Shown: in pieces, positions 1-64,000 of the stretch
Numbering within the stretch: position 1 is the first letter of the stretch
How the letters are laid out: the number at the start of each line of letters is the position of its first letter
Assembly (NCBI GenBank): GCA_001794755.1
Contig: MGKT01000006.1
Location: 40,700-104,699 of the forward strand
Source of the DNA: Candidatus Yanofskybacteria bacterium RIFCSPLOWO2_02_FULL_44_18
Lineage (GTDB): Bacteria; Patescibacteriota; Minisyncoccia; 2-02-FULL-40-12; GWA2-44-9
Direction of reading: 5' to 3'
Length of the DNA stretch: 64,000 bases
The notes under the pieces: generated by a model
Told to the model about the DNA's origin: nothing
What the model saw: only the letters and a program-made list of their open reading frames with translations
Database searches by the model: none
Position numbers and translations under genes: made by a program

Positions 1-2083
1 AGGAGATTAAGGCCGTGGTCATTGCGATTCCGGCCGACGCTCCGTCCTTTTTTATTGCCCCGGATGGGACATGGACATGAACGTCTTCCTGGTTAAAATC
101 TTCTCTGGATCCTTTTTTGGCCACGTAGGCCCTGGCAAAACTCAATGCCGTCTGCACCGATTCTTTCATGACCGATCCCAGTTGACCCGTAAGAATTAGT
201 TTGCCTCGTCCCGGCATTTTTGTGGCCTCGATGGGCATAACTTCGCCCCCAACCGGAGTCCAGCCCAAGCCCGTAACAACGCCGATTTCGTCTTTTACTT
301 CTGCGGCTTGGTGGGTATATTTAACCGGCCCCAAGTATTTATGAATCACGCTCTTAGTAATTTTGACCTGCTTATTTGCGGATCCGTTGACAAGCCGGCG
401 TATGACTTTTCTCAAGATGGAAGCAAGCTGTCTTTCAAGATCTCTGACGCCGGCCTCCCGAGTATGAGAACGAATAATATCCACCATGGCTGAATCCTCG
501 AATGTGATTGAATTCTTTTTTATGCCGTGATCCTTGTATAATTTAGGCAAAAGAAAATTCTTGGCAATGTGAAACTTTTCATCCTCGGTATATCCGGCAA
601 ATTCTATTATTTCCAACCTGTCCCTTAAGGCCGGAGGAACCGTATCAAGCATATTGGCAGTAGCAATGAATAATACTTCGGACAAATCGAACGGAACTTC
701 CAAATAATGATCCGAGAAGGCGTGGTTCTGCTGGGGATCGAGGGCCTCAAGGAGAGCCGCCGACGGATCACCCCTGAAATCCATCCCGATTTTGTCAATC
801 TCATCCAGCATGAAAACGGGATTTTTCATTCCGATGGTGTGAATGCCCTGGATAATGCGGCCCGGCAAGGCGCCCACGTATGTGCGCCTATGTCCCCGTA
901 TCTCGGCCTCATCTCTCAAACCGCCCAGCGATACTCTGACAAATTTCCGGCCCAAGGCTCGAGCCACTGATTGCCCGATTGACGTTTTGCCCGTGCCCGG
1001 AGGCCCGACTAAGCACAGGATCGGACCTTTTAATTTACCGACTTGTTTTTGAACAGCTAAGAATTCCAGTATTCTTTCTTTTACTTTCTTGAGACCGTAG
1101 TGATCTTCATTTAAAACTTTTTCCGCCTCCTTGAGGTTTATTTTCTCCTTGGTTCTTTTTGACCAAGGCAATTCCACTAACCAATCCAGATATGTGCGCA
1201 GATACGAAACCTCGGGATTGAACGATGGCATCTTCACCAGCTTATTTAATTCCTTCATCGCTTTATCTTCCACTTCTTTGGGCATTCCGGCGGCCGAAAT
1301 TTTGTCCTTGAGAATATCAGCATCTCCCTTCTCGTCATCAACTCCTAATTCTTTTTCGATGCTTTTGAGCTGTTCTCTCAAAAAGAGTTCCTTCTGCATT
1401 TTTCCTATCTGTTTCTTTGTTTCCTTGGTTACGGATTTTTCAGCTTCCAGTATTTCTGCTTCGCGAGCCAAGAAAACATTCAGCTCTCTCAAGGCGTCGA
1501 GAGCGCTCTCGAACTCAAGTATTTTCTGCTGGCTGTCTACATCAAGATTCAAATTCGTGGCCATGAGGCTGATGATATGCTCCGTGTCCTTAATCTGCAT
1601 CATCATATATATGACCTCCGGCAGTATGGCCGGAAAAGCCCGGGCCTCGGATATCAATCTGAATTGTTCAATAGAGCGTCTTAGCAAAGCCTTTTCTTCA
1701 AGATTGTCCCTTATTATCAGATTATACGGCTGGGATTCGACTCTGAAGAACGGTTCCATGTCCAAAATGTCCACTATTTTCGCCCTAACTAAGCCTTCAA
1801 CGTCAACCTTAGACGATCCGTCGGGCATTTTAAAAGCAGACACTATCCGGCCTATTGTGCCGGTTTCATACAAATCATTTCGGTCAATATCATCTTCCGT
1901 ATTTCTTTGAGTCACAAAAAAAACCAATCTGTCCCTTGTTAAAGCACACTCAAGAGCCCCCACTGATTTGGGGCGCTGGACGATGAGCGGTATTATGACT
2001 TTTGGGTAAAGGACGGTGTTTTTTAAAGCGATAAGGGGAAGTTCGTCTGGGATTATGATTTTATTTTGTTTGATGTCAGCCAT
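1..2083 (-). CDS. lon: ATP-dependent protease Lon (La); C-terminus runs off the window start
   Basis: Reverse-strand translation begins MADIKQNKIIIPDELPLIALKNTVLYPKV (Lon N-domain), has the Walker A motif GPPGTGKTS, and ends with the S16 peptidase site KKDGASAGIAMTTALIS with no stop before position 1. The + strand serine-rich ORF 1131..1910 is its shadow. Confidence 0.9.
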   Translation of the reverse strand, partial: MADIKQNKIIIPDELPLIALKNTVLYPKVIIPLIVQRPKSVGALECALTRDRLVFFVTQRNTEDDIDRNDLYETGTIGRIVSAFKMPDGSSKVDVEGLVRAKIVDILDMEPFFRVESQPYNLIIRDNLEEKALLRRSIEQFRLISEARAFPAILPEVIYMMMQIKDTEHIISLMATNLNLDVDSQQKILEFESALDALRELNVFLAREAEILEAEKSVTKETKKQIGKMQKELFLREQLKSIEKELGVDDEKGDADILKDKISAAGMPKEVEDKAMKELNKLVKMPSFNPEVSYLRTYLDWLVELPWSKRTKEKINLKEAEKVLNEDHYGLKKVKERILEFLAVQKQVGKLKGPILCLVGPPGTGKTSIGQSVARALGRKFVRVSLGGLRDEAEIRGHRRTYVGALPGRIIQGIHTIGMKNPVFMLDEIDKIGMDFRGDPSAALLEALDPQQNHAFSDHYLEVPFDLSEVLFIATANMLDTVPPALRDRLEIIEFAGYTEDEKFHIAKNFLLPKLYKDHGIKKNSITFEDSAMVDIIRSHTREAGVRDLERQLASILRKVIRRLVNGSANKQVKITKSVIHKYLGPVKYTHQAAEVKDEIGVVTGLGWTPVGGEVMPIEATKMPGRGKLILTGQLGSVMKESVQTALSFARAYVAKKGSREDFNQEDVHVHVPSGAIKKDGASAGIAMTTALIS

Positions 2084-2130
2084 ATTTTAATGCTGGTTAT
2101 TATATATGAAAATCCGCTTAAAATCAAATT

Positions 2131-3498
2131 TTAAAGTTCGATTTCTTGACCGAGGGATGGGATAATGGAATCGATATTGAGATCGTTTTTTATTCTTGCG
2201 GCCAAGGCTTCGGCCGATTCTAATTCACCTTGAACGATAAAGACAGTTTTCAATTTTCCGGCTTCATTGCATTTAGCCACCCATTTTAAAAGCAATTCCT
2301 GGTCGGCATGGGCCGAATATCCGCCGATAGCCACGACGTCGCAGCGGACGGGGATAATTTCCCCTAATATTCTAACCGTCCTTTGGCCGTCTAATATCTT
2401 GCGGCCCGGAGTCCCTTCCGACTGATAGCCGATAAATAGAATCGTCGAATTAGGATCGGGAAGATATCTTTTTTCATGATGCTGTATTCTGCCGCCGTTG
2501 GACATGCCCGAACCGGCGATAATGACTTTCGGCCCGATAACTTCGTTTATTTCTTTAGACTCTTCGGAGCTTTTGGTAATTCTTAGGCCCGGAAAATTAA
2601 ATATATCATCGTCGGACTTAAGAATGTATTTAGCAGTTTTGTTAAAATAGCCCCCGTATTTGTGGTATACCTCCGTCAAACTGATGGCCAACGGGGAATC
2701 CATATATATCGGAACGGGCGGAATCTTTTTTTCGTTGATTAAATTATTTAACTCGTAAAGCAATTCCTGTGTCCTTTCCAGAGCAAAAGCCGGAATCATT
2801 AATGTTCCCCCGCGATTGATGGTATTGATTATAGTTTGAATCAGCAGCTGGCTCCTTTCTGATTTGTTTTCATGGATTCTGGAGCCATAGGCCGATTCAA
2901 TGACGATATAATCGGCATCATCGGGAAAGAACGGCTCGGGGAGGAGCGGCGTCGGCGGATTCCCCAAGTCGCCCGAAAAATATATCCGTTTGCCGTCCCA
3001 CCTGATTTCCACGATCGCCGAGCCGAGAACGTGGCCTGCGTCGTGAAACGTAACGGTAATTCCTCGGCCGCAGTTAAACGCATTTCCATATTTTAAACCC
3101 TGACTTAAATTGAGTATGTTTGTAATATCCGAAGAATCAAACAACGCCGCGTGGCCGTGATATTTTGCCTCGTCTTTCAACAGCGATAGATTGTCGGGCA
3201 GTGCCTTTCTAATTAAATCCAGCGTCGGTTCAGTTGAGAGCAATTTACCCCTAAAACCCTCCTTATACAGCTTCGGGAGCCGGCCGGTGTGGTCGGCATG
3301 GCTATGGGTTACAAACACAAAATCAATTTCCGAAGCCGTGTAAGGAAAATTCTCATAATTCAAATGTTCAGCTTCCGGCGAGCCTTGAAAAAGGCCGCAG
3401 TCAACGAGCATTATTAATCCGTCATGTTCAAGCAGATAATTGGCGCCGGTTACGGATCGGGCGCCGCCGAAAAAAGATATTTTCATTGAGTCAGCCAC
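2131..3498 (-). CDS. MBL-fold metallo-hydrolase, beta-CASP ribonuclease family (RNase J/CPSF73-like)
   Basis: 455 aa with the motif HSHADHTG (HxHxDH) and beta-CASP-type C-terminal His/Asp motifs. Its start overlaps the upstream ORF by a few nt. Confidence 0.65.
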   Translation of the reverse strand: MADSMKISFFGGARSVTGANYLLEHDGLIMLVDCGLFQGSPEAEHLNYENFPYTASEIDFVFVTHSHADHTGRLPKLYKEGFRGKLLSTEPTLDLIRKALPDNLSLLKDEAKYHGHAALFDSSDITNILNLSQGLKYGNAFNCGRGITVTFHDAGHVLGSAIVEIRWDGKRIYFSGDLGNPPTPLLPEPFFPDDADYIVIESAYGSRIHENKSERSQLLIQTIINTINRGGTLMIPAFALERTQELLYELNNLINEKKIPPVPIYMDSPLAISLTEVYHKYGGYFNKTAKYILKSDDDIFNFPGLRITKSSEESKEINEVIGPKVIIAGSGMSNGGRIQHHEKRYLPDPNSTILFIGYQSEGTPGRKILDGQRTVRILGEIIPVRCDVVAIGGYSAHADQELLLKWVAKCNEAGKLKTVFIVQGELESAEALAARIKNDLNIDSIIPSLGQEIEL

Positions 3499-3764
3499 GG
3501 CCGGGCCGGGTATTTGGATATGACATAGCGATAACCCTTACCGTCGGGTATTTTAATATCATTCTGCTTGACCCAGTCCCTGATTAACACCGACTCGGTC
3601 GCCGATATTCCTTTGACTTTTGCCTGGGTTGAATTCATTATGGAAATATCGGAGTTGAAATTTCTCATGGTGATAAATATGAGGCCTACGAAAAAAAGGG
3701 CCAGGCCGATTACAAATACGGAACCGACCCATGATTCGACTTCCATTGTCAGAAAATTTCTCAT
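3483..3764 (-). CDS. small single-pass membrane protein, function unknown
   Basis: 93-aa ORF with one hydrophobic helix (VFVIGLALFFVGLIFI). It overlaps both neighbours by 4 to 16 nt within the operon. Confidence 0.4.
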   Translation of the reverse strand: MRNFLTMEVESWVGSVFVIGLALFFVGLIFITMRNFNSDISIMNSTQAKVKGISATESVLIRDWVKQNDIKIPDGKGYRYVISKYPARPWLTQ

Positions 3765-4228
3765 CGCACGATTATGGCCCCCGTCTCATCTTGGTCTTTT
3801 TCATTGCGATATCCGAATGTGCCCTTGGCGGCAAAAGTATAAGAAAAATAGCTGCCGGGCGGGATGTCGCCGACGCTGTCGAATCCAACCAAATCTTCCG
3901 GCGGATCGGCTATTATGTGAATCGCGAACAGGCCGTCATTTTTGAAACGAACTGTATCCCCAGAGTGGATTCTTAAATTGGTGGGGCTAAACACTCCGGA
4001 TTTGTATGACACCGTGTATATTCTGGCTTGCTTTGAATCGCTGGGAGATTGGGTCGGCGAAATCGTGGCTTGGCCGATATCGTGTTCGGCCTGGCCGAAA
4101 ATTACGACCGCTGCGGCCATCAGCATCAGCGAGATTACGATTAAAAGCCAAAACATTCCCGGACCGTTTATGGGTTTGACTTTCGGCTCCCTTTTCACGA
4201 CTAATTGCGGCTCGATTTCATCACTCAT
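3761..4228 (-). CDS. membrane-anchored cupredoxin-like domain protein (no Cys ligand), function unknown
   Basis: 155 aa with an N-terminal TM helix and a C-terminal beta-rich region (RIHSGDTVRFKNDGLFAIHII) resembling a cupredoxin/plastocyanin-like fold, but without the copper-ligand Cys. Confidence 0.4.
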   Translation of the reverse strand: MSDEIEPQLVVKREPKVKPINGPGMFWLLIVISLMLMAAAVVIFGQAEHDIGQATISPTQSPSDSKQARIYTVSYKSGVFSPTNLRIHSGDTVRFKNDGLFAIHIIADPPEDLVGFDSVGDIPPGSYFSYTFAAKGTFGYRNEKDQDETGAIIVR

Positions 4229-5504
4229 TTTTCTTAATAAATTCTAGCACAATTTCTTTGTCTGACCAGGGGATTTTTTTGCCGCCGGCCACGGCCATCG
4301 ATATTTCCGAACCCTTGCCGGTAATCACAACCGTGTCGCCCGGCTCGGCCAAAGATATGGCCTTGCCAATCGCTTCTTTTCTGTCAATCAGTTTCCGGAA
4401 TTCTTTTCCTTTCAATCCCTGGCCAATCTGGCTGATAATGCTTTCCGGATTTTCCTCATAAGGATCCTCGTTCGTCAGGATAATCTCGTCCAGATATTCG
4501 GCGGCCGCTTCTCCGAATTCACTCCTTTTCCATTTGTCCCTGCCTCCGCCCGCCGCGCCCAAAACGCCGATGAGCTTTCCGCCGGCCAGCTGGGATTTTA
4601 AAGTATGATACACCTCTCTAAGTGAATCCGGCGTGTGCGCGTAATCGACGACAACCGCAAACGGCTGTTTTTGAATATATTCCATTCGCCCGGGTATGCT
4701 TCTGATTCCCGCGATTATCGGTTGCGAAGTCGGCAAATCTATACCGTACATGGCTACTGTCGACAGGGCGGCAAGACAATTTAATACATTGAATTTTCCG
4801 GACAAGTACGAGACAAATTCGGTTCCATAGACGATGAATGTCGTTTTTTCGGGCGATATTTGCACCTTTTCGGCCTTGATGTCGCCTCTTGAAATTCCGT
4901 AGAATACTTTTTTGCGGGCCGGATAATTCATAAAATCTTCTACGTGCATATCGTCGCCGTTTAAGACATGAATGTTTTTTGTGCGCTTGAATAATTCCTG
5001 TTTCGCTTTTTTATAATTGTCAAACGAGCCGTGGCTTTCGATATGTTCTTTGTGCAAGTTGGTGAAAACGGCGCAATCAAAATTTATTCCCAAATGCCTC
5101 CTTTGCTTTATGCCTTCCGAAGTCACTTCCAAGACGCAGAATTCGCAGCCGGCATCGCGGGCGCGAGCCATGAATTTATGAATCCGGAACCGGCCGGGCA
5201 TGGTCATCTTGAGGGTGTTAGGCCATTCTTTGTCAAGGATTTTAAATCCCAGAGAACCAATCGCCGCCACTTTTTTATTTCCAGCCTCTTCGAGAAGTTT
5301 AGAAATCATATAGACTGTTGTTGACTTGCCCTTCGTTCCTGTAACGCCGATGACTTTCATCGAATTAGACGGAAAACGATAATAAGCGGCGCCGGCATGG
5401 GACAATAATGCGTGATAATACGGAGCAAAAAAATTAAATACCCGTTTCGGGATTATCTTTTTTATCCTATATAATATTTTATCCACCCAGGATTCCGTAA
5501 TCAT
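4221..5504 (-). CDS. Mur ligase family protein (MurE/MurF-like UDP-MurNAc-peptide ligase)
   Basis: 427 aa with the ATP-binding motif GVTGTKGKST and Mur ligase middle and C-terminal domain motifs (DYAHTPDS). It lies immediately upstream of a FemAB-family gene. Confidence 0.7.
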   Translation of the reverse strand: MITESWVDKILYRIKKIIPKRVFNFFAPYYHALLSHAGAAYYRFPSNSMKVIGVTGTKGKSTTVYMISKLLEEAGNKKVAAIGSLGFKILDKEWPNTLKMTMPGRFRIHKFMARARDAGCEFCVLEVTSEGIKQRRHLGINFDCAVFTNLHKEHIESHGSFDNYKKAKQELFKRTKNIHVLNGDDMHVEDFMNYPARKKVFYGISRGDIKAEKVQISPEKTTFIVYGTEFVSYLSGKFNVLNCLAALSTVAMYGIDLPTSQPIIAGIRSIPGRMEYIQKQPFAVVVDYAHTPDSLREVYHTLKSQLAGGKLIGVLGAAGGGRDKWKRSEFGEAAAEYLDEIILTNEDPYEENPESIISQIGQGLKGKEFRKLIDRKEAIGKAISLAEPGDTVVITGKGSEISMAVAGGKKIPWSDKEIVLEFIKKNE

Positions 5505-6373
5505 TTGTTGTTTCTAAGTAATTTATAAACCAAGTACCAGAATTTTGAAACGGGCAAGTCAAAAGAGCCGGGATATTCAATTGTCTGCCCGCCCCAATTT
5601 AGCTTAAAACGGGTCACGCCCGGATACCTCTTTGCGTCAATCCCCCAAAAATCATAATTATTCAGGCCATATTTTTTTGCGACCTTGATTAGTTCCCAAT
5701 GTAAATAATAAGGAGCCATCATTGGTTTATATTTTGGATTTCTGTCCATGCCGCCGTGAAGATAGTACGCGGTATCGCCGTGAGCAAGCCAAATCGCGCC
5801 CGCGATTGGCACACCATCGTGTTCGACAAAAACCGTTTCCGCGTTCATTCCCGGCATAGTGCACAATTTTTCGTAATAGCTTTTCTCATGCGTGCTGAAA
5901 TTGTCATTTTTCGCGGTGTGTTTTAATAATTTCCAGAATCCATCCGTATCTTTGCGAAAAACCAATTTAAAATCATGTTTCTCCGCAACTTTAATATTGT
6001 ACCTTGTTTTATGATGCATCCGGCCAAGAAGCTCCTCCTCCGATTTGGTCAAGTCAATCACCACGGTTTTGGAAGGCTGTAGTTCCTTTTTTGATTTCTT
6101 AAAACCAAATTGACATAAAAGTTGAACCACAGAATCGTCTCGCGGCTCCGCTTTGACATAAAAAGATTTTTCAGCCGCCGCTAAATTTTTTAAATATTGA
6201 ATGAAATTTTGCGTCACGCCGCTCGGGCCATGAGGGATATACAAGTAATTTTTTCTAAACGGTAAATCGTGTCGTATAATATTAGCTTCAATCCCATCTT
6301 TCTCATATCGAAAAACTCTTCGGCCAAGAGATTTCTGAAAACTTAACCATTTTCCAGTCTGAAGAAAAGACAC
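5501..6373 (-). CDS. FemAB-family peptidyltransferase (aminoacyl-tRNA dependent peptidoglycan cross-bridge formation)
   Basis: 290 aa showing FemAB/FemX-like conservation (…AYYLHGGMDRNPKYKPMMAPYYLHWELIKVAKKYGLNNYDFWGI…). Overlaps the Mur ligase gene by 4 nt. Confidence 0.65.
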   Translation of the reverse strand: MSFLQTGKWLSFQKSLGRRVFRYEKDGIEANIIRHDLPFRKNYLYIPHGPSGVTQNFIQYLKNLAAAEKSFYVKAEPRDDSVVQLLCQFGFKKSKKELQPSKTVVIDLTKSEEELLGRMHHKTRYNIKVAEKHDFKLVFRKDTDGFWKLLKHTAKNDNFSTHEKSYYEKLCTMPGMNAETVFVEHDGVPIAGAIWLAHGDTAYYLHGGMDRNPKYKPMMAPYYLHWELIKVAKKYGLNNYDFWGIDAKRYPGVTRFKLNWGGQTIEYPGSFDLPVSKFWYLVYKLLRNNK

Positions 6374-6966
6374 TATTTTTTTCCTAAAAATTTTAATGCG
6401 TCGGCGACCTTTAATTCCAACGTCTCGCCCTTTGCTTCTTTTAGAGCTTCCTTGGCTTGGTTCAACGAATAGCCAAGAGTGAGTAGGGCTTCCATGGCTT
6501 GACCCTCATGACCCAGATCCATGCCACTAACGTCAGTTGAATCCAGATAGTCCACTTTGCTTTTGAGCTCTAAAATCAGGCGAGACGCCGTTTTCGGTCC
6601 GAGACCGGAAACTTTTTTTAGATAGTCAGAATCTTCATGGACCACAGCCGCTTTGAGATGCTTAGGTTCGACAACGGCCAAAATCCCCATCGCTCCTTTC
6701 GGCCCGATTCCGGAAACGGAAGTCAGCATATGAAACAAATCCAAATCTTCTTTTTTATCAAAGCCGTACATGTCAAAAGTGCCCTCGCGCATATTGAGCT
6801 GGGAATGGACAAAAAGCTTTATTTTTCCATTGACTTCAGGTTTGCTTTTTGATAAAATGTTCAGCAACTTGGGGGATACTATCACCCTATATCCTATGCC
6901 CCCAGTGTTCAAAATGACTTGTTTATCCCCTAAATGCTCGATTGTTCCCTCTATCAGACTAATCAT
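6373..6966 (-). CDS. ruvA: Holliday junction DNA helicase RuvA
   Basis: MISLIEGTIEH…GIGPKGAMGIL…VSGLGPKTASRLILELK (HhH motifs), with a C-terminal domain III. The start is taken at the internal Met (MISLIEG), 16 bp from the divergent uvrB. Confidence 0.85.
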   Translation of the reverse strand: MISLIEGTIEHLGDKQVILNTGGIGYRVIVSPKLLNILSKSKPEVNGKIKLFVHSQLNMREGTFDMYGFDKKEDLDLFHMLTSVSGIGPKGAMGILAVVEPKHLKAAVVHEDSDYLKKVSGLGPKTASRLILELKSKVDYLDSTDVSGMDLGHEGQAMEALLTLGYSLNQAKEALKEAKGETLELKVADALKFLGKK

Positions 6967-6982
6967 ACCCAAAGAATAACAA

Positions 6983-8992
6983 ATGTTTAAACTCGCGTCC
7001 AAATTCCAACCAACGGGTGATCAGCCGGAAGCGATAGATAAGCTGGTCAAAGGATTAAAATCAGGCAAAAAGCACCAAGTTCTTTTAGGTGTTACTGGAA
7101 GTGGAAAAACTTTTAGCATGGCGAAGGTCATCGAGGCGTACAAGAGACCAACTTTGATTGTTTCCCACAACAAAACATTAGCCGCCCAATTATACAAAGA
7201 ATTCAAGTCGTTCTTTCCCAAGAATGCCGTTCATTATTTCGTTTCGTATTATGATTATTACCAGCCCGAAGCGTATATTCCCCACACTGACACATATATA
7301 GAAAAGGATTCGAAGATTAATGAGGAGATAGACCGCTTGCGTCATGCCGCAACCCAAGCCCTAATGAACCGGGACGACGTAATAATAATCGCCTCGGTAT
7401 CATGCATATATAATCTGGGTTCGCCTGAGGATTATAAAAACCTGGGGCTGGAAATTTTCGAAGGAAAAAAAATAAATCCATCGGATCTGGTCAGAAGCCT
7501 GATGCGTCTTCAATATACCGCTGATATAGAATTAAAGAGAGGAGCCTTCCGTAAAACTGCCAATGAAATTGAGATTGTGTCTTCCAACGGCCAAGACGCA
7601 TATAAAATCACGTTTAAAAACGACGAGGTCGCCAAGATGTACCGCGCCGACGTAAAGGATCCAGAAGACCTTGAATTTAAAGATATGCAATACGAACGCG
7701 TCGTTAGCGCCGTTATTTTCCCGGCTAAGTATTGGATTGCGTCCGACGACAAAATATCCTTGGCAATTGAAAACATAAAAAGCGAGCTCCAAAAGCACGT
7801 CAAACATTTAAAAAAAATTGGCAAACTGGAAGAAGCGTTCAGACTCCAAGAAAAAACGATTCAGGATATAGAAATGATGCGCCAGACCGGCTACTGCCAT
7901 GGAATCGAAAACTACTCACGTCATCTTGATTTCCGAAAAGCCGGCCAACCGCCATATACCCTTCTGGATTTCTTCAGTTCAAAAGGCGAATTTTTGTCCA
8001 TAATCGATGAATCGCACATCACGATTCCCCAGCTTCGAAGCATGTATAACGGAGACCATTCCCGAAAATCAACTTTGATTGAATACGGCTTTAGGCTCCC
8101 CTCGGCGATAGACAACCGCCCTCTCAAGTTTCCGGAATTTACCACGAGGGTCCGGAAGCAAATATATGTATCGGCCACGCCCGGAAAATATGAAATGGAA
8201 AAAGCAGGAGAAAAAAACATCGCCGAGCAGGTTGTCCGGCCGACTGGCCTTCTTGATCCGACAATTGAAATCCAGCCGACGGAAAATCAAATCCCCCATT
8301 TGCTGAAAAATATCCAAGAAAGGGTAAGCAGCGGAGAGAGGGTTCTAGTAACGACCCTGACTAAAAGAATGGCCGAGGACTTGAGCGAACACCTTGCTGA
8401 TAAAGGCGTTAAAGTTAATTACCTTCACTCGGAAATTAAAACTCTGGACCGCTTAAAAATTCTAAAAGACCTGCGCCTGGGCAAACACGATGTAATCGTC
8501 GGCGTAAATCTTCTGCGTGAAGGCCTCGATCTCCCGGAAGTTTCGCTCATTGCCATTCTCGACGCGGACAAGGAAGGATTTCTGCGCAATACGACGACGC
8601 TGATTCAAACAATGGGCCGGGCCGCAAGGCACGTAAACGGCCACGTAATCATGTACGCCGACAAGCTTACCAAATCCATCGACTCGTCAATAAAGGAAAC
8701 CTTAAGGCGACGGAAGAAGCAGGAAAAATACAACACGGACAACAAGATTACGCCGACGACGATATTAAAGGACATCGGAGATTTCGATTTGCCGATATCA
8801 AAATCCGCGATGGGCAAACTGGGAAATACAAGCAGAGGCGGCGATAATGACTCGGGTATTGTCTTTTTTGGAGACGCAAACAAACAAAACGTTCTAAAAC
8901 AACTTAATAGGCTTATGGAAAAAGCCATGCGCCACTTTGATTACGAGAGGGCCATGGAAATAAAAGAGCAAATCAGGCGCATGAAGGAATAA
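6983..8992 (+). CDS. uvrB: excinuclease ABC subunit B (UvrB)
   Basis: 669 aa beginning MFKLASKFQPTGDQPEAIDKLVKGL with Walker A GVTGSGKTF, a helicase C domain, and the C-terminal UvrB/UvrC interaction helix (YERAMEIKEQIRRMKE). Confidence 0.95.
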   Translation: MFKLASKFQPTGDQPEAIDKLVKGLKSGKKHQVLLGVTGSGKTFSMAKVIEAYKRPTLIVSHNKTLAAQLYKEFKSFFPKNAVHYFVSYYDYYQPEAYIPHTDTYIEKDSKINEEIDRLRHAATQALMNRDDVIIIASVSCIYNLGSPEDYKNLGLEIFEGKKINPSDLVRSLMRLQYTADIELKRGAFRKTANEIEIVSSNGQDAYKITFKNDEVAKMYRADVKDPEDLEFKDMQYERVVSAVIFPAKYWIASDDKISLAIENIKSELQKHVKHLKKIGKLEEAFRLQEKTIQDIEMMRQTGYCHGIENYSRHLDFRKAGQPPYTLLDFFSSKGEFLSIIDESHITIPQLRSMYNGDHSRKSTLIEYGFRLPSAIDNRPLKFPEFTTRVRKQIYVSATPGKYEMEKAGEKNIAEQVVRPTGLLDPTIEIQPTENQIPHLLKNIQERVSSGERVLVTTLTKRMAEDLSEHLADKGVKVNYLHSEIKTLDRLKILKDLRLGKHDVIVGVNLLREGLDLPEVSLIAILDADKEGFLRNTTTLIQTMGRAARHVNGHVIMYADKLTKSIDSSIKETLRRRKKQEKYNTDNKITPTTILKDIGDFDLPISKSAMGKLGNTSRGGDNDSGIVFFGDANKQNVLKQLNRLMEKAMRHFDYERAMEIKEQIRRMKE

Positions 8993-9012
8993 AAAACGGG
9001 CATTTTTATTTC

Positions 9013-9041
9013 TTGCAATATCCAAAAAACAATGATATATT
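9013..9041 (+). promoter_or_regulatory. sigma70-like promoter of rpsT (TTGCAA-17-TATATT) producing a leaderless or near-leaderless mRNA
   Basis: TTGCAA at 9013-9018, a 17-nt spacer, and TATATT at 9036-9041, with the ATG at 9051 only about 9 nt downstream of the -10 element and no SD. Confidence 0.45.
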
Positions 9042-9050
9042 TTACATAAT

Positions 9051-9296
9051 ATGCCAATTACAAAATCCGCCAAAAAAGCGCTAAGACAATCAAAAACCAG
9101 AAGAATTGGAAATCTTGCCAAGAAAAAAGCGTATAAAGCGGCGATAAAAGAACTGAAAAAAACAAAAGACGTTAAATTGCTTGCCAAAACATATAAGGCG
9201 ATAGACAAGGCGGCCAAAACCGGGGTCATAAAGAAAAACAAGGCCGCTCGCCTCAAATCAAGCGCTTCCCGCATCCTTAATCAAAAAACCTCTTAA
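9051..9296 (+). CDS. rpsT: 30S ribosomal protein S20
   Basis: 81-aa lysine/alanine-rich protein: MPITKSAKKALRQSKTRRIGNLAKKKAYKAAIKELKK…. Confidence 0.85.
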   Translation: MPITKSAKKALRQSKTRRIGNLAKKKAYKAAIKELKKTKDVKLLAKTYKAIDKAAKTGVIKKNKAARLKSSASRILNQKTS

Positions 9297-9309
9297 TAGA
9301 GGTTTTTTG
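9283..9309. terminator. bidirectional intrinsic terminator between convergent rpsT and ftsW
   Basis: AAAAACCTCT-TAAT-AGAGGTTTTTT is a perfect 10-bp stem flanked by an A-tract and a T-tract, overlapping the rpsT stop. Confidence 0.7.
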
Positions 9310-9310
9310 A

Positions 9311-10384
9311 TTAACTTTTTGCCACATTTAGAACTATACCCAACCCGGCCAAGAGAGCTATCATAGCCGTGCCGCCATAGCTGATAAAAGGCAGTGGAAT
9401 TCCCGTCAGCGGCGCTAAGCCGGAAATGGCGGCGATATTAACAAAAGCCTGGGCGCATATCCAAATGTTTATCCCCGTCACTAACATCATACCGAATTTG
9501 TCATCGGCATTTTTGGCGATTCTCAATAAAATAAAAGACAAAATGACAAACAGAGAAATTGTAAAAACGGAACCGACATAGCCCAATTCTTCCGCTATGA
9601 CGGCAAATATCGAATCACCGACGACTTCAGGCAAAAATCCGAACTTCTGGGTGCTTTTGCCGTAGCCGACGCCGAATATTCCTCCTGACCCGATGGATAT
9701 CAGTGCCTGATTTATTTGATAGGAGCTGCCCCTGGTATCCTCGGAGGGATTTAAAAACGTCTTCACCCTCTCAAATCTGTAAGGCTCAATCCAAATTAAT
9801 ACCGATAGGATAACCAACAGAACGAGAATCAATGATACGAATTTTTTAAATTCCACTCCGGCCACGAAATACAGGCCAAGAGCGATAATCGTAACGACGA
9901 TAAGAGTGCCGATATCCGGTTGAAGGGCCAGCATGGCTCCGGTAACGCCCAAGATGACAAAAAAGGGAGCGCCGCCAAAAAACCAATTCTTTACCCGCTC
10001 TCGGCGTCCGCTGAACCAAGCGGCCAGATATATAATCAATGCCAGTTTCAACGTTTCCGAGGGCTGAAAAACAAAACCGGAAATATTAATCCACCTAGTC
10101 GCTCCTTTTAATCCAAAGCCGTAACCCGGTAAAAACACCAGGCCGGTCAATATTAAAGCGCCGAATAGAATAAGAAACGATAATTTCTTCCATATCTTGT
10201 ATCTGGTTTTAGAAAGAAAGAACATTAATATAAGTCCGGGAATAATACTGTAAAAAAGCTGATGTTTGGGATAATAGTAGGAATCGCCGAATTTTTTTTG
10301 CGAGTCAATAATTCCGGCTGATGAGAGCATCACTAATCCGAAAACGACGAGAATAAGAGTGGTGATAATGAGACCCTTAACCAT
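9311..10384 (-). CDS. ftsW: SEDS-family peptidoglycan glycosyltransferase (FtsW/RodA)
   Basis: 357 aa, polytopic, with the conserved SEDS C-terminal region …SDSIFAVIAEELGYVGS…PLPFISYGGTAMIA… It is adjacent to mraY. Confidence 0.8.
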   Translation of the reverse strand: MVKGLIITTLILVVFGLVMLSSAGIIDSQKKFGDSYYYPKHQLFYSIIPGLILMFFLSKTRYKIWKKLSFLILFGALILTGLVFLPGYGFGLKGATRWINISGFVFQPSETLKLALIIYLAAWFSGRRERVKNWFFGGAPFFVILGVTGAMLALQPDIGTLIVVTIIALGLYFVAGVEFKKFVSLILVLLVILSVLIWIEPYRFERVKTFLNPSEDTRGSSYQINQALISIGSGGIFGVGYGKSTQKFGFLPEVVGDSIFAVIAEELGYVGSVFTISLFVILSFILLRIAKNADDKFGMMLVTGINIWICAQAFVNIAAISGLAPLTGIPLPFISYGGTAMIALLAGLGIVLNVAKS

Positions 10385-10411
10385 TCATTAATTTTATTAC
10401 ACATTCTAAAG

Positions 10412-10441
10412 TATAAAAAGGGGCGACCCGTGGGCCGCCCT
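10412..10441 (-). terminator. GC-rich intrinsic terminator of the high-GC islet gene
   Basis: On the minus strand GGGCGGCCC-ACG-GGUCGCCC (8 bp including one G-U pair) is followed by TTTTTAT, immediately 3' of the 120-aa ORF. Confidence 0.55.
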
Positions 10442-10459
10442 GATGTGAGATGCTACATG

Positions 10460-10822
10460 CTACTTCGCCGACTCCTTCTTTTGCCACGCTCGATGCGTGG
10501 ATACCGCGCACGCGATCTGCCGCCTCGTCGCACCGTAGTGACGTGCGAGATTGTCTCGCATCTTCCGATACTGCGGAGTCTTGTGGTCCAGTGACCCCAG
10601 CTTCGTGCGAATCTCGTCGCACTCGGACGGCGTGAGTTCCCGAGCGGCCTTCTTGAGCAGGCGCCGCCGACGCTTGCCTCCGTTCGTGTCGCTTCCGACA
10701 TCCGACGACAGTCCCAGCATCGCCGCCGGGAGCTCGAGAATCTCGTCCGCCGTGGCGGACGAAACCCACTCCACCGCCCTCCTACGAAGCGCCTCAATGG
10801 CGCTCAAAAATGCTTTCGGCAT
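10460..10822 (-). CDS. horizontally acquired small basic protein with a putative HTH (sigma-70 region-4-like) motif, inside a 62% GC islet
   Basis: 120-aa ORF preceded by GGAGGGATAATC-ATG, a strong SD that is atypical for this genome. It contains …YGATRRQIACAVS…. The islet (10400-10830) is about 62% GC against a background of about 42%. Because of the high GC, other frames are also open (10453..10797, 10551..11015), but only this frame has SD, ATG and a terminator. Confidence 0.5.
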   Translation of the reverse strand: MPKAFLSAIEALRRRAVEWVSSATADEILELPAAMLGLSSDVGSDTNGGKRRRRLLKKAARELTPSECDEIRTKLGSLDHKTPQYRKMRDNLARHYGATRRQIACAVSTHRAWQKKESAK

Positions 10823-10885
10823 GATTATCCCTCCATATTTGTATTATAACACACGCCATGGCTATCTGTCAACTATTTCACTTAT

Positions 10886-11950
10886 TCAAAACAGGGGCGG
10901 GATTTTTGAGTCGATTAGAAAAATAATAAGCCCGATAGCCGCTCCCATGGCGTTTATCATCCAAAAGCGCATTGTAATTTGCGTTTCCGGCCAGCCGATG
11001 GCTTCAAACGTATGATGAATGGGCGTTGACGGGAAAATTTTTCTTTTAAGAAATTTCTTTGAAAACATCTGCACGATGACTGATAATGATTCCATGAGAG
11101 GCACTACGGCAATGAGCGGCAATAAAAGGGCGGTGTCAGTCAGCAGGGCCACTCCGGCGATGACAAAACCCAGCGCCATCACCCCGGTATCTCCCATGAA
11201 AAACTTAGCAGGATAAATGTTAAACCATAGGAATCCAATGAGCGCTCCCATAATCGCGGCCATAAAAGCCACTAAATCCATGCGGCCCTGATCAAAAGCA
11301 ATAATAGTGTAAGCCGCAAACATAATCAGATAAATGCCCCCGGATAAGCCATCAAGGCCGTCTGTTTCATTCATGGAAAATGCCGTCGCCACCATAATGA
11401 AAATAAAATACGGAATATAAAACCATCCCACAAAAATATCGCCTAAAAACGGAACGTTAATAAAATTGCGACCGAGTTTAAAAAAGAACCACCACGCCCC
11501 GATTACGGACAGGACGGTAAATATAAGCAATCTTTTTGATAAGCCGAAACCGCCTCTTTTAAAAACGCCTAGTGCATCATCGGCAAACCCCGCAATTCCG
11601 GCGATGATAAGCAGTCCCAGCGGAAGCCATGTCTGATTTCTGGACAAGAAATTGAGACGCCCCCAAAATCCGTCAAAATAAAAAGACAACGCCCACAAGC
11701 CCAGCGTGATAATCGATACCGTGACCCAAATCGGGAAACCGCCCATCGTCGGCGTACCTTCTTTTTTCTTGTGAAGAGCGTTAAAAATCGGTTTGTCCGG
11801 CCGTTCGATTTGCTTGCCGGGTTTGAAATACCTCAATAATATCTTTGTCCAGAAATGCGTGATTATGAGATTTAAAAAGAAAGCGATGGTGGCAACGACA
11901 AAAATCCTAACGACATTGGCAACCGTAAATAAATCTTGAATATCGTTCAT
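10886..11950 (-). CDS. mraY: phospho-N-acetylmuramoyl-pentapeptide transferase MraY
   Basis: 354 aa, polytopic, with MraY motifs …NETDGLDGLSGG…, …FMGDTGVMALG… and …HHTFEAIGW…. Confidence 0.9.
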   Translation of the reverse strand: MNDIQDLFTVANVVRIFVVATIAFFLNLIITHFWTKILLRYFKPGKQIERPDKPIFNALHKKKEGTPTMGGFPIWVTVSIITLGLWALSFYFDGFWGRLNFLSRNQTWLPLGLLIIAGIAGFADDALGVFKRGGFGLSKRLLIFTVLSVIGAWWFFFKLGRNFINVPFLGDIFVGWFYIPYFIFIMVATAFSMNETDGLDGLSGGIYLIMFAAYTIIAFDQGRMDLVAFMAAIMGALIGFLWFNIYPAKFFMGDTGVMALGFVIAGVALLTDTALLLPLIAVVPLMESLSVIVQMFSKKFLKRKIFPSTPIHHTFEAIGWPETQITMRFWMINAMGAAIGLIIFLIDSKIPPLF

Positions 11951-11951
11951 A

Positions 11952-12887
11952 TTATTCCCAGCGATATGATGATTTAACCCAATTAATTAATTTTTCCGTC
12001 TCTCCGAATCTGTCTTTGGATCCGAGCACGACACTAATTAGTGTATCATTTTTTTCGGGGATACTCACCAGTAAAACAAGACAGCCCAGAGCGTTATCTG
12101 TGTTTCCGGTTTTGCCGCCGATGATATTGGGAAGATTTCCCAAAAGGATATTCGTATTCTTAAGGGCATGCATTATTTTACCGTCTAGGGATTGAACGGA
12201 TGATTCCTTTTGCCTTAAGAATTCCCATATCATATCGTGTTTCATGGCGTATCGGGAAATTCTTACCATGTCCTGAGCGGATGAGTAGCCTTCGTCATTC
12301 AATCCGGCCGGATCGAGAAAGTTCGTGTCATTTAACCCCAAAGTCGAGATTTTTTGATTCATTGCTTCAACCAAGTTAATTCCCTTTTGAGACGCATAAT
12401 CTTTAAGAGCGTAGGCCGCGTCATTTGACGAGTCAACCAGCATCATTTTTAACAAATCCTCGATTTTAAGTAATTCGCCTTCATAAAGATCCTGTTTTTC
12501 TCCGTCGACTCTGACAGCCGCTGCGGACACAGCCACCGTATCCCTGGTGTTAAATTTCTCCAAAACAACAACCGCCGTTATTATTTTAGTCAGCGAAGCC
12601 ACCGGCAATCTTTGCCGAGAATTTTTTTCGTACAAAAAACGGCCTGAACGGATATCGTAGACGGCCGCTGATTTTGCGCCGATGCCCGAGATGTCTGAAT
12701 TTGAATCCAAGATTGGAAAATAGCTGGGCTCAGCCAATGGCAAGACATACGCCTGCGTGCTGTTAAAAAAAGGATTGCGGGTTATGCCGTCCGGTTGCTC
12801 GGTTTGAAAACTCGCAAACACAAAAGTCGTCAAACCAAGGGCAATTACCGCAAGAATAATTATCGATAAATAGGGTCGGATGGCCAT
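11952..12887 (-). CDS. D-alanyl-D-alanine carboxypeptidase (peptidase S11, low-MW PBP)
   Basis: 311 aa with an N-terminal TM anchor, the SxxK motif (ASLTKIIT), an SxN motif (SSND) and KTG (GGKTGNT). Confidence 0.8.
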   Translation of the reverse strand: MAIRPYLSIIILAVIALGLTTFVFASFQTEQPDGITRNPFFNSTQAYVLPLAEPSYFPILDSNSDISGIGAKSAAVYDIRSGRFLYEKNSRQRLPVASLTKIITAVVVLEKFNTRDTVAVSAAAVRVDGEKQDLYEGELLKIEDLLKMMLVDSSNDAAYALKDYASQKGINLVEAMNQKISTLGLNDTNFLDPAGLNDEGYSSAQDMVRISRYAMKHDMIWEFLRQKESSVQSLDGKIMHALKNTNILLGNLPNIIGGKTGNTDNALGCLVLLVSIPEKNDTLISVVLGSKDRFGETEKLINWVKSSYRWE

Positions 12888-12902
12888 TGGCGATTTTAAG
12901 CA

Positions 12903-14297
12903 TTATTTCTCCAGTTTCAGCTTCAGTTCCCTCAACTGCTTAGGGCTAATTTCAGACGGCGACTCCATCATAAGATCTCTCGCGTCTCCCGTTTTCGGAA
13001 AGGCGATTACTTCTCTGATGTTGGGTTCATTATTTAAAAGAGTAATCAAACGATCAAGGCCCCATGCGATTCCGCCGTGAGGCGGGGCGCCCAGACCCAA
13101 TGCCTCCAGCATGTGTCCGAAATTATCACGGATAGCATTCTTTTCAAATCCCATAATTTCGAAAACGGATTCCAGAGCTTCAGGCCGGTGGTTGCGAAGG
13201 CTCCCGCCGCCGATTTCCGATCCATTCAGAACAACGTCATACTGGGAAGTAAGAATATCATCAATATTCTTTTTATCCAGTAAGTCAGACATATATTCGG
13301 GCTTCGGAGCGGAAAACGGATTGTGTGTGAATGTGTATCTGCCAGATTCTTCATCTTTTTCAAAAAACGGAAAGTCGATAATCCAGCAAAAGGCCAAAAG
13401 ATTGGGGTCATTTTTGTCGTTTCTTAAATCGGGCCTGTCTGTCCCGTATTTTTCCATCGCCTCTTTAAAAGAAAGTCTTGGAAACGGGATTTCCTGGATT
13501 TTCTTTTCCGGGCATATTTTTTCGACGATATCTATCAGCAGTTCTTCATTGATGTTTATGAGATTTTCCCTGTCCGCGAAACTCATTTCCAAATCGAGCT
13601 GGGTAAATTCCGGCTGCCTGTCTCCCCTCGTATCCTCGTCCCGAAAACATCTGGCGATTTGAAAATATTTCTCAACTCCGCCGACCATTAACAATTGTTT
13701 GTATTGCTGGGGTGATTGGGGCAAAGCAAAAAACTTTCCCGGATACATGCGGGACGGGACGACATAATCTCTGGCTCCTTCTGGAGTCGATTTGGTTAAA
13801 ATGGGCGTCTCGATTTCGATAAAGCCTCTATTGTCAAGCCAATTGCGGATAAACAATATAATTTTATGTCTGACAGACATATTCTTTGACATCCTCTGTC
13901 TTCTCAAATCAATATATCTGTACTTCATCCGATTCTCCTCGCCAATCTCATATCCGTCCGTATCCAGAGCGAATGGCGGCGTTGCCGCTTCATTGAGAAT
14001 ATCCACCTCCAGCGGCGACAGTTCCACTTTACCCGTTTCCAATTCCGGATTAATCATTTTCTCGGGTCTGGCCTGAACCCGCCCTTTAACATTAACGACC
14101 CATTCCGATCTTAATTTTTCGGCTTTCTTGTATATTTCCTCATTATCCGGAGTAAAAACAACTTGAATCACTCCCGTCTTGTCCCTTAAATCAAGAAATA
14201 TCAGTTTGCCGTGATCGCGGCGATTATGAACCCAGCCGAATAAATTAACTTCCACGTCAATCAAATCTTTAGTTTCGCGGATATGGGTCCTTTGCAT
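12903..14297 (-). CDS. aspS: aspartyl-tRNA synthetase (short form lacking the GAD insertion)
   Basis: 464 aa with an N-terminal OB anticodon-binding domain (LFGWVHNRRDHGKLIFLDLRD) and class II motifs (FRDEDTRGDRQPEFTQLD; GGGSLRNH; GLGAPPHGGIAWGLDRL). Confidence 0.9.
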   Translation of the reverse strand: MQRTHIRETKDLIDVEVNLFGWVHNRRDHGKLIFLDLRDKTGVIQVVFTPDNEEIYKKAEKLRSEWVVNVKGRVQARPEKMINPELETGKVELSPLEVDILNEAATPPFALDTDGYEIGEENRMKYRYIDLRRQRMSKNMSVRHKIILFIRNWLDNRGFIEIETPILTKSTPEGARDYVVPSRMYPGKFFALPQSPQQYKQLLMVGGVEKYFQIARCFRDEDTRGDRQPEFTQLDLEMSFADRENLININEELLIDIVEKICPEKKIQEIPFPRLSFKEAMEKYGTDRPDLRNDKNDPNLLAFCWIIDFPFFEKDEESGRYTFTHNPFSAPKPEYMSDLLDKKNIDDILTSQYDVVLNGSEIGGGSLRNHRPEALESVFEIMGFEKNAIRDNFGHMLEALGLGAPPHGGIAWGLDRLITLLNNEPNIREVIAFPKTGDARDLMMESPSEISPKQLRELKLKLEK

Positions 14298-14344
14298 TAA
14301 CTAATATTACCAACAAAAATCCGCTCGTTCAAGCGGATATCTAT

Positions 14345-15370
14345 CTAAATGTCTATCAAGGCGTGGTCAAGAGTTCTATCGATTTTCGACATAAGTTCGA
14401 AAAGCTTATGTTTCACGTCCATGTAATCTGAAGGGCTCATTTCCGGTTTGAAGGGGCTACGTTGATGAGGCAAATCCACCAAAATAGACGCCGTCAATCT
14501 TTCGAGAAGATTTAGGGTAATGCACTCGGCCAGCCACGCTTCGGCGAAATAATTACTGCCGGCATTCACAAAGCCTCGCAGCCATCTCAAGCAATGGAAA
14601 AGAAGGGTATCGGCATCAAATTTATCAACCAGATGTAAAACATCATTCCAAATCCAGGCCGCGGGCGGATAAATCGGCCCTCTCTCCACAATCGGCGAGT
14701 TTAGAACATAATAATAATGACTCGAGAATCTGATGTCAGTGTTACCGAAATGGGCGAAAAAGTAAGATGGGACCATCATCGGCTGTCCGGCTTTTTCGAT
14801 TATCCGGTCGCGATATCTGGACAATGTTCTCAACTCATCAGGCGATAATGTCTCGGGTTTGCCCTCTGCGCCGAACCATTTATCAAATCTCTGTCTGAAA
14901 TAATCCGGCGCTGATAACTGCGGCGGTTTAAAATCCTTAAACACAAAATACGTCCGCCAGTAAATCAGCGTGACTTTGGCTATCTCTTCATCGGAAGGCC
15001 GCGCGATTTCTCTGACTGGAGAGATGTTGCTTTCCAATTTCTTGTGAATGACGTAGTCAAAAGCCTGACTATTAAATCTGGTCCCGCCGGCCCGTAAAAC
15101 AGTGGGCGCTCGCAATGCCAGCGATACGTTTTGAGTCTGTCTTATTTTCTCGTACTTCTGCCAGTCAGCCGCCGAATCAAATAAATTAACATCGGCTTCT
15201 CCGGCCACAATTAGAGTAGCGGGATGTCCTCTGTACCGGCCGTGCTTGATAATTTCTCTAAGCTGGCCCTGACCCAGACGCACTTGCCAGCCGGGATTGG
15301 AATTATCTTCCTCAAAATCGGTCGCTGAAATTACCACATTGTACCCTTCTAGCAAATCTTGAGTTTTCAT
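14345..15370 (-). CDS. hypothetical protein (341 aa), no recognisable domain
   Basis: Long ORF with coding-like composition and no motif I can assign. It borders the tRNA-Lys island. Confidence 0.4.
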   Translation of the reverse strand: MKTQDLLEGYNVVISATDFEEDNSNPGWQVRLGQGQLREIIKHGRYRGHPATLIVAGEADVNLFDSAADWQKYEKIRQTQNVSLALRAPTVLRAGGTRFNSQAFDYVIHKKLESNISPVREIARPSDEEIAKVTLIYWRTYFVFKDFKPPQLSAPDYFRQRFDKWFGAEGKPETLSPDELRTLSRYRDRIIEKAGQPMMVPSYFFAHFGNTDIRFSSHYYYVLNSPIVERGPIYPPAAWIWNDVLHLVDKFDADTLLFHCLRWLRGFVNAGSNYFAEAWLAECITLNLLERLTASILVDLPHQRSPFKPEMSPSDYMDVKHKLFELMSKIDRTLDHALIDI

Positions 15371-15482
15371 GTTTCTCCATTCTAAAACAACTGGCGATGA
15401 TAGTAAACAACATTTTCCTCCTTGTCAATATTTAAAAATAATCGGATAGGAAATATAATCCCTGAAGTACATGGGTGGGATT

Positions 15483-15743
15483 ATGAACGACTGGCGCAGA
15501 AGAGAATTGGAAATAATTAAAAATAGATTGCGTCTTGATGGCCATCCGTCACTGGCGGCCATTGAAGCGGAAATTTCAAACATCAGCTACGGCCCGCCGT
15601 TAGACCAAGTCGAGGTAGATATCCTAAAGCACATCCGTATGCTTATCGAAACTTATAGAGCATTGAGGATAAGAAGTAACTGGCAAAACCTGACTGAAGG
15701 CGACAAACAAATGCTCAAAGAATTCCACATTGCCGCCCATTAG
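15483..15743 (+). CDS. hypothetical small protein (86 aa)
   Basis: ORF MNDWRRRELEIIKNRL… preceded by GGTGGGATT (SD-like) and an upstream TATAAT. It is followed by a clean terminator. Confidence 0.4.
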   Translation: MNDWRRRELEIIKNRLRLDGHPSLAAIEAEISNISYGPPLDQVEVDILKHIRMLIETYRALRIRSNWQNLTEGDKQMLKEFHIAAH

Positions 15744-15764
15744 ACCCTAAAGGGTCTTTTTTCG
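15744..15764 (+). terminator. intrinsic terminator of the small + strand ORF
   Basis: GACCCTAAAGGGTC hairpin followed by TTTTTT, directly after the TAG stop. Confidence 0.65.
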
Positions 15765-15844
15765 CCTTTCTCGTCCGGCAGACAACTCCGTTGTCCGCCC
15801 TGCAGGACTCGGTCACGGATAATTTGCTCGTCAGTCACTCGCAA
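15763..15844. repeat. att-like direct repeat copy 3: X arm + tRNA-Lys 3'-end core + Y arm
   Basis: cgcctttctcgtccggcagacaac(t)c(c)gttg + TCCGCCCTGCAGGACTCG + gtcacggataatttgctcgtcagtcactcgcaa. The core is identical to the tRNA-Lys 3' end (19800-19817). The X arm is identical (2 mismatches) to the sequence flanking the tRNA (19769-19799), and the Y arm is identical to 19685-19717. Confidence 0.75.
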
Positions 15845-15853
15845 TGAGAACCG

Positions 15854-15883
15854 AGCCCAGCGTTAATCACGCTGGGCTTTTTG
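15854..15883 (+). terminator. hairpin (9-bp stem) + T-tract overlapping the stop codon of the PEP-utilizing gene; terminator-like on the + strand
   Basis: AGCCCAGCG-TTAATCA-CGCTGGGCT followed by TTTTG. The minus-strand gene's TAA stop sits in the loop. Confidence 0.45.
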
Positions 15884-18800
15884 AATGATGTGAACTACTC
15901 CTTTATTTCCATCTACTTCTACAATGTCCCCGTCTTTAATGAGGTCAGTAGCATTTCCAGTTCCTACTACACAGGGGATGTTCATTTCTCGACTCACGAT
16001 AGCGGCGTGAGACATCATGCCTCCTTGATTGGTAACAATTGCAGAAGCTTTTGAGCAAACGGGCATAAGCTCTGGCGAAGTAGTTTCTGCTATAAGAATA
16101 TCTCCGTTCACCATACTTTCCATTATCTTTTTCAGCCCATCAAAATTTCCATAATCAGCAATAATAACCTTTGCCATGCCTCTAACTTTTCCCTTATTGG
16201 CTGTTTTACCTTTAATTTCAGAGTGGAATTCGGGGGTAACAGTGTCAAATTTAGATACGATTACTTCCGCTTCTTTTCCATTTATATAAGTAAGATTCTC
16301 CCCATCACCAATCATTACATATGCACACTTTCTATCTTCTAAAATTGATGTTGAGACTTTTTGGTTTTCAAACAAATTAAGTAAATCACTCCTACTGTAA
16401 AGCATCAAAGAGTCCACTTCTACTCTAAATTGCTTTTGGAGTATGCTTAATATGGAAAAAAGAGCACTTTCGCTACCAAAGAATAATTTATTAAGATATT
16501 CACGTCCCGAATTTTTGATGCGCTCAAAATGCTTTAGATTCTCACTAGTTATTTCATCATTAAGTGAATACTGGTAAGCATCATCTGTAGCAAAGAACTC
16601 TGTTCTTCGATAAAAATGAAAGAGAGTTGACAAATTGATTAAAAACTCTTCCAAGTCTGCTCTAGTCAGCCTATCCTTTTTAGAGATTTTCTCAAAGTGT
16701 TCTGCTGTCTTCTTTTTATATGCTTCAAAACCATTACTATACTCATCAAATTTTTCCTTACTGCTGTATAGTTCTACCCCTTCTATTAGCGTATCTTTTA
16801 TAGATTGTTTTGGTAGATAAGTAGTCCAGATTCCATGTGCCAACATAGAAAACCCTTTAATCTTTTTGTATTCAGTCATAAAGATATCCGAAATGATATA
16901 AGGCATTCCCCCTACTTGGAAAAGTCTCTGATAATAATTGGGATCTTTAATGCCTAGATTATTTTCAATTATCTTTATAACACCAGTATCCGCATTCACT
17001 TCCACTAAGTCTCCATCCTTGAGTACTTTTGTTGCAATTTTTGTTCCTATAATGCAGGGTTTTCCCATCTCTCTTGCTGTAATGGCGGCGTGACTAGTGA
17101 CACCTCCTTCGTCAGTGACAAAAGCTGATGCTTTCTTCATGGCTGGTAAGAAGTCTGGGTTTGTCATCGGAGTCACCATAATGTCGCCTTCGTTTACTCT
17201 ATTGATATCAGTTTTAGTTAAGACTATTACCACTTTTCCTTTTGAGATTCCCTTATGAGCAACATTACCCCTTATCTCATTTGTTCCACTTATAACCTCA
17301 TCTTTTTCAATTTCAATACCAAGTTCTCGTTCGACCTGGATTAATGTCCTGTTATAGTAAAATTTATGGTCGTGAAAGATAAAATGTTCATCTCGTTTTC
17401 TCAACTCGTCTACAGTCGGTAACATACCTAAAATCTCATTGATGCTTAAAATCTTGGAGAAAGGAATTGCATAATCGGGGACAATCATCGGTATTGCTTT
17501 TTCAAATGTGGCGTTGGCATTGTAAAAGAAGTCTTCTGTTGATTTTCTTTGCTCTAGGCAGGCTTCTTTAGCTTTTGATGGCGCATCTTCAATTGCAGGC
17601 ACAAAATATATTATTGCGAATAAACTTTGAGTTCTGGCAAGCTTTTCGAAGAAAACTTCAAGGTTTTTCTTATTGGGTTTACTCAACAGCTGGCTTTCAA
17701 GCTTTTTTATTTCCTTTAATGCTTTCTGATAATTTTCAGTGATTTCTTCTACCCAGCCACTTCTAGCCAATTTTTTCTTAATAGCTTTAGTGGCATCAGC
17801 AAAAATCTTCTCATCTTCATATACTGTAAGCATTCCATTCGCTCGCTCGTAGACCAGTCTATCTGTAGTAACTCCTATCCAATTTTCAAGATATTCCGTA
17901 TCGCTTTTCTCCCAAAATTCGATAGCTGCTACGCATACATCTCTACTAACATTTTTTTTAAATAATGATTTCTTTTCACTGAACTCACCAATTATAGATA
18001 AATCTTCATCGATTAAGATATTATTTTCTTCTTGGAATTTCTCTAGATCTTTCCCAGTCGTTATATTCCCTTCAAAGAAAATAAAGAAGTCGTTTCGATT
18101 ATCAAGAGTTTCTTTATTTGGGATTTTATTGGAAAGCAATTCCTTAATTGATATGACATTTGCGTATTCCGCCAAATCAGGATATTGAAATTTAATTGCT
18201 CCAATTAGGGCATCTCCATGTTCATACTCGCCTGCCTGTGAGAGTTCTCTTAATTTGTAAGATTTTTCTATAATCGCTTTTGGAAGTTCCTTATTTGTGC
18301 TATTCCCAAATTGAACTATCACAGGCAAAAATCCCCAAAAATCCACGGAAGTTTTGTAAAAATCTTTTATATTTGTGTTTCGATAATTTATAGCAAATTG
18401 ATGCAGTTTCTTATAATCTTCCTCAAACTTTTTAGCTAAAGGTCTAAATTTGTCAGGATTATTTATAAAGAAATCAAAAAGCGGCTTAATGGCGGTATCC
18501 GGATTGTTGATGTCGTAGTAAACACTTGTATTGCCATCACTCGTTTTTATAAATAATGGATTAAATCTAGTTGAACCTTGTAGGAGTTTATTGAAAGCAT
18601 CATATTCGCCCTCCCACCAGTATTCCATAGTTACGAGGGAGAGCTTCCTGGTAAAGAATTTTTTGAAATGTCTTATGGGAGTTTTATTGGAAAGAGTGGT
18701 AATAGGTCTGCTCTGAGTTATGTAAAATTTACCATCCTCATATGCCCACTCAATATCACAAGGAAATCCGTAATGGTTTTCAATCTTAATTACAAGGTCA

Positions 18801-19630
18801 GCTAATTCCATAATCTGCGACACATTTAACACCTGTGATGAAGCTTTTGGCTCTGGTATTTCCTTCCACTCATTTTCTCCCCTTCTCGATTTATACAGAC
18901 CTCTCCTTTGAGTATTTACTGTTGTATCAATTATTTGTCTCGACTCCTTTTCAACAACATAAGAGTCGGGAGTTATAGAACCAGATACAATAGCCTCCCC
19001 AAGCCCAAAGCCAGCTTCGATGATGAGTTGATTTCTATCCTCCGTAATTGGATGGACCGAAAACGCTATTCCAGATACTTCCGACTGAACCATTTTCTGC
19101 ACCACAACGGCTACGGAAATACCCGTGCCGTGAAGTTCTTTTTCGAAGCGATAAAAGATTGCTCTGGGAGTAAAGAGAGAAGACCAGCATTTCTTAACTT
19201 TATCGAGTAAGTCATCTTCCGTGGTATTTAAATAACTCTCTAACTGACCTGCCCAGGCATGCTCCGCTCCGTCCTCTGCTGTGGCAGATGAGCGAACGGC
19301 CACAAACTCCGCCCGGAGTGCCTTAGATGCCCTTAAAATCTCGTCAGAAATGTCTTGCGGCAATTCTTCATTCTCAATTAGCCCTCGTATCTTTTCGGAA
19401 GCGCCCTCTACGGTGTGTATTGCTTTGTGGTCTACAGTCTTGAGTATCGCCTCAATTTCTTGAGCTAAATCTGTTTCGTGTAAAAATCGGTCAAAGGTTC
19501 CAGAGAGCACAACAAAACCATCTGGCACAGGAAGTCCTGCTTGTGTCATCTCACCAAGAGATGAACCTTTACCACCAGCGAGAAGTGAGTCGGTCTTCTT
19601 TATTTCATTAAAATTTTTAATCAGTTCCAT
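15863..19630 (-). CDS. PEP-utilizing enzyme family giant protein: PPDK-N (ATP-grasp nucleotide-binding) domain + two phosphohistidine swivel domains, no PEP/pyruvate TIM barrel (rifampin-phosphotransferase-like architecture, duplicated His domain)
   Basis: 1255 aa. The N-terminal ~310 aa match the PEP synthase/PPDK ATP-binding domain (…VAVRSSATAEDG…, …CDIEWAYEDGKFYITQSRPIT). Two PEP-utilizing 'mobile' domains carry the catalytic His motifs GGVTSHAAITAREMGKPCIIG (~aa 830) and GGMMSHAAIVSREMNIPCVVG (~aa 1200). An SD-like AAGGGATT precedes the ATG. AT content is higher than that of neighbouring genes. Confidence 0.8.
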   Translation of the reverse strand: MELIKNFNEIKKTDSLLAGGKGSSLGEMTQAGLPVPDGFVVLSGTFDRFLHETDLAQEIEAILKTVDHKAIHTVEGASEKIRGLIENEELPQDISDEILRASKALRAEFVAVRSSATAEDGAEHAWAGQLESYLNTTEDDLLDKVKKCWSSLFTPRAIFYRFEKELHGTGISVAVVVQKMVQSEVSGIAFSVHPITEDRNQLIIEAGFGLGEAIVSGSITPDSYVVEKESRQIIDTTVNTQRRGLYKSRRGENEWKEIPEPKASSQVLNVSQIMELADLVIKIENHYGFPCDIEWAYEDGKFYITQSRPITTLSNKTPIRHFKKFFTRKLSLVTMEYWWEGEYDAFNKLLQGSTRFNPLFIKTSDGNTSVYYDINNPDTAIKPLFDFFINNPDKFRPLAKKFEEDYKKLHQFAINYRNTNIKDFYKTSVDFWGFLPVIVQFGNSTNKELPKAIIEKSYKLRELSQAGEYEHGDALIGAIKFQYPDLAEYANVISIKELLSNKIPNKETLDNRNDFFIFFEGNITTGKDLEKFQEENNILIDEDLSIIGEFSEKKSLFKKNVSRDVCVAAIEFWEKSDTEYLENWIGVTTDRLVYERANGMLTVYEDEKIFADATKAIKKKLARSGWVEEITENYQKALKEIKKLESQLLSKPNKKNLEVFFEKLARTQSLFAIIYFVPAIEDAPSKAKEACLEQRKSTEDFFYNANATFEKAIPMIVPDYAIPFSKILSINEILGMLPTVDELRKRDEHFIFHDHKFYYNRTLIQVERELGIEIEKDEVISGTNEIRGNVAHKGISKGKVVIVLTKTDINRVNEGDIMVTPMTNPDFLPAMKKASAFVTDEGGVTSHAAITAREMGKPCIIGTKIATKVLKDGDLVEVNADTGVIKIIENNLGIKDPNYYQRLFQVGGMPYIISDIFMTEYKKIKGFSMLAHGIWTTYLPKQSIKDTLIEGVELYSSKEKFDEYSNGFEAYKKKTAEHFEKISKKDRLTRADLEEFLINLSTLFHFYRRTEFFATDDAYQYSLNDEITSENLKHFERIKNSGREYLNKLFFGSESALFSILSILQKQFRVEVDSLMLYSRSDLLNLFENQKVSTSILEDRKCAYVMIGDGENLTYINGKEAEVIVSKFDTVTPEFHSEIKGKTANKGKVRGMAKVIIADYGNFDGLKKIMESMVNGDILIAETTSPELMPVCSKASAIVTNQGGMMSHAAIVSREMNIPCVVGTGNATDLIKDGDIVEVDGNKGVVHIIQKAQRD

Positions 19631-19663
19631 AATCCCTTATCATCGACGTTAGCGACCCTATGT

Positions 19664-19717
19664 TTGTCCGCCCTGCAGGACTCGGTCACGGATAATTTGC
19701 TCGTCAGTCACTCGCAA
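19664..19717. repeat. att-like direct repeat copy 2: tRNA-Lys 3'-end core + Y arm
   Basis: TTGTCCGCCCTGCAGGACTCG + gtcacggataatttgctcgtcagtcactcgcaa, identical to 15791-15844. Confidence 0.75.
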
Positions 19718-19740
19718 ATTTCCTTGACCACGGCTCGCGG

Positions 19741-19760
19741 TTGCAATCTGCTGATTGCAA
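19741..19760. repeat. perfect palindrome TTGCAATC-TGCTG-ATTGCAA in the spacer between att copies
   Basis: 7-bp inverted arms (TTGCAAT/ATTGCAA) around a 6-nt centre. It is the only palindrome in the 50-bp spacer between repeat copies 1 and 2. Confidence 0.5.
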
Positions 19761-19799
19761 CATCGCTCCGCCTTTCTCGTCCGGCAGACAACTTCGTTG

Positions 19800-19872
19800 T
19801 CCGCCCTGCAGGACTCGAACCTGCGACCCTCTGCTTAAAAGGCAGGTGCTCTACCAACTGAGCTAAGGGCGG
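19800..19872 (-). tRNA. tRNA-Lys (anticodon UUU)
   Basis: Minus-strand sequence CCGCCCT-TA-GCTC-AGTTGGTA-GAGC-A-CCTGC-CTTTTAA-GCAGA-GGGTC-GCAGG-TTCGAGT-CCTGC-AGGGCGG-A. The acceptor stem (7 bp), D arm, anticodon arm and T arm all form. The anticodon loop CU-UUU-AA has U33 and A37. CCA is not encoded. Confidence 0.85.
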
Positions 19873-19903
19873 AATATTTATGAAATCATACCACATAATG
19901 GAC

Positions 19904-19937
19904 TGAAAACCAACAAAAAGGCACCTTGTTAGGTGCT
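19904..19937 (-). terminator. intrinsic terminator of the 289-aa gene, upstream of tRNA-Lys
   Basis: On the minus strand GCACC-TAACAA-GGTGC is followed by CTTTTTGTTGGTTTT. Confidence 0.55.
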
Positions 19938-20807
19938 TTACGACAAAAGAATCGCCCGCCTTGCTTCCCTGATTAATTCATCGTTTATAACTTTTTGGCA
20001 TTGCGGCGCTTCTGCAAAGTTCTTAGCCCGTTCTTGCTCATACCGCTTTTCCTCGTTTCTAAAATCGTTCAGTAAATCAAGATAATGATAATACTTCGCA
20101 ACACGCTCTGAGGTATCGCGATGCAACAGAACAAGTGTGATTTTATCTTCCTCATTAGTCCATTTTACGCCTACGTCACCCCTAACAATTCCTGCATGAG
20201 GAAGGGTGAACCTATTCTTGAATTCATTGTTGAATGCCTCTTCCTCCCTTTCTTCCTCCATATTCGATGCCGGAACGACTACTTGGCTATGGTGAAGGTA
20301 ATAATAATAATACCCATTATGAACTTGAGAATAAGAACCGGGATTTGACCGGATGTCGCATCGTGAGATAAAATCTGCCCATTTTAAAACACTGTCGAAA
20401 AATGGCTTCAAGGCATTAGGCAATGAATCCAGAGATAATTGTTGGCCGAGACATATTATCAATGACTGACTGCTGGTTTTTTGCTCAAGTATGGGCCGAA
20501 GCTCATTTAGAATCCTATCCAGAATATCCGGCCTTCTAGTACACGCGATCCGAAATCTTTTATCTGTCATTCTGCATCTTAGACGAAAGCGAATCGCTTT
20601 TAAACCTGTTCCAACATGCCAAGTAATCCATATCACTGATTCATATATTTTACCTTTAATAAATGATTCAATGTCGATTGTGTACGCATCTTCAATGGGC
20701 GGAATCACTGGACAGGCTTCCAAGATATCAATGGATGGGATTTCACCATTTACACCTTGAGCATCATACCTTCTTCTCCAGCCGTATGTTATGGGAACAC
20801 TACACAT
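19938..20807 (-). CDS. hypothetical protein (289 aa), no recognisable domain
   Basis: Long ORF that includes an acidic stretch (MEEEREEEAF) and a Tyr run (HNGYYYYYLHH). It sits between the HD hydrolase and tRNA-Lys. Confidence 0.4.
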   Translation of the reverse strand: MCSVPITYGWRRRYDAQGVNGEIPSIDILEACPVIPPIEDAYTIDIESFIKGKIYESVIWITWHVGTGLKAIRFRLRCRMTDKRFRIACTRRPDILDRILNELRPILEQKTSSQSLIICLGQQLSLDSLPNALKPFFDSVLKWADFISRCDIRSNPGSYSQVHNGYYYYYLHHSQVVVPASNMEEEREEEAFNNEFKNRFTLPHAGIVRGDVGVKWTNEEDKITLVLLHRDTSERVAKYYHYLDLLNDFRNEEKRYEQERAKNFAEAPQCQKVINDELIREARRAILLS

Positions 20808-20877
20808 ATACTCCTCTCAATGAACTAGGGATTATATCTCACAATATATGCAAAACGTCAAGGCGGTGGGACAATGA

Positions 20878-22128
20878 TTATTTTTTAAGCACTGACATTA
20901 TCTTGTCGGCATTTTCAAATATTAAATTCCTGTCGCCGATGATGCAGACCCTTACCGCAAGATAGTCTTCGAGTTCTGATTTCATGGACTCAAAATATTC
21001 CTTATGGGTTTTTTTCAGCGACATAACTTCGCCGTTATCGTGGTATACAATATCCTGCGGTTCAAATCGCCAAGGATTGAGAATCGGCACAATCACAATC
21101 TTGAAGGAATCAGCGCCGATAATTTTCGAAATTTGGCTCTCCAATTTTTCCAGATTCGCCGGTGAATTTCTTTTTGCGAATTTCTCAAAAAAATTAACAT
21201 CTTCGCCGACTACTTTGATATTTTTCCCGGCAATTCTTTCTCTTATCCTTCGGCTTTTCAATCTCACCACAAGCCCTGTCCGGGGCAGATTTCTTTCAAC
21301 CAGGGCTTGATATTGCCAGCGAAGAACGGCATCTTCGCTTAAAAATATTCTGGCCATAATCTGATGGTCGTTCATTTTCCAAAGATCAGGCGGTTTTATT
21401 TTTTCCTTCAGAATCAGTCTGGCAATTATTTTTTGCATGAATCTCTGCGAAATCAGAGTGGATTTATGCAGATACACTTCCTTGTACATATAGATATACA
21501 GTCTTTGGATTTGTTTTGCCGCTTCCAACGCTTTTTTATCAATGACCATATTGCCGTCCATAAAAGTAGAATAATCCAATATTGTTTCGACATCCGGCCT
21601 CTGGCCGAAACCGGTATGATATGTGTCCCGCTCAAGATAATCGAGCTTATCCGTGCCGATATTTCTGTCCATTACAATCCGATAAAGGCTATTCTTGCGA
21701 TTAAATAGTGTCAGAATAAAATTATAATCCCCGCCTGATTTTGTAATCGCTGTTTTTAGAGACTTGATGATTCTGGCCCCGTTTTTGTCGTGATCATACG
21801 GAGTTAATTCCTCGATAACATGGGAAAACGGGCCGTGGCCGATGTCATGAAGCAGACCGAAAAGAGAGATATTCAACGCTTCTTTATGGTTGAGAATATA
21901 ATCCGTAATCAGGCGCTGGCAAAAATTCCTAGTTTTATGATAAACGCCCAAAGCATGCTCAAACCGGTTATGGGTCGCGCCGGGGAAAACGCTCAAAGTC
22001 GTGCCCAGCTGGCCGACATGCAAAAGCCGCTGAAATAGCGGATGATTTATTATCGGTAATATGTTCCTGACGTCGATGCTTACTCCCGGCGGTATTCGAA
22101 TATACTTCTTGTAGTGTCCGGACTCCAT
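20878..22128 (-). CDS. HD-domain dNTP triphosphohydrolase-like protein (Dgt/SAMHD1 family)
   Basis: 416 aa with the motifs …HNRFEHALGVYH…, LLHDIGHGPFSH and …DKLDYLERDTYHTG…, which are diagnostic of the dGTPase/SAMHD1 HD subfamily. Confidence 0.75.
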   Translation of the reverse strand: MESGHYKKYIRIPPGVSIDVRNILPIINHPLFQRLLHVGQLGTTLSVFPGATHNRFEHALGVYHKTRNFCQRLITDYILNHKEALNISLFGLLHDIGHGPFSHVIEELTPYDHDKNGARIIKSLKTAITKSGGDYNFILTLFNRKNSLYRIVMDRNIGTDKLDYLERDTYHTGFGQRPDVETILDYSTFMDGNMVIDKKALEAAKQIQRLYIYMYKEVYLHKSTLISQRFMQKIIARLILKEKIKPPDLWKMNDHQIMARIFLSEDAVLRWQYQALVERNLPRTGLVVRLKSRRIRERIAGKNIKVVGEDVNFFEKFAKRNSPANLEKLESQISKIIGADSFKIVIVPILNPWRFEPQDIVYHDNGEVMSLKKTHKEYFESMKSELEDYLAVRVCIIGDRNLIFENADKIMSVLKK

Positions 22129-22171
22129 ATCCAGAAACTAACAAAATATGGATTACTGGTAAAGGAATGAT

Positions 22172-23740
22172 CTACTCTTTTTTCTTCAAAGCATCCTGAA
22201 GCAGTTTTCTCAATTCATCGGTATTGGTTTCCTTTTTCTCTTTGTCCTTCTGGCTTTTTTCAACCCGGCGGCCTTTAAAATCAACGGCCCCTCTGTTTAA
22301 GTCTCGCAATGAGGCGGACCTGGAGCCGACATTGGCTTCTTGTATTCGGCTGCGGCGGTCGGCATCCCTGGCCGGTGGACGCATCGGGGCCGGCGGGCGG
22401 ATCGGACTTCTCTGGGGCGTAAACTGCCTTTCTCTTTCCATATTTTCTTGGGCCACCCATCCCATCCAGTCCGCAGTATGTTTTTCGACAATTTCTTTCG
22501 GCGTCGTAAACTGTTCGCGCGATGCGGAGACAATTTCTTTTTTGAAATTTACTTCCGGTTTCGGAAACGGCGGCAATGTCCCGGCTGAAAACGGCTTAGA
22601 GGAGATACCATCAATCATCAGTCTTAAATATATGTTGTATTTTCCCAAATTGACCAAATCCGTCATTGTAAAATCAGGTTCATACCATCTTTCCAGAAAT
22701 TCGGCGTCCTCCGCTCCGACGCGGAATGTGACTAAAGTGCCGACGTTGCCGAATACGGCATCTCTGACGACTTCTTCCATTTGAGTAATATACTGATGGC
22801 CCAGCGTCAGGCATAAATGGTATTTTCTGGCCTCGGATAATATGTTTACGAACGATTCGGTGGCAAAATTTTGAAACTCATCGACATAGAGATAAAAATC
22901 AGGCCGCTGATTTTCAGGCACATCAACGCGCGACATGGCTGCTAGCTGTAGTTTAGTAATCAAAAGCGCTCCCAAAAGACGCGAAGCATCCTCGCCAATT
23001 TCGCCTTTTGACACGTTTACAATTAATATCTTGCCCTCATCCATAATCTTGCGCATGTCGATTTTTGAACGCGGCTGGCCGATGATATTCCTGATAACGT
23101 TGTTGGAACTGAATTGGCCAACCTTATTTTGAATCGCGGCTGTGGCTTCGGTCGCAAACTTATCCGCATATTTCGCGAATTCATCAATCCAGAAACCTTT
23201 GACAATCGGGTCTTTGATGTTGGATACGACCTCTTTTCGATATTCCTTGTTGGAAAGCATCCGGTTGATGCCGAGAATGGTGGAATTGGGATACTCAAGC
23301 AAGGCCAGTATCGTGTTATTTAAAATATATTCCATTCGGCCCGACCAGGCATCCACCCATATTTTCTTGAAAACACCCAGAAGACCGCTGGCCACGAGAT
23401 GGCGATATTCAAAAGGGACTTTCTCCATGACGTTGAACGCGATTGGAAAATCAAGGTCATTGGGTTGGAAATATATAACGTCTTTGATTCTCTCTTCTGG
23501 CACGAAATCAAGAAGGTCAATCGCTGCGTCTCCGTGAGGATCAATAAAGGCAACGCCGCGTCCGGCTTCGATGTCCTGTATGGCCATGTTCTTCATGAGC
23601 TCAGATTTGCCCATACCGGTCGAGCCGATAACGTAAACGTGGCGGCGGCGGTCATCCGGTTTTACGCCAAATCGAACTTTCTTGTTCCGAAAATTTGTCT
23701 CTCCCAAAAATACGATATCTCTTTCGTCTGTTTGTCTCAT
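22172..23740 (-). CDS. VirD4/TraD/TraG-like type IV secretion coupling-protein ATPase homologue (T4SS DNA-transfer domain)
   Basis: 522 aa with Walker A VIGSTGMGKSE, …FIDPHGD…, Walker B-like …LYVDEFQNF…, and a long charged, disordered C-tail. Confidence 0.65.
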   Translation of the reverse strand: MRQTDERDIVFLGETNFRNKKVRFGVKPDDRRRHVYVIGSTGMGKSELMKNMAIQDIEAGRGVAFIDPHGDAAIDLLDFVPEERIKDVIYFQPNDLDFPIAFNVMEKVPFEYRHLVASGLLGVFKKIWVDAWSGRMEYILNNTILALLEYPNSTILGINRMLSNKEYRKEVVSNIKDPIVKGFWIDEFAKYADKFATEATAAIQNKVGQFSSNNVIRNIIGQPRSKIDMRKIMDEGKILIVNVSKGEIGEDASRLLGALLITKLQLAAMSRVDVPENQRPDFYLYVDEFQNFATESFVNILSEARKYHLCLTLGHQYITQMEEVVRDAVFGNVGTLVTFRVGAEDAEFLERWYEPDFTMTDLVNLGKYNIYLRLMIDGISSKPFSAGTLPPFPKPEVNFKKEIVSASREQFTTPKEIVEKHTADWMGWVAQENMERERQFTPQRSPIRPPAPMRPPARDADRRSRIQEANVGSRSASLRDLNRGAVDFKGRRVEKSQKDKEKKETNTDELRKLLQDALKKKE

Positions 23741-24987
23741 ATTGGCAGATCAGCCGGCGCCTCCCCTTTCTTGGCCTCAATCCTGGGCAACGTCGCTGTT
23801 TTTACTCCAACATCGGGTATATGGAATATCGACGCCAATTCTTCCGTGTTTAAAACATAAGATTTATCCAAAAATTTTCTTTTTTTGTATCCTTTGTATA
23901 ACTCCACTTTATGATTATACTCTCTGCTTTTTTTAAATACCCAATCAAAATCCGCCGAGATTTTCTTAAAACCGTTGAGGCTTAAGGACGAGAACTGCTT
24001 CAACGTGCCGGATATAACGGCCGGGCGGCTTTTGTTGAATGTCTCCACCGGAGATATGTATACCATTCTTAGGGTGGATTTAAATCCCAATTTTGTGATA
24101 TTTCTTTCAATCGCCTTCAATGCCTCCAGCTTTCCGGGTGTTAATTTCATGCTTGAGAATTCATCCGCTTTCTTATCATCTTTACCCCCAGCCCCGAACA
24201 AAGAATCAATGAAGTCAAAAAACACATTGAATATGTTTTTCTTTACTTCTTCCTTCTTGCCCGTCAGCTTGTCAATTACTTTCTGGGAGTCTTTAACCCA
24301 GTCTTCTCCTTTTTTTGACTGGATTAGTATTTGTAACGCCAGACACTCGCCGGGTCCAAGCAGACTCATGCCTTCAACCAGCGAAGCCAAGGGATCAATT
24401 CTTTGATATTCGTCTTTTCCAGGATTTTTTTCCTCAAAATCGACATAGGTTCGAATCGGATAGGCATCGGGTTTTTCCAGCGTGAATTCACCGACGGCTA
24501 TGTCTGTTTTGTCATCGGGAAGCGTATCGGGATACGCGGCCATATAATCATCAGCGAGGTAAATTTCAGCTTCCGGAAACTGGGCGTATATTGATGACTC
24601 GACCAGATTCCGATGCGCTTCAAGAGTTCTGATAAAAAAATGTATTTCTCCGCCCATGCTCACCAATTCCAAGGAAAACCAATCGCCGACTTTGCCTTTC
24701 CAAAATCCTTCAACCCACTTTTTTCTGACACCGCCCGGAGCGCTGTGCAAAGCGGCAAAAATCTGCTCCATGGCCAAAGGGCTGCGTTTTGATTCTCGGG
24801 GTAATTTCAATTCAAGCATTATCCACTTGAGATTGGATAGGTATATGGATTTTTTGTAATCCTTGAACATGTCAAAGACGACCAAAAACAAAATCACGGG
24901 CGCAATCGCCCACCAATATGAGAACATTGTTAAAAAAACGTTTCCGAGAATATCCCAAACGGGACCTAAAAAGTCAGTGACTAGCAT
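23737..24987 (-). CDS. membrane protein co-encoded with (4-nt overlap) the VirD4-like ATPase; function unknown
   Basis: 416 aa with two N-terminal TM helices and then a soluble domain. Its stop and the ATPase start overlap by 4 nt. Confidence 0.45.
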   Translation of the reverse strand: MLVTDFLGPVWDILGNVFLTMFSYWWAIAPVILFLVVFDMFKDYKKSIYLSNLKWIMLELKLPRESKRSPLAMEQIFAALHSAPGGVRKKWVEGFWKGKVGDWFSLELVSMGGEIHFFIRTLEAHRNLVESSIYAQFPEAEIYLADDYMAAYPDTLPDDKTDIAVGEFTLEKPDAYPIRTYVDFEEKNPGKDEYQRIDPLASLVEGMSLLGPGECLALQILIQSKKGEDWVKDSQKVIDKLTGKKEEVKKNIFNVFFDFIDSLFGAGGKDDKKADEFSSMKLTPGKLEALKAIERNITKLGFKSTLRMVYISPVETFNKSRPAVISGTLKQFSSLSLNGFKKISADFDWVFKKSREYNHKVELYKGYKKRKFLDKSYVLNTEELASIFHIPDVGVKTATLPRIEAKKGEAPADLPI

Positions 24988-25035
24988 ATCGTAATTCTAA
25001 TCTAACCGTAGGCATCAATCAATACTCCGTGTTGG

Positions 25036-25067
25036 GCGCAATCCCGATGGCCTCATCGGGATTGCGC
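25036..25067. repeat. perfect 14-bp GC-rich inverted repeat (GCGCAATCCCGATG-gcct-CATCGGGATTGCGC)
   Basis: 14/14 complementarity with a 4-nt loop and no flanking U-tract on either strand. It lies between the stop of the sigma-r4 gene and the start of the membrane-protein gene. Confidence 0.6.
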
Positions 25068-25080
25068 GAATTGACTTTGA

Positions 25081-26139
25081 TTAGAGTTCCTTGAGTTTAT
25101 ACGTTCCGTCTTCCTGCTTGTGAAAGATGTCCGTATCCTGGAGATTGAGCAAAATCGTATTTTCCTTAACCATGCGCATGTCTTTCACCTTGGCCACAAG
25201 CTGGGCCTTTGGCATCGGTTTTTGAGCGTTCCGAAGAATATCCACCAGTACGTCTTTCACGGTGCCCGCCTTATATCCCCAATCCGAAAGAGCGTACATG
25301 CCGCGGCCGACCAGAATAAAACGATTATCTTTAATCAGTTCATTATGAACAGTCTGGACGTTGGCCCGACGGTTATCAAATCTGGATGCATTTATTAATC
25401 TGGCAATATCAGAAAAATGGCGAGGCTGATTTTCTTTCTTTAAAACCAGATAGGCTTTATCCCTGACGCCTTTGGGCTGTATTTCCGGCCAAGCCGCAAG
25501 ACCGATTTCATTAAAAATATTTTTATCGATTTTTTTAGACACGTTTAAGGCCAGATTGACATGATTTTCATTTAACGGCTGGCTGTCAAATCCGGACACA
25601 TTCGTCTTTCTGGCCAAAGACAGCAGTTCTTCTTTTGACATAACATTGTTGTGACGAGCCAGAGTTGAAATTAGGCTCTCGGTCATAGCCTTAAATCCCT
25701 TGGAATGTTCACCGCTTAATGCCCAGAAAGCGTGATATGTATCATTTTCTGAAAAACGTTCTAATTTGTTACTAAGGGTGAGTATAAAAACAAGACCGGA
25801 ATTTTGGGCCGTTTCTTTTTCTGAGCCGGTAGCAATGCCGAAAAGGCCGCTTTCTTTTATAACGCCCTGGTGATCGTCGATTATATTCTTGACGGTTTCA
25901 ATGTGAAACTGCGCGTCGGGCAGGGCAGAAATGTTCTTTGCAAGCTGTTTTAACGTAGCTTCTTCAATCTGGCGAACTCTTTCTCTTGTGATTTTATAAC
26001 TGGCTCCGATTGACTCCAGGGTTTCTTTTTTCCCTTTTATAAGACCAAAACGGCGAGACAGAATGTCTCGATTTCGAGGTGAAAGGGTTTTTAAGACGGC
26101 CTTTACCGTCTTATTTATTTGTGAGAAATTACTTGCCAT
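25081..26139 (-). CDS. sigma-70 region-4 (HTH) domain protein with a long C-terminal domain of unknown function
   Basis: 352 aa. The N-terminus LSPRNRDILSRRFGL…ETLESIGASYKITRERVRQIEEATLKQL is a canonical sigma-70 region 4/LuxR-like HTH. The remaining ~280 aa match nothing I can assign. Confidence 0.55.
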   Translation of the reverse strand: MASNFSQINKTVKAVLKTLSPRNRDILSRRFGLIKGKKETLESIGASYKITRERVRQIEEATLKQLAKNISALPDAQFHIETVKNIIDDHQGVIKESGLFGIATGSEKETAQNSGLVFILTLSNKLERFSENDTYHAFWALSGEHSKGFKAMTESLISTLARHNNVMSKEELLSLARKTNVSGFDSQPLNENHVNLALNVSKKIDKNIFNEIGLAAWPEIQPKGVRDKAYLVLKKENQPRHFSDIARLINASRFDNRRANVQTVHNELIKDNRFILVGRGMYALSDWGYKAGTVKDVLVDILRNAQKPMPKAQLVAKVKDMRMVKENTILLNLQDTDIFHKQEDGTYKLKEL

Positions 26140-26181
26140 CTATATTATATATTATATCATTTCGCATAAAATACGTCAATA

Positions 26182-27066
26182 TCACCTCTTTTTTGTCCAC
26201 CATACCAGAATCGGAGAGGCGATGAAAATTGATGAATATGCCCCTAAAAATATGCCTATTATCAAAGCCAAGGCAAAATATTTAACGGTCTCGCCCCCAA
26301 ACACGTATATGGCAACCAGTGAAAGAAGCGTTGTGAAAGTAGTGCTCAATGATCGGGATAAAGTCTGCATTATGCTTAGGTGAACAGTTTTTCCGAATTC
26401 TTCTCTTGTCTTACCTCTTATAATATTTTCTCTGACTCTGTCAAATACCACCACCGTATCGGAAACGGAATACCCCAATATAGTCAAGACGGCGGCCACG
26501 AACACGGCCGTTATCTCCACATTATACAACCTGCCAAGAATGGCAAACACTCCCATGGGAATAATAATGTCGTGGACCAAAGCCGCCGTGGCCGATAAGC
26601 CCATAGCCCAAGGCGACAGCACGCGAGCAAGTTTTCGAAATACGATGGCAATGTATACGATAATGCAGGCGAGAACGATAATAATAGCGGTTAAACTTTT
26701 TTCCTTCAATTCTTTTCCGATGACCGGGCCAATCGAATCAAACCTTTTTTCCTCAATTTGGCCGAAGTCCGACTGGAGACTTGCCAGAATCCGCTGATGT
26801 TCTTCTTCGCTTAATTGCTCTGTCTTAATGATTAAACTGTTCTCCTCTGAGGGGCTGACCGATGATTTAATCCCGGATTCAAGAATGTTTTTTTGGACAA
26901 CGTGGGCTTCGGGCTTTGACTGAAAAGATATCTCCATCAGGCTTCCGCCTCTAAAATCCACGCCGAAGTTAAGGCCGAAAATAACAATCATGACCACAGC
27001 CAAAATCGTCAATGCAATGGAAAAGAAGAATATTATCGGATATATCTTGGACATTAAAATAGCCAT
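26182..27066 (-). CDS. secF: protein translocase subunit SecF
   Basis: 294 aa with six TM segments and SecF C-terminal conservation (…GGETVKYFALALIIGIFLGAYSSIFIASPILV). It follows secD with a 13-nt overlap. Confidence 0.85.
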   Translation of the reverse strand: MAILMSKIYPIIFFFSIALTILAVVMIVIFGLNFGVDFRGGSLMEISFQSKPEAHVVQKNILESGIKSSVSPSEENSLIIKTEQLSEEEHQRILASLQSDFGQIEEKRFDSIGPVIGKELKEKSLTAIIIVLACIIVYIAIVFRKLARVLSPWAMGLSATAALVHDIIIPMGVFAILGRLYNVEITAVFVAAVLTILGYSVSDTVVVFDRVRENIIRGKTREEFGKTVHLSIMQTLSRSLSTTFTTLLSLVAIYVFGGETVKYFALALIIGIFLGAYSSIFIASPILVWWTKKR

Positions 27067-28337
27067 TTTTTCCGATCAAATCGGGGACCGGAAAAAACGT
27101 TCAGAAATGCTCTGGTAACAATAGTGGCAGTGAATAAACTGGTTAGGACACCCACTCCCAATGTCAAAGCGAATCCTTTTACGATTGACGTTGTAAATAT
27201 ATACAGGACAACGGCGCCGATTAAAGTCGTCACGTGGCTGTCCCGGATTGAAAGCCAAGCTCTGGAAAAACCTTCATGCATGGATTGATAAACAGTTTTA
27301 CCAGCTTTCATTTCTTCCCTCATTCGCGCGAAGATAAGAACATTTGCGTCAACTGCCATGCCCAGGGACAATATAAAACCGGCAATGCCCGCCAACGAAA
27401 GCGTAACCGGTATCAGCTTGTATACCGCCAAAACAATTAATACGTATATTATCAAGGCAAGAACGGAAATAGCCCCGGGCAGGCGGTACATAATAATCAT
27501 AAACACTGCCACAAAAATCAAACCGTATATTCCGGCTTTAAGACTTTTGGCCAGCGATTCAGCGCCTAAAGTGGCCCCAATCGTCTGCTGGGATATCAAT
27601 TTAATGGGAACCGGCAATGCCCCGGAATTCAGGCGAGTGGCCAGAAGCTTTGCCTCTTGAGCCGTGAATCGCCCCGATATGACGGCATTGCCGTCCGGAA
27701 TCTCTGTTTGGACAACGGGTGTTGATATCGGCTGGCCATCCAAATATATGGCCAGTATTTTGCCGATATTTCTTTTGGTGATTTCGGCAAAGAGTTTCCG
27801 GCCTTCATCATTTAATTGTAAACTAATCTCCGGCTGATATGTCTGCGGATCGAATATGACTGAAGCTCTTTGGAGATGTCGGCCGTTGAGGCCGGTGCTT
27901 GTGAACGGGTCATCGTTACTTTCTCCTTTATTAATCCGCTCGACAATTTCATTGAAATTCGGCTTCTGCTCTTTGAATTCCAGAAAAGGAGTTTCGCCTA
28001 TCAATTGTATGGCTTGGTTTACGTCTTTGATGCCCGCCAGTTCGACAACCAATCTGTCTGATCCGCTGACTTGAACCACCGGCTCGGCCACGCCGAAAAG
28101 ATTGACTCTTCTTTCAATGACATCCCTTATGCCGTCCATGGCATCGCTCCGTTCACTCGGACCAATTTGAGACAAGTCGGCCTCGTACAGCAAATGGGCC
28201 CCGCCTAGAAGATCAAGGCCGAGTCTAAAGGGAGTGTTTGGAAACGAGGGATAAAATTTTTGGACTGATTGAGGATATACAAAAATAAAAAGAAGCAGGG
28301 AGGCAAGAATTATGATAACCGGATAATATTTTTTCAC
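27054..28337 (-). CDS. secD: protein translocase subunit SecD
   Basis: 427 aa with a large periplasmic domain and a C-terminal TM bundle (…LGVGVLTSLFTAT…). Confidence 0.85.
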   Translation of the reverse strand: MKKYYPVIIILASLLLFIFVYPQSVQKFYPSFPNTPFRLGLDLLGGAHLLYEADLSQIGPSERSDAMDGIRDVIERRVNLFGVAEPVVQVSGSDRLVVELAGIKDVNQAIQLIGETPFLEFKEQKPNFNEIVERINKGESNDDPFTSTGLNGRHLQRASVIFDPQTYQPEISLQLNDEGRKLFAEITKRNIGKILAIYLDGQPISTPVVQTEIPDGNAVISGRFTAQEAKLLATRLNSGALPVPIKLISQQTIGATLGAESLAKSLKAGIYGLIFVAVFMIIMYRLPGAISVLALIIYVLIVLAVYKLIPVTLSLAGIAGFILSLGMAVDANVLIFARMREEMKAGKTVYQSMHEGFSRAWLSIRDSHVTTLIGAVVLYIFTTSIVKGFALTLGVGVLTSLFTATIVTRAFLNVFSGPRFDRKKWLF

Positions 28338-28376
28338 GTCTTAATTATTAAAACACACCTATAATTTTTTGCAAAT

Positions 28377-28398
28377 AAAAAACGGGGCTTTCACCCCG
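28377..28398 (-). terminator. intrinsic terminator of the NYN gene
   Basis: On the minus strand CGGGG-TGAAAG-CCCCG is followed by TTTTTT. Confidence 0.6.
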
Positions 28399-28424
28399 TC
28401 ATCCTCGTTTAGAGGATACCACTA

Positions 28425-29060
28425 CTACACGTCAGACACCTTGGTTTCCGTACTCGCCCCGTCGGCGATCCGGATCAACGACTGGAGAAGTTTCTGGATG
28501 ACATCGGCCGGCGCCACGAGTGTCAGTTTGAACTCGAGCTTTTTTCGTGGCGGTTCCCGCACCGGCTCGGTTTTGTCTTCCCACGGCCGGCGCATGATTT
28601 GCATCGCATGGTCGGCAAGGTCGACGAACTCGAACTCACCCTTCTCGAACAGGTCGATCAACGACTGGCTGATGGAGGTTGAGCTCCCATTTCCAGCCTT
28701 TGTTCCGACCCAGACGATCCTTGCACCTCCTTCTTTCTTGATGCGAAGATTCGATACGAAATCCTGGTCGTTGGAAACGATGATGATCTCGTTCGCTTTC
28801 GTTTCGTTGATGAGCGCGTAAATTACCGCGTCATCGGCACCCGGCTCATCCACCGGAATCACTTCAAACCCTGCCGTCCGCAGGTGTTTGCCGAATGCTT
28901 TTTCACTGGCCCTATTTAGGACGTATGTCATGCGTTCAAGTTCCGCCGATTTGCCGAGTCCCCTGAGCAACGCAGCCAGCTCACCGAAGTTGAAAACCCC
29001 GATGCCAAGAGCCCGCCGCATCCATGAGAGCGAGTTGCCATCCACGAAAACTGATTTCAT
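28425..29060 (-). CDS. NYN-domain (LabA/PIN-like) putative ribonuclease with a ~70-aa C-terminal extension, in a high-GC islet
   Basis: 211 aa. The N-terminus MKSVFVDGNSL…IIVSNDQDF matches the NYN/LabA signature (vFvDgeN … D). A strong SD TAGGAGCCGAT precedes the ATG. The region 28375-29345 is about 56% GC. Confidence 0.65.
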   Translation of the reverse strand: MKSVFVDGNSLSWMRRALGIGVFNFGELAALLRGLGKSAELERMTYVLNRASEKAFGKHLRTAGFEVIPVDEPGADDAVIYALINETKANEIIIVSNDQDFVSNLRIKKEGGARIVWVGTKAGNGSSTSISQSLIDLFEKGEFEFVDLADHAMQIMRRPWEDKTEPVREPPRKKLEFKLTLVAPADVIQKLLQSLIRIADGASTETKVSDV

Positions 29061-29162
29061 ATCGGCTCCTAAAGGTACTGTGGGGTGAAATACCCCAATA
29101 TCTTATATTATATCATAATTTTATTAAAAACGCAAGAGCGCCGTGTGGGCGCTCTGTATGGG

Positions 29163-29327
29163 CTACATATTATCCTGTCCTTCTGATCCCCCGGCCATCG
29201 GCGTTGAGGATTCGTCGTGTCCCTCGGCGGACGGTTGCATCGTGCTCTCGCCACCGCACTTGGAACAATTCGCTACGGCTTCGACCGATTCTTCGGTATT
29301 GCCGCATGCTGTACATTTATACATCAT
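29163..29327 (-). CDS. small zinc-ribbon protein (C-x2-C…C-x2-C), 54 aa, co-oriented upstream of the NYN gene
   Basis: Not in the ORF track (<60 aa). Manual translation of the minus strand gives MMYKCTACGNTEESVEAVANCSKCGGESTMQPSAEGHDESSTPMAGGSEGQDNM*. It has high GC, an acidic tail and four Cys in two CxxC pairs. Confidence 0.45.
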   Translation of the reverse strand: MMYKCTACGNTEESVEAVANCSKCGGESTMQPSAEGHDESSTPMAGGSEGQDNM

Positions 29328-29413
29328 TAGTTTTTCCGGTTAATTAAATATTGAACCGGCATTATATTTTATTTTTCGACGCAGTGTTTCTTATTATATC
29401 ACATATCTAGAAA

Positions 29414-30859
29414 TCAAGCCATATCCGTTTCCAGCTTCTCCTTTGACTTATGGGGCTTTTGTCCGCTAAGCCATTCTTTTATGACCATAGTCGCCCGAAC
29501 GTCATCTTCGTTGTATTTAAGAAGTTTTTGAAACATCTCATCGGAATGGCTGTTCAGCCATTCATTGTACCAGACCACCGATTCCGCTCCGCCGGCCTCG
29601 GGATCATTCCATGTATATCCGAAATATCCGGCCGTGTCTTTAAGGCTGTAGAAGTAGAGGGGAAGGACGACCGAATCAACGAGTTTGGCGTGCAGATCAA
29701 TCGTATTTTCCTTGAATTTATCAACCAAAGATTGGGGCGCCCCGTAGCGCAAAGCCAATCTGTCAAAAACCTGCCGCTCGTAATACGCATAATGATATAT
29801 GACAAAATCATCCAGACCGGTGAGAAAATCAAGAAATCCCCTCCAGATATCCGGCTCTTCCGATTTATCTTTGGCGAAAAAATATCTGTACTGGGTTTTA
29901 CCGGTTTCGGTGTTTTTTATCAGAAATCCGAGAAGATAATCTATGTCGTGAGTAGGATCGCTCTCTATGTCAAAATAGACTTCATTTTTGACTGCCGGAA
30001 AACTGGACTTGGCCAATATCTTTGTCTCATTTGTTATTAAGGACTTGGCCTGATTGGAAAACCTGACAATCTTATCGAATGGCCAATCTTCTAGCTTATT
30101 TCTCAATTCTTCAATATCGGCATTCGCCAAATCATCCACTGTCTTGATTCCGATATCATATAGCCGTCTTTGGTCGGACTGGCTGACTTTGTGCACCAGA
30201 GAAACATCGTTGCAGCCTTGAGTTTCGGCCAGGCATATTGAATACCAAGGGGTGCGGCGGCAGCCGGATTTCAGAAACGGAGCCGGCTTTTCGCCGTTTA
30301 GTATTTTCTGGATTTGATTTCTGGTCAGATGAAACTGGTCAAGATAGTCGTCAATTAAAAATGAGCGCTCGTTGCCTTGAGGATCGATGACATAAGCTTC
30401 TTTGGGCCGCGTGCCCTGCAGCCGCTCCAGAATCAGACTGTAGAATATAAGCTGAAATTTGTAATCGTCGCCCAAATCCAACGATCTCTGGGCATCGTAT
30501 ACGACATATTCCCAATTCCCGAAATTTGATTTCCCTGGCCGAGCTTCAAGCAAATCAGGCATGCCCACCCAATCCTTATCCATTAACACGCCATGATAAA
30601 TATTTTTCCCCTGTTTCATCAGATCCAGCGTCGCTATCAAAGCTTCGTCGAGGTCTTGAAGCATTTCCGGCTTTATTATTTCAAACTGCTTGTGATTGCT
30701 CAACACATTATGGGCGTCAATCATTTTCCCTTTATGTATCAAATCCAAAAGGGGCGGCACTTTCTTTTTCTTTTCGGCATCGCCGTATATGTCATACCAA
30801 ATCCAGTGCGGACACTGGAAAAACTTATAGAAATGTTCAGCGGTGAGTTTTTGTTCCAT
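29414..30859 (-). CDS. TM0106-family RecB-like nuclease: N-terminal PD-(D/E)xK/Cas4-like domain + C-terminal RNase-H-like (YprB) 3'-5' exonuclease domain
   Basis: 481 aa. The N-terminus has FFQCPHWIWYD (Cas4/RecB-type). The C-terminus has …VYFDIESDPTHDIDYLLGFL… (DEDD-like exonuclease motif). Confidence 0.6.
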   Translation of the reverse strand: MEQKLTAEHFYKFFQCPHWIWYDIYGDAEKKKKVPPLLDLIHKGKMIDAHNVLSNHKQFEIIKPEMLQDLDEALIATLDLMKQGKNIYHGVLMDKDWVGMPDLLEARPGKSNFGNWEYVVYDAQRSLDLGDDYKFQLIFYSLILERLQGTRPKEAYVIDPQGNERSFLIDDYLDQFHLTRNQIQKILNGEKPAPFLKSGCRRTPWYSICLAETQGCNDVSLVHKVSQSDQRRLYDIGIKTVDDLANADIEELRNKLEDWPFDKIVRFSNQAKSLITNETKILAKSSFPAVKNEVYFDIESDPTHDIDYLLGFLIKNTETGKTQYRYFFAKDKSEEPDIWRGFLDFLTGLDDFVIYHYAYYERQVFDRLALRYGAPQSLVDKFKENTIDLHAKLVDSVVLPLYFYSLKDTAGYFGYTWNDPEAGGAESVVWYNEWLNSHSDEMFQKLLKYNEDDVRATMVIKEWLSGQKPHKSKEKLETDMA

Positions 30860-31596
30860 TATTCTTCTGGTATTAATAAATAATCTTGATCTGTTTCAGT
30901 CGCGTGGGATACGGGCAGGTGTCCAGACGCTCGAATAACATAATTGCAATGCTCACAAGTTGGACTGGCCTGGGGCGCTTCTTCTTGTCTGGCCGCATGG
31001 ACAGCTTGGTTGAATGTATTCTCGATCCAGCTTGGGTTTACACCCACTCTTCTCAACTCTTCTTTGAAGGGCAGGGAATTTTGAAATCCACCGCCGTCTT
31101 TCTGGACAACATAGAAAACAAAGTAAGCGTGGGGCTGGGTGGCGAATCCATTTTTTCCCAAAAGATAAGTGTAAACGTCCATTTGTTTCTGATAGTCATC
31201 GTAAATCCTGATTTCCCTCGAACCGGATGATTTGTAATCCACGACTGCCAAAGAGCCGTCCGAAAATTCTAAAACATCATCAACCGCTCCGTATAATCGC
31301 GCGTTAAGCTCCTCATCAAAAAATGAAACGCCTTTAAAATTATTGCGCCATTCGGTAAGTTCCGGGCCTGAATACAATTTGGCATCAATATTTTCAAAAA
31401 CGGCTGGCAGTTCGCCTCGTTCACGATATTTATCGAATTCTTGTTTGACTAAATAATCCACTGCCGCCGACAGCGTATAGGGATATCCGGGCGGCCTCTT
31501 TATTTTATGGTGCAAATCAAGCCAAAAACACTTCGGACACTCTTGAAAAAGTTTCAGGCCACTGCGCGATATTTTTAACGGATTACTAATCATCAC
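30859..31596 (-). CDS. PD-(D/E)xK nuclease, Cas4/AddB-like with a 4-Cys Fe-S cluster
   Basis: 245 aa. It has an N-terminal QECPKCFW, a core …GAVDDVLEF…LAVVDYKSS…QMDVYTYLL (D…EVVDYK…Q..Y), and a C-terminal CEHC. Confidence 0.6.
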   Translation of the reverse strand: MMISNPLKISRSGLKLFQECPKCFWLDLHHKIKRPPGYPYTLSAAVDYLVKQEFDKYRERGELPAVFENIDAKLYSGPELTEWRNNFKGVSFFDEELNARLYGAVDDVLEFSDGSLAVVDYKSSGSREIRIYDDYQKQMDVYTYLLGKNGFATQPHAYFVFYVVQKDGGGFQNSLPFKEELRRVGVNPSWIENTFNQAVHAARQEEAPQASPTCEHCNYVIRASGHLPVSHATETDQDYLLIPEE

Positions 31597-31624
31597 ATAT
31601 TATCATGATACTCTATTTTATTTC

Positions 31625-34267
31625 CTATTTCCCATGACACTTTTTATATTTCAATCCCGAACCGCAGGGACAGGGATCATTTCGGCCGACATTCGCGAAT
31701 TTCGGATCTGAAATATTTGGGTTTTCAGATTTGTTTGTTTCAAGATTTTTAATTTCCGACGGCTGATTGTCAGTCTGTATGTTTATTTTAAATATAATAT
31801 TCGCGACATTGGCTCGGATTGTTCCCAGCAGTTCTTGGAATAATTTTTGGGCTTCTGTCTTGTATTCAACCAGCGGATCTCTCTGGCCATACGCCCGCAG
31901 CTGAACCGAATCCCTTAAATGCTGCATCGTTTCAATATGCTCCATCCATATTTCATCTATACTCCGCAGTAAAACATAGTTTTCTGCTTTGCGCATATTT
32001 TCTTCCCCCAACCCTTTTTCTTTTTTTACATACATTGCATCGGCTTTGCCTGTCAGAAATGCCAGCATCTCCTTATCGCCTTCTTTATATTTATCTTCTA
32101 TGTCACCGAGCAGAGATTCATTATTTCCAGTCAATGCCCTGAATGACTCGTCAATTTCCTTTAAATTCGTATTCTCTTCTGGGGCAATACCGGCTGACGC
32201 GTGAAATTGTATTAATTTTTCCAGATACTCTTGAACGCAATCAACTACCAGCTGTCTGTTGTTTTCAGAAAACAAGACTTGCCTTCTGAAAGCATAAACG
32301 GCTTCCCTGTGCTTGTTCATCACGTCATCGTATTCTAGGACGTGCTTTCTTGAATCAAAATGAAAACCCTCAATCCTGGATTGAGCCTGTTCAATGGCTT
32401 TGGATACGAATTTGTTTTCTATAACGTCATCGTCGCCGACACCGAGTCGGTTCATGATGCTTTTTAACCTGTCCCCTCCGAATACGCGAGCCAGATTATC
32501 CTCCGTTGATACGAAAAATTGCGAAGAGCCCGGATCGCCTTGGCGGCCGGCCCGGCCTCTTAATTGATTGTCTATTCGGCGGGCCTCGTGTCTTTCCGTG
32601 CCTACAACATGAAGACCCCCGAGCATTCGAATTTTTTCAGCTTCTTCGTTATCGGCCGGATTGCCGCCAAGAATAATATCTACGCCTCGGCCTGCCATAT
32701 TCGTAGCTACAGTTACAGCGCCGACTCTGCCGGCCTGGGCTATGATCTGGGCCTCCTGCTCGTGATTCTTGGCATTTAATATCTGATGGGCTATTCCTTC
32801 TCTTTTCAAAAGACTGCCCAGCAATTCATTTTTTTCTATGGAAACCGTTCCGACAAGAACCGGCTGGCCTTTTTCATTTCTTTCCTTTATTTCTCCGACC
32901 ACTGCTTTGAATTTTCCCTGCTCCGTTTTGTAAATCCTGTCCGGCAAATCTTTTCTTATCAACGGTTTATTCGTGGGTATAGAAACAACATCAAGCTTGT
33001 ATACTTTATGAAATTCTTCGGCCGAAGTTCTGGCCGTTCCGGTCATGCCGGCCAGCTTTTTGTACAATCTGAAATAGTTTTGAAAAGTGACCGTGGCCAA
33101 AGTCCTGGATTCTTTTTGAACCATTACATCCTCTTTGGCTTCGATGGCCTGATGAAGGCCGTCCGACCAGCGGCGGCCCGGCATGAGCCGGCCGGTAAAT
33201 TCATCTACGATTATCACTTCTCCGTCTTTGACGACATAGTCACGATCCCGCTTGAATATAATCTGGGCTTTTAAAGCTTGCTCCAGATGATGGACAAGAC
33301 GGATTCCACCCTCGCTGTAAATATCTTTCATGCCCAGTTTCCTCTCGACTTTTTCAATACCCTTTTCCGTAATTGAAACGGCTTTTTGTTTTTCATCCAC
33401 GTTATAATCTTCATTTTCTTTTAAATCAGGAATTACCCGGGCGAACGTCTGGTAGAGTTTTCCGGAATCCTCGTCGGGCATTGAAATAATGAGCGGCGTT
33501 CTGGCTTCGTCGATTAATATCGAATCGACTTCGTCGACAATCGCAAAGGCGTGTTCTCTTTGAACCATGTCATCTTTGGTTTGGACGAGATTGTCGCGGA
33601 GATAATCAAAACCATATTCGTTGTTCGTGCCGTAAATGATATCGGCCTTGTACGCTTGAGCTTTTAATACTGGCCTTAAAAATTCATGCACGATTTTAAA
33701 TCCGCCCTCCGCGTCCCTTTCCTTATCCAAAGGATCGGAGGGATTTTGATGAGTCGGATCATATACGTAGCTCTCAGAGTGAGTAATACAGCCTGTCGTC
33801 AGACCCAAAGCATGATATATCTCGCCCATCCACGCCGCATCGCGCATGGCCAGATATTCGTTAACTGTCACCAAATGAACACCCTTGCCTTCGAGTGCGT
33901 TCAGATACGCAGGCAGAGTGGCGACGAGGGTTTTTCCTTCGCCTGTTTTCATTTCAGCGATGCCGCCGCGGTGCAAAACAATGCCGCCCATGAGCTGGAC
34001 GTCGAAATGCCTCTGGCCGAGAGTGCGTTTTGCCGCCTCGCGGACGGCGGCGAAAGCTTCGGGCAAGATTGAATCCAGCGTTTCAGGAACTCCTTTGGCG
34101 TCAGTTGAGGGATTAAGCCGCCGGTTGAATTCCGCCGTTTTGTCTTTCAGCTCCGAATCTGAAAATTTCCCAAAGTCATTCTCTAGGTTATTAATCTTTT
34201 GGACGATAGGTTTGAGAGAATCTGTGTACTTCTGATTCGCGTCGCCGAAAATTTTTAATAAAAACAT
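31625..34267 (-). CDS. secA: preprotein translocase ATPase SecA
   Basis: 880 aa with a DEAD-like motor (…MKTGEGKTLVATL…), a preprotein cross-linking domain, and the C-terminal zinc-binding tail CPCGSGLKYKKCHGK. Confidence 0.95.
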   Translation of the reverse strand: MFLLKIFGDANQKYTDSLKPIVQKINNLENDFGKFSDSELKDKTAEFNRRLNPSTDAKGVPETLDSILPEAFAAVREAAKRTLGQRHFDVQLMGGIVLHRGGIAEMKTGEGKTLVATLPAYLNALEGKGVHLVTVNEYLAMRDAAWMGEIYHALGLTTGCITHSESYVYDPTHQNPSDPLDKERDAEGGFKIVHEFLRPVLKAQAYKADIIYGTNNEYGFDYLRDNLVQTKDDMVQREHAFAIVDEVDSILIDEARTPLIISMPDEDSGKLYQTFARVIPDLKENEDYNVDEKQKAVSITEKGIEKVERKLGMKDIYSEGGIRLVHHLEQALKAQIIFKRDRDYVVKDGEVIIVDEFTGRLMPGRRWSDGLHQAIEAKEDVMVQKESRTLATVTFQNYFRLYKKLAGMTGTARTSAEEFHKVYKLDVVSIPTNKPLIRKDLPDRIYKTEQGKFKAVVGEIKERNEKGQPVLVGTVSIEKNELLGSLLKREGIAHQILNAKNHEQEAQIIAQAGRVGAVTVATNMAGRGVDIILGGNPADNEEAEKIRMLGGLHVVGTERHEARRIDNQLRGRAGRQGDPGSSQFFVSTEDNLARVFGGDRLKSIMNRLGVGDDDVIENKFVSKAIEQAQSRIEGFHFDSRKHVLEYDDVMNKHREAVYAFRRQVLFSENNRQLVVDCVQEYLEKLIQFHASAGIAPEENTNLKEIDESFRALTGNNESLLGDIEDKYKEGDKEMLAFLTGKADAMYVKKEKGLGEENMRKAENYVLLRSIDEIWMEHIETMQHLRDSVQLRAYGQRDPLVEYKTEAQKLFQELLGTIRANVANIIFKINIQTDNQPSEIKNLETNKSENPNISDPKFANVGRNDPCPCGSGLKYKKCHGK

Positions 34268-34268
34268 T

Positions 34269-34598
34269 TTATTTTTTAGGCTGGCGTTCGGAGTCTGAGC
34301 GCTTTTCTTTAAATTTCTTGATCTGGATTTTTAACTCGTTTCTGACATCAACAATCGCGGAACGGATATCGATATGATAGGCTTCGGCTCTTAACAGCGT
34401 GCGTCCGATTTTTAAGTTCGCTTCGGCGTAAAAAACGTAGCCCTTAGCATGATGCTTTGAGGGGCGGCTGACTTCAACTTTTATTTCCATCGGCCAATCT
34501 TTAATAATTTTAAGAACCGAGCCGATTTTCTGATTGATAAAAACCTCAAGGGGCGGAGTTAATTTGATGTTTTTTGCGTTTATAATTATTCCATTCAT
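34269..34598 (-). CDS. hpf: ribosome hibernation promoting factor / RaiA (short HPF)
   Basis: 109 aa, MNGIIINAKNIKLTPPLEVFINQKIGS… matching the sigma-54-modulation-protein/S30EA fold. It is directly downstream of secA, as is common. Confidence 0.75.
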   Translation of the reverse strand: MNGIIINAKNIKLTPPLEVFINQKIGSVLKIIKDWPMEIKVEVSRPSKHHAKGYVFYAEANLKIGRTLLRAEAYHIDIRSAIVDVRNELKIQIKKFKEKRSDSERQPKK

Positions 34599-34625
34599 GT
34601 TCTTATTTTATCACCATTTCAACCA

Positions 34626-34657
34626 AAAAGAAACCCCGAAAATCGGGGTTTCTTTTG
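34626..34657. terminator. bidirectional hairpin terminator (GAAACCCCG-AAAAT-CGGGGTTTC) 28 nt upstream of the hpf start
   Basis: Perfect 9-bp stem with A-runs 5' and T-runs 3', so it reads as a terminator on both strands. On the minus strand it ends the transcript of the upstream protease-like gene. Confidence 0.6.
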
Positions 34658-34679
34658 AAGTGGAGAGAAGCTTATCTTC

Positions 34680-34717
34680 TCTTCTTTGCCTTCTTTGCTT
34701 TCTTTGCTTTCTTTGCC
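34680..34717. repeat. tandem ~9-mer microsatellite (TTCTTTGCC)x4
   Basis: cttctttgcc ttctttgc tttctttgc tttctttgcc: four head-to-tail units of 8 to 10 nt. Confidence 0.7.
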
Positions 34718-34860
34718 ATTTATTAGACAGGCAATGGAATTTTGAAATTCAATTTTTGAATTGTTAGTTCCAAATACCTTCTTGTGTGCGGCAGACGACC
34801 AACCCGCCGCTAATTTTTTTTAAAAAATTATTTTTCCTACTTACATTTTAATATATTCAA

Positions 34861-34984
34861 CGAAACGAGTGCAATGAAAAAGTGGATAACTAGAGCAGAG
34901 AAGTTTCTTAATCGCCCGCGAGGGTCCCTTTAGGGATACGCGTTGGCGATTAGAATCTCTGTCAGCGTCCACTAAAAAGTTTCG
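34861..34984. ncRNA. candidate structured RNA / 3'-UTR element: 124-nt rod-like imperfect hairpin (strand undetermined)
   Basis: Nested complementarity: cgaaac/gtttcg, agtgga/tccact, gagcagag/ctctgtcagc, ttaatcgcc/ggcgatta(g), cgcg/cgcg and tccc-ttta-ggga, roughly 40 bp with internal loops. It lies in a 410-nt intergenic region. Confidence 0.3.
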
Positions 34985-35010
34985 CGGAAGAAAATTAAGA
35001 TTAAATGAAT

Positions 35011-36657
35011 TTACCGGGTGATATCTGATCCGGTTTTGTATGCGTTGAGCTCGTGCTCGTTAATAATGAATATTGAATTCCAATCGCGGCCTGTTTCGGT
35101 AAACGTATTCGCGCTCATGCGCAGCCAGTGCTTCGTGCCATCCGGCCAAACAGCATAAACTTTTTGATCGTTGACGTAGCGGACATAATTCGCGCTTATG
35201 TACGAATCAAAAGTTTTGGAATCCAAAACTATTGCCTTGGTCGGATCCAGATGTCCGTACATTTTAATAATCTCGGGCCTTAGATATCGCTTGTATCTGC
35301 CTTCAATTACATATAACTCTGGTTCGCCTTGTTTATGAACCAGCATGCCGTTTTCCAGAGTAACTCCGAAAAGGCCGGTGGGCATTTCATCGGTATAAGA
35401 CAAACTGACCGATAAATTGCGGCTCCCGGTTTGATCATGAAAAGGTATAAGTAAAAAGTTCCGAAGAGCGCCGTCAGAAGGATTGGTGACGAATGCCGGG
35501 CTTGTAATCAGTCCGAGCCGGCCAAGATTGTCCACGTACATTATTTTCATACCCGCGTCGAACGTTATCTTAATCGCCTTTTTGTTATCGGAATCATTGT
35601 ATATCTGATGCCAGTAAGCCTGCCACGGGCCCAGTGTGTAAGAAAAATTATAACTCGTGCCCTCCGTGACCGACGTTGATCGCGTCGGACCGATTTTGAT
35701 ATTTTTCAAAATATCCTGCTTATACGTCAAACGCGGATCCAGACTGGGCGAATTAAAATAATTCGCCGCCGCCCAAAGGCCGAAAATGTCTTCGAATCTT
35801 TCTTTGTAGCCGTGTCGGGCCAGAAAGTCGTTTATGGAAGACGCTCCCCGCCCGGAACTGAAAATGGTTTCTTTAAGGATATCCGGATAGTGGCCGGCAA
35901 TATAGCGGCCGAACAATGCGACTTGGGAATAATCCAAAGACACATTGGGCCATTCGGTTAAGCTATCTGAGGGCGATTGTTTGAACGACTCAATCCGCTT
36001 GGCCAGAACCGAATCAGCCGACTGCGAGCTGTACCCGATGACGTCTGACGCATATTCCGACCTTAATTCATTAAGCCAAACTTCCTCATCAACCTGATAT
36101 TTATTTTCCTTCTGGGCGAAGGAAATTAAATGCTGAAATTCATGGCCCAGGAAAATATTAATCTGCGGGTTAAATGCGGAATCGGCGTTCAAATACAGCA
36201 TTTCACGCTGGTTAGAACCGGGCGCTTCTGATCGCGCGTAACCGTTAATGGTCAAAAAATATCCCCCGAATCCCGATTTCATATCTTCAATCAAAACAGT
36301 TATGCGCGGATCCCCGTCAATGCCGGGGTTTTCTTCAAATCCCCAATAATTTGTGCTCTTGGGGTATATCAACTCGTCAAACTCATTGGAAAGTTTTGAG
36401 ATTGCGTCGGAAAAACGGCTTTGGCCCGAGGGCGTAAGATCGGTCCAATATTTATCATCAACATAAAAGTAGGCCTTATCGCTTATGGCTCGCAATGTCG
36501 CGTTTATTTGAGATCTTCCGCTTGCGTCGTATTGAGCGTTAGTGGAAAATTGGGTTCTTTGGCCAAGAGTATCGGCAAAAGCGTCACCGACATTAAACAA
36601 CAAAGGCACGGTAAGTGCCAGACACAAAACGAATACTTTTAGATTTCTTTTTACCAC
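35011..36657 (-). CDS. secreted protein with an HExxH zinc-metallopeptidase motif
   Basis: 548 aa with an N-terminal signal peptide (MVKRNLKVFVLCLALTVPLLFNVGDAFA) and …IFLGHEFQHLISFAQKE… (HExxH…E, gluzincin-like). I recognise no other domain. Confidence 0.5.
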   Translation of the reverse strand: MVKRNLKVFVLCLALTVPLLFNVGDAFADTLGQRTQFSTNAQYDASGRSQINATLRAISDKAYFYVDDKYWTDLTPSGQSRFSDAISKLSNEFDELIYPKSTNYWGFEENPGIDGDPRITVLIEDMKSGFGGYFLTINGYARSEAPGSNQREMLYLNADSAFNPQINIFLGHEFQHLISFAQKENKYQVDEEVWLNELRSEYASDVIGYSSQSADSVLAKRIESFKQSPSDSLTEWPNVSLDYSQVALFGRYIAGHYPDILKETIFSSGRGASSINDFLARHGYKERFEDIFGLWAAANYFNSPSLDPRLTYKQDILKNIKIGPTRSTSVTEGTSYNFSYTLGPWQAYWHQIYNDSDNKKAIKITFDAGMKIMYVDNLGRLGLITSPAFVTNPSDGALRNFLLIPFHDQTGSRNLSVSLSYTDEMPTGLFGVTLENGMLVHKQGEPELYVIEGRYKRYLRPEIIKMYGHLDPTKAIVLDSKTFDSYISANYVRYVNDQKVYAVWPDGTKHWLRMSANTFTETGRDWNSIFIINEHELNAYKTGSDITR

Positions 36658-36701
36658 GTTGTTATTTTATCTTATTTTGACCGGCACGTCGAATTGATTA
36701 A

Positions 36702-36730
36702 TTGACACATACCGAATATTGAGGTATATT
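36702..36730 (+). promoter_or_regulatory. consensus sigma70-like promoter TTGACA-17-TATATT for the glycan locus priming transferase
   Basis: TTGACA at 36702-36707, a 17-nt spacer, and TATATT at 36725-36730. The ATG at 36743 implies a ≤6-nt leader with no SD. Confidence 0.5.
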
Positions 36731-36742
36731 TATTAGTAAATA

Positions 36743-38113
36743 ATGAAGAAATTCATACTCTTTTTTTCGGATCTTGCCGTTTTTTACTTGTCTCTCGTAC
36801 TCACCCTTGTAATACGCTACGGGGAAGTGACGGATTATATTTGGAATCTTCACTTTTTACCGTTCACGATTTTATTTCTGGTTTGGTTGATTGTCTATTA
36901 TATCACTGACCTTTATGAGGTAACTAATCTTAAAAATAATACGTTCTTCTACGAGAGTCTTCTTCGAGCCACGATTATCGCCAGCGCCATCGCCGTGATA
37001 TTTTTCTACCTGATTCCGATTTTTTCAATTACGCCGAAAACGAATCTTGTGATATTCATCATTGTCTACACCGTTCTGGAGGGGTTGAACCGAGCCTTTT
37101 CAAACTCGGTGCTAAGCACGCGATTCCGCCGGCCGTTGATTATTATCGGGCTGAATTCGCAGTCAGTCGAGCTTGCCCGTTTTATCAAGGCTCATCCCCA
37201 GCTTGGATATGAACTGCAGTATGTTGTCAGCCTCCATGATCCTTCAATCATCAACTTGCCGGAAAAACCGGACCATGAAGGCTTACCCATAATCCACGGC
37301 ATTCATAATTTGGAGCAAATTATTGATCGGGGAGCCGTCGCCGGAATCGTAATCAGCCCGGAGGCTTACCAGATTAACGACATTACGAATCTGCTGTATC
37401 GCTCTTTGGATCGAAATATTGTTTTTTATAATCTTTCTTTTTTTTATGAGAGGGTCACCGGACGAGTGCCGCTAGGCGCGATTAATCAGATTTGGTTTCT
37501 GGAAAATTTAAGCGAAAGAAAAAAGAAAACGTATGAATTTTTTAAAAGATCAGGCGACATTGTCCTGGCTTTGGTCGGTGGTCTAATATCGTTGGTTTTC
37601 TACCCATTCATCATCATGGCCATTAAATATACGTCGCCCGGCCCAGTATTTTACAATCAAAAAAGGGTCGGCTATTTGGGCCGTCAATTTACAATGACCA
37701 AATTCCGCACAATGAAGCACGGCGCGGAAAAGAAAACCGGGCCTGTCTGGGCCTCGGCCGATGATCCGAGAGTAACGATGGTTGGAGGGTTTTTGCGCCG
37801 AACCAGACTCGATGAATTGCCTCAGCTTTGGATGATATTAAAAGGCGAAATGTCTTTTGTCGGCCCTCGAGCCGAGCGGCCGGAATTCCAAAAAACACTG
37901 CAGATTAACGTTCCGTTTTATGAAGAGCGTTATCTGATTAAGCCGGGCCTGACCGGCTGGGCCCAGATTAACTATCACTACGGGTCATCTGTTAAGGATG
38001 CGGCTGAAAAATTACAGTACGATTTATATTACATCAAAAATCGTTCGATTATATTGGACATCGGCATAATTCTCAAGACAATCCGCATCGCGCTCCAGCA
38101 GTCCGGCCAGTAG
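36743..38113 (+). CDS. polyprenyl-phosphate hexose-1-phosphate transferase (WbaP/bacterial sugar transferase family), glycan-initiating enzyme
   Basis: 456 aa with N-terminal TM helices and a C-terminal conserved sugar-transferase domain (…KFRTMKHGAEKKTGPVWASADDPRVT…DELPQLWMILKGEMSFVGPRAERPEF…). Confidence 0.85.
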   Translation: MKKFILFFSDLAVFYLSLVLTLVIRYGEVTDYIWNLHFLPFTILFLVWLIVYYITDLYEVTNLKNNTFFYESLLRATIIASAIAVIFFYLIPIFSITPKTNLVIFIIVYTVLEGLNRAFSNSVLSTRFRRPLIIIGLNSQSVELARFIKAHPQLGYELQYVVSLHDPSIINLPEKPDHEGLPIIHGIHNLEQIIDRGAVAGIVISPEAYQINDITNLLYRSLDRNIVFYNLSFFYERVTGRVPLGAINQIWFLENLSERKKKTYEFFKRSGDIVLALVGGLISLVFYPFIIMAIKYTSPGPVFYNQKRVGYLGRQFTMTKFRTMKHGAEKKTGPVWASADDPRVTMVGGFLRRTRLDELPQLWMILKGEMSFVGPRAERPEFQKTLQINVPFYEERYLIKPGLTGWAQINYHYGSSVKDAAEKLQYDLYYIKNRSIILDIGIILKTIRIALQQSGQ

Positions 38114-38115
38114 AA

Positions 38116-38820
38116 CTACAATATCAGCCGCCAGGGCAGCCAAATCGCTTCCCATATGACGACTGACGACATTTTAGACAGGCCCTCGCGGCGTTCGCGA
38201 AAAGTTATCGGTATCTCAATCGTAGTTGCGCCGGCCCGAATAAGATAATATTTAAGTTCAGTTAAAAAGGCATAGCCATCAGATTTAATAATCGAGAGGT
38301 GGTCTTTTTTCAAAACTGTCGCCCGATACCCGTTGAAACCGGTTGTAACATCACGTATCGGCAACCCGAGAATGGTTCGGACGTAAAGATTGGCAAACTT
38401 GCTTAACATTCTTCTTCGAAGACTCCAATTTTCTATTTCCCCGCCCTTAACATACCTCGAGCCTACAACCATGTCGGCCTTGGTAAGGGCCGCGATTATT
38501 TGCGGTATCGAATTAAAATCATGGGAAAAATCCGCGTCCATTGTGACAATATATTCATGGCCGCGATTGATTGCCCACTGAAAAGCCTCGAGGCACGACC
38601 GGCCGTAGCCACGATCGCTTAGCCGCTTGAGAAAAAAGAGGCGGATAAAATTGCCCCGTAAATTATTTATTAATTCTTCGGTTCCGTCTTTTGAATTATC
38701 ATCAGCGACCAAAACGTTAATATCCGGAATCAAATCAAAAATAGCCGGAATAAGTTTTTCCAGATTTTCCCTCTCGTTAAGCGTCGGGATAACGATGATT
38801 GTTTTGGAATAAATATCCAT
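38116..38820 (-). CDS. GT2 polyprenol-phosphate glycosyltransferase (DPM1/GtrB-like)
   Basis: 234 aa with IIVIPTLNERENL… and VADDNSKDGT… (DxD region). Confidence 0.75.
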   Translation of the reverse strand: MDIYSKTIIVIPTLNERENLEKLIPAIFDLIPDINVLVADDNSKDGTEELINNLRGNFIRLFFLKRLSDRGYGRSCLEAFQWAINRGHEYIVTMDADFSHDFNSIPQIIAALTKADMVVGSRYVKGGEIENWSLRRRMLSKFANLYVRTILGLPIRDVTTGFNGYRATVLKKDHLSIIKSDGYAFLTELKYYLIRAGATTIEIPITFRERREGLSKMSSVVIWEAIWLPWRLIL

Positions 38821-39922
38821 ATTCGTAAATAATAAACAAAATTAAAGCCGCCCAAAAAGGAATCAAATACAGCCAGAGGTTGATCCAATAATTATGGCCG
38901 AAATAATTCCAAATCGGCAGAAATACGAAGAAAGAATCGACAAACACCAAAATCATCAGCCATCTGTGTTTCAGAAGATAACCGATTGAAACCAAAGCAA
39001 ACAGGGTTGTCATCGGCAGGAGATATTTTGAAAAAGAAAATGTCAGACTGCCGACTAGGACAAAATTCAAAACGACGGCCCAGATTATTTCTTTCCTTAC
39101 TTTCAGGCTCTTATCCAGTAATAACGCGAATGCGCCCAAAATAATTACAAGAGGTGAAATCATAATTTTTCGAAAATGCAGAAGTAAATTGGCGCCGACC
39201 CTTAAAAATCCCTTAATTGACGGGACGAAACTTTCGGCCAATGCCGGTGTATTGGAGGGATCAAAATTCCCCTGATACGAATTAATAGCAGCGTTGTTGA
39301 CGAAGTGCCCGGTCTGATAGTAATTGGCGCCCAGATACAAACCCCCAAAAGCCAGCGCCGCGAATACCCAAATTTTCGATTTAGACGTGAAAGTTTTAAT
39401 TGATTCTTTTAAAAATAACGGGGCAAGAACGAGAGCAAATGGTTTTACAATACCCCCAATTGACCAGGCTAATGGCGTCCATTTTTTTTCGCTAATACTT
39501 CCGTAAATAATTAAAAGGATAAAAAACAGCAATGCTGCCTCCTGAAAACCCCGCATCATCGTCGTATATGGATACGGTGCCAATAGAAATAATATCAAAA
39601 AATACATACCCGCTCTCCGGCTTTGAAAATAATCTCTGCCGACAGCATACGCCAAGGGAATGGAAAGAAGGGAAAATATCATTGACGCGATGATAATAGA
39701 ATTATGAGAACCGGTCAGCCAATATATCGGCACGGCAAAAAAAGACAAACCCTGAAATCCATAAAAAGACTTGAAATCCAGTTTCCCTCCGGCCAGCGCC
39801 TCAGCAAAGCCTTCATAATGAAAGCCGTCGTCCATCATAACTGGAGCAGCAATCAAAAAATAAACAAGCATCGCCAGAATCACAGCGATCAATAATCTTA
39901 TTTCTTTTTTATCTAAATTCAT
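38777..39922 (-). CDS. polytopic membrane protein, probable GT-C/polymerase-like
   Basis: 381 aa with about 10 predicted TM segments. It overlaps the downstream GT2 gene by 44 nt. Confidence 0.4.
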   Translation of the reverse strand: MNLDKKEIRLLIAVILAMLVYFLIAAPVMMDDGFHYEGFAEALAGGKLDFKSFYGFQGLSFFAVPIYWLTGSHNSIIIASMIFSLLSIPLAYAVGRDYFQSRRAGMYFLILFLLAPYPYTTMMRGFQEAALLFFILLIIYGSISEKKWTPLAWSIGGIVKPFALVLAPLFLKESIKTFTSKSKIWVFAALAFGGLYLGANYYQTGHFVNNAAINSYQGNFDPSNTPALAESFVPSIKGFLRVGANLLLHFRKIMISPLVIILGAFALLLDKSLKVRKEIIWAVVLNFVLVGSLTFSFSKYLLPMTTLFALVSIGYLLKHRWLMILVFVDSFFVFLPIWNYFGHNYWINLWLYLIPFWAALILFIIYEYGYLFQNNHRYPDA

Positions 39923-41244
39923 TGAACCACTTTTTGATTAAGCTTTTTTATTAAATAAACAAATGATATTAGATGTGAAATCGTAAACCATATCGTTACC
40001 ATTATAACTGATCCCGAGAGTCCGTAATTTTCAATTAGCCACAGTCCCAATGGAATACCGCCCACCATTACTAATGAATTTATTATTATCGATACTTTCA
40101 CTTTGTTTATCGCCCGCCACATAGGACCCAAACCAACGCCTATTCCGTATAATGCTCCGTAAATGATAAGACCAAATACATAATTGATGCTCGGCAAGTA
40201 ACTCTCGCCGTAAAGGATCTTGAACACTATCGGCGAAGCGATGGCAGCCGCACTCGTCAAGACAATAGAAAGCAGAAGTGAGTACAATGAAACTCTTATA
40301 AAATTTGCGCGTAATTTTTCGTTGTCTTGAAATTGCAATTTAGGAAATTCTACGTTTAAAAGTATGGAAATCGGGCCAAGTAAACTCAAAGCAAGATTGG
40401 TGTATCCGAAGGCCAATTTAAAATAAGAAACCTCGGAAGCGCTGACATAAATACCCGTCAAAATAACCGGCAGGGCCATGAAAACATTGCCCATGTTTCT
40501 ATCAAGAGCCACCCACAAAGTAAATCCTAAATATTTTTTAATATTTATCCTATTGGCAGCCAAGACAAGCCCACGCAGACCGGGAAATAATGGCTCTCTT
40601 TTTGTAAAATTATTGAACAATACTGCTGATGTAATAAAAATTATTACCGCTCCAGTTAATTGGCCACTAATGGCGCCGGCAACCCCGAAACCGACAATAA
40701 CCAGTACCAAGGACAAACTGTGCCTTAGCGACTGATCGGATAGCATCAAAACGGCAAGTGATTTAATTTTTCCGGATACTTGAAAAGATGAATAGGTAAG
40801 AGTAAATAAGAACGAAGACAAAATTGCCGCAACCGCAATAATGGCCGCATAAATTCCAATCAGAGAATTTCCGTACAATCTACTGGAAATATTCGGCAAA
40901 AAAATAGAAACAACAATAACAATCAAGGCCGCCAGAAAAGTTATCTTGAGCATAAACCCGAGAATATTTTCCATTTCGGGTTTATCTTTTTGAACATAAG
41001 CTCGGCCCAGTAAACTGGATACGGCCTCTTGAATTCCCATGCCCAACACCAAGCTGGTCATGCTGGCTAATCCTATAGCCAGAGAATAAACGCCGAAAAG
41101 TTCCGGTTGAAGCAGTCGGGCAATGACAATTCCGATTCCGGCTTGAATTATGCTTCCCGTAAAACTCCCCATCTGGAGTGTGGCCACGTTTTTAATAAAA
41201 GAGTGTTGTCGTAAATGTAATATATTATCTTTGATAAAATTCAT
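39919..41244 (-). CDS. oligosaccharide flippase (Wzx/MOP-family polysaccharide biosynthesis protein)
   Basis: 441 aa with about 12 TM segments and a MOP/Wzx-like profile (…ALDRNMGNVFMALPVILTG…). Confidence 0.6.
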   Translation of the reverse strand: MNFIKDNILHLRQHSFIKNVATLQMGSFTGSIIQAGIGIVIARLLQPELFGVYSLAIGLASMTSLVLGMGIQEAVSSLLGRAYVQKDKPEMENILGFMLKITFLAALIVIVVSIFLPNISSRLYGNSLIGIYAAIIAVAAILSSFLFTLTYSSFQVSGKIKSLAVLMLSDQSLRHSLSLVLVIVGFGVAGAISGQLTGAVIIFITSAVLFNNFTKREPLFPGLRGLVLAANRINIKKYLGFTLWVALDRNMGNVFMALPVILTGIYVSASEVSYFKLAFGYTNLALSLLGPISILLNVEFPKLQFQDNEKLRANFIRVSLYSLLLSIVLTSAAAIASPIVFKILYGESYLPSINYVFGLIIYGALYGIGVGLGPMWRAINKVKVSIIINSLVMVGGIPLGLWLIENYGLSGSVIMVTIWFTISHLISFVYLIKKLNQKVVQ

Positions 41245-42528
41245 TTTTCTTCGATAATTTTTCTATAAAGATCGGCCTGCTGATCAATTAATGCCTCAAA
41301 ATTGAAGTTTTTTTTCACATGATCCCGACCGAAGCGACCAAGAGAGGGCCAAAGCTCCGGATGTTCCACCATAAACAAAATTTTTTGAGCAAGTGCTTCG
41401 TAATCGCCCTCATTTACCATAAATCCATTTTGGCCTTCAATAATTTGTTCGGAAAATGCGCCATGGTTTGAGGTTATTGTGGGTAATCCGGTAGCAAGAG
41501 CGTGTAGTACAGATGTGGTCATGTGATGTGTGTTACTCCATATCACCATCAGATGCAGTTTTGGATGGCTGTAAATAAAAATGAATTCGCAAAAAATAAT
41601 TTATTATGTCTTCTATTTTCATATAGCCTTTATAAGAAACAACGTCATCAAGACCCAATTCCTTGGTCATTGTGCGGAGTTTGGGTTCAAGCGGTCCGCC
41701 TCCTATTATATTACACATGAATTTCTTGTCGGTTCTATTTTTCACAATCGCTAATGCTCTTAAAATATCGTCAAAACCCTTTTTCTCAACAAAGCGCCCA
41801 ACAGCAGCCATTTGAACTATCTCGCCTGGTTTCAATGTTCTTTCCGTAAATGGATAGTCATTCACATCAATGCCAAATATCGGTAAAACTTTAATTTTGT
41901 TTTCATCAAATCCTTTTGTGACTATTCTATTTTTCATAAAATCAGACATCGCGATGAAAATGGAACTCTCTTTTTTGAGGCGCATATAAATATCTTCACC
42001 GGGATGATCCAAAAATCTTTTGCTCACATCCTGCCCGTAAAACGAGGTGATCAATTTTGTATTTATACCGACTACGTCTTTGATGATTAAGAATTTATTC
42101 GCGATGGAGCCGTCATGGAGATGAATAAGGTCATACTTTTTACCCACAAACGGTTCGGACCAGAAAAGAAGCTTAAGAGATAAAGAATCTTTTCCGTATC
42201 TATTTACGTCAAAAATTCTTGTGAGTGTATTGGGAGATATAAATAATAATCTACCAATTTTTGGCAATGCCTTAATCGCTCTTTCAAACCTATTTTCAGG
42301 CATACCGATATACTTGGTTCTTCCTAACAGGTTATAATTTCTATATTTTTCGGAGATATATTTTTTATCAATACCTTGGGATGTAAATGCATAAATATCA
42401 ATATCAAATCCGCGATCCAGGAGTCCTGTAATCTGATTGATCATCCATGTTTCAGAGACAGCCGGAAAAACACCGACCACAAAAGCAATTTTTGATGGTT
42501 TATTTGCCATAGTCATTACAGGCGGCAA
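41241..42528 (-). pseudogene. GT4 glycosyltransferase interrupted by a -1/+1 frameshift (ORFs 41533..42528 and 41241..41549)
   Basis: The upstream ORF ends …FYLQPSKTASDGDME*. The downstream ORF continues in another frame with …TTSVLHALATGLPTITSNHGAFSEQIIEGQNGFMV… Together these reconstitute the GT4 signature (S..EG… LEAMA.G.PVI). The two ORFs overlap by 17 nt. Confidence 0.6.
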
Positions 42529-43603
42529 TCACTTTTGATACCTCCCGGGCAGTCATAGTCGGATTAAGCGGCAAACTAATGACGGTATCATGGATTTTTT
42601 CAGAAATAGGAAAAATCATTTTGTTCCATTCTTTGTAAGCCCTCTGCTTGTGGGGTGGAATTGGATAATGGATCAGTGTATCAATACCTTTCTTTAGTAG
42701 ATATTTTTGAAATTCGTCACGCTTTGCAGTACGTACAACAAATAGGTGCCAAACGTGAGCCAAATCATATGATGCAGAAGGTAAGATCAGCAATGGGTTC
42801 TTGATCATGCTAATGTAGCTTCTAGCTATTTTACGTCTTATTACATTTTCTCTATCAAGATATTTAAGCTTAACCAACAAAACCGTAGCTTGAAGTTCAT
42901 CAAGTCGACTATTGATACCCTTGTATTCATTCAAGTATTTCTTGTGGCTACCGTAATTTCTTAAAAGCCGAACCATATCGGCTAATTTCTGATCATTGGT
43001 TGTAACAGCTCCACCGTCGCCTAATCCCCCCAAATTTTTTGAAGGATAAAAGCTGAAACCAGCCGCGTCGCCGAGAGAGCCGACCTTTTTACCCTTATAT
43101 ACCGCGCCGTGAGCCTGCGCGCAGTCTTCAATAATTTTGAGATTATATTTTTTTGCAATCCTTTTCATAGATTCTGAATATCCAACCTGGCCATACAGAT
43201 GGACAACCAGGATTGCTTTGGCTTTCTTGGTAATGTTCTGTTCAATTTTTTCAACGTCAATATTGTAAGTGAGAAGATCGGGTTCGACCGGAACGGGTTT
43301 CAACCGATTTTCACTGATTGATAAAATACTGGCAATATAAGTATTGGCTGGAACTAAAATCTCGTCCCCCTCTTTGAAGACACCAAGCTCCTTGTACGAC
43401 CTTATAATTAGATTCAATGCGTCCAAGCCATTTCCAGTGCCGATAGTATGCTTAACCAGGCAATACTTTGAAAATTCTTTTTCAAATTCAACTACTTTCG
43501 GGCCTAATATGTACCGGCCCGAATCAATGACCTCTGAAATCGCGGCCATTAGTTTTTTTTTGTACGAAACGTTTAGATCTTTAAAATTTAAAAATGGTAT
43601 CAT
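42500..43603 (-). CDS. DegT/DnrJ/EryC1/StrS-family PLP-dependent sugar aminotransferase
   Basis: 367 aa. The PLP-lysine motif is retained (…[19 protein letters not shown]…). Confidence 0.8.
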
Positions 43604-43706
43604 ATCGGACTAAATATACACAAAACCCATACTTTTTACAATGATTTTACTTGACATAATAAAATTAAAATGCTATTTTAATTTCAGTACTAAAGGAGTG
43701 CCAAAA

Positions 43707-44039
43707 ATGAACCGAACCGCCATGATCTTCTCTTCGTTAACGTTATTTTTGATTTTGATGGGCTGTGGACCAGTCGCCACAGGAGATTCTATACTGGAAC
43801 GCAAAACAGCAGTTATATTAGAAAAACACATGACAGTAACAAACGATTTCTTTGATGGCACTCGGAAATACTGCCAACTTCTTTTGGAAACAGAGGATAA
43901 AAAGAGAATTTCCATTTCTGGCTTATGGACACTCGGAGCGGCTCCATATGATCTGTGTCAATATATGCGAGAAGGCGAAAAAGTTCAGATTGTTCGATAT
44001 AAAGAACATGGCTGGTATTTAGCAGACGCAAGAGACTAA
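43707..44039 (+). CDS. small lipoprotein (lipobox LMGC), function unknown
   Basis: MNRTAMIFSSLTLFLILMGCGP… fits a signal peptidase II lipobox. SD AAGGAG lies 9 nt upstream. The ORF-track start at 43641 is probably too early. Confidence 0.5.
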   Translation: MNRTAMIFSSLTLFLILMGCGPVATGDSILERKTAVILEKHMTVTNDFFDGTRKYCQLLLETEDKKRISISGLWTLGAAPYDLCQYMREGEKVQIVRYKEHGWYLADARD

Positions 44040-44053
44040 CCAGCTCTGCCTAA

Positions 44054-44103
44054 CACTTTGCAGAACTCGCAAAAACGAGACTAACTGCAAAGTGTTTTAT
44101 TTT
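44054..44103 (+). terminator. intrinsic terminator after the lipoprotein gene
   Basis: CACTTTGCAG-(21-nt loop)-CTGCAAAGTG followed by TTTTATTTT. Confidence 0.55.
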
Positions 44104-44108
44104 GATCC

Positions 44109-45383
44109 CTAGCTAATAATCTTAAATTCAGGAAGTGGAAGAACAAATTTTGATTTGAGACCTTTGGCACGCCAATTCTTCATAATGTAGTCGCCGTAGT
44201 GCCAGGCAAGAACAACGACATAATCCGGCCTTTCTTTCATTATTATCTCGTTTCCAACAACAGGAATGTGGGTTCCTGGCATGAATTTGCCTACTTTTTC
44301 CGATTGAGGCAATTGAGCGATATAGGGCATTATGGTTTTATCAAGGCCGTAATAATTAACAATCACCGTTCCGCGACCAGGACAAGAATCTGCGACAAAA
44401 CGCAAACCCTTGCTTCGAGCTTTATGTGCTAAATCTAAAAACCGATGACGATTTTCAACAATTCGCCCTCTCCATTTTGCCCATGTTCTCGGTTTAAACA
44501 ATCCGGATTTTTCCTCTAATACCAACAATTTACCCACGTCAGGACTGATGGGGTACACCCCTTTTCGGGCCACATAAACTCGAATACTGCCCTCGCGTGA
44601 AGCTAATTTTTGGGCATCAAAAACTTCCATGCCATAATATGAAAATAGTTTAACCAGAGATTTTACGCTGTAAAGACGAATGTGCTCATGATAGACCTGA
44701 TCAAATTGATTTCTGTTAAGAATATCGAGAAGATATTGGCTCTCTGTCATGAACACCCCGTCTTTATCCAAAAGACGGTCTAATCCTCGCATGACCTCCC
44801 CCAGAGTAGCCATATGCGCGAATACATTTGTCATGGTGATTATTTTTGCGCGTCCATATTCTTTAACTATATCTCTCGCCACCGATTCAGTAAAAAAATT
44901 TTGAATAGTTTCAATTTTATTTTCTCGTCGCGCAAACTTAGCCATGTTTGTCGGTTCTACGCCAATGGTTCGCAGACCGTAACGCTTAAATCCGGACAGA
45001 AGAGTGCCGTCATTGCAACCCACATCGACACATAATGATTTAGGCAGAACCTTGAATCTTTTTACAACGTCATCGGCAAATCCCAAAAGATAGAGCCGGA
45101 GCGGTTCCGATATGCCGGCACGATACGGGTATTCGGCAGGATAAATAATTTTTCCGTCAACGACATAATCCAACTGTCCCAATCCGGACTCGGGACAAAT
45201 CATAAGCCGTAAAGGATAATGCGCTTCTGGTTGATTTAGGGCTTCCTTTGTCAACAAAGCATCACAGGGCGGCTGATGGCCGAGGTCTATGGCTTCAAAA
45301 AGATTATTAGAACCCGTGATTTGGCAATGATCTAATATGCCCGGCGCGGCATCCTGATTTGGTTTCTTTTTTTGCTCTCTCAT
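44109..45383 (-). CDS. NDP-hexose C-methyltransferase family protein (N-terminal Zn-ribbon + SAM MTase + C-methyltransferase C-domain; TylC3/Methyltransf_13/14-like)
   Basis: 424 aa with an N-terminal Cys cluster (…HCQITGSNNLFEAIDLGHQPPCD…) and a SAM-binding fold (…CVDVGCNDGTLL…). Confidence 0.55.
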   Translation of the reverse strand: MREQKKKPNQDAAPGILDHCQITGSNNLFEAIDLGHQPPCDALLTKEALNQPEAHYPLRLMICPESGLGQLDYVVDGKIIYPAEYPYRAGISEPLRLYLLGFADDVVKRFKVLPKSLCVDVGCNDGTLLSGFKRYGLRTIGVEPTNMAKFARRENKIETIQNFFTESVARDIVKEYGRAKIITMTNVFAHMATLGEVMRGLDRLLDKDGVFMTESQYLLDILNRNQFDQVYHEHIRLYSVKSLVKLFSYYGMEVFDAQKLASREGSIRVYVARKGVYPISPDVGKLLVLEEKSGLFKPRTWAKWRGRIVENRHRFLDLAHKARSKGLRFVADSCPGRGTVIVNYYGLDKTIMPYIAQLPQSEKVGKFMPGTHIPVVGNEIIMKERPDYVVVLAWHYGDYIMKNWRAKGLKSKFVLPLPEFKIIS

Positions 45384-45427
45384 AAAGACCTACTATATTA
45401 CACAAAGCTAACAAGTAATTCAAGGAA

Positions 45428-46201
45428 TTATTTTTTGCCAACTATAACTATTTCAAAACCGAAATTCCTTGTGAAAAATCTCTCCGTAAACCTATCTAAA
45501 ATTTTGGATAATCTATTTATCGCCCGGCCCCAAAAATGGAACATTTTATGATATCTTTTCAATCGAAACAGTCCATAGCCAACATAAAAACCATCTTCGG
45601 CTTGAACATGAAGTCCTGTATCCTTGAAAGCTTTTCTTAATTCAGACTTCTTGAAAGATTTTTCATAATCATATTCAAATTTTCTTCCGAGTAGTGGCAG
45701 GATGGATTTGTACAATGTGTGAAAATTCCAAAAATTCGGTACGGCCACGATTAATGTCCCGCCCGGCTTTAGTACCCTCACCATCTCCGAAACGGCATCT
45801 ATATGGTTCGTAAACAGCTGAATCACGCCATCAGCAAAAACAACATCAAAATAATTATCTTCAAAACTAATATGCAAACAATCTTGAACGCTAAACTCTA
45901 TATTACGCACATCAAGTTCATCGGCCAAATTTCTGGCTAAATCCAAAGATTCTTCTAAAATATCTGAAACGTAAACTTTACTATTCTTAAAATCCTTAGC
46001 GATACTAACTCCAAACCGTCCGCACCCTGTAGCAAGTTCCAATATCTTACCCGCCGTATCGGGAATATATTTTTTAAAAACTGGATACGCCTCAACAAAA
46101 AATCGATTTGTTATAACACCAAGGTTTGACTCTCCTTCTTTCCAGGTTTTTCTCCAAACATTATTTATTTCCTTTTGGCCAATCTTTCCATTTTCATTCA
46201 T
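45428..46201 (-). CDS. class I SAM-dependent methyltransferase
   Basis: 257 aa with motif I …ILELATGCGRFGVSIAK… and a post-I acidic residue. Confidence 0.7.
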   Translation of the reverse strand: MNENGKIGQKEINNVWRKTWKEGESNLGVITNRFFVEAYPVFKKYIPDTAGKILELATGCGRFGVSIAKDFKNSKVYVSDILEESLDLARNLADELDVRNIEFSVQDCLHISFEDNYFDVVFADGVIQLFTNHIDAVSEMVRVLKPGGTLIVAVPNFWNFHTLYKSILPLLGRKFEYDYEKSFKKSELRKAFKDTGLHVQAEDGFYVGYGLFRLKRYHKMFHFWGRAINRLSKILDRFTERFFTRNFGFEIVIVGKK

Positions 46202-46343
46202 AATAAAAAATTCCTATATTATTAAAACCTACAACCAATATTAGCATGGCTAATAAATAAAAAAAGCACATTAGGTATCCTTTACAAAAGCCCTAATATC
46301 TGATATACTTTAAACCAAAGTTGGACAATTTAGACACATACTC

Positions 46344-48125
46344 TTGTTGTATATTCTGAAGAAAATAACCTATCTCTATAAGCTGACCGCAAGCTTTATA
46401 ACTTCTTACAAAAAAAGATTTGTTTTTATAGTTTTGCTTGGTTTTATAAATGGACTTGCTGGAAGTGTTGGGATAGGCATTATAATCCCATTGTTTTCAG
46501 TGTTTACTGGCAGTGGTATTGCCGGCACAGACTTCATAACCAGCAGTACTGAAAAATTCTTCATGATATTTAAAATCCCACTAACAGCTCCCTCTTTGAT
46601 AATATTTATGGTCCTCCTATTTGCGCTAAAAGCATTCGCACAATTTATCGCTAAATATAATACTGAAAAACTTGCTGCCGGGTTTGAAGAAAATCTCCGG
46701 TCAGAACTTCTTAAAAAAACCCTTAAAACAGGCTGGCCTTATTTGTCTAATCAAAAAATAGGACACCTTGAGAGAACATTATTTTACGATATTAATCAAT
46801 CAACCACGATCTTACTGCAAATTGGAACTGGAATTCTTATATTAACCAGTTTCATTACTTATTCAATTGTTGCTTTTAAAATATCGGCCCCAATTACCTT
46901 GGCAACACTTTTATTCGGTATTATTTTATTCCCGATATTAAAGCCCTTATTTTACAAAATTAGAAAACTTTCAGAACAGACCAGTCAACTCTATAAGCAG
47001 GTAGCCAATCATGTCAGTGAAAATATTATTGGCATTAAAGTGGTCAAAACCACAGCAACAGAAGACGCGGTAATCAAGGCCGGAAACAATTACTTCAAAG
47101 AACTTAAACTTGCCCGGACGAAGTCGGGTATGCACAGTTATGCAATCGGGAGTTCAATAGAACCTATCGGAATTGTTTTCGTCGGAGTGCTGTTCATACT
47201 CACCTACCGCTTACCCGGCTTCAACATCGCTTCATTTGGAGTGGTTGTTTATCTTATCCAAAAAATATTTTCATTCATTCAATCAATACAGGGACAATTT
47301 CAGACTTTCGTCAGCATTACCCCAAATATAGAAAATGTGATTAGTTACCGTTTGGCGATAGAAAAAAACAGCGAGGAAAATCTTGGCTCAGATCCTTTTA
47401 TTTTTATAAAATCTCTTGAATTTGTAGATGTGGGCTTTTCTCATGACAAAGATTCAATTATTCTTAAAAAAATTAACTTATCAGTAGGGAAAGGGCAGAT
47501 GATAGGAATTATAGGACCTTCCGGTGCCGGTAAAACAACAACTGCAGACATTCTTTTGAGGCTCCTTGTTCCTAAAGAAGGACAAATCCTTTTGGACGGC
47601 AAGGATTATTTAAAAACTGACATAAAGGAATGGAGAAAAAATATCGGTTATGTCCCTCAAGATATTTTCTTAATAAACGACACAATAGAAAACAATATAA
47701 TATTTTATGATAAATCCATTTCCAAAGAAGAAATTATAGAAGCAACCAAAACTGCCAACATCTATGATTTCATAGAAGGCTTGCCTGATAAATTCAATAC
47801 TGTTGCTGGCGAAAGAGGCGTAAAACTTTCGGGCGGACAGAAACAAAGAATTGTTTTGGCCAGGGCATTGGCCAGAAAACCTCAGATTTTAATCTTGGAT
47901 GAGGCCACCAGTGCTATAGATAATGAATCAGAGATGCTAATTCAGGAAGCAATACAGAAATTAAAAGGACAGGTTACCGTTATCATAATTGCTCACAGAA
48001 TAAATACTATAATGAGAACCGATTATGTTTTTGTTATTGATGGCGGTAAATTAGTGGAATCTGGGCAGCCCAATGAATTATTAAAAAATAATGCTTCATA
48101 TCTTCATCGGGTTTACCATCTGTAA
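46344..48125 (+). CDS. ABC exporter, fused permease-ATPase (MsbA/type-I exporter-like)
   Basis: 593 aa with six N-terminal TM helices, Walker A GPSGAGKTT, signature LSGGQKQR, and Walker B ILILDEATSAID. Confidence 0.9.
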   Translation: MLYILKKITYLYKLTASFITSYKKRFVFIVLLGFINGLAGSVGIGIIIPLFSVFTGSGIAGTDFITSSTEKFFMIFKIPLTAPSLIIFMVLLFALKAFAQFIAKYNTEKLAAGFEENLRSELLKKTLKTGWPYLSNQKIGHLERTLFYDINQSTTILLQIGTGILILTSFITYSIVAFKISAPITLATLLFGIILFPILKPLFYKIRKLSEQTSQLYKQVANHVSENIIGIKVVKTTATEDAVIKAGNNYFKELKLARTKSGMHSYAIGSSIEPIGIVFVGVLFILTYRLPGFNIASFGVVVYLIQKIFSFIQSIQGQFQTFVSITPNIENVISYRLAIEKNSEENLGSDPFIFIKSLEFVDVGFSHDKDSIILKKINLSVGKGQMIGIIGPSGAGKTTTADILLRLLVPKEGQILLDGKDYLKTDIKEWRKNIGYVPQDIFLINDTIENNIIFYDKSISKEEIIEATKTANIYDFIEGLPDKFNTVAGERGVKLSGGQKQRIVLARALARKPQILILDEATSAIDNESEMLIQEAIQKLKGQVTVIIIAHRINTIMRTDYVFVIDGGKLVESGQPNELLKNNASYLHRVYHL

Positions 48126-48126
48126 T

Positions 48127-48585
48127 ATGCTCGTAAAAAAGATAAAATATCCATTCACGCCAAAAGAGTATAAAAAAATATACTCCAAGGTTCCTCGTCT
48201 ATGCGTTGAGTTAGTCATTCAAGACAAAAAAGGTATTCTTTTTTCTCTGAGAAAAGCAAAAAGTTGGAATGGGATGTGGCATTTGCCAGGCGGAACTTTG
48301 TACCACGGAGAAACACTTTCAAAATGCATTGACAGAGTAGCCAGAGACGAACTTGGCATTAAGTTGAACAAGAAAAAATTCCTAGGATACATTGAATATC
48401 TCCAAGATGAGAAGAACCGACGAAGTTTTGGAACTTCAGTCGGATTATTATTTTTATGCATGATAAAATCGGGAAAAATACGAGGAAGCGATCAGGCTGA
48501 ACAAATAGATTTCTTCAAAAGATTACCAATCAACATCATACCCGCCCATCGAACATTTCTCAAGAAAGTACTCAAAATTAAATAA
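48127..48585 (+). CDS. NUDIX hydrolase
   Basis: About 152 aa with a Nudix-box-like GGTLYHGETLSKCIDRVARDELGI. The start is taken at MLVKK… because the ORF-track start overlaps the ABC gene. Confidence 0.55.
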   Translation: MLVKKIKYPFTPKEYKKIYSKVPRLCVELVIQDKKGILFSLRKAKSWNGMWHLPGGTLYHGETLSKCIDRVARDELGIKLNKKKFLGYIEYLQDEKNRRSFGTSVGLLFLCMIKSGKIRGSDQAEQIDFFKRLPINIIPAHRTFLKKVLKIK

Positions 48586-48591
48586 CCAACA

Positions 48592-49410
48592 CTAGTTTAC
48601 ACTTGATGTACGGAAAACTTTTAATTTATGGAAGTAGCGTCTTTTGGTTTTAACCGCAATTAATAATGCGTCACATAACCATTTATATGCAAGAATATAG
48701 GAGTAGTTAATAGATTTATTCTCCATTTCTATAAAAGGATAGCGCAAGACATGCTCTCGGCTTTCTTTATTTTCAAAATCAGCGGTTACGTATTTGTATA
48801 GCTTAGTGGGGTCGCTCTTTTTGAAAACTTCTAACTTACGATCCACATCGGCTTTGCTGACATATCCGTAGTGTTTGATTCTAAAAGGAACGGTCCGAAC
48901 TGGTGTGGTGATGCCTTGAATCCCTCCCGGGTGGATAACAACATCTTTAAAATAAGTGCCTTCAACATTGCGCCACATAAAACGTTGGGGCCTTAACGTA
49001 TAGAAGAACCAATCTCGATCAAAACGGCAATACTTCATACTCTGCCAAAAATGGCACATCCTAAAACCAATGCAGTCATATGTGTGCTGCCTCATGTATT
49101 TCTCCAAAATAGCTCTTGTTAAATTCTTCTCGAATACTTCATCAGGCCACGCCATAGTAATCCAATCAGCATTTCTTTTTTTAGCTTCTTCCAATAATAT
49201 ATTCATGTCTCTCCCTTCATGAAAGTTGCCCGTGTCATCTCTATATAACACTTGGGCGATTTTGGGAAATTTTTTAAACACCTCGATGGTTCCGTCAGTG
49301 GATCCATTGTCCATGATAATTATTTCATCCATGAGCTCGGAAAGCTTCTCGAGACAGTCTTCAAGTTTCAATAAAGAGTTTTTTGTCCGCAATATAGCGA
49401 CAATTTTCAT
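48592..49410 (-). CDS. GT2 glycosyltransferase
   Basis: 272 aa with …IIIMDNGSTDGT… (GT2 A-domain). Confidence 0.7.
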   Translation of the reverse strand: MKIVAILRTKNSLLKLEDCLEKLSELMDEIIIMDNGSTDGTIEVFKKFPKIAQVLYRDDTGNFHEGRDMNILLEEAKKRNADWITMAWPDEVFEKNLTRAILEKYMRQHTYDCIGFRMCHFWQSMKYCRFDRDWFFYTLRPQRFMWRNVEGTYFKDVVIHPGGIQGITTPVRTVPFRIKHYGYVSKADVDRKLEVFKKSDPTKLYKYVTADFENKESREHVLRYPFIEMENKSINYSYILAYKWLCDALLIAVKTKRRYFHKLKVFRTSSVN

Positions 49411-49415
49411 GTAGA

Positions 49416-50300
49416 TTAATTTCCTGTTCTAAGTATTTTATAGATCCTACCCCCAAAGAGCATGCTCAAATAATGAACAAAGTATAGCACAGAAAAATAA
49501 TTTGTCATTGCCTGTTTGAACATGCTCCTAGCTTCTAGAAATTGACCATTGTCTCTATACATCAAACCCAGACCAAAATTCTGAGCGGCTAATAATTTTT
49601 TATCTTTCTTTATTTCTTCCATATATTTGGCCAATATCATCTCTCTTCCTAAAATTCTTCTCTTTAGACTGCCCCCGACCTGCTGATGCCCGCCCATAGT
49701 AACCCTCACTAATGGTTGATTAATACCGAGGCCTTTAAATTTACACGTCACTCTGATCATGAGGTCAGCTTCTTGGTGGCTTGGGAATTTCTCGTCAAAC
49801 AAACCGACTTCTTCAAATACGTATTTTTTTATTATCAAAGTTACCGTCAAGAGGGATTTGAAGTAGGACAAAGCCAACTGGTGATAATCGGCAATTCCCC
49901 CCGGCACCGTCGTAATATATCTTCTGGTCGAATAAACATTTTCAACTGCCGAGAAACAAAATCCAACGTCATGGGGAGTTGATTCAAATTGAGCCATCTG
50001 AATGGCAAGTTTGTGGGGCAGCCACTCATCGTCATCGTCAAGAAAGGCGATAAATTCTCCGCCGGCATTTTTAATTCCCGTATTTCTGGCCGCTGAACCG
50101 CCTTTTTCTTCCGAATGTTGAATATATTTCAACCGAGGATCGTTGATGTTATTTATAACCTGGTCGGCTCTTATTTCTAGTCCATCATCTATGACGATGA
50201 CTTCTAAATCTTTGTAGGTTTGACACAAAACAGAATTAATCGCTCTTTTAAGAAGTTCGGGCCGATTGTGAGTTGGAATTATGACAGAGACGTTAACCAT
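49416..50300 (-). CDS. GT2 glycosyltransferase
   Basis: 294 aa with VSVIIPTHNRPELLKRAINSVLCQTY…VIVIDDG…FLDDDDEW (canonical GT2 motifs). Confidence 0.8.
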   Translation of the reverse strand: MVNVSVIIPTHNRPELLKRAINSVLCQTYKDLEVIVIDDGLEIRADQVINNINDPRLKYIQHSEEKGGSAARNTGIKNAGGEFIAFLDDDDEWLPHKLAIQMAQFESTPHDVGFCFSAVENVYSTRRYITTVPGGIADYHQLALSYFKSLLTVTLIIKKYVFEEVGLFDEKFPSHQEADLMIRVTCKFKGLGINQPLVRVTMGGHQQVGGSLKRRILGREMILAKYMEEIKKDKKLLAAQNFGLGLMYRDNGQFLEARSMFKQAMTNYFSVLYFVHYLSMLFGGRIYKILRTGN

Positions 50301-51315
50301 TTGAAAAAATATCAGCTAGTTTTTCAGTCGCGTCATCCCAGGAAAAATTAGATCTGATAAAATCATAGCCTCTCTGGCTTATCTCATTTCTAAGTTTTTC
50401 ATTTCTAATTGCCAGTCTTAATTTTGTTTCAAGATCATCAGCGTCATTATGTTTTGCCACAAAAGATGTATTTCCATCAATGGCATATTCGTTTGATCCA
50501 CCAGTATCAAAAGTGACATTCGCGCATTTACAGGCCATTGCCTCCATCGGCGGCATACCCAAGGCCTCGTATTCAGACGTGCAGACAAAAATATGGCAAG
50601 ATGAATATATTTTAGCCAAATCTTCCTGTTTTGGATTATAATGATATTCATCGCAAAGAGGATTATCAACTTTTTTATTTCTTACTCCAAACATCACCAA
50701 TTGCGTTTCTGGAAAATCATTTTTTATTCTGGAAAATACTTCTAATCCAATCTTAGTTCCCTTCCATGGATATGTATGATTAAGCATCATGACTCTTATT
50801 GGAGCTGGCTTGCGATACTCAGGTAAAAATTTAAAAAGATCTAAATCAACAGGAATTACTATCACGTGACTGTCCGATTGAAATTTATCTTTAATTATTT
50901 TCTGGAGCCAGCGAGAAGGAACTATTTTTGTTAATGGCAAGCGGTATGTTGGATCCACCAACTCCGCAGGACCATGATAAAGGCTCTCATAATGCAGACT
51001 CAAATAAAACTTTTTCCCTTTTTGGGGGGCATAAGAATCAACTGGCCCTGCAGTCTGCCAAGCCGTAGCAACCACGACATCCCCGTCAGGTATATTATTT
51101 TCATCATAACCAGCAGTCCAAATAACTTTAGCAGCCATCGGCATCCAATTCGGCTTTATATTTAAGGCATTTTTAACAGCTCGCCTGAAATTTCCTTTTG
51201 TTGGCGCAATAATACACACATCATGCCCCTTGCGGGCAAGTAAGTGTGCATAGGTAAGAATTATCCTATTGCCGCCATTTATTTTAAGATGTGTAGCTAA
51301 AAATGTTATTTTCAT
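50293..51315 (-). CDS. GT4 glycosyltransferase
   Basis: 340 aa with a GT-B fold and the C-terminal …CTSEYEALGMPPMEAMACKCANV… (E-x7-E-like GT4 motif). Confidence 0.7.
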   Translation of the reverse strand: MKITFLATHLKINGGNRIILTYAHLLARKGHDVCIIAPTKGNFRRAVKNALNIKPNWMPMAAKVIWTAGYDENNIPDGDVVVATAWQTAGPVDSYAPQKGKKFYLSLHYESLYHGPAELVDPTYRLPLTKIVPSRWLQKIIKDKFQSDSHVIVIPVDLDLFKFLPEYRKPAPIRVMMLNHTYPWKGTKIGLEVFSRIKNDFPETQLVMFGVRNKKVDNPLCDEYHYNPKQEDLAKIYSSCHIFVCTSEYEALGMPPMEAMACKCANVTFDTGGSNEYAIDGNTSFVAKHNDADDLETKLRLAIRNEKLRNEISQRGYDFIRSNFSWDDATEKLADIFSNG

Positions 51316-51318
51316 ATT

Positions 51319-53073
51319 CTAATCAATTTTAAATATTTCATAATGCCCATCATTATATACAGATGTCATGGTAAACGATCTTTGTTTGGCCGAAAGCGGA
51401 CCTCGGGTAATATCACGAATGAAATAAGAGACGTGATATTTTTTTAAATACTGCCTTATATTGGGACGAATAGTTTCATTGTTTAGTTTGAACGCTTCGG
51501 CAACGGCATCATTTTTTTGCACGTTTAAGGTATCCAAAAAGTCCTCTCGGCAAAACTCGGCCCGTATTTTAAACATCGTGCACAAACTATTACGTAATTC
51601 CAATTCATTTTTTTTATAATCAAAATATGAACCTTCATATTTTACATATTCTTCCGTCAATGTCTTCTTGCTGAGATTCTCAAAGTATTGACTGACTAAA
51701 TACCTTTCACGAATTTCCGATGTTTGCATAATATAAAAATGGACATTTAGAAGACCTGGATATAAAACATAATGTTTTGAAAGATAAGGAACATATCTAC
51801 TAAGCTCATCGTCCGCCCAAATAACAACCGGCTCCTTCTCACTACCATCAAGCCAAGCCAAGGGGGCTCGATAATCCTGAACAGCAAGCGCGTCGGTGTA
51901 AGATATCGAAAATGGAGGAGACACCGAACGTTTAATCTCGGCAAATACGGTTAGGGTGCCGATTAACATCAGGAAAAGTGCTACTATGACTACAAACATT
52001 TTTCCGCGATATAGTTTTAGAATTATGAAATAATACAGGAACATGCCGAGTACAAGAGCAAACCAAACAGTTGTAAATCTGTTAACATGCGTAGCAATCA
52101 AAAAATCTTTTCCGGTAATAGCATTACTGACAAGGGCCAGAAAAACGGCCGCGCTTACAATCAAAAAATACCAAATGGTGATTGTTTTTTCTTTCAACTG
52201 TTTTCTAAAAAATAAAACCCAAATCAGGCCGGCCATTATCAGCCATCGGCCATAGTAATATGCTTCAATCGGTGGTAAATGAGTAGCGACAAAACCGACT
52301 CTCTGCACATTCTCCCAGTAACCGGGTGTCAGAAAACTTACTTTAAATGTATAGAATATGGCTGGTGTAGCCATAATTAACGAGAGGAACGATATTTTCA
52401 AAAGAACAGAAAACTTTTTCCACTGCCTGAATATCATTAAATATATGCATGTAAAAAATACGACAAGAACTACAATCTGCCAAAGGTAAGAATATAAGTA
52501 AAACGAAGCGGCAATAGCCAGTCCGAGAAAAATTCCATAACGTTTTTTTTCGGATTGAAGCCAGCTGAACATTGACCAGTTGAAAAAAATGAAGGCGGGC
52601 ATTATTACCTCCATGACTACCGGTCTTACCAGTCCGCCGTATGAAACAACGTAGACCAGAGAAGCAAGAATTACGGCCCATAGGCGACCGACAAAAAATC
52701 TTAGAAATTTATATGTAAATAGGGCAAAAAAAATGCTCGCCGCAATAAAACCTAACAATAATCCCGCATTAAAAGAAATCCCGAACTTCATCGGAAGCGC
52801 AACAATCGTTTCAGCGATGGAAAATACGGGTTGAGAATCGAAACGATGTTCCAAATAATAGTGATTTCCGGACATGGGGAAATCGGCAATTGTTTTATTA
52901 ATACGGGCGAGATAAAAAGTGGAATCAGTAATATAATTCGGAATTACTCCTCGCCAATTATCTTCCAGATTAAATCTAATCCAAAGAATGGGAAGAGCGC
53001 TGGCAAAAGCAATCGCGATTAGCCAGATAAACAATAATATTTTAAATTTATTTTTTCGTTGCATACTCGTCAC
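51319..53073 (-). CDS. large polytopic membrane protein (≥12 TM) with a C-terminal soluble domain; GT-C/YfhO-like candidate
   Basis: 584 aa. It is hydrophobic through about aa 380 and then has a soluble ~200-aa tail. It sits among GT genes. Confidence 0.4.
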   Translation of the reverse strand: MTSMQRKNKFKILLFIWLIAIAFASALPILWIRFNLEDNWRGVIPNYITDSTFYLARINKTIADFPMSGNHYYLEHRFDSQPVFSIAETIVALPMKFGISFNAGLLLGFIAASIFFALFTYKFLRFFVGRLWAVILASLVYVVSYGGLVRPVVMEVIMPAFIFFNWSMFSWLQSEKKRYGIFLGLAIAASFYLYSYLWQIVVLVVFFTCIYLMIFRQWKKFSVLLKISFLSLIMATPAIFYTFKVSFLTPGYWENVQRVGFVATHLPPIEAYYYGRWLIMAGLIWVLFFRKQLKEKTITIWYFLIVSAAVFLALVSNAITGKDFLIATHVNRFTTVWFALVLGMFLYYFIILKLYRGKMFVVIVALFLMLIGTLTVFAEIKRSVSPPFSISYTDALAVQDYRAPLAWLDGSEKEPVVIWADDELSRYVPYLSKHYVLYPGLLNVHFYIMQTSEIRERYLVSQYFENLSKKTLTEEYVKYEGSYFDYKKNELELRNSLCTMFKIRAEFCREDFLDTLNVQKNDAVAEAFKLNNETIRPNIRQYLKKYHVSYFIRDITRGPLSAKQRSFTMTSVYNDGHYEIFKID

Positions 53074-53076
53074 TTA

Positions 53077-53691
53077 TTAATTAATAAAACGATATTTTAT
53101 AATCGTCCATAGTATTCTAAAACCGTGATGCCATTTTATTTTTTTGCCGGCATGATAGTTCCTCGGATAATAATAAATCGGTACATCAATAGTTTTGTAT
53201 CCTTTTTTCAACAATTTGCAGATCAGTTCATTGTCATAATCAAAATTATTGGTATTAACTTTGACTTGCCTCAAAATATCAGCTCGAAATACCTTATAGC
53301 ATCCTTCATAGTCTTTAGCGTTATTCCAATAAAGCCAATTTGTCGTCAGTGAAATCAGATGATTGCCCAGCCATGCGGCCCAGTAGTAAGATTTCTTTCT
53401 CCTTTCATCTTTATCGGGTTTTATGCGTGCTCCCATGACAACTGATGTTTTTTTCTCAATTATAGGCAATATTAATCGGGGATAATCGTTCGGATCATAT
53501 TCAAGATCAGCATCCTGAATTATCACGATATCGCCTGTTGCCCTGGCAATTCCAGTCTTTAGGGCGCCGCCTTTTCCTAGGTTCCGCTCATGGAAGACAA
53601 AATGAATCCCATTGATAGTCTTGAGAATATTACGGGTCCCATCCGTTGATCCATCATCAACGACGATAATTTCTTTTTCGATATCGGGCAA
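53077..53691 (-). CDS. GT2 polyprenol-phosphate glycosyltransferase (DPM1-like); true N-terminus probably extends to ~53772 with a non-ATG start
   Basis: 204 aa called from a TTG start. The in-frame upstream sequence encodes (I)[45 protein letters not shown]…, which is the canonical GT2 N-terminus. There is no ATG, GTG or TTG in frame, but ATT at 53770-53772 would give [12 protein letters not shown]. An A9 homopolymer lies within this extension. Confidence 0.6.
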
Positions 53692-53888
53692 GGTTACTGT
53701 TTGAACCCGCTGAATTATTTCTGTAATTGTTTTTTTTTCGTTAAAAACCGGAATAATAATAGAGAGTTTAATGATAAAAGTGTTAATTATTATTCTAAAA
53801 TTTTAACTTTTTTATCAATAAAAGTCCAGTTGCCGATTTAGCTGTTTTTTGATACGATGGACTCTATTATTAAAAATTTCAATGCTCT

Positions 53889-54497
53889 ATGCATAATTCA
53901 AAAAATGTAACTCCGGGGCATGGGCTGCTGGAAAAATTTCTTTCTAAAAAAAGGGCCAAGTTGGCCAATCGATTTATCAGGCAGCACCCGACTCGCGACC
54001 GTATTTTGGATATTGGCTGCGGAGTTGTGCCATTGTTTTTGATATCTGCCAATTTTGACGAAAAGATCGGAATCGATCCTTCCGTAAACAATTACTATCA
54101 GAATCATGGAAACCAGAAAATAAATTTGATAAACTTTGATGTAGAGACATGCCAAAACCTTCCGTTTGCCGACAAATATTTCGATGCGGTGACAATGCTC
54201 GCGGTATTTGAACATATTGAACCGGAGAAGCTTCCCTACCTTTTGGGTGAGATCCGCAGAATACTTAAGCCGGGAGGTATTTTTTTTATGACTACCCCTT
54301 GCCCGTGGTCAGACAAACTACTTAAAACATTGGCTAAATACCACATTGTAAGCCAAGAAGGCATGAATGAACATAAAGGCGCTTATACACACAAAGAGAT
54401 AGCTGACTACTTTGCTAAAGGAGGATTTAAATATGAAAAAATGGGCTTTGGCTACTTTGAATTGTTTTTAAACTCTTGGGCTTATGTCCAAACCTGA
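53889..54497 (+). CDS. class I SAM-dependent methyltransferase (Methyltransf_11-like)
   Basis: 202 aa with …ILDIGCGVVPL… and …LKPGGIFFMTTP…. Confidence 0.7.
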   Translation: MHNSKNVTPGHGLLEKFLSKKRAKLANRFIRQHPTRDRILDIGCGVVPLFLISANFDEKIGIDPSVNNYYQNHGNQKINLINFDVETCQNLPFADKYFDAVTMLAVFEHIEPEKLPYLLGEIRRILKPGGIFFMTTPCPWSDKLLKTLAKYHIVSQEGMNEHKGAYTHKEIADYFAKGGFKYEKMGFGYFELFLNSWAYVQT

Positions 54498-54501
54498 TCT
54501 T

Positions 54502-55848
54502 TTAGTATTGCGATAGAAAGTCATCAAACACCCCGCATACATAATCCACCATCTCATCAGTCATACCATGGTGAGCGCCAATAACAAATGTGTTCTTCAT
54601 TATTTTATCAGCGTTAGCAAGTTTCCCCACTACTCGTTTCGGAATTTTCCGAAACGCGGGTTGTCTCAAGATGTTGCCGGCAAACAATAATCTTGTCTGA
54701 ATTTTATTAGCTTCCAGATGTTTTAGAATATCTAAGCGAGTAAACGGAACATTGTCTCTGATCGTAATTGGAAATGCTAGCCAATATGCTTCTGCTTTGG
54801 GCAGATCAGTCGGTAAAAGAAAAAACTTTTCATATTTTTTCAAATAGTTTCCTAACCGATCAAAATTTCGCCTGCGGATTTTATTGAATTCTTGTAATTT
54901 TTTTAATTGCACTAAGCCAAACGCAGCCTGAACCTCGATAGGCTTCAGATTATAACCCACCATTGAATATACGAATTTGCGATCATAAGGTATACCATCA
55001 ATATTGATATTGAAACGTTCCTCCACGCTTTCGTTATCATCTCCAAACCTTCCCCAATCTCTATATGCAAGAGCTCTGGCTAGTAATTTTTCATCATCCA
55101 TGCACAATATTCCGCCGCCGCCGGCTGCAGTGATATTATGAGAGGCATAAAAACTGGAAACCGTTATGTCTGCAAATGACCCGGTCGGCTTACCGGCAAA
55201 TCTGCCGCCTATGGTGTCACAACTATCCTCAATAAAATAAAGTTTATGTTTCCTGCATAGCTTCTGTAGTGTTTCCATGTCATTCAAACTCCCCAATGTA
55301 TGAGGTAAAATAACAGCCCTAGTTTTTCTTGAGATCATTTTGGGTAAATTTTTCAAATCTAGATTGTAGGTACCCAATTCACTGTCGGCTAAAACTGGCA
55401 CTAAATTATTATTCAGAATAGCAGCCAAAGTCGTGGCAAAAGTACAGGCTGTGGTTATAACTTCCGAACCGGGAGGAAGATTTAATATCTTTAAAGAAAG
55501 AAACGTTCCTGAAGAACCGGAATTAACTAACACCCCGTGTTTTTTACCAAAAATAGCTGAAACCTTTTTTGCAAATTCGGCAGAATAATTACCAAGCCCA
55601 AGCCAGCCCTTATCAAGTGCTTCCACTACCGCTTTTTTCTCTTCATCTCCATACACAGCAATAGTGTAATATATTTTGTCAGAACCCGGCTTAAATTTCT
55701 TACTTAAGAAAGTCGGCCCCAAATAAGCCGAGCTTACAAAAAATCTCTGTTCTGATTTATTGTCAGTTAGCACACTGGCAAACTTAGCCACAACCTTGCC
55801 TGCCTCACGCGATTCATTAATTGCTGAGGTTATTTTATTTTTTTTCAT
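54502..55848 (-). CDS. DegT-fold NDP-4-keto-6-deoxyhexose 3-dehydrase (RfbH/DdhC/E1-like), catalytic Lys replaced by His
   Basis: 448 aa. The PLP-site motif reads …ITVSSFYASHNITAAGGGGIL…, with His where aminotransferases have the Schiff-base Lys. The length matches E1 (~440 aa). Confidence 0.55.
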   Translation of the reverse strand: MKKNKITSAINESREAGKVVAKFASVLTDNKSEQRFFVSSAYLGPTFLSKKFKPGSDKIYYTIAVYGDEEKKAVVEALDKGWLGLGNYSAEFAKKVSAIFGKKHGVLVNSGSSGTFLSLKILNLPPGSEVITTACTFATTLAAILNNNLVPVLADSELGTYNLDLKNLPKMISRKTRAVILPHTLGSLNDMETLQKLCRKHKLYFIEDSCDTIGGRFAGKPTGSFADITVSSFYASHNITAAGGGGILCMDDEKLLARALAYRDWGRFGDDNESVEERFNINIDGIPYDRKFVYSMVGYNLKPIEVQAAFGLVQLKKLQEFNKIRRRNFDRLGNYLKKYEKFFLLPTDLPKAEAYWLAFPITIRDNVPFTRLDILKHLEANKIQTRLLFAGNILRQPAFRKIPKRVVGKLANADKIMKNTFVIGAHHGMTDEMVDYVCGVFDDFLSQY

Positions 55849-56323
55849 TAAATTCTTTTAAAAATTTTTTTATTTTAATCCAGGTCTCACCATTTCCAAC
55901 ATTTTTCGAAGATACGAATAGCTGTTCTTCCAAAGCAGGCATCCATGCCGGATAGCGATAAACTAGAACCTTAGCCTGACTTTTACCGATATTCTTAATT
56001 CCATGCAGATATCCTTTTGGAACAAAAACGGTTTTGAAATTGTCACCACCCATCGGAATTTCCCGCTTTGTATTCTTATTCTTATAAATAATACTCGCAA
56101 CTTGCCCATCCAAACAAGTAATAAATAGGTCGGCAGCAGCATGCACATGGTAACCCTTAAATAATCCCGGTTCCACTACTGTCAGATAAATTTGGCCTCT
56201 AATGTGTTTTGTAAAGTTGTCTTTATCACTAACAATTTCTAAGACCCACCCATTTGGTTTTTTGTCTGCATCAAATGTTTCTATTTTTTTACACGGCTTT
56301 GTTTTGATAAAAGCTTTTTCCAT
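55835..56323 (-). CDS. RmlC-like cupin (dTDP-sugar 3,5-epimerase / FdtA-WxcM-type 3,4-ketoisomerase)
   Basis: 162 aa with a small beta-barrel signature (…GYHVHAAADLFITCLDGQ…VFVPKGYLHGIKNIG…). Confidence 0.55.
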   Translation of the reverse strand: MEKAFIKTKPCKKIETFDADKKPNGWVLEIVSDKDNFTKHIRGQIYLTVVEPGLFKGYHVHAAADLFITCLDGQVASIIYKNKNTKREIPMGGDNFKTVFVPKGYLHGIKNIGKSQAKVLVYRYPAWMPALEEQLFVSSKNVGNGETWIKIKKFLKEFNEKK

Positions 56324-57012
56324 TTTGAACTATTTAAAGACACGTCCCGTGGCAGTTTAACGCGAGCACTCTCAATTGAAATCTTTCCGACATTAGGAGA
56401 AGTCCGTCTGGCCAAATCATAAATAGTTTTTCTTTTTCCGGATATGTGTATAACCCCTTTTAACGTGGTCATCAGTGAGGCCTTAATTATATCTGGCGCT
56501 CTTTCTGAAGAAAAATCTGAACATGTCCATTGATCGACAAATGCTTTCTCATATTCCCACGAACCATCCTTTTTGAATCCCGTCCGAATGATCAAAGTAT
56601 TTTGATATTGAACCACAATAGCTTCTCCGATTAATTTTGTCAATGAATAAAAATTAACGGGATTCGGTACATCGTCTTCTTTATAATTTCCAGTCATGCC
56701 GTCAAAAACATAATGAGTCGAAATATAAATGAAACGTTTCCCCTTTGAAGCACGGACCATGTTCTCCGTCCCTGAAACATTTACAGACCAACACTTGGTT
56801 TTTTCTTTTTCCGCGGCCAAAACATCTGTCCAACCGGCACAGTGGATAACAATATCGGGGTTATACTTACCGACCGCATTCACACATTTTTTATAGTCAG
56901 TTATATCAAGTTCCTTGGAATCTGGGGCATGGCATTTAACCAGCTTTCTTATATTGGATCCAAGTGCGCCGGAACCTCCGGTTATTAAAATAATTTTTTT
57001 GGTTTTAAACAT
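56281..57012 (-). CDS. SDR-family NAD(P)-dependent sugar reductase (RmlD-like dTDP-4-dehydrorhamnose reductase)
   Basis: 243 aa with a Rossmann ILITGGSGALGSNI and YxxxK (YSLTK). Confidence 0.6.
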   Translation of the reverse strand: MFKTKKIILITGGSGALGSNIRKLVKCHAPDSKELDITDYKKCVNAVGKYNPDIVIHCAGWTDVLAAEKEKTKCWSVNVSGTENMVRASKGKRFIYISTHYVFDGMTGNYKEDDVPNPVNFYSLTKLIGEAIVVQYQNTLIIRTGFKKDGSWEYEKAFVDQWTCSDFSSERAPDIIKASLMTTLKGVIHISGKRKTIYDLARRTSPNVGKISIESARVKLPRDVSLNSSKWKKLLSKQSRVKK

Positions 57013-58054
57013 TTTTTAATTCCTTGAGCAATTCTCCGGTTATGATTTTTGGCACATATCTTTCTTCAAATAATTTCCTCGCATTAAGTGATAATTTTCG
57101 CAACAAAACACTGTCATTCTTTAACTGAATAATTTTATTGGCTATCTCCCCAGGGTTAGCTCTGGGGCATAATATAGCTGTATCACCATCGGTCAATATC
57201 TCCCGGGAAGCTAAACTGTCTCCGGTAATAATGGCTTTACCGCAAGCTAAATATTCAAAAAGCTTATTCATACTCACCGTCTTTGCTTTGTGTGTATCAC
57301 CAAACCCACCTAAACAGATATCTGCTCGATTAATATAATTAGGAAGTTCTTTATAATCAACGCGATCTGTCCAAGTAATATTTTTTAAATATAAATCTTC
57401 AGCTATTTTTTTTATTTTTTTATATTCTTGTCCCTGTCCTATAATCTGGAAATGGATGCTATCGTCAATTAATATGCCGGCCGCTTTAATAATATATTCT
57501 ATGCCCTGAAGAGGTATAAAATTACCGTGAAAATGAACAATAAACTTTTCATTATTCTTAATAATAAGTTCGGGCTTAAATATGTTATCGTCAGTACCGA
57601 CAAAAACTCTGGTAAACTTTGATACGTCCACATTGAATGTTTCTTTGAAATATTCAATGTTAGCGTTTGTGTCCAGTAATATCTTGTCAGCCAATTTGCA
57701 ACTTAACCAATCCGAGAGCCAATAATACCTGGCCTTTAAGCTTCCGGGCTTAACCAGTTTTCTGTCGAATACCCAAGAATCATAAATAGAATAAAAAGCA
57801 TCCCAGATTATTTTTTTATCTGATATCAGTTTAATAAAAGGAACCATAAACCTGGAATCAGAATAACCGACTAGTACGGCATCAAATCTACTTTTTAGGG
57901 AGAAATATTTTTTTCCCAAATCCGCTAATCCTCTCCAACCGCGTAGTGATGTATTGGCAAATAGAATCTCTACTCCGTTTTCCTTAAGGCCGCGAATGAT
58001 AACTCTGTTCCTAGAGTAGTTGGGATTAAAATTGCCAAAATAACATATTTTCAT
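57005..58054 (-). CDS. GT-B fold glycosyltransferase (GT4-like)
   Basis: 349 aa. The C-terminal half carries …EYLACGKAIITGDSLASRE… (GT4 E-x7-E-type motif). Confidence 0.55.
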   Translation of the reverse strand: MKICYFGNFNPNYSRNRVIIRGLKENGVEILFANTSLRGWRGLADLGKKYFSLKSRFDAVLVGYSDSRFMVPFIKLISDKKIIWDAFYSIYDSWVFDRKLVKPGSLKARYYWLSDWLSCKLADKILLDTNANIEYFKETFNVDVSKFTRVFVGTDDNIFKPELIIKNNEKFIVHFHGNFIPLQGIEYIIKAAGILIDDSIHFQIIGQGQEYKKIKKIAEDLYLKNITWTDRVDYKELPNYINRADICLGGFGDTHKAKTVSMNKLFEYLACGKAIITGDSLASREILTDGDTAILCPRANPGEIANKIIQLKNDSVLLRKLSLNARKLFEERYVPKIITGELLKELKNV

Positions 58055-58707
58055 GATTGATTTTCTTTCTTAACTGCTTTGACGACTAATGTCAACGCGA
58101 AGAGATTGGGAAGTTTTCTCATTAAAAATCGGCTTAATGTTCCTATCGCAAACTTATTCTGCCAGAATGTCCGACATTTTAGAGCAACAATGTCGAGATT
58201 GTGACCATCTAGCATTTTTTTAAGAACATCCCAATTGAACCAATAAACATGGCCCTTACCCCGCCTGTTATTTTCGGGCACCTTGCCCAAAACAACCTGC
58301 AGACGCGCCGGCAGCGAACTAAAATTTGGAACGCTTAAAATTACAAATTTTTTTGTAACTCTTTTTGCCTCATTCAAAAGCTTGGCCGGGTCATATAAAT
58401 GCTCAAGCACATCAAGCATAATTACATAATCAAAACTGTCATTTTCATATGGTAATTTTCCGTCGGAAAAATCAAAATGTTCAACATCGAGACCCTTTAA
58501 TTTGCACTTATTAACCGCTTCTTGAGATATATCCAAGCCTCGGGCATGTATATTGCGAGATTTAAGAAAATCCAAAAGGGTGCCATCGCCACAGCCTAAA
58601 TCTAAAATTGAACCGCCGCTTATCATTTTCAATGCTGATTCGTGATTAAAACCGAGCCATGAATCTCGGTTTCGCCATCTTAAATTCTCAAAATATTCTA
58701 TACTCAT
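58051..58707 (-). CDS. class I SAM-dependent methyltransferase
   Basis: 218 aa with …ILDLGCGDGTLLDFL… and …MLDVLEHLYDP…. Confidence 0.7.
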   Translation of the reverse strand: MSIEYFENLRWRNRDSWLGFNHESALKMISGGSILDLGCGDGTLLDFLKSRNIHARGLDISQEAVNKCKLKGLDVEHFDFSDGKLPYENDSFDYVIMLDVLEHLYDPAKLLNEAKRVTKKFVILSVPNFSSLPARLQVVLGKVPENNRRGKGHVYWFNWDVLKKMLDGHNLDIVALKCRTFWQNKFAIGTLSRFLMRKLPNLFALTLVVKAVKKENQS

Positions 58708-58710
58708 TGC

Positions 58711-60357
58711 TTAGATCTCCGTACAATTAAATATATATGAATTGATATTTTTATCGTTGAATTGCTTGTCTAATTTGCACCTTTCAAGCAAAGGCCAGTA
58801 TCTTCCATTTTTATCAATGGCCGGAAAATCAACGACCATATAATAACCTTTATAAGCATTAAATCTCGGCAAATAGTCGCGAGAGGGAGCGGTAAAAAAT
58901 CTTCCCGCGGATTTATCAGCCAAGATAAGATGATAATTCCCTATATCGTAATATGTTGTCACGTCCTTAATTTTAGGATTATTCAGAACATATTTGACTG
59001 ATGCATCAGCCACCTTCGGGACACTTCCGAATAAACCGCCCAATAAATATTCATTTAAGAATAAAATATTGTAACCGACGCCAATAATAATAAAACCGAG
59101 GATAAATTTTTGTTTGTGAACTTTAGACAATAATCCCGAAATCAATAACACGGCCGCGGCAAGCCATGACCATAATACATATTGGGCGGAAAAATAAAAT
59201 CCGACCGGACCAGAACCGCCGGTGAACGGTATTAGAAAATTGAAGTCTAAATTCTTTATGTGATTTACATAGTTTACTTTCGGGTCAAGCGGCAATACGC
59301 TGTGGGGCATCAATAAGATAACGACGGAAAACAAAATAAACGCCGCTGCAATTAAAAATATTTTCTTAGACTCTTTACGCCAATTAAAGCCGTCCATCAA
59401 TTCAACCAATATTCCAGCCGAAATTATACAACATGGAATAATCAAAAACATCAGGTATCTCTCGACTGTTAATTTCGCGAAATCAAACAAAACCAAATAA
59501 AATATCAGGTTAAAAAACAGAAATACATACCAAAACCGATATCTTTTGACGGTTTCTTGTTTAAATAATCCAGCGATAACCGGCAGGAGAAGAAGTGGAG
59601 AAAGCCAAACAAATGATTTTAAAATTTTGAACGACAACTCAAAGTAAGCCCGAGACGCAAAGTTTAGCGACTGAAAATGTCGGCCGTACTCAATCACGGT
59701 ATTTATTTCACCAAGATTGAAAGAATATAAAGCCGCCGCCAATAAAGCAAAGATGCCAAAAAATTTTAAGACACTAATGGAAACTTTCTTAATATTCAGC
59801 CGGCCAGAATAAAATATCGTAAAAAAATAATCAACAATTAACGCCCCGATAAAAATAATAAAGCTTAATTTAGTAAGAAATCCTCCCGCGATTCCTATTC
59901 CAAAAACAATCCACCACATTTTCTTATTTCCCGAAAGTAGCTCGAGATAAGCGTAATAAGCCAGCAATATAAAAAATGGCAAAATCGCGCCGTCGATATC
60001 TATTTGCAAACTGGCAATGGCGCTATATACGCTTAGGATGTATAGCAATACCCCAAGAAGAGCCGTGTTTGGTTTTTGAGTGATTTTCCAGACTATCAGA
60101 TAAATAAGCGCCAAGGACAAAAAACTGAACAACAATGGTGTAAATCTCAAGTTTTCAAATCCCAGGATATTTCCGGTCAACCTAAAAGTATATTTACCCA
60201 AAGGCGGATGCGGGCTCTCGTAGTCAAAAACGGGGTCGGCCTGCATGGCCCACTTATATTCATCTTGGTGATAAATCTGTTGAACGGCCGGAAGGCGTGT
60301 TATTAAAAAAACGCCCGCAATAAGAATAAAAATCCAAATGTTCTTATTTGTCTTCAT
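58711..60357 (-). CDS. GT-C family glycosyltransferase (ArnT/PMT-like, GT39/GT83)
   Basis: 548 aa with about 12 TM helices. The first extracytoplasmic loop has the DE motif (…HQDEYKW…) typical of ArnT/PMT. Confidence 0.6.
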   Translation of the reverse strand: MKTNKNIWIFILIAGVFLITRLPAVQQIYHQDEYKWAMQADPVFDYESPHPPLGKYTFRLTGNILGFENLRFTPLLFSFLSLALIYLIVWKITQKPNTALLGVLLYILSVYSAIASLQIDIDGAILPFFILLAYYAYLELLSGNKKMWWIVFGIGIAGGFLTKLSFIIFIGALIVDYFFTIFYSGRLNIKKVSISVLKFFGIFALLAAALYSFNLGEINTVIEYGRHFQSLNFASRAYFELSFKILKSFVWLSPLLLLPVIAGLFKQETVKRYRFWYVFLFFNLIFYLVLFDFAKLTVERYLMFLIIPCCIISAGILVELMDGFNWRKESKKIFLIAAAFILFSVVILLMPHSVLPLDPKVNYVNHIKNLDFNFLIPFTGGSGPVGFYFSAQYVLWSWLAAAVLLISGLLSKVHKQKFILGFIIIGVGYNILFLNEYLLGGLFGSVPKVADASVKYVLNNPKIKDVTTYYDIGNYHLILADKSAGRFFTAPSRDYLPRFNAYKGYYMVVDFPAIDKNGRYWPLLERCKLDKQFNDKNINSYIFNCTEI

Positions 60358-61129
60358 CGTTTCTTATTTTCAAAACATCAATTTCTTTTTCCCAATTATA
60401 TTGCCAACGGCTGTATTTTTCAATTAAATCTCGACTTTCAAATCCTGGATGACAGCCTAATTCTACAATTTTTTCCGGGTATCTTTTTCCCAATTTCTCG
60501 GCCGACTTTAAGTCTTTAATCTCTAAATTTCCGGCATTTATAAACCCAACAAAAAAATCATTGCAGGTCAGGCCGAATTTTTTAATTTTCTTTTTTGCCA
60601 GTCCAGACAGAAAATTTAGGAATAATAATTGGACTTGTCTGAATAATCTACCCTCGTTTAAGAATATAGGTTCATTAACAATCCTGATACATGGAATATC
60701 AAACTTTCTGGCCAGCTCGATAATAATATCCATAATACCCGGCAAGAGATGTAAATGCTGATGGCTATTGATAAAGGCCGGCTTTATGCCTGCTCTAGTA
60801 AGTTTATTTGTTTGCGCCTCCAGCTCTTTTCTGATGTCGCCCAACCGGATTAATCCAAGGATATATTTAATAAAAAAAATCTTATGATTTGCGGGAAAGC
60901 TTTTTAAAACGAGCGGCTGTTCTTCCACAAGCACAAAATGAATTCCTATATTGGAAGTGTTTTTTATTCTGATTAAAGCATCTTCAAACGCTTTGCCATT
61001 GGGCATTAAAGATGCGCCGTCAATTAATCTTTGCTCAAAAGCAAAAAAAATGCCGTCGTTAACAGCTTTATTAAGACCCAAATCATCAGCAATGATAAAA
61101 AAACTGCGATTAGAGTGAGTGAATGCCAT
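60344..61129 (-). CDS. YdjC/ChbG/HpnK-family carbohydrate deacetylase
   Basis: 261 aa with …FIIADDLGLNKAVNDGI…, …HFVLVEE… and …NSHQHLHLLP… (YdjC metal-binding signature). Confidence 0.6.
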   Translation of the reverse strand: MAFTHSNRSFFIIADDLGLNKAVNDGIFFAFEQRLIDGASLMPNGKAFEDALIRIKNTSNIGIHFVLVEEQPLVLKSFPANHKIFFIKYILGLIRLGDIRKELEAQTNKLTRAGIKPAFINSHQHLHLLPGIMDIIIELARKFDIPCIRIVNEPIFLNEGRLFRQVQLLFLNFLSGLAKKKIKKFGLTCNDFFVGFINAGNLEIKDLKSAEKLGKRYPEKIVELGCHPGFESRDLIEKYSRWQYNWEKEIDVLKIRNDEDK

Positions 61130-62090
61130 ACGATGTTTCTTTCACGCTATCCTTCTCTATATTGAATGTTTCTGAAACAATATAAAGAGGCCGCCCTTTC
61201 ACTTCATTAAACATTTTAAACATATATTCTCCTATTATTCCCAATACCATTAATTGAATACTGCCCAAAAATAAGACTATCAATGATATTGTTGCGTATC
61301 CGGCCGCTAATGGATTCGGATTCAAATAATGATCCAGGATAACAAAAATTCCCAATCCAACGCTAATTAAGAAAACAATAATTCCAATCCAGAATGATAT
61401 TCTCAATGGAAAAGCCGAAAAAGAAGTAATGCCGCTCAATACTAGTCTGGTCAATTTTTTAATACTATATTTGGGAGTTCCGGCCTTTCTTTTTTCCGCT
61501 ATGTATGTCACATATGTTTTCTCAAAACCGAGCCATTGAATCATGCCTCTCAGATACCTTTCTCTCTCCGGTAATTTTTTTAACGCTTCTATTACTGGTC
61601 TTTTATAGAGAGCGAAATCTGAGATATTCCTAAATTCCAAATTGGTAATAGCACTCATCAGCTTATAATAACTTCGGCCGAGTGCCTCCCTAAATTTAGA
61701 ATTTTGTTTGTTGTCCAATCTTTCGCCAATAACAATGTCATAACCCTCTTCAGCGTGCTTGATAAGTGTCGATATCAGAGATGGCGGATGCTGAAGGTCC
61801 CCATCCATGGTTATCACCATATCGCCCTGAGCAAAATCGATGCCGACATTGAAAGCAGCCTGATGACCAAAATTTCTTGAAAGTTTAATGATTTTAAACT
61901 TTGAATCTTTTTCGGCGGTTTTTTTAATTAATTCTAAAGTATCATCTTTTGAACCATCGTCCACTAAAATAATCTCGAAGCTTTTATTAAGATTCCCACA
62001 AACCTTATTGAGTTCTTCGAGTAAAAAAGGGATAACCTCTTCCTCATTAAAAAGCGGGACAACTATAGATAAATCAATACTTTTTGACAT
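61110..62090 (-). CDS. GT2 polyprenol-phosphate sugar transferase with a C-terminal TM pair (ArnC/GtrB-like)
   Basis: About 326 aa with SIVVPLFNEEEVIPFL…ILVDDGSKDDT…, plus two C-terminal TM helices. The start is taken at MSKSIDL…. Confidence 0.75.
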   Translation of the reverse strand: MSKSIDLSIVVPLFNEEEVIPFLLEELNKVCGNLNKSFEIILVDDGSKDDTLELIKKTAEKDSKFKIIKLSRNFGHQAAFNVGIDFAQGDMVITMDGDLQHPPSLISTLIKHAEEGYDIVIGERLDNKQNSKFREALGRSYYKLMSAITNLEFRNISDFALYKRPVIEALKKLPERERYLRGMIQWLGFEKTYVTYIAEKRKAGTPKYSIKKLTRLVLSGITSFSAFPLRISFWIGIIVFLISVGLGIFVILDHYLNPNPLAAGYATISLIVLFLGSIQLMVLGIIGEYMFKMFNEVKGRPLYIVSETFNIEKDSVKETSYGIHSL

Positions 62091-62160
62091 AATCAAATAA
62101 TACCACAAAAATCTGGATTTGTGAAGATAGGCAAAAGAATTAAATGATTAAAAAGAGATG

Positions 62161-63096
62161 CTAAATTTTTATACTTTCTTTATAGATAGAGATGGTGTCC
62201 GCCACGCCAGCCTTTAAATCAAATTTTGGCTCCCAGCCCAAGACCAATCTCGCCTTATCGTTGACGAGAGTGCCCCTTCTTTGCCTGTCAGAAACAGAGT
62301 GGGTTTTGTATTTTAATTTTTTACCGGTAGAAGCCTCCACTGCATTGATAAAATCAATCAGAGTCATCGCTCTTCCGCCGGAAATGTTAAAAATACCGTT
62401 TCCATCATGAAACATAAGTTTCTTAATACCTTCTGCCAAATCCTTCACATATGTAAAATCCAAAAGTGCTGCTTCGTTAATCTTCAGGTTGCCCTTGCCA
62501 GTCAAAGCATTTTCAATAATTATCTGCGGCACGCGATTGTTAAAATCTCCCGCACCATAGACCGAAGTTGTCCTGATTATGCCGTAATTGTTCGAGAATG
62601 ATTTAATCAAATATTCACTGGCGGCCTTACCAATCCCATAATGAGATGACGGATCAAGGTGCATGATTTCCGTGGCAGCATGGTCAAAATGACCCATCGC
62701 AAAAAGGGATGACATATAAACAATGCGGGCATTGAATTTCTCATTTGCCTTTAGGACATTTACAATTCCCGAGGCTTCAACCGAAAACTGCTCGAACTTA
62801 TCTGGATAATTAGCAAAAGGGATGCTGGCTAAAAATACAATGATATCCGGTTTTTCTTTATTGATGAATCGCTCAACTTGTTTCGGGTCCCTGACGTCGC
62901 CTTTGACTTGCCTCACGTCGGCCAAAAGTTTTTTCCTAAAATTCATTACTTTGGCCGTCCTTTTTGGGTCGTAGTCACTAAACTTTTTATGGATATCAAA
63001 TGTGACGATATCGCCATGGTCTGATTTAAGCAAATTTATCAGCCATGAACTTATAAAACCGTTACCTCCAAAAATAACTATTTTGGGATTTATCAT
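62161..63096 (-). CDS. NAD-dependent sugar epimerase/dehydratase (extended SDR, GalE/RmlB-like)
   Basis: 311 aa with a Rossmann IVIFGGNGFISSWL and YxxxK (YGIGK). Confidence 0.7.
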   Translation of the reverse strand: MINPKIVIFGGNGFISSWLINLLKSDHGDIVTFDIHKKFSDYDPKRTAKVMNFRKKLLADVRQVKGDVRDPKQVERFINKEKPDIIVFLASIPFANYPDKFEQFSVEASGIVNVLKANEKFNARIVYMSSLFAMGHFDHAATEIMHLDPSSHYGIGKAASEYLIKSFSNNYGIIRTTSVYGAGDFNNRVPQIIIENALTGKGNLKINEAALLDFTYVKDLAEGIKKLMFHDGNGIFNISGGRAMTLIDFINAVEASTGKKLKYKTHSVSDRQRRGTLVNDKARLVLGWEPKFDLKAGVADTISIYKESIKI

Positions 63097-64000
63097 TGTT
63101 TTTGAGCAAAATTGTCTACTGTTTTTTCTATAAACTTTATCATATCCGGTGTCGTTCGAGGCGACAAACCGATGAATAAACCATTTCTAAGAACTTTGCT
63201 TGAATTCGGACAAGTGCCTAATGATTTGGCTTTGTTGCCGATTGGGTGAGATAATATATTTCCTGCGAATATCGGTCTCGTTTCAATGTTGTTTTTTGCA
63301 AAATAATTAACAAGATCTGATTTTGGAACGCCATGGATGAAAATGGGAAAAGAAAACCAGCATGGCTCGGATTTTTCTTCAGCCCGAACCGGTTTAAATA
63401 AATTCGGATATTTTGAGAAAATCCTATGGAGTTCTTTAAAATTGTTCGTTCTTATTTTTTTAAATATTTCTAATTTTTTAAGCTGAACCAATCCGACTGC
63501 GGCTTGTAGCTCTAGTGGTTTTAAATTAAAGCCCAAAACCGGATAACTGTATCTTCTGGGATAGTCGGAAGGCAAGCCGGCAAGTTGCGTCGGCGCGTCA
63601 TCTCCATCTTCCCTGCCCCAATCTCTGTATTGTCTTGCCCTGTTTGCAATTACTCCATCGCTAGTAAATACCGCTCCGCCTTCGCCAGTAGTAATGATGT
63701 GGGCGGCATGGAAAGATGTAACTGCGATATCGGCAAGCGATTCTACTGGTTTGTTGTCGTATACTCCTCCGAAGCCATCGCAATTGTCTAAAATTAATTT
63801 TGATTCATATTTTTTTGTAAGTTTTCTAATAGCGACAAGATTGGGTATGTTTCCGGCAATATTTACAGCAATAACCGCTTTAATATTCGGGTGTTTTCTA
63901 AAAGCTTTTTCCAGTTCTTTTTCATCAATATTAAATGTTTCAACTTTTGAATCAACAACAAGCGGTTTGTATCCCGCGTAAATGACTGAACTAAAAGCGG
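63093..64000 (-). CDS. DegT-fold sugar 3-dehydratase (ColD-like; His replaces PLP-Lys), N-terminus beyond the window end
   Basis: Manual translation continues in frame from 64000 to the TTG/ORF start: …DNCDGFGGVYDNKPVESLADIAVTSFHAAHIITTGEGGAVFTSDGVIANRARQYRDWGRED…PSDYPRRYSYPVLGFNLKPLELQAAVGLVQLKKL… The motif SFHAAH (not SF.P.K) resembles GDP-4-keto-6-deoxymannose 3-dehydratase. The + strand ORF 63694..63981 is a shadow. Confidence 0.55.
   Translation of the reverse strand, partial: AFSSVIYAGYKPLVVDSKVETFNIDEKELEKAFRKHPNIKAVIAVNIAGNIPNLVAIRKLTKKYESKLILDNCDGFGGVYDNKPVESLADIAVTSFHAAHIITTGEGGAVFTSDGVIANRARQYRDWGREDGDDAPTQLAGLPSDYPRRYSYPVLGFNLKPLELQAAVGLVQLKKLEIFKKIRTNNFKELHRIFSKYPNLFKPVRAEEKSEPCWFSFPIFIHGVPKSDLVNYFAKNNIETRPIFAGNILSHPIGNKAKSLGTCPNSSKVLRNGLFIGLSPRTTPDMIKFIEKTVDNFAQKQ

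Follow-up and report, generated by a model that had tools for sequence, protein, structure and literature searches.

The question raised by this locus was what a coupling-type ATPase, encoded together with a membrane protein, does in a window (the whole 64-kb stretch of Yanofskybacteria DNA analysed) where no further gene of a type IV secretion system (T4SS) accompanies it. The initial annotation had described an orphan pair of overlapping genes beside an HGT-rich segment; both ORFs, the 416-aa length of the partner and the 4-nt overlap were found exactly as it had placed them. The features of the locus were as follows.

25081..26139, minus strand: upstream gene, predicted DNA-binding protein of 352 aa with Sigma70_r4 and two HARE-HTH domains (Pfam)
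25036..25067, minus strand: hairpin with a perfect 14-bp stem, GCGCAATCCCGATG-AGGC-CATCGGGATTGCGC, in the gap that separates the pair from the gene before it (read from the sequence; no T-run after it)
24994..25022, minus strand: promoter-like site TTGATT-17-TAGAAT shortly before the partner ATG (consensus scan, 9/12 matches; a weak pattern match only)
23737..24987, minus strand: partner gene, DUF8128 (PF26449) protein of 416 aa
23737..24987, minus strand: layout of the partner, namely membrane segment, VirB4-NTD-like alpha/beta domain and, at residues ~380-416, an extended and conserved C-terminal peptide
24859..24927, minus strand: predicted membrane anchor of the partner, its one strongly hydrophobic stretch, at residues ~21-43 (hydropathy)
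23737..23740, minus strand: ATGA overlap of 4 nt, partner stop codon over ATPase start codon, translational coupling (read from the sequence)
22172..23740, minus strand: ATPase gene, 522 aa
22451..23740, minus strand: ATPase core, residues 1-430, P-loop nucleotide-binding domain (NBD) of VirB4-CTD/TrwB type, with residues ~110-235 as a putative all-helical insertion
23603-23626, minus strand: Walker A GSTGMGKS, residues 39-46, invariant in 98 homologues
22877-22894, minus strand: Walker B YLYVDE, residues 283-288, invariant in 98 homologues
22172..22450, minus strand: disordered tail of the ATPase, residues 431-522, 92 aa, R/P-rich (composition; pLDDT <50 at residues 452-506)

The hairpin may be a terminator or attenuator, and it was missed by the terminator scan, which demands a T-run. 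The pair recurred widely, as had been proposed for CPR genomes: the partner was present in at least 577 species-level genomes of Patescibacteria, the ATPase gene lay directly downstream of it in 65 of 77 loci, and orthologues numbered in the thousands, with 55-79% identity across genera. The gap inferred between the two genes in 65 related loci varied from -6 to +411 nt (median ~16), so it was the adjacency that was conserved and not the overlap itself. Literature searches on DUF8128, the phage genes and CPR protein families returned nothing on this pair, and "DUF8128" appeared in no paper; the earlier statement that no function has been demonstrated for the pair thus stood, PMC12102498 only listing T4CP homologues located far from virB4 and suggesting that they may be exapted.

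The ATPase was assigned to the coupling-protein (T4CP) type by Pfam, in line with the first description: it passed the gathering thresholds of TrwB_AAD_bind (34.3 bits; cut-off 20.5), DUF87/HerA (31.7; cut-off 23.2), and TraG-D_C (26.8; cut-off 22), remained below that of P-loop_TraG (13.8 bits; cut-off 25.8), and had no match to CagE_TrbE_VirB or AAA_10. Of the two HMMs suggested in the initial annotation as a check, TrwB_AAD_bind was thus matched, while T4SS-DNA_transf (PF02534) gave no match to the window ATPase at E <= 1 and was recorded for some fused relatives (see below). The solved structures closest by sequence were TrwB and DotL; profile alignment (hhalign) with the pSK41 proteins gave weak and partial matches, both to TrsE (E 3e-4, with Walker A alone covered) and to the T4CP prototype TrsK. 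Taken together, the sequence families favour a T4CP. The invariant catalytic residues and the 55-79% identity predict an active enzyme under strong selection. A Sulfitobacter plasmid also carried a match (40% identity), as an isolated ATPase gene amid transposases, which told nothing further about the pair.

A disordered C-terminal tail, as in the window ATPase, is common to many T4CPs. The tail had been called long, disordered and KE-rich; the disorder held, and the KE-rich composition applied only to the last ~35 residues, the tail being mainly R/P-rich (15 R, 7 P). At its end lay a conserved module, ..SL..L...VDFKGR..(K-rich)..EL(R/K)K.L(Q/E)(D/E).L(K)KKE, in which F488 and L510 were invariant among homologues; the motif was found in 73 of 120 split homologues versus none of 92 fused ones, and it was thus specific to the split (Paceibacteria-type) proteins.

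The ATPase chain itself contained no hydrophobic segment (maximum 19-aa hydropathy 1.15), and the membrane anchor was predicted on the partner. The two N-terminal TM helices previously ascribed to the partner were partly recovered: the AlphaFold model had helices at residues 2-23 and 25-52, but the first was weakly hydrophobic and the single strongly hydrophobic segment was ~21-43, a single such segment being likewise found in 109 of 120 partner homologues. Residues W25, W26, and P30 were invariant in the homologue comparison. PF26449 was assigned by precomputed annotation to the identical gene product and to all 120 homologues listed; a separate Pfam scan of the partner did not return it, that Pfam copy possibly lacking the model. 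By structure comparison, the cytoplasmic alpha/beta domain of the partner shared its fold with the N-terminal domain (NTD) of VirB4. The link of DUF8128 to the VirB4 NTD and to TrsD is structural only, because hhalign of DUF8128 against pSK41 TrsD and against the VirB4-like protein of the Embleya plasmid found no profile similarity.

The partner was not a separate membrane protein of unknown kind, as first supposed: its DUF8128 domain formed the N-terminal half, and this ATPase the C-terminal half, of single proteins of 725-1,140 aa. Such fused forms are known (i) in other Patescibacteria (Berkel-, Falkow-, Gottesman-, and Saccharibacteria), (ii) in Bacillus phages G (gp156) and SPO1 (gp27.4; PHROG 5156), and (iii) in an actinobacterial conjugative plasmid (Embleya, WP_331738717.1), and they were annotated in Pfam as PF26449+PF10412(+PF02534, PF12696). 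Both genes aligned colinearly with 87 of 120 fused relatives, the projected junction falling at -6 to +13 residues, and on the 824-position PHROG 5156 profile the partner matched positions 77-359 and the ATPase 396-806. Identity in the ATPase half was 42-57% for the fused CPR proteins among those listed and about 30% for those of the phages and the plasmid; BLASTP between the partner and phage G gp156 fell short of significance (E 0.19), and it took a profile comparison to detect DUF8128 in the N-terminal half of gp156. Among the closest 150 representatives, 57 were fused and 87 split. Judging from these alignments, the two genes are one protein split at a domain boundary, with the partner as the detached N-terminal half; the junction is seamless in the fused relatives, and the pair is therefore read as a gene fission.

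The sequence comparison was extended to known systems. Like VirD4/TrwB/TraD coupling proteins, the pair had an NBD of P-loop type that belonged to the VirB4/VirD4/FtsK-HerA clade, with both Walker motifs (A and B) intact and with a putative helical insertion, it passed the TrwB_AAD_bind and TraG-D_C thresholds, and its fused relatives occupied the T4CP position beside VirB4 in conjugative clusters. Unlike VirD4/TrwB, it had no N-terminal TM domain on the ATPase chain, the anchor being on the separate DUF8128 gene; anchor and NBD were parted by an extra ~350-aa VirB4-NTD-like domain; and no relaxase or T4SS genes lay nearby. The fused DUF8128-T4CP proteins contained both modules in identical order but differed from the window pair in being one polypeptide, in lacking the tail motif, in often lacking the hydrophobic segment (absent in 29 of 92), and in that several of their genes adjoined VirB4 and Replic_Relax genes. 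The likeness to EccE-EccC of type VII secretion was much weaker, with no T7SS genes and no sequence similarity found. An FtsK-like identity was tried and rejected, with no FtsK family match and a lower structural score; the combination of an FtsK_SpoIIIE motor with a polytopic N-terminal membrane domain and a gamma domain was not found.

The VirB4-like half raised the alternative that the pair is a second, divergent VirB4, repeating the VirB3-VirB4 architecture and acting as a structural channel ATPase instead of a substrate receptor. The pair did resemble VirB4 (TrwK, TrsE/PrgJ) with VirB3, and VirB3-VirB4 fusions, in having a membrane segment, the NTD fold, and a RecA-like C-terminal domain with helical bundle. 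In Patescibacteria, VirB4 likewise comes together with TrsD, described as a remote homologue of the VirB4 N-terminal portion (PMC12102498), just as a separate NTD-like protein accompanies the window ATPase, and the virb4 HMM covers about 54% of the patescibacterial VirB4 protein; the partial TrsE alignment pointed in the same direction. Against this, it was the T4CP families that passed in Pfam and the VirB4 families (P-loop_TraG, CagE_TrbE_VirB, AAA_10) that failed, profile comparison linked DUF8128 neither to TrsD nor to the VirB4-like protein of Embleya, every T4SS cluster with a fused form had a bona fide VirB4-like gene of its own next to that form, and tblastn of the ATPase on the Embleya plasmid recovered the fused T4CP gene only and not the neighbouring VirB4-like gene. 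A divergent VirB4 accordingly has little chance of being the right reading.

The locus is core chromosome. The gene order SecD-SecF-Sigma70_r4/HARE-HTH-DUF8128-ATPase was kept across genomes, within a housekeeping block that included SecDF, MraY, and FtsW, and the GC content of the pair (0.456) equalled the local core GC; low-GC regions began beyond a tRNA-Lys ~2.3 kb downstream and >10 kb upstream, and the link to an HGT-rich segment noted at first was not supported. The island beyond the tRNA-Lys was variable and low in GC. Searches of Pfam-annotated gene contexts, together with tblastn using VirB4, PrgI, and Replic_Relax queries, detected no VirB4, VirB6, PrgI, or relaxase family among the genes checked across the 64-kb window, which agreed with the initial annotation on VirB4, VirB6, and relaxase. 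Within the 64 kb there was likewise no sign of the conjugative element named there as the finding that would turn the pair into an ordinary ICE remnant, with no integrase, relaxase, or other transfer genes seen.

An origin as an ICE or prophage remnant, or as a HerA, DndH, or MADS-type anti-phage defence ATPase, could appeal to the related ATPases on plasmids and in phages, to a PADLOC match to mad8 (1.4e-13) with weak HerA matches, and to the variable island past the tRNA-Lys, but it is highly improbable: the gene order was repeated in unrelated genomes, the GC was that of the core, the thousands of orthologues were 55-79% identical, the partner had no PADLOC match, and neither an integrase or relaxase nor a nuclease, methylase, or further defence partner was found. 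The remnant was rejected on the conserved synteny, the core GC, and the missing integrase and relaxase genes; a defence system was rejected since PADLOC gave only generic ATPase matches (mad8, HerA) and the neighbours were not defence genes.

The gene directly upstream was equally constant: the Sigma70_r4/HARE-HTH gene preceded the pair on the same strand in all 73 loci where it was detected, and in 69 of 71 loci with enough room, but it was not found upstream of the fused forms examined. It is syntenic with DUF8128 and may be a candidate member of the system.

The pair was an orphan at the scale of the 64-kb window only. In one part of a published table, 37 of 44 Yanofskybacteria assemblies were VirB4-positive, including both RIFCSPLOWO2_12_FULL assemblies, and the remaining seven without detected VirB4 were incomplete MAGs; in one sister genome, VirB6-VirB3-TrsD-VirB4 was located at genes 393-398, with T4CP homologues elsewhere. 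Fused relatives beside T4SS genes were found in three settings: (i) in a ~1-Mb Patescibacteria contig, the fused orthologue, whose ATPase half was 49% identical, lay near dnaA and dnaN and divergently adjoined PrgI, a VirB4-like gene, and Peptidase_M23; (ii) in the Embleya plasmid, the cluster comprised PrgI, the VirB4-like gene, the fused T4CP, Replic_Relax, and NlpC/P60; and (iii) in phage G, the VirB4-like gp155 adjoined gp156. Beside a separate VirB4, the fused relatives thus occupy the coupling-protein position. Separation of the two genes is not unusual: of 5,713 T4CP homologues in Patescibacteria, 148 are near virB4, and T4CP genes far from virB4 also occur in many conjugative systems (PMC12102498).

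On balance, the pair is probably the split coupling ATPase of a chromosomal monoderm-type T4SS. The DUF8128 product supplies the predicted membrane anchor and the cytoplasmic alpha/beta domain of VirB4-NTD fold, and the ATPase product supplies the motor, a Walker A/B NBD of VirB4-CTD/VirD4 (TrwB) type with a putative helical insertion and a disordered tail. The overlapping stop and start codons would favour equal amounts of both halves, the C-terminal peptide of DUF8128 (which links the two domains where the proteins are fused) may dock on the N-terminus of the ATPase, and the complex may be a membrane-bound hexamer. As a type IV coupling protein, it would recruit substrates and energise their transfer for a T4SS encoded elsewhere in Yanofskybacteria, whose components would be VirB3/PrgI, TrsD, VirB4, and VirB6. 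The likelier substrate would be protein, DNA, or nucleoprotein exchanged with the host cell; a conjugative plasmid is probably not the substrate, since these genomes have almost no relaxases.

Several observations counted against this coupling role. No T4SS gene lay within about 6 kb in the window and 80 related loci, the pair resting in its housekeeping block; unlike that of mobile-element coupling proteins, its position was core chromosomal and its conservation far above the usual; and some Yanofskybacteria assemblies without detected VirB4 kept T4CP homologues (for example GCA_000994085.1, an incomplete MAG, as are the others). In Southlakia epibionticum, the t4cp homologue, perhaps not of DUF8128 type, is non-essential and the T4SS genes are essential (PMC12102498). 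With about 2-3 T4CP-like paralogues per genome, another paralogue could be the true T4SS partner.

Apart from the paralogues, the same observations, together with the suggestion that T4CP homologues far from virB4 may be exapted (PMC12102498), favour the main rival, a descendant of coupling proteins turned into a T4SS-independent housekeeping translocase. It would be a lone hexameric pump anchored in the membrane and comparable to FtsK/SpoIIIE or Streptomyces TraB, and it could take up or export DNA, handle nucleoprotein, or segregate chromosomes when the cell divides. The synteny with SecDF and envelope/division genes in every genome examined and the identity across genera also fit such a pump, as do the DNA-binding gene that immediately preceded the pair in 73 of 73 loci, and whose product might be its adaptor, and the position of the fused forms in Saccharibacteria and Falkowbacteria beside gyrB/gyrA and dnaX. 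An exapted pump is possible, if rather unlikely: the fused orthologue of the ~1-Mb contig adjoined PrgI and VirB4, a VirB4-like ATPase accompanied the plasmid and phage relatives in every case, a single hydrophobic segment in each subunit is little to build an autonomous channel on, roughly one in three fused forms lacked a membrane segment altogether, and the SigR4/HARE-HTH linkage, missing in fused lineages, may be plain synteny. FtsK is reportedly mentioned in TM7x transcriptome papers, which was also counted against it.

A further, evolutionary reading appears improbable, in which the DUF8128-ATPase family would be a surviving VirB4-VirD4 intermediate, a coupling-protein-type motor that has kept the NTD of VirB4. 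Patescibacteria would have adopted it as a core, possibly T4SS-independent translocase; with the always adjacent Sigma70_r4/HARE-HTH protein of Paceibacteria, it would carry DNA or nucleoprotein through the membrane, for example in the uptake of host nucleic acid, a role that fits the dispensability of comEC for growth in Southlakia.

A large part of bacterial diversity belongs to the Patescibacteria, which live on other cells; no T4SS before their chromosomal one had been shown to be essential to the organism that bears it (PMC12857230, PMC12102498). Here, a widespread "orphan" T4CP homologue was recognised as one conserved family that has a VirB4-like NTD and occurs in fused and in split form; the Pfam domain of unknown function DUF8128 was assigned a fold and a context, and an unexplained gene pair of Bacillus phages G and SPO1 was tied to the same family. 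This identification gives genetics and structural work a precise target in the inner-membrane part of the machine, and it suggests a possible route by which coupling proteins arose from VirB4.

The two overlapping minus-strand ORFs reported in the initial annotation were confirmed, and reading of the sequence placed the partner stop codon and the ATPase start codon in an ATGA overlap:

23737–24987, minus strand: partner ORF, 416 aa, upstream member of the pair
22172–23740, minus strand: ATPase ORF, 522 aa, downstream member of the pair

The ATPase displayed Walker A GSTGMGKS (residues 39–46) and Walker B YLYVDE (residues 283–288), its site being intact and highly conserved. It scored above the Pfam gathering cut-offs for TrwB_AAD_bind (34.3 bits), DUF87/HerA (31.7), and TraG-D_C (26.8), had only sub-threshold NCBIfam matches (TraD, CD1115-VirD4, and CedD families), and was closest by sequence to TrwB and DotL among solved structures, in agreement with its original assignment to the coupling type. 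The tail, formerly described as KE-rich, was so at its end only: the 92 aa were mainly R/P-rich, and the conserved terminal motif was found in 73/120 split proteins (two genes) versus 0/92 fused ones (one polypeptide), the tail with this motif being lineage-specific. The partner N terminus contained a single strongly hydrophobic segment (approximately residues 21–43), as did 109/120 homologues, instead of the two TM helices once proposed.

The partner and all 120 listed homologues were assigned by precomputed annotation to PF26449 (DUF8128), an existing Pfam entry whose name is not mentioned in the literature searched; a Pfam scan of the window partner gave no PF26449 match though the identical gene product is so annotated, and the Pfam copy scanned may lack the model. 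PHROG 5156 (824 positions, unknown function) was matched by the partner at positions 77–359 and by the ATPase at positions 396–806; it spans both proteins, and therefore a fused protein must exist. Fused proteins were found in (i) Bacillus phages G (gp156, 825 aa) and SPO1 (gp27.4, 906 aa), (ii) an Embleya plasmid (an 812-aa 'type IV secretory system conjugative DNA transfer family protein'), and (iii) Berkelbacteria, Falkowbacteria, Gottesmanbacteria, and Saccharibacteria, these many Patescibacteria proteins (725–1,140 aa) being annotated PF26449+PF10412(+PF01935, PF02534, PF12696). BLASTP with the two window proteins gave colinear matches to both halves in 87/120 fused proteins, with a projected junction of −6 to +13 residues and, for the fused CPR proteins with printed values, identities of 42–57% (ATPase half) and 22–32% (DUF8128 half). 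By profile comparison, the gp156 N terminus was DUF8128 (probability 96.6%, E 7e-10), and the Embleya protein was colinear with the DUF8128 profile over its full length, but weakly (E 9e-4). An exhaustive ATPase search returned 6,401 cluster representatives at E <= 1e-30, the closest 150 of which included 87 split-type proteins and 57 fused to DUF8128. These fused relatives, with their colinearity, junction, profile matches, and mixture with split types among the closest 150, show that the pair is a single protein divided at a domain boundary, and the partner, previously taken for a separate unknown membrane protein, is its detached N-terminal half.

The partner AlphaFold model (pLDDT 85.9, pTM 0.80) had a helical hairpin at the N terminus, followed by an alpha/beta domain and by a C-terminal peptide that is conserved but modelled at low confidence; in fused forms this peptide corresponds to the interdomain linker. 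Foldseek ranked twelve TrwK (VirB4) chains first (probability 0.95–1.00) and EccE next, with no RecA-like ATPases among the partner's structure matches; the match must therefore be to the VirB4 N-terminal domain, and the partner combines a membrane segment with a predicted VirB4-NTD-like domain. In the ATPase model (pLDDT 80.9), a helical insertion (approximately residues 110–235) separated the two Walker motifs, and the tail was disordered. In architecture, then, the pair resembles VirB4, whereas the sequence families reaching threshold are those of coupling proteins, and the pair is unlikely to be a second VirB4. Profile comparison with pSK41 prototypes gave no match to TrsD and partial matches to TrsE (E 3e-4) and TrsK (E 0.019), leaving type IV coupling protein (T4CP) and VirB4 unseparated.

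The gene order RNase_H_2 ... SecD–SecF–Sigma70_r4/HARE-HTH–DUF8128–ATPase–(small ORFs)–HD was found again in three further genomes, the ATPases of which were just 64–74% identical to the window ATPase. A scan with the DUF8128 alignment detected the family in at least 577 species-representative genomes, and those found were almost all Parcubacteria/Paceibacteria-type Patescibacteria. Neighborhoods were counted in 80 DUF8128 loci, and ATPase adjacency was scored in the 77 with enough room: the ATPase gene immediately followed DUF8128 in the same orientation in 65/77 (gap −6 to +411 nt; ATPase identity 55–76% in related loci), so that recurrence of the pair in CPR genomes, as first suggested, held; the 12 exceptions had housekeeping-like next genes by N-terminal sequence (NusA-like, MnmA-like, and others), one having the ATPase approximately 800 nt beyond. 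Tighter still was the linkage of DUF8128 to a Sigma70_r4/HARE-HTH gene, which immediately preceded it in the same orientation in 73/73 loci where this gene was detected, and which was not found upstream of fused forms:

25081–26139, minus strand: Sigma70_r4 and two HARE-HTH domains, 352 aa, directly upstream of DUF8128
25036–25067, minus strand: perfect 14-bp hairpin with 4-nt loop and without T-run, between this gene and the pair
24994–25022, minus strand: weak promoter-like site, after the hairpin

The Sigma70_r4/HARE-HTH protein may serve the system by binding DNA, as an adaptor or a regulator, or the linkage could be plain conserved gene order. The pair had a GC content of 0.456, equal to that of the local core; its locus belongs to the core chromosome and is no mobile element, and readings of the pair as mobile-element or defence functions are highly improbable. 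In a relative (L008), a second, shorter DUF87/TrwB-like ATPase (394 aa, 14251–15435) was located approximately 4.4 kb downstream of the pair, consistent with the approximately 2–3 T4CP-like paralogues that the published count gives for each Patescibacteria genome.

The window content, from direct scans and Pfam-annotated contexts, was as follows:

1–15 kb: cell-wall/repair genes (Mur ligase, FemAB, RuvA, UvrB, FtsW, MraY, tRNA synthetase; Pfam)
~15.9–19.6 kb: PPDK_N/PEP-utilizers protein, 1,255 aa, in a low-GC stretch (0.36; Pfam)
19799–19872: tRNA-Lys
19.9–31.6 kb: 289-aa unknown gene, HD/HD_assoc_2, the pair, Sigma70_r4+HARE-HTH, SecF, SecD, NYN, RNase_H_2, PD-(D/E)XK (Pfam)
28425–29060, minus strand: NYN/PIN-like gene
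29414–30859, minus strand: RNase_H_2 protein, 481 aa, weak Cas4-like and HhH matches, syntenic in other genomes
30859–31596, minus strand: PD-(D/E)XK gene
31.6–34.3 kb: SecA
~35 kb onward: low-GC polysaccharide/glycosylation cluster

No VirB4, VirB3/PrgI, VirB6, relaxase, or integrase families were present among the annotated or scanned genes of the 64-kb window, and tblastn of VirB4-like, PrgI, and Replic_Relax queries gave no match; the absence of other T4SS and relaxase genes noted initially was thus borne out for these 64 kb. The supposedly adjoining HGT-rich segment is probably the cluster at ~35000–64000 (GC 0.35–0.41), which contained glycosyltransferases, sugar aminotransferases, epimerases, methyltransferases, a flippase-like protein, and a PMT-type mannosyltransferase; it is not next to the pair, SecA, SecDF, and other genes standing between them. 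The region 15863–19872 looks like a strain-variable island at tRNA-Lys: in sister strain L002 (14119–14802), a 227-aa cyclodipeptide synthase (CDPS) replaced the PPDK_N/PEP-utilizers gene in an otherwise identical context. Three nuclease-type genes were located between SecA and SecD (28425–31596, minus strand).

The Embleya plasmid cluster was organized as PrgI–XF1762–VirB4-like ATPase–fused protein–Replic_Relax–NlpC/P60. VirB4-like gp155 was followed by fused gp156 in phage G (L004 1196–5338), and fused gp27.4 preceded Replic_Relax gp27.3 in SPO1 (L005 774–6284), with actin-like gp27.9 (ALP) nearby; these lytic Bacillus phages harbored a plasmid- or conjugation-like module, for which the literature searched describes no function. 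The fused orthologue on L093, a Patescibacteria contig of 996 kb, divergently adjoined a cluster with a PrgI-like gene, two small ORFs, a VirB4-like gene 36–39% identical to that of Embleya, and a Peptidase_M23 gene, approximately 8 kb from dnaA and dnaN; the VirB4-like gene was called as two abutting ORFs (387 + 231 aa, 6264–8122), either a real split or an assembly frameshift. On Saccharibacteria and Falkowbacteria contigs, the fused gene neighbored gyrB/gyrA or dnaX, and T4SS genes were absent from its vicinity.

A survey of 2,918 Patescibacteria genomes counted 5,713 VirD4-like T4CP homologues, just 148 of them near virB4, with relaxases nearly absent (PMC12102498). Yanofskybacteria GW2011_GWC2_37_9 had VirB6, VirB3, TrsD, and VirB4 at genes 393–398 and T4CP homologues at genes 238, 514, and 517 (PMC12102498 supplementary tables), and 37/44 Yanofskybacteria assemblies in one supplementary table part, including both RIFCSPLOWO2_12_FULL, were VirB4-positive (PMC12102498). 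Because of VirB4 in these related assemblies, the source genome very likely encodes a T4SS at another site, not within an element including the pair. The chief competing reading is an exapted translocase that works independently of a T4SS, exaptation of T4CP homologues having been proposed as a possibility (PMC12102498); core synteny of the pair, its very high conservation, and the Southlakia epibionticum result (t4cp non-essential, T4SS genes essential; PMC12102498) all speak for this reading, which we hold as a possible but secondary one.

That Patescibacteria carry T4CP homologues at a distance from virB4 is already published (PMC12102498). Four points have no description in the searchable literature: the partner and the ATPase as two halves of one protein, with the partner as the detached N-terminal one, the predicted VirB4 N-terminal fold of the partner, the orthology of split and fused forms across the radiation, and the same family in phages G and SPO1 and actinobacterial conjugation clusters. 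On the reading towards which we lean slightly, coupled translation would supply the two halves in equal amounts, the DUF8128 C-terminal peptide (EELA..H.PD.G......PR.EAKKGE.P..LP) would bind the ATPase, and the resulting membrane-associated hexamer would work as the coupling ATPase of a chromosomal T4SS.

Follow-up and report, generated by a model that had tools for sequence, protein, structure and literature searches.

Genes and signals at the locus

In a 64-kb window (the whole stretch of DNA that was analyzed) of a Candidatus Yanofskybacteria (CPR) genome, two co-oriented genes lie on the minus strand beside secD, one for a 54-aa double-CxxC zinc-ribbon protein with an acidic tail (ZnR) and one for a 211-aa NYN/LabA-like PIN-fold protein (NYN). 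Both had been predicted from the letters alone, and both ORFs are real. Features are given in the direction of transcription, with promoter-like elements assigned by reading the sequence.

29393..29401, minus strand: extended −10 promoter-like element TGATATAAT, 5′ of ZnR (putative function)
29163..29327, minus strand: ZnR gene, 54 aa (53 aa from the second ATG), CxxC-N12-CxxC, acidic low-complexity tail
29135..29155, minus strand: ZnR intrinsic terminator, AGAGCGCC-CACAC-GGCGCTCT followed by a T-run, 8 pairs of which 6 are GC (terminator scan)
29107..29115, minus strand: extended −10 promoter-like element TGATATAAT, 5′ of NYN (putative promoter)
28338..29102, minus strand: segment of ~765 bp absent from the related locus L019, holding the 5′UTR hairpin, Shine-Dalgarno (SD) sequence, NYN ORF, terminator, and an AT-rich tail
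29081..29097, minus strand: 5′UTR hairpin GGGGTATTTCACCCC, which repeats the NYN terminator hairpin imperfectly in inverted orientation
29067..29072, minus strand: SD sequence TAGGAG, 6 nt 5′ of the NYN ATG
28425..29060, minus strand: predicted NYN/LabA-like nuclease gene, with the NYN domain over about residues 1 to 150, then a Pro-rich linker, then a conserved tail of one strand and one helix (about residues 172 to 205)
28381..28400, minus strand: NYN intrinsic terminator, ACGGGG-TGAAAG-CCCCGT followed by TTTTTTATTT (sequence and terminator scan)
~28347-28355: TGTTTTAAT, a candidate promoter-like element for secD

The ZnR ORF begins MMYKCTACGNTEESVEAVANCSKCGG… and has its cysteines at positions 5, 8, 21, and 24; the NYN product has the N terminus MKSVFVDGNSL and contains …VSNDQDF. 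A 10-nt string that includes the promoter-like element before ZnR (29392-29401) is exactly repeated before NYN (29106-29115). The strong SD sequence and the GGGG/CCCC hairpin with T-run that had been reported for NYN are both present, and SD usage is indeed unlike that of the host, where an SD core precedes ~10 of 53 crude gene starts in the window. The terminator style, which had also been called foreign, is not, as resident ZnR has a GC-rich hairpin terminator in this genome and in its relative. The 5′UTR hairpin is 86% complementary over 14 nt to the NYN terminator (28384-28397; repeat search) and was also scored as a terminator-like site on the plus strand. Rfam and tRNA scans returned nothing in the region; the sole tRNA found was a tRNA-Lys at 19.8 kb.

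NYN domain, active site, and tail

The 211-aa protein matched PF01936 over residues 3 to 129 (29.1 bits against a gathering cutoff of 24.2; E value, 1.6e-6), and a precomputed PF01936 annotation and the UniRef name “NYN domain-containing protein” agree with this call. A profile of the NYN family matched the PDB entry 2qip (E value, 3.9e-6). The AF2 model (pLDDT 94.5, pTM 0.80) shows an NYN-type, PIN-like alpha/beta fold, and its best PDB match (Foldseek) was the NYN domain of MARF1. Cross-matches to PIN, PIN_10, and DUF5615 were weak, the last lying exactly at its cutoff, and PHROGs and NCBIfam gave no match.

The NYN group is defined by four conserved acidic residues that are predicted to bind one metal ion (Anantharaman and Aravind, cited in PMC5499597). 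Five acidic positions are conserved in the 128-member family (D7, 117/119; D76, 124/128; D77, 127/128; D98, 124/128; D100, 100/128), located after strand 1, where a helix begins (the DD pair), and in an SxDxDF motif after strand 4/5, and all five are present here. The MARF1 NYN domain is a single-stranded RNA (ssRNA) endonuclease stimulated by Mg/Mn and inactivated by D426A/D427A (PMC6294520). By analogy with Asp426/427, D7, the D76-D77 pair, and D98/D100 would form the active site, and the product is most likely a divalent-metal-dependent endoribonuclease acting on ssRNA.

The C-terminal extension that had been noted is real and conserved across the subfamily as a Pro-rich linker and a strand-helix element, at ~60 aa; in the AF2 model, the linker is followed by one helix at residues 185 to 201. 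The OST-HTH/LOTUS domain that had been proposed for it was rejected: the whole protein had no match to PF12872 or related families at an E value of ≤0.1, and the last 71 residues alone matched nothing at an E value of ≤1. The tail is presumably regulatory, oligomerizing, or substrate binding. Since an unregulated RNase with a strong, constitutive-looking promoter and SD sequence would be expected to be costly, some control must exist.

Two probable independent transcription units

Between ZnR and NYN lie an intrinsic terminator (29155..29135) and then the second extended −10 element (29107-29115). The ZnR gene would thus be a unit with its own promoter-like element and terminator, set in a conserved order of TM0106-family nuclease, ZnR, secD, and secF, with NYN as a solitary gene between the ZnR terminator and secD.

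The related locus L019, whose SecD is 69% identical, has the nuclease, a ZnR orthologue, its terminator, and secD; NYN is absent there and from L018. Both loci keep the ZnR orthologue (54 aa) in this position, flanked by the TM0106 nuclease gene and secD; it is 38% identical (tblastn E value, 7e-7), has in-frame indels of 9 and 12 nt, and retains all four cysteines of the two CxxC knuckles (C5, C8, C21, and C24 in L019). In L019, the counterpart of the ZnR terminator comes after it, a hairpin whose loop is CACAA, and then a T-run. A spurious ZnR ORF was rejected on this evidence. ZnR is a resident, syntenic gene of this lineage and lies outside the NYN unit. It has no specific family assignment, because its zinc-ribbon and rubredoxin-like matches in Pfam and NCBIfam all fall below cutoff; no relatives were found in viral contigs.

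Pairwise alignment of window positions 28300-29440 (minus strand) with L019 6650-7030 leaves one clean gap, which, with the NYN-less relative, makes the indel a single-gene unit of ~765 bp whose ends lie in AT-rich sequence and are placed to within some tens of bp. Three independent assemblies are 99.98 to 100% identical over 4 kb across both junctions; an assembly chimera was rejected on that agreement. Each of the two proteins also occurs on 36 to 40 contigs. The segment carries no transposase or integrase gene. The repeat search gave no convincing terminal repeats or target-site duplication, finding one 14-nt imperfect inverted repeat (the two hairpins) and low-complexity AT-rich direct repeats, and the segment has the makeup of neither an insertion sequence, a transposon, an integron cassette, nor a prophage. 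The element TGATATAAT before NYN aligns with TGCTTAAAT, just 5′ of secD in L019, and may be the ancestral secD promoter. NYN was probably gained as a ~765-bp single-gene unit next to the secD promoter region; loss in the L018/L019 lineage is possible, since one related genome lineage was compared.

ZnR neighbored NYN at none of 11 distinct NYN-homologue loci. Neither a small CxxC…CxxC ORF nor a tblastn match to ZnR was found beside the NYN homologues in L004-L017, and gene calls gave no ZnR neighbor in L027-L030. ZnR and NYN are therefore not a cassette: a terminator and promoter separate them, no other locus pairs them, a relative has ZnR without NYN, and the GC content of ZnR stems from its amino acids. 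The original prediction had named a pairing not conserved elsewhere as its own refutation and falls on that ground, although the ZnR ORF is not spurious.

Rarity and distribution of the NYN subfamily

An exhaustive HMMER search found 128 clusters of the NYN subfamily among 1.84 billion representatives, and all taxon-labeled members are from CPR/Patescibacteria. The best relative of the window NYN is 42% identical. Word-indexed searches with either protein returned the query itself only, and one with the NYN family alignment returned four proteins. With a 10-sequence alignment, three loci of relatives were found in genomes and none in metagenome or viral contigs. Homologues lie among housekeeping genes (AlaRS, Dus, RecG, SecDF) in no recognizable defense islands, and their immediate neighbors differ from locus to locus. 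Our literature search found nothing relevant on NYN in CPR/Patescibacteria.

Composition

The high-GC islet (28375-29345) is the top 970-bp interval of the 64 kb (mean GC content, 41.4%; standard deviation, 4.1%), at 52.4% rather than the ~56% first given; the NYN ORF is at 54.9%, the ZnR ORF at 53.9%, and the 102-bp spacer at 42%. The claim of a foreign composition stands for NYN, whose GC3 (0.68) tops those of all 53 crude gene calls (mean, 0.43; standard deviation, 0.08) and exceeds the host range of 0.42 to 0.52. It does not stand for ZnR (GC2, 0.527; GC3, 0.58), in which the excess lies in GC1/GC2, that is, in amino acid composition, and whose orthologue, in the relative with 38% GC, resembles its host in GC3 (0.345). 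Foreign composition is limited to the NYN gene.

Across loci, NYN composition departs from that of the hosts in both directions, exceeding host GC where the host is at 41% and falling below it in a host at 62%. The NYN genes of L011 and L027 (hosts of ~41% GC) have GC3 values of 0.77 and 0.69 against host ranges of 0.31 to 0.43. That NYN is always GC rich was rejected as a general rule, given GC3 values of 0.56 in L006 and 0.48 in L016. In other CPR lineages, syntenic pairs of NYN orthologues diverge far more rapidly than the genes beside them and stay GC rich in 41%-GC hosts. In an exploratory comparison, NYN mRNAs fold more stably than their dinucleotide shuffles (mean z, −1.9; n = 8) and more so than 18 host-gene segments (mean z, −0.5; one-sided Mann-Whitney P = 0.01).

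A separate, unrelated GC-rich single-gene islet at 10.4-10.9 kb has the same layout of promoter, SD sequence, and terminator. A link between its 120-aa protein and NYN loci was rejected, with no tblastn match in any fetched locus. Repeated import from a high-GC donor, as had been suggested, is plausible but insecure, as syntenic NYN orthologues of another 41%-GC lineage are GC rich too despite near-saturated synonymous divergence.

Interpretation

We consider it likely that the locus consists of a resident ZnR gene and a lone accessory NYN gene in independent transcription units, the latter gained and encoding a predicted ssRNA endoribonuclease. Rather than one half of a new toxin-antitoxin or defense pair, NYN is an ordinary accessory gene for a predicted nuclease.

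NYN might instead be a solitary conflict gene and no enzyme of RNA metabolism: it could act alone as an antiviral or abortive-infection effector, or be a selfish, free-standing nuclease gene, with the tail as sensor or autoinhibitor. This is possible, though clearly less likely. The gene is present or absent between related genomes, belongs to a rare family with variable neighbors, has an autonomous promoter, SD sequence, and terminator, and departs from host composition in both directions; syntenic reciprocal-best NYN pairs are 41 to 48% identical, against 62 to 92% for flanking genes. There is, however, no significant PADLOC or PHROG match and no viral-contig relative, the loci lie among housekeeping genes and not in defense islands, and a toxic effector would not be expected to carry expression signals that look constitutive.

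Somewhat less credible, and on balance unlikely, is an ancestral NYN at this site that was deleted in the L018/L019 lineage, with a GC richness that is intrinsic and selected and not the mark of recent transfer. The NYN genes of L011 and L027 are reciprocal-best matches, each lying between AlaRS and Dus, and their GC3 is high although fourfold-degenerate sites are near saturation (0.40 identical against 0.30 expected), as in neighboring genes; the GC anomaly is therefore a weak clock here. Yet a secD-adjacent NYN occurs only in the window's lineage among nine SecD loci, the nearest relatives of the window NYN are at about 36 to 42% identity, and the similarly arranged islet at 10.4-10.9 kb favors import over gene-specific selection.

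More speculatively still, and with small expectation that it is right, the subfamily could consist of solitary conflict or selfish nuclease genes that evolve rapidly in CPR and whose GC-rich, unusually structured coding sequence is kept by selection instead of being a remnant of recent transfer; such a sequence may, for example, protect the gene's own mRNA if the RNase prefers single-stranded or AU-rich RNA. Exploratory hints in this direction are the low identity of syntenic NYN pairs next to that of their flanking genes, the GC3 of 0.69 to 0.77 in 41%-GC hosts despite near-saturated fourfold-degenerate sites, and the stable folding of NYN mRNAs.

We also doubt that the 211-aa protein is a noncatalytic, LabA-like regulator binding RNA or protein. 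To our knowledge, no nuclease activity has been demonstrated for LabA-like proteins, LabA and LalA being known by regulatory phenotypes only. In many PF01936 clusters the active site is incomplete, at 1 to 5 residues (PMC5499597), but here the five acidic positions are present and each is ~78 to 99% conserved, as expected for an active enzyme.

A co-acquired two-gene toxin-antitoxin or RNA-targeting defense cassette, with ZnR as partner or antitoxin, is very improbable and already contradicted by synteny. In its favor, the genes are adjacent, co-oriented, and both above average in GC content, PIN-superfamily RNases are common among toxin-antitoxin toxins, and the NYN model of PADLOC-DB 2.0 was matched weakly at the domain level (E value, 1.5e-3; 16 bits) beside the PIN-like DUF5615 match at cutoff. 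Against it, ZnR persists at its site without NYN and is cut off from it by the terminator and new promoter, so that the two do not form the adjacent, co-transcribed, and co-conserved pair of a type II system. Neither gene gave a system-level PADLOC match or belongs to a known defense system by these models, and a ThsB match of ZnR (E value, 0.02) was taken as noise.

Significance and comparison with known systems

These results remove a false lead to a new ZnR-NYN toxin-antitoxin or defense pair and give a clean example of single-gene presence/absence beside secD in a CPR genome. The 54-aa ZnR ORF, under the usual annotation thresholds, is a real, conserved gene. The small NYN subfamily combines a conserved tail, fast divergence, and persistent GC richness in low-GC hosts, and its stand-alone member here, with a confident model and clear predicted catalytic residues, is a reasonable candidate for biochemistry.

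The 211-aa protein resembles LabA-like NYN proteins (PF01936/COG1432; 2qip, VPA0982 of Vibrio parahaemolyticus) in profile match and acidic sites; it differs in belonging to a very small, divergent subfamily with its own Pro-rich linker and strand-helix tail, and it is without the OST-HTH/LOTUS domain of many bacterial LabA-like proteins. Its D76/D77 pair is equivalent to the catalytic D426/D427 of the MARF1 NYN domain (5yaa, 6fdl), the basis of the proposed chemistry, whereas the eukaryotic MARF1 also contains RRM and LOTUS domains in one multidomain chain and has partners in the decapping complex, and the 211-aa protein stands alone at 13 to 16% identity. With VapC-type PIN toxins, it has in common the PIN-like superfamily and an acidic metal-dependent RNase site (predicted here), but its topology is that of NYN and not of VapC, and no co-transcribed antitoxin gene overlaps it from upstream, its neighbor ZnR lying behind a terminator and not being co-conserved. 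Rae1/YacP (NYN_YacP, PF05991; 5mq8) belongs to another Pfam family and differs in its C-terminal element and in a GYN motif after the first Asp, where DGNS is found here. Free-standing homing endonuclease genes of the phage seg/mob type likewise encode one nuclease each, have a promoter and terminator to themselves, and are set between conserved housekeeping genes. The NYN gene is like them in genomic behavior only (presence/absence, atypical composition): its fold is not a known homing fold, and its orthologue pairs look vertically inherited.

Gene layout and transcription signals

The minus strand of the window, from a CPR bacterium, carries in order secA, a 245-aa PD-(D/E)XK protein, a 481-aa TM0106-family RecB-like nuclease, a 54-aa zinc-ribbon protein (ZnR), a 211-aa NYN/LabA-like protein (NYN), secD, secF and a sigma-region-4/HARE-HTH protein. 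ZnR corresponds to the NCBI entry [quoted passage not shown]; NYN is already public (KKR88683.1, KKT28935.1, KKT50760.1, OGN03474.1) and is listed in UniRef as "NYN domain-containing protein". The ZnR-NYN arrangement is not a chimera, because both junctions lie inside 4 kb that is 99.98-100% identical among three independent assemblies, and the two proteins recur on 36-40 contigs.

Features of the locus
29393-29401, minus: extended −10 TGATATAAT, upstream of ZnR
29163..29327, minus: ZnR ORF, 54 aa, starting MMYKCTACGNTEESVEAVANCSKCGG…, with an acidic tail
29155..29135, minus: intrinsic terminator after the ZnR stop (8 pairs, 6 GC, T-run)
29107-29115, minus: second TGATATAAT copy, between the ZnR terminator and NYN
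28338-29102, minus: ~765-bp indel segment (5'UTR hairpin, SD, NYN, terminator, AT-rich tail)
28425..29060, minus: NYN ORF, 211 aa, in the flagged span 28375-29345
28400..28381, minus: second terminator, after the NYN ORF (terminator scan)

ZnR and NYN look like separate transcription units, given the terminator and the repeated TGATATAAT between them. The copies of TGATATAAT before each gene form a 10-nt exact repeat (29106-29115, 29392-29401); downstream of the second copy come, in order, a GGGG…CCCC hairpin, TAGGAG (6 nt ahead of the NYN ATG), the NYN ORF and the second terminator. The original prediction of SD usage unlike that of host genes holds, with an SD core at only ~10 of 53 crude host gene starts; the terminator style it considered foreign is not, since the resident ZnR also ends in a GC-rich hairpin terminator in both genomes (the window and L019, a relative described below). 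The 5'UTR and terminator hairpins of NYN are imperfect inverted copies bracketing the ORF (29082-29095 versus 28384-28397; 14 nt, 86%), a likeness that could be chance.

TGATATAAT(A) was also found as a promoter-like element ahead of several genes, at times ~10 nt from the start codon, and TGATATAATATATAATATAG lies immediately upstream (~26150) of the gene at 25081-26139. The closeness of TGATATAAT(A) to starts and the scarcity of SD motifs suggest that many transcripts of this genome are leaderless or short-leadered. The genes for the TM0106-family RecB-like/Cas4-like nuclease and the PD-(D/E)XK/Cas4-like protein sit side by side in one orientation in the secA-to-ZnR interval (29414-31596), with overlapping stop and start codons; in L019 (4050-6677) the PD-(D/E)XK gene runs on the other strand and has just 35% identity to that of the window, against 70% for the TM0106 gene. 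Just downstream of the sigma-like gene, 22172-24987 (minus) encodes a DUF8128 protein and a DUF87/TrwB/TraG-like ATPase (type IV coupling-protein-like).

ZnR is resident and NYN is probably not its partner

A SecD-based scan recovered L018 and L019, from a 38%-GC relative (SecD 69% and TM0106 nuclease 70% identical to those of the window), in which the TM0106 nuclease is followed by a 54-aa ORF (MNKCTACENMQEAQGVCDKCGAQTEAMAPESSAPEMETPTAGDSDSKGSEDSAM), a hairpin terminator and, 62 bp further, secD; no NYN gene was found at this TM0106 nuclease-ZnR-secD locus. The small ORF is a ZnR orthologue (38% identical; tblastn, 7e-7) with four of four Cys retained, a similar acidic tail, and in-frame 9- and 12-nt indels relative to the window ZnR, which is therefore no spurious small ORF. 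An orthologue at the matching site indicates that ZnR is a real gene, resident and syntenic; its conserved neighbours were limited to the TM0106 nuclease on the upstream side and secD on the downstream side.

The DNA alignment contains a single clean gap, with 28338-29102 (~765 bp, boundaries uncertain within AT-rich sequence) having no L019 counterpart. ORF and repeat searches revealed neither a transposase or integrase gene nor a convincing target duplication in this segment. Because the TGATATAAT ahead of NYN aligns with TGCTTAAAT just upstream of L019 secD, the NYN unit may lie between secD and its ancestral promoter, and insertion of the unit may have altered secD expression. In the window, secD (27054-28337) comes immediately after the NYN terminator, across a ~45-bp AT-rich gap that includes TGTTTTAAT 9 nt before the GTG; its start is disputed in public gene calls (379 versus 427 aa).

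NYN homologues were retrieved at 11 distinct loci (L004, Patescibacteria ND3_Bin_31; L005 and L006, Saccharibacteria; L007-10; L011-14; L015; L016; L017; L027-28; L029-30), all from CPR/Patescibacteria where taxon labels exist. At none of the 11 was a CxxC…CxxC small ORF or a tblastn match to ZnR found next to NYN, and the neighbours vary by locus (AlaRS and Dus; NUDIX, holin and RecG; Obg; GH18). These loci contradict a conserved ZnR-NYN pair, and the proposed toxin-antitoxin or defence cassette is unsupported, ZnR being resident without NYN in L018/L019 and NYN occurring without ZnR at the 11 loci.

Composition, gain and divergence of NYN

The flagged span, put at ~56% GC in the original prediction, measures 52.4% (NYN, 54.9%; ZnR, 53.9%; intergenic spacer, 42%) but is still the highest 970-bp window of the 64 kb (mean, 41.4%; sd, 4.1%). 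NYN has the highest GC3 among 53 crude gene calls (0.68; mean, 0.43; sd, 0.08). The ZnR excess comes from the first and second codon positions (GC2, 0.527 versus 0.30-0.38 in host genes), and its L019 orthologue has a host-like GC3 (0.345).

From comparison with one related lineage (L018/L019), we favour gain of NYN over loss, because its composition is foreign to the host, no NYN lies beside secD in any other SecD locus fetched, and a second, unrelated GC-rich single-gene islet (10.4-10.9 kb) repeats the promoter/SD/GC-clamp terminator layout. This islet (10412-10870, minus), the first islet of the original prediction, holds a 120-aa ORF (10822..10460; GC, 62.8%; GC3, 0.77) wedged between mraY (10886-11950) and ftsW (9311-10384). 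Its signals are a promoter close to consensus (TTGACA-N17-TATAAT), the strong SD GGAGGG and a terminator with a GC clamp. Its protein had no Pfam match and no tblastn relative in any fetched locus.

Exploratory comparisons within the NYN family covered two syntenic, reciprocal-best pairs, with NYN 41-48% identical versus 62-92% for flanking housekeeping genes. L011 (P0003) and L027 (P0009), from related ~41%-GC hosts (BLASTP identities: AlaRS, 62%; Dus, 67%; S13, 84%), both carry NYN between AlaRS and Dus (5001-5696 and 5001-5675), yet the proteins are 44-48% identical. The fast divergence is repeated in L004 (5986-6642) and L029 (5001-5654), with NYN 41% identical versus RecG 82%, holin 85% and PilM 92%. 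The L011 and L027 genes are sharp GC islets (GC3, 0.77 and 0.69 versus 0.31-0.43) despite 4-fold sites near saturation at conserved residues (0.40 identical versus 0.30 expected; neighbours alike), which makes GC a poor clock for this family; if the syntenic pairs are vertical, this richness is not simply unameliorated transfer. The excess is not universal, being little or none in L006, L016 and L029 and below host in L007. Also exploratory is a folding comparison in which the coding RNAs of NYN genes were more stable than their dinucleotide-preserving shuffles (just 20-30 per sequence; mean z, −1.9, n = 8, versus −0.5 for 18 host-gene segments; one-sided Mann-Whitney, p = 0.01), with z from −1.4 to −3.7 in seven of eight genes (28425-29060 of the window, L005, L007, L011, L027, L004 and L029 among those tested).

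NYN protein and predicted role

The NYN/LabA-like identification is correct: PF01936 matches at 29.1 bits (Pfam cutoff, 24.2), and the family profile matches 2qip (VPA0982, LabA-like) at 3.9e-6. Exhaustive HMMER searching (1.84 billion representatives, E ≤ 1e-3) returned 128 relatives in all, the closest 42% identical, most of 215-270 aa and many aligned over residues 1-198. The AlphaFold model from the family alignment had a pLDDT of 94.5 and a pTM of 0.80. The C-terminal extension is not the OST-HTH/LOTUS domain that had been suggested for it; it comprises a linker that is Pro-rich and variable, carrying an RxPW motif in close relatives, then a conserved strand-like segment and helix (residues 185-201; pLDDT, ~90), a tail common to the whole subfamily.

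NYN is probably a metal-dependent endoribonuclease of the NYN/LabA type that stands alone, its accessory gene having no relation to the adjacent ZnR; a part in accessory RNA processing or turnover is suggested tentatively. A solitary conflict or defence gene would fit its fast divergence and patchiness but is unlikely, NYN having no defence-database, phage or island context. The predicted endoribonuclease retains its catalytic Asp residues: D7 (FVDG), D76-D77 and D98/D100 (VSxDxDF) are each kept in 78-99% of the 128 sequences. Four acidic residues predicted to coordinate a single metal ion define the NYN group (PMC5499597), and the MARF1 NYN domain cleaves ssRNA endonucleolytically with stimulation by Mg/Mn, an activity abolished by mutating the tandem Asp426/427 (PMC6294520).

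Follow-up and report, generated by a model that had tools for sequence, protein, structure and literature searches.

Which reaction do two DegT-fold enzymes with histidine at the position of the PLP-binding lysine catalyze in a single surface-sugar operon, and which sugar do they help to make? The operon belongs to an uncultured ultra-small (CPR) bacterium, and a 64-kb stretch of its DNA (the window) was analysed. Within the span 54502-64000 lie ten genes, all in the same direction, with ends that overlap or nearly abut, and the two enzyme genes, DegT-1 and DegT-2, are the outermost of the ten (Table 1). The window end cuts DegT-2, leaving the C-terminal 302 of 403 codons; the full-length protein of 403 residues is encoded on the parent contig (L001:1545-2756). 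DegT-2 and the neighbouring SDR-B are translationally coupled by a 4-nt overlap.

Table 1. Features of the window, with predicted functions and profile scores.
Feature	Coordinates	Strand	Predicted function	Evidence
DegT-1	54502..55848	-	E1/RfbH-lineage His-type (PMP-dependent) NDP-4-keto-sugar 3-dehydratase candidate, 448 aa	PF01041 286 bits
Cupin	55835..56323	-	CapF-like cupin, 162 aa	PF14667 33.7 bits (cut-off 28.7)
RmlD-like SDR	56281..57012	-	Shortened RmlD-like SDR, 243 aa	PF04321 125 bits over N-terminal half; motifs STHYVFDG and YSLTK
GT4	57005..58054	-	GT4-family glycosyltransferase	PF00534 79.5 bits; stop overlaps RmlD-like SDR start by 8 nt
Methyltransferase	58051..58707	-	Class-I SAM methyltransferase, MetW-like	PF07021 98 bits; PF13489 68 bits
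GT-C	58711..60357	-	PMT_2/ArnT-like glycosyltransferase, 548 aa, polytopic	PF13231 48.6 bits; PF02366 31.5 bits
YdjC	60344..61129	-	YdjC-family carbohydrate deacetylase	PF04794 157.8 bits; NCBIfam HpnK 108 and chitin disaccharide deacetylase 91, both below cut-off
GT2	61110..62108	-	Polyprenyl-phosphate glycosyltransferase, PgfS/ArnC-like	PF00535 126.5 bits; NCBIfam PgfS 268.7 and ArnC 187, both below cut-off
SDR-B	62161..63096	-	Extended SDR, 311 aa	PF01370 98.5 bits; motifs YGIGK and MSSLF
DegT-2	63093..64000 (63093-63998 in frame)	-	Second E1-lineage His-type 3-dehydratase candidate	PF01041 178 bits, partial protein
DegT-3	42500..43603	-	Canonical Lys-bearing sugar aminotransferase	PF01041 342 bits
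C-methyltransferase	44109..45383	-	NDP-hexose C-methyltransferase-type protein	PF08421 65.6 bits; PF08484 114 bits

The histidine is residue 237 in DegT-1 (motif SSFYASHNIT; codon CAT, 55138-55140) and residue 202 in DegT-2 (codon CAC, 63699-63701), where it lies in the stretch TSFHAAHIITTGEGG, with SFHAAHII as the family-invariant motif. Alignment with solved structures by phmmer placed both residues on His220 of E1 (AscC/DdhC/RfbH; CDP-6-deoxy-L-threo-D-glycero-4-hexulose 3-dehydrase of Yersinia pseudotuberculosis, PDB 3bcx), in the column occupied by lysine in the E1 H220K mutant entry 3bb8. His188 of ColD (GDP-4-keto-6-deoxy-D-mannose 3-dehydratase of E. coli, PDB 2gms) corresponds to the DegT-2 histidine by phmmer and to both histidines in a MAFFT alignment including ColD. 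The residue is invariant in 240 of 240 homologues (120 per protein, with identities down to 53% for DegT-1 and 42% for DegT-2), so that its position is not due to chance. In DegT-3 the same column holds Lys189 (FYPSK, codon 43037-43039), making this protein the valid internal control that a preliminary description of the DNA had taken it for. The central claim of that description, that both outer proteins belong to the His-type sugar 3-dehydratases of the DegT fold, also stood, as the histidine is at the Schiff-base position and neither catalytic loop contains a lysine. As in E1, the pyridine-nitrogen aspartate (E1 Asp191) is kept in both proteins and in 120/120 DegT-2 homologues; its DegT-1 counterpart, D208, is invariant in 31 sequences taken from both families. 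The positions of E1 Cys193 and Asp194 are conserved in the two families, and the segment RDWGR...YD.K..Y is retained.

The best sequence match of both proteins is E1 (DegT-1: 38% identity, E 1.7e-86; DegT-2: 34% identity, E 2.1e-61). Against ColD, to which they are 28-30% identical, the scores are 151 versus 294 bits for E1 in DegT-1 and 126 (E 1.6e-35) versus 211 bits in DegT-2. Both stay below the equivalog cut-off of 423 bits of the NCBIfam RfbH model (NF011936), with 404.1 bits for DegT-1 and 285 bits for the full DegT-2 protein. DegT-1 was the only one of the two modelled; its AlphaFold2 model (pLDDT 89) has E1 as the top Foldseek match (E 1e-45, TM 0.83/0.89), lending predicted fold support to this kinship. 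In a rough neighbour-joining tree, E1 stands beside the DegT-1 clade and ColD falls outside the group of E1, DegT-1 and DegT-2. Judged by sequence, the two proteins are distinct paralogues of the E1/RfbH lineage, 37% identical to each other and, as had been proposed, encoded together in a single compact glycan operon. The proposed division into a first protein of RfbH/E1 size and a second that is ColD-like has to be given up, since both are of E1 lineage and they are ColD-like solely in the absence of a cluster.

This absence is a difference from E1, in which the cysteines of the [2Fe-2S] motif are spaced C193-X57-C251-X-C253-X7-C261. The columns of Cys251, Cys253 and Cys261 hold a gap or a non-Cys residue in all 240 sequences of the two families (120/120 in each). 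The corresponding loop is free of cysteine in DegT-1 (RDWGRFGDDNESVEERF..., 54958-55062) and in DegT-2 (RDWGREDGDDAPTQLAG, within 63537-63626), and is shorter than that of E1 by 4 and 10 residues, respectively, in the phmmer alignments. No ferredoxin-NADP reductase or ferredoxin-type (E3-type) reductase was found by a Pfam scan among the window ORFs of at least 120 aa, nor was a reductase gene present in the gene tables of the related loci L002-L006, L025-L027, L036 and L037. Both the motif and the reductase had been named as points to check. Because they are absent, the E1/E3 model of abequose, tyvelose and ascarylose formation is not applicable as such.

The cluster is present in E1 and SpnQ, which depend on a reductase, whereas ColD has no cluster, hydrolyses the intermediate and has its PMP regenerated by glutamate (review PMC8987622). 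DegT-1 and DegT-2 resemble ColD as His-type DegT enzymes with neither cluster nor reductase partner, and DegT-1 also in its Ser-His dyad (ASH; SHH in ColD). A ColD-style mechanism, reductase-free and recycled by glutamate, is therefore the likeliest on present analysis. The two proteins might instead be true reductive dehydratases of the E1/SpnQ type, with non-canonical ligands for a redox cofactor and electrons from a general ferredoxin or flavodoxin encoded elsewhere. Their closeness to E1 in sequence and, for the DegT-1 model, in fold agrees with this, as does the use by SpnQ of general reductases encoded outside its own cluster (PMC8987622); by description, SpnQ is likewise an E1-like enzyme, has the [2Fe-2S] motif and comes from a gene cluster without a dedicated reductase. 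Four partly conserved cysteines of the DegT-1 clade, C135 (94%), C198 (87%), C210 (100%) and C249 (79%), could supply the ligands. However, only one of these is invariant, the DegT-2 family has two conserved cysteines overall, three of the four E1 ligands are missing throughout both families, and neither the window nor eight related loci show a reductase gene. We consider a reductive mechanism very improbable.

The histidine does not by itself guarantee net deoxygenation, because SpnQ supplied with PLP and glutamate in vitro acts as an aminotransferase when its reductase is absent (PMC8987622). DegT-1 and DegT-2 might accordingly be mainly 4-aminotransferases or 3-deoxy-4-aminotransferases, transferring the PMP amino group to C4 and giving 4-amino-4,6-dideoxy sugars and not 4-keto-3-deoxy sugars. 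The DegT-2 family, moreover, has an invariant histidine (SFHAAH) where E1 has Tyr217, and a change at this residue is among those used to shift E1 toward aminotransferase behaviour. Against this assignment, the strict conservation of His, not Lys, in the homologues favours dehydratase chemistry, a canonical Lys-type aminotransferase (DegT-3) is already present at the locus, and ColD and E1 showed no aminotransferase activity under the conditions used for SpnQ (PMC8987622). Transamination as the main activity is thus highly unlikely.

Taken at the level of sequence, both genes probably encode PMP-dependent C-3 dehydratases acting on nucleotide-activated 4-keto sugars, as E1/RfbH-lineage paralogues that lack the [2Fe-2S] cluster of E1. 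What follows on activity, on a ColD-like turnover and on the sequence of steps is our inference from the ColD and E1 literature. PMP would be joined to C4 of the sugar as a ketimine, the conserved histidine (H237 in DegT-1, H202 in DegT-2) would take the C4' proton, and the 3-hydroxyl would leave. The resulting 3,4-ene intermediate, for want of cluster and E3-type reductase, would be hydrolysed as in ColD to a 3-deoxy-4-keto sugar and ammonia, and, with glutamate or another amino acid as donor, PLP would be turned back into PMP. Such a pathway is of an ordinary kind; the enzyme variant, cluster-free and of E1 descent, is its uncharacterised part.

The neighbouring genes suggest two branches in one operon of about ten genes. 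In the first, DegT-1 would be coupled with the cupin, the RmlD-like SDR and the GT4 transferase. The cupin had been described as RmlC-like, but it matches the CapF C-terminal cupin family PF14667 and not the RmlC family PF00908; it also has weaker FdtA and Cupin_2 matches, a PDB match to the Cap5F cupin domain (E 2e-7) and no match in NCBIfam. It is similar to the C3-epimerase domain at the C-terminus of S. aureus CapF and is probably an epimerase acting on the 4-keto intermediate. The short SDR (TIGR01214 rmlD 120 bits, cut-off 224; Sulfolobus RmlD-like protein 2ggs, E 1.5e-32) is probably an NAD(P)H-dependent C4-ketoreductase. The trio of short SDR, cupin and DegT-1 is kept in locus L006. 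In the second branch, DegT-2 would be coupled with SDR-B, a probable ketoreductase or epimerase with weak and about equal PDB matches (55-57 bits) to Pal, a dTDP-glucose dehydratase homologue, GalE and CDP-tyvelose 2-epimerase. A role of SDR-B as 4,6-dehydratase was set aside, as its motifs lack the Asp/Glu dehydratase pair. The module of DegT-2 and SDR-B with GT2, YdjC and PMT_2 genes is repeated in L025, L036 and L037, and SDR-B orthologues come after DegT-2 in L025 and L037.

The part of the preliminary description that had led from these dehydratases to a 3,6-dideoxyhexose was supported for the His-type pair and not for the product class. A classical CDP- or GDP-hexose pathway would proceed through a nucleotidyltransferase, a 4,6-dehydratase, E1/E3 or ColD, an epimerase and a reductase to sugars of the abequose, tyvelose, ascarylose or colitose type. 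Besides the His-type enzymes themselves, the cupin and RmlD-like reductase beside DegT-1, which recall the epimerase/reductase pair of ascarylose synthesis, fit this pathway, as do automatic JGI/NCBI names of homologues ("CDP-6-deoxy-D-xylo-4-hexulose-3-dehydrase", "NDP-hexose 3,4-dehydratase"). Pfam/NCBIfam scans of the window, however, revealed no nucleotidyltransferase, cytidylyl- and guanylyltransferases included, no bona fide 4,6-dehydratase, whether for CDP-glucose, GDP-mannose or another sugar, and no E3; the cluster motif is missing, and the Gmd and ColC genes of the ColD system are not nearby. Instead, an FnlA/PseB-type UDP-GlcNAc 4,6-dehydratase gene adjoins DegT-2 in orthologous loci, and the operon itself encodes a CapF-like cupin and a YdjC deacetylase. 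The classical pathway is therefore unlikely. Together with the ArnC/PgfS-like GT2, this neighbour set fits a 3-deoxy sugar derived from UDP-HexNAc at least as well, and a 2-acetamido-2,3,6-trideoxy sugar or a branched sugar is about as plausible a product as a 3,6-dideoxyhexose. By description, KasR, a PLP-dependent dehydratase of an antibiotic pathway with a UDP-GlcNAc-derived sugar as proposed substrate, sets a precedent for removing the 3-hydroxyl of a 2-acetamido sugar.

Similar to the CapE/CapF (FnlA/FnlB) pathway to UDP-L-FucNAc, the locus has a short SDR and a cupin that together look like a split CapF, and FnlA/PseB-like dehydratases adjoin the DegT-2 orthologues. The GT2, deacetylase and GT-C genes between the branches are comparable to ArnC/ArnD/ArnT and PgfS/PgfM, and would serve in delivery. 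At least one product would probably be loaded on polyprenyl phosphate, possibly de-N-acetylated, and then moved to an acceptor outside the membrane, where the GT-C protein would use the polyprenyl-phosphate-sugar donor. Unlike in these systems, there is no CapE/FnlA gene in the window and all family scores lie below the equivalog cut-offs; to our knowledge, none of these known pathways includes a 3-dehydratase.

Substrates of the NDP-hexose C-methyltransferase family are NDP-4-keto-6-deoxyhexoses, so the C-methyltransferase-type protein suggests a pool of such sugars in the cell. Its gene, a class-I methyltransferase gene (45428-46201) and the Lys-bearing paralogue lie outside the span 54502-64000, and another class-I methyltransferase gene (53889-54497) stops 5 bases short of it. 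With the gene at 58051-58707, Pfam counts three class-I SAM methyltransferases in addition to the C-methyltransferase, one fewer than the four described before; the suggestion of heavily methylated sugars derives only from such counts. Just past the window end, DegT-2 is also linked to a split transketolase, another SDR and a 307-aa protein that lacks annotation.

Pfam searches gave PF01041 scores of 286 bits for DegT-1, 178 bits for the part of DegT-2 that lies in the window and 342 bits for the paralogue DegT-3, at a gathering cut-off of 19.8. The AlphaFold2 model of DegT-1 (pLDDT 89, pTM 0.88) matched DegT-type enzymes in all of its best 50 Foldseek hits, with the Yersinia [2Fe-2S] sugar 3-dehydrase E1 at the top (E 1e-45, TM 0.83/0.89), followed by perosamine synthase and the cluster-free E. 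coli 3-dehydratase ColD. The best PDB match of the DegT-1 sequence was also E1 (3bcx, E 1.7e-86), in which SFYASH-N lies over SFYPAH-H; a weaker one was 9wvy, named "putative NDP-4-keto-6-deoxyglucose-3-dehydratase". DegT-2, which has 403 residues at full length on the contig, likewise matched E1 best (E 2.1e-61) and then ColD (E 1.6e-35).

Both motifs quoted in the preliminary description are present in the two ORFs. Alignment placed His237 of DegT-1 and His202 of DegT-2 (SFHAAH) on His220 of E1 and His188 of ColD, a column that represents the Schiff-base position because the H220K mutant entry 3bb8 has the lysine there. This histidine is invariant in all 240 homologues, 120 of each protein. 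No lysine lies nearby in the active-site loop of either protein, and DegT-3 keeps the expected lysine (Lys189) in the same column. The His substitution is thus real and not a chance feature. In addition, the column of E1 Asp191, which contacts the pyridine nitrogen, holds Asp in DegT-1, in DegT-2 and in 120 of 120 DegT-2 homologues; the DegT-1 residue, D208, is invariant in a 31-sequence alignment sampling both families. DegT-2 also carries a second histidine, His199, three residues before the catalytic one and conserved in 120/120 members of its family; the position is Tyr217 in E1 and also Tyr in DegT-1 and the Lys-type paralogue. From the homology, residue positions and gene order observed here, on which every activity named below is based, we infer that DegT-1 and DegT-2 are both quite probably 3-dehydratases. 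The automatic names of their homologues, "NDP-hexose 3,4-dehydratase" or "CDP-6-deoxy-D-xylo-4-hexulose-3-dehydrase", already say as much; therefore, the core identification is not new and the original finding is not surprising.

The E1 sequence in the alignment has cysteines at 193, 251, 253 and 261, a C-X57-C-X-C-X7-C spacing which we take to be the motif of its [2Fe-2S] site. A check for this motif had been recommended, and it is absent from both proteins and from all 240 homologues. The segments that match the cluster loop, RDWGRFGDDNESVEERF in DegT-1 and RDWGREDGDDAPTQLAG in DegT-2, contain no cysteine, and the positions of Cys251, Cys253 and Cys261 are occupied by gaps or other residues in both proteins and throughout the homologues (0/240). 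The sole E1 ligand kept is the equivalent of Cys193, which ColD has too. Conserved cysteines number two in all in the DegT-2 family. The DegT-1 family has four (C135, 94%; C198, 87%; C210, 100%; C249, 79%; n = 120), one of them invariant, and none is equivalent to Cys251, Cys253 or Cys261. Neither the window nor eight related loci yielded a FAD_binding_6, NAD_binding_1 or Fer2 protein that could act as a partner of the E3 (AscD) type. We consider a non-canonical redox cofactor served by a trans-acting reductase improbable.

The cluster is present in E1 and SpnQ, both of which require a reductase, whereas ColD works without a cluster, its 3,4-ene intermediate being hydrolysed and its PMP regenerated from glutamate (2022 review of nucleotide-sugar dehydratases, PMC8987622). 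DegT-1 and DegT-2 combine the catalytic His with the lack of cluster ligands in their sequences and of a reductase in the window and the eight loci, as expected of ColD-type cofactor use, and their turnover is rather likely to be cluster-independent. Aminotransferase-like behaviour, which has been seen in SpnQ without its reductase, would be an alternative; with histidine in the lysine column of both families, we regard it as very unlikely.

By descent the picture is different. DegT-1 and DegT-2 are 38% and 34% identical to E1 and 28-30% to ColD, and the ColD score is about half of the E1 score for both. A rough neighbour-joining tree places E1 beside the DegT-1 clade and nested among both clades, with ColD outside. 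Therefore, both proteins are E1-like by descent and ColD-like in their cofactor set, and the earlier labels, "RfbH/E1 size" for DegT-1 and "ColD-like" for DegT-2, are untenable, as E1 is the closest relative of both. Against the NCBIfam RfbH equivalog model NF011936, DegT-1 reached 404.1 bits and full-length DegT-2 reached 285.1 bits, both below its cut-off of 423. If the rough tree, with E1 nested among the clades and ColD outside, is taken at face value, the E1 lineage would have gained its cluster loop late, and the two clades would be the missing link between C-3 deoxygenation of the ColD type and of the E1 type. C-3 deoxygenation is achieved by two mechanisms on one fold, the hydrolysis of ColD and the iron-sulfur-mediated reduction of E1 and SpnQ, and a large conserved cluster-free set in the E1 lineage would show the origin of the redox version. 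Such enzymes would also give simple, reductase-free catalysts for 3-deoxy sugars. The literature searches found no paper linking CPR bacteria with 3-dehydratases and none on cluster-free E1 homologues; large, uniformly cluster-free E1-lineage clades, the CPR origin of all DegT-1 homologues with an organism name and phage relatives of DegT-2 appear to be undescribed within that literature.

The glycan locus runs from a position of about 36.7 kb in the window up to the window end. Pfam searches of the window ORFs revealed an initiating Bac_transf enzyme, a flippase, several GT2 and GT4 enzymes, an ABC exporter, a NUDIX protein, methyltransferases and three DegT paralogues. Its last part is a run of ten co-directional genes whose ends overlap or almost abut (see the table). 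An exact copy of DegT-1 is found on NCBI contig LCAK01000004.1 (assembly GCA_000996445.1), and near-identical or related proteins occur in Candidatus Yanofskybacteria, Moranbacteria, Minisyncoccia and other Parcubacteria; all DegT-1 homologues with an organism name come from CPR bacteria. These matches assign the window to a metagenome-assembled genome of the CPR/Patescibacteria. The locus shows that genome-reduced CPR bacteria devote about 30 kb to a complex glycan of the cell surface, in which two predicted 3-deoxy branches run separately; this glycan probably matters for the way they live, attached to host cells.

Features of the window and of related loci. L002, contig sequence beyond the window end; L003, near-identical JGI contig; L006, L027, L036 and L037, related loci; L034, viral locus
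Feature	Location	Strand	Length
Ten-gene run, genes 1 to 10 in transcription order	54502-64000	-	
Gene 1, DegT-2	63093->64000	-	403 aa on contig
His199 codon of DegT-2	63708-63710	-	
Gene 2, SDR-B (extended SDR)	62161-63096	-	
Gene 3, GT2 (PgfS/ArnC-like)		-	
Gene 4, YdjC deacetylase		-	
Gene 5, PMT_2 GT-C		-	
Gene 6, SAM methyltransferase		-	
Gene 7, GT4		-	
Gene 8, short RmlD-like SDR	56281-57012	-	243 aa
Gene 9, cupin	55835-56323	-	
Gene 10, DegT-1	54502-55848	-	448 aa
Pfam-less ORF	51319-53073	-	584 aa
Fused TMD-NBD ABC exporter and NUDIX hydrolase	46344-48585	+	593 and 164 aa
DegT-3	42500-43603	-	
GT4 in two overlapping ORFs	41241-42528 (41533-42528 and 41241-41549)	-	
Pfam-less ORF	38777-39922	-	381 aa
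Pfam-less ORF	35011-36657	-	548 aa
PPDK_N protein	15863-19630	-	1255 aa
GSSSEYG SDR, frameshifted	L002:5238-6049		67 and 177 aa
GSSSEYG SDR, intact	L003:5126-6049		307 aa
Split transketolase	L002:6027-7780		276 and 307 aa
SDR, split transketolase and unannotated ORF	L002:5238-8747; L003:5126-8747; L036:5217-8965		
B12-binding radical SAM protein	L002:2421-3938	-	
B12-binding radical SAM protein	L006:12983-14539; L036:17615-19189; L037:1-620		
Locus with a member of the phage sister clade of DegT-2	L027:2177-9784		about 390 aa
Viral DegT-2 relative with insertion	L034:6001-6690		

The cupin had been called RmlC-like. It matches PF14667 (33.7 bits against a gathering score of 28.7) and, in the PDB, the C-terminal cupin domain of S. 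aureus Cap5F (E 2e-7), which suggests a CapF-like putative 3-epimerase; PF00908 is absent among its matches at E <= 0.001, and RmlC is thereby ruled out. The SDR upstream of it is a truncated RmlD-like reductase, and the short SDR, cupin and DegT-1 trio recurs in another Patescibacteria contig (L006). SDR-B and DegT-2 share 4 nt at the stop codon of DegT-2, and orthologues of SDR-B come after DegT-2 in the related loci L025 and L037. In SDR-B the YGIGK motif is present and the dehydratase acid pair is absent (MSSLF); with this pair missing and its matches weak and non-specific, SDR-B was rejected as the missing 4,6-dehydratase. The GT2, YdjC and PMT_2 genes are kept with DegT-2 in L025, L036 and L037, a set that resembles ArnC/ArnD/ArnT or PgfS/PgfM.

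No nucleotidyltransferase is encoded in the window, and no enzyme there scores high enough for any 4,6-dehydratase model. L036 and L037, two loci with DegT-2 orthologues, have a 351-aa FnlA/PseB-type UDP-GlcNAc 4,6-dehydratase and an RmlD-like SDR nearby. UDP-GlcNAc is available without a dedicated nucleotidyltransferase because the organism makes peptidoglycan, as indicated by Mur ligase, MraY-type and FtsW genes in the window, and KasR, from kasugamycin biosynthesis, has been proposed to dehydrate a UDP-GlcNAc-derived sugar with PLP and would thus offer a precedent. Of the preliminary claim of 3,6-dideoxyhexose synthesis, the part that stands is a 3-deoxygenated 6-deoxy sugar as the likely product; the candidates are a 3,6-dideoxyhexose and a 2-acetamido-2,3,6-trideoxyhexose, and the plain 3,6-dideoxyhexose is possible, at somewhat less than even chances. 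A literal CDP- or GDP-3,6-dideoxyhexose pathway is decidedly unlikely; no Gmd or ColC homologue scored above threshold with the NCBIfam models.

We propose that an NDP-4-keto-6-deoxy sugar would form a ketimine with PMP, after which His237 of DegT-1 or His202 of DegT-2 would take the C4' proton and the 3-OH would depart. Without a cluster, the ene-intermediate would be hydrolysed to a 3-deoxy-4-keto sugar and ammonia, and PLP would be re-aminated by glutamate in the fashion of ColD. In the DegT-1 branch, the cupin would then epimerise the product, the RmlD-like SDR would reduce C4 and the GT4 enzyme would transfer the sugar. In the DegT-2 branch, SDR-B would reduce or epimerise, the GT2 enzyme would put a sugar on polyprenyl phosphate, and the GT-C enzyme would transfer this sugar outside the membrane, perhaps after its de-N-acetylation by YdjC.

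Upstream of DegT-2 the contig encodes an SDR whose GSSSEYG motif is Gmd/UXS-like and a transketolase split into 276 and 307 aa. A conserved ORF of 307 aa, which matched no family up to E 0.1, several GT4 enzymes and a radical SAM enzyme of the B12-binding kind are encoded there as well. The SDR, a candidate dehydratase or decarboxylase, is frameshifted here and intact in the JGI contig. The SDR, both transketolase halves and the unannotated ORF (about 307-320 aa) are co-transcribed directly upstream of DegT-2, and this block recurs in L036 and not in L025 or L037. In yersiniose biosynthesis, the product of E1 receives a two-carbon branch from the thiamine-dependent enzyme YerE. For miharamycin and amipurimycin, transketolases are proposed to put a hydroxyacetyl branch on keto sugars (PMC12247030). 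On these two precedents, the DegT-2 branch and the split transketolase could reasonably yield a yersiniose-like 4-C-(two-carbon)-branched 3-deoxy sugar, delivered through a lipid phosphate and the GT-C enzyme; the transketolase might otherwise supply sedoheptulose-7-phosphate. Taken jointly with the branched sugar and the late cluster, the reading of the two genes as uncharacterised E1-lineage 3-dehydratase clades, in which the cluster was never present or was lost, is tentative and unlikely to hold in every part. The radical SAM protein (about 505-525 aa) is repeated in CPR glycan loci; it weakly matches the HpnJ, PhpK, BchE and AprD4 models, and its role could be that of a C-methylase or of a sugar-modifying enzyme of the diol-dehydratase type.

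A clade on phage contigs (L027, and L028-L035 from IMG/VR) is sister to the DegT-2 clade and 45-47% identical to it. It shares the SFHAAHIIT motif and the Cys-free loop with DegT-2, and the gene usually has an SDR before it and a GT2 after it; L027 also encodes HNH/NUMOD3 endonucleases and a major capsid protein of the SU10 type. Sugar 3-dehydratases encoded by phages would be of interest in their own right. Some DegT-2 relatives (proteins P0222 and P0236; viral locus L034) have an insertion of about 256-260 aa between ILD and NCDG, ending in HEFFANGxLV[S/H/K]N|C. This insertion is an intein; the invariant Cys of the active site, equivalent to Cys193 of E1, is its +1 residue. P0237 and P0189 have an N-terminal extension of about 145 aa instead, which matches the HNH family in P0237 and no family on record in P0189.

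The three large Pfam-less ORFs, which lie within or next to the glycan locus and found no family up to E 0.1, may encode membrane proteins of the polymerase or ligase type. The two ORFs of the split GT4 match the first and second half of PF00534, a frameshift that makes this a pseudogene unless the assembly is at fault. The ABC exporter overlaps the NUDIX gene and could be a lipid-linked-glycan flippase, and the NUDIX protein an NDP-sugar hydrolase; an ABC exporter is found again near DegT-1 or DegT-2 homologues in L004, L006 and L025, and a NUDIX gene in L004 and L036. The 1255-aa protein combines an N-terminal PPDK_N ATP-binding domain with two PEP-utilizer mobile-domain matches, an unusually long architecture for a relative of PEP synthase/PPDK.
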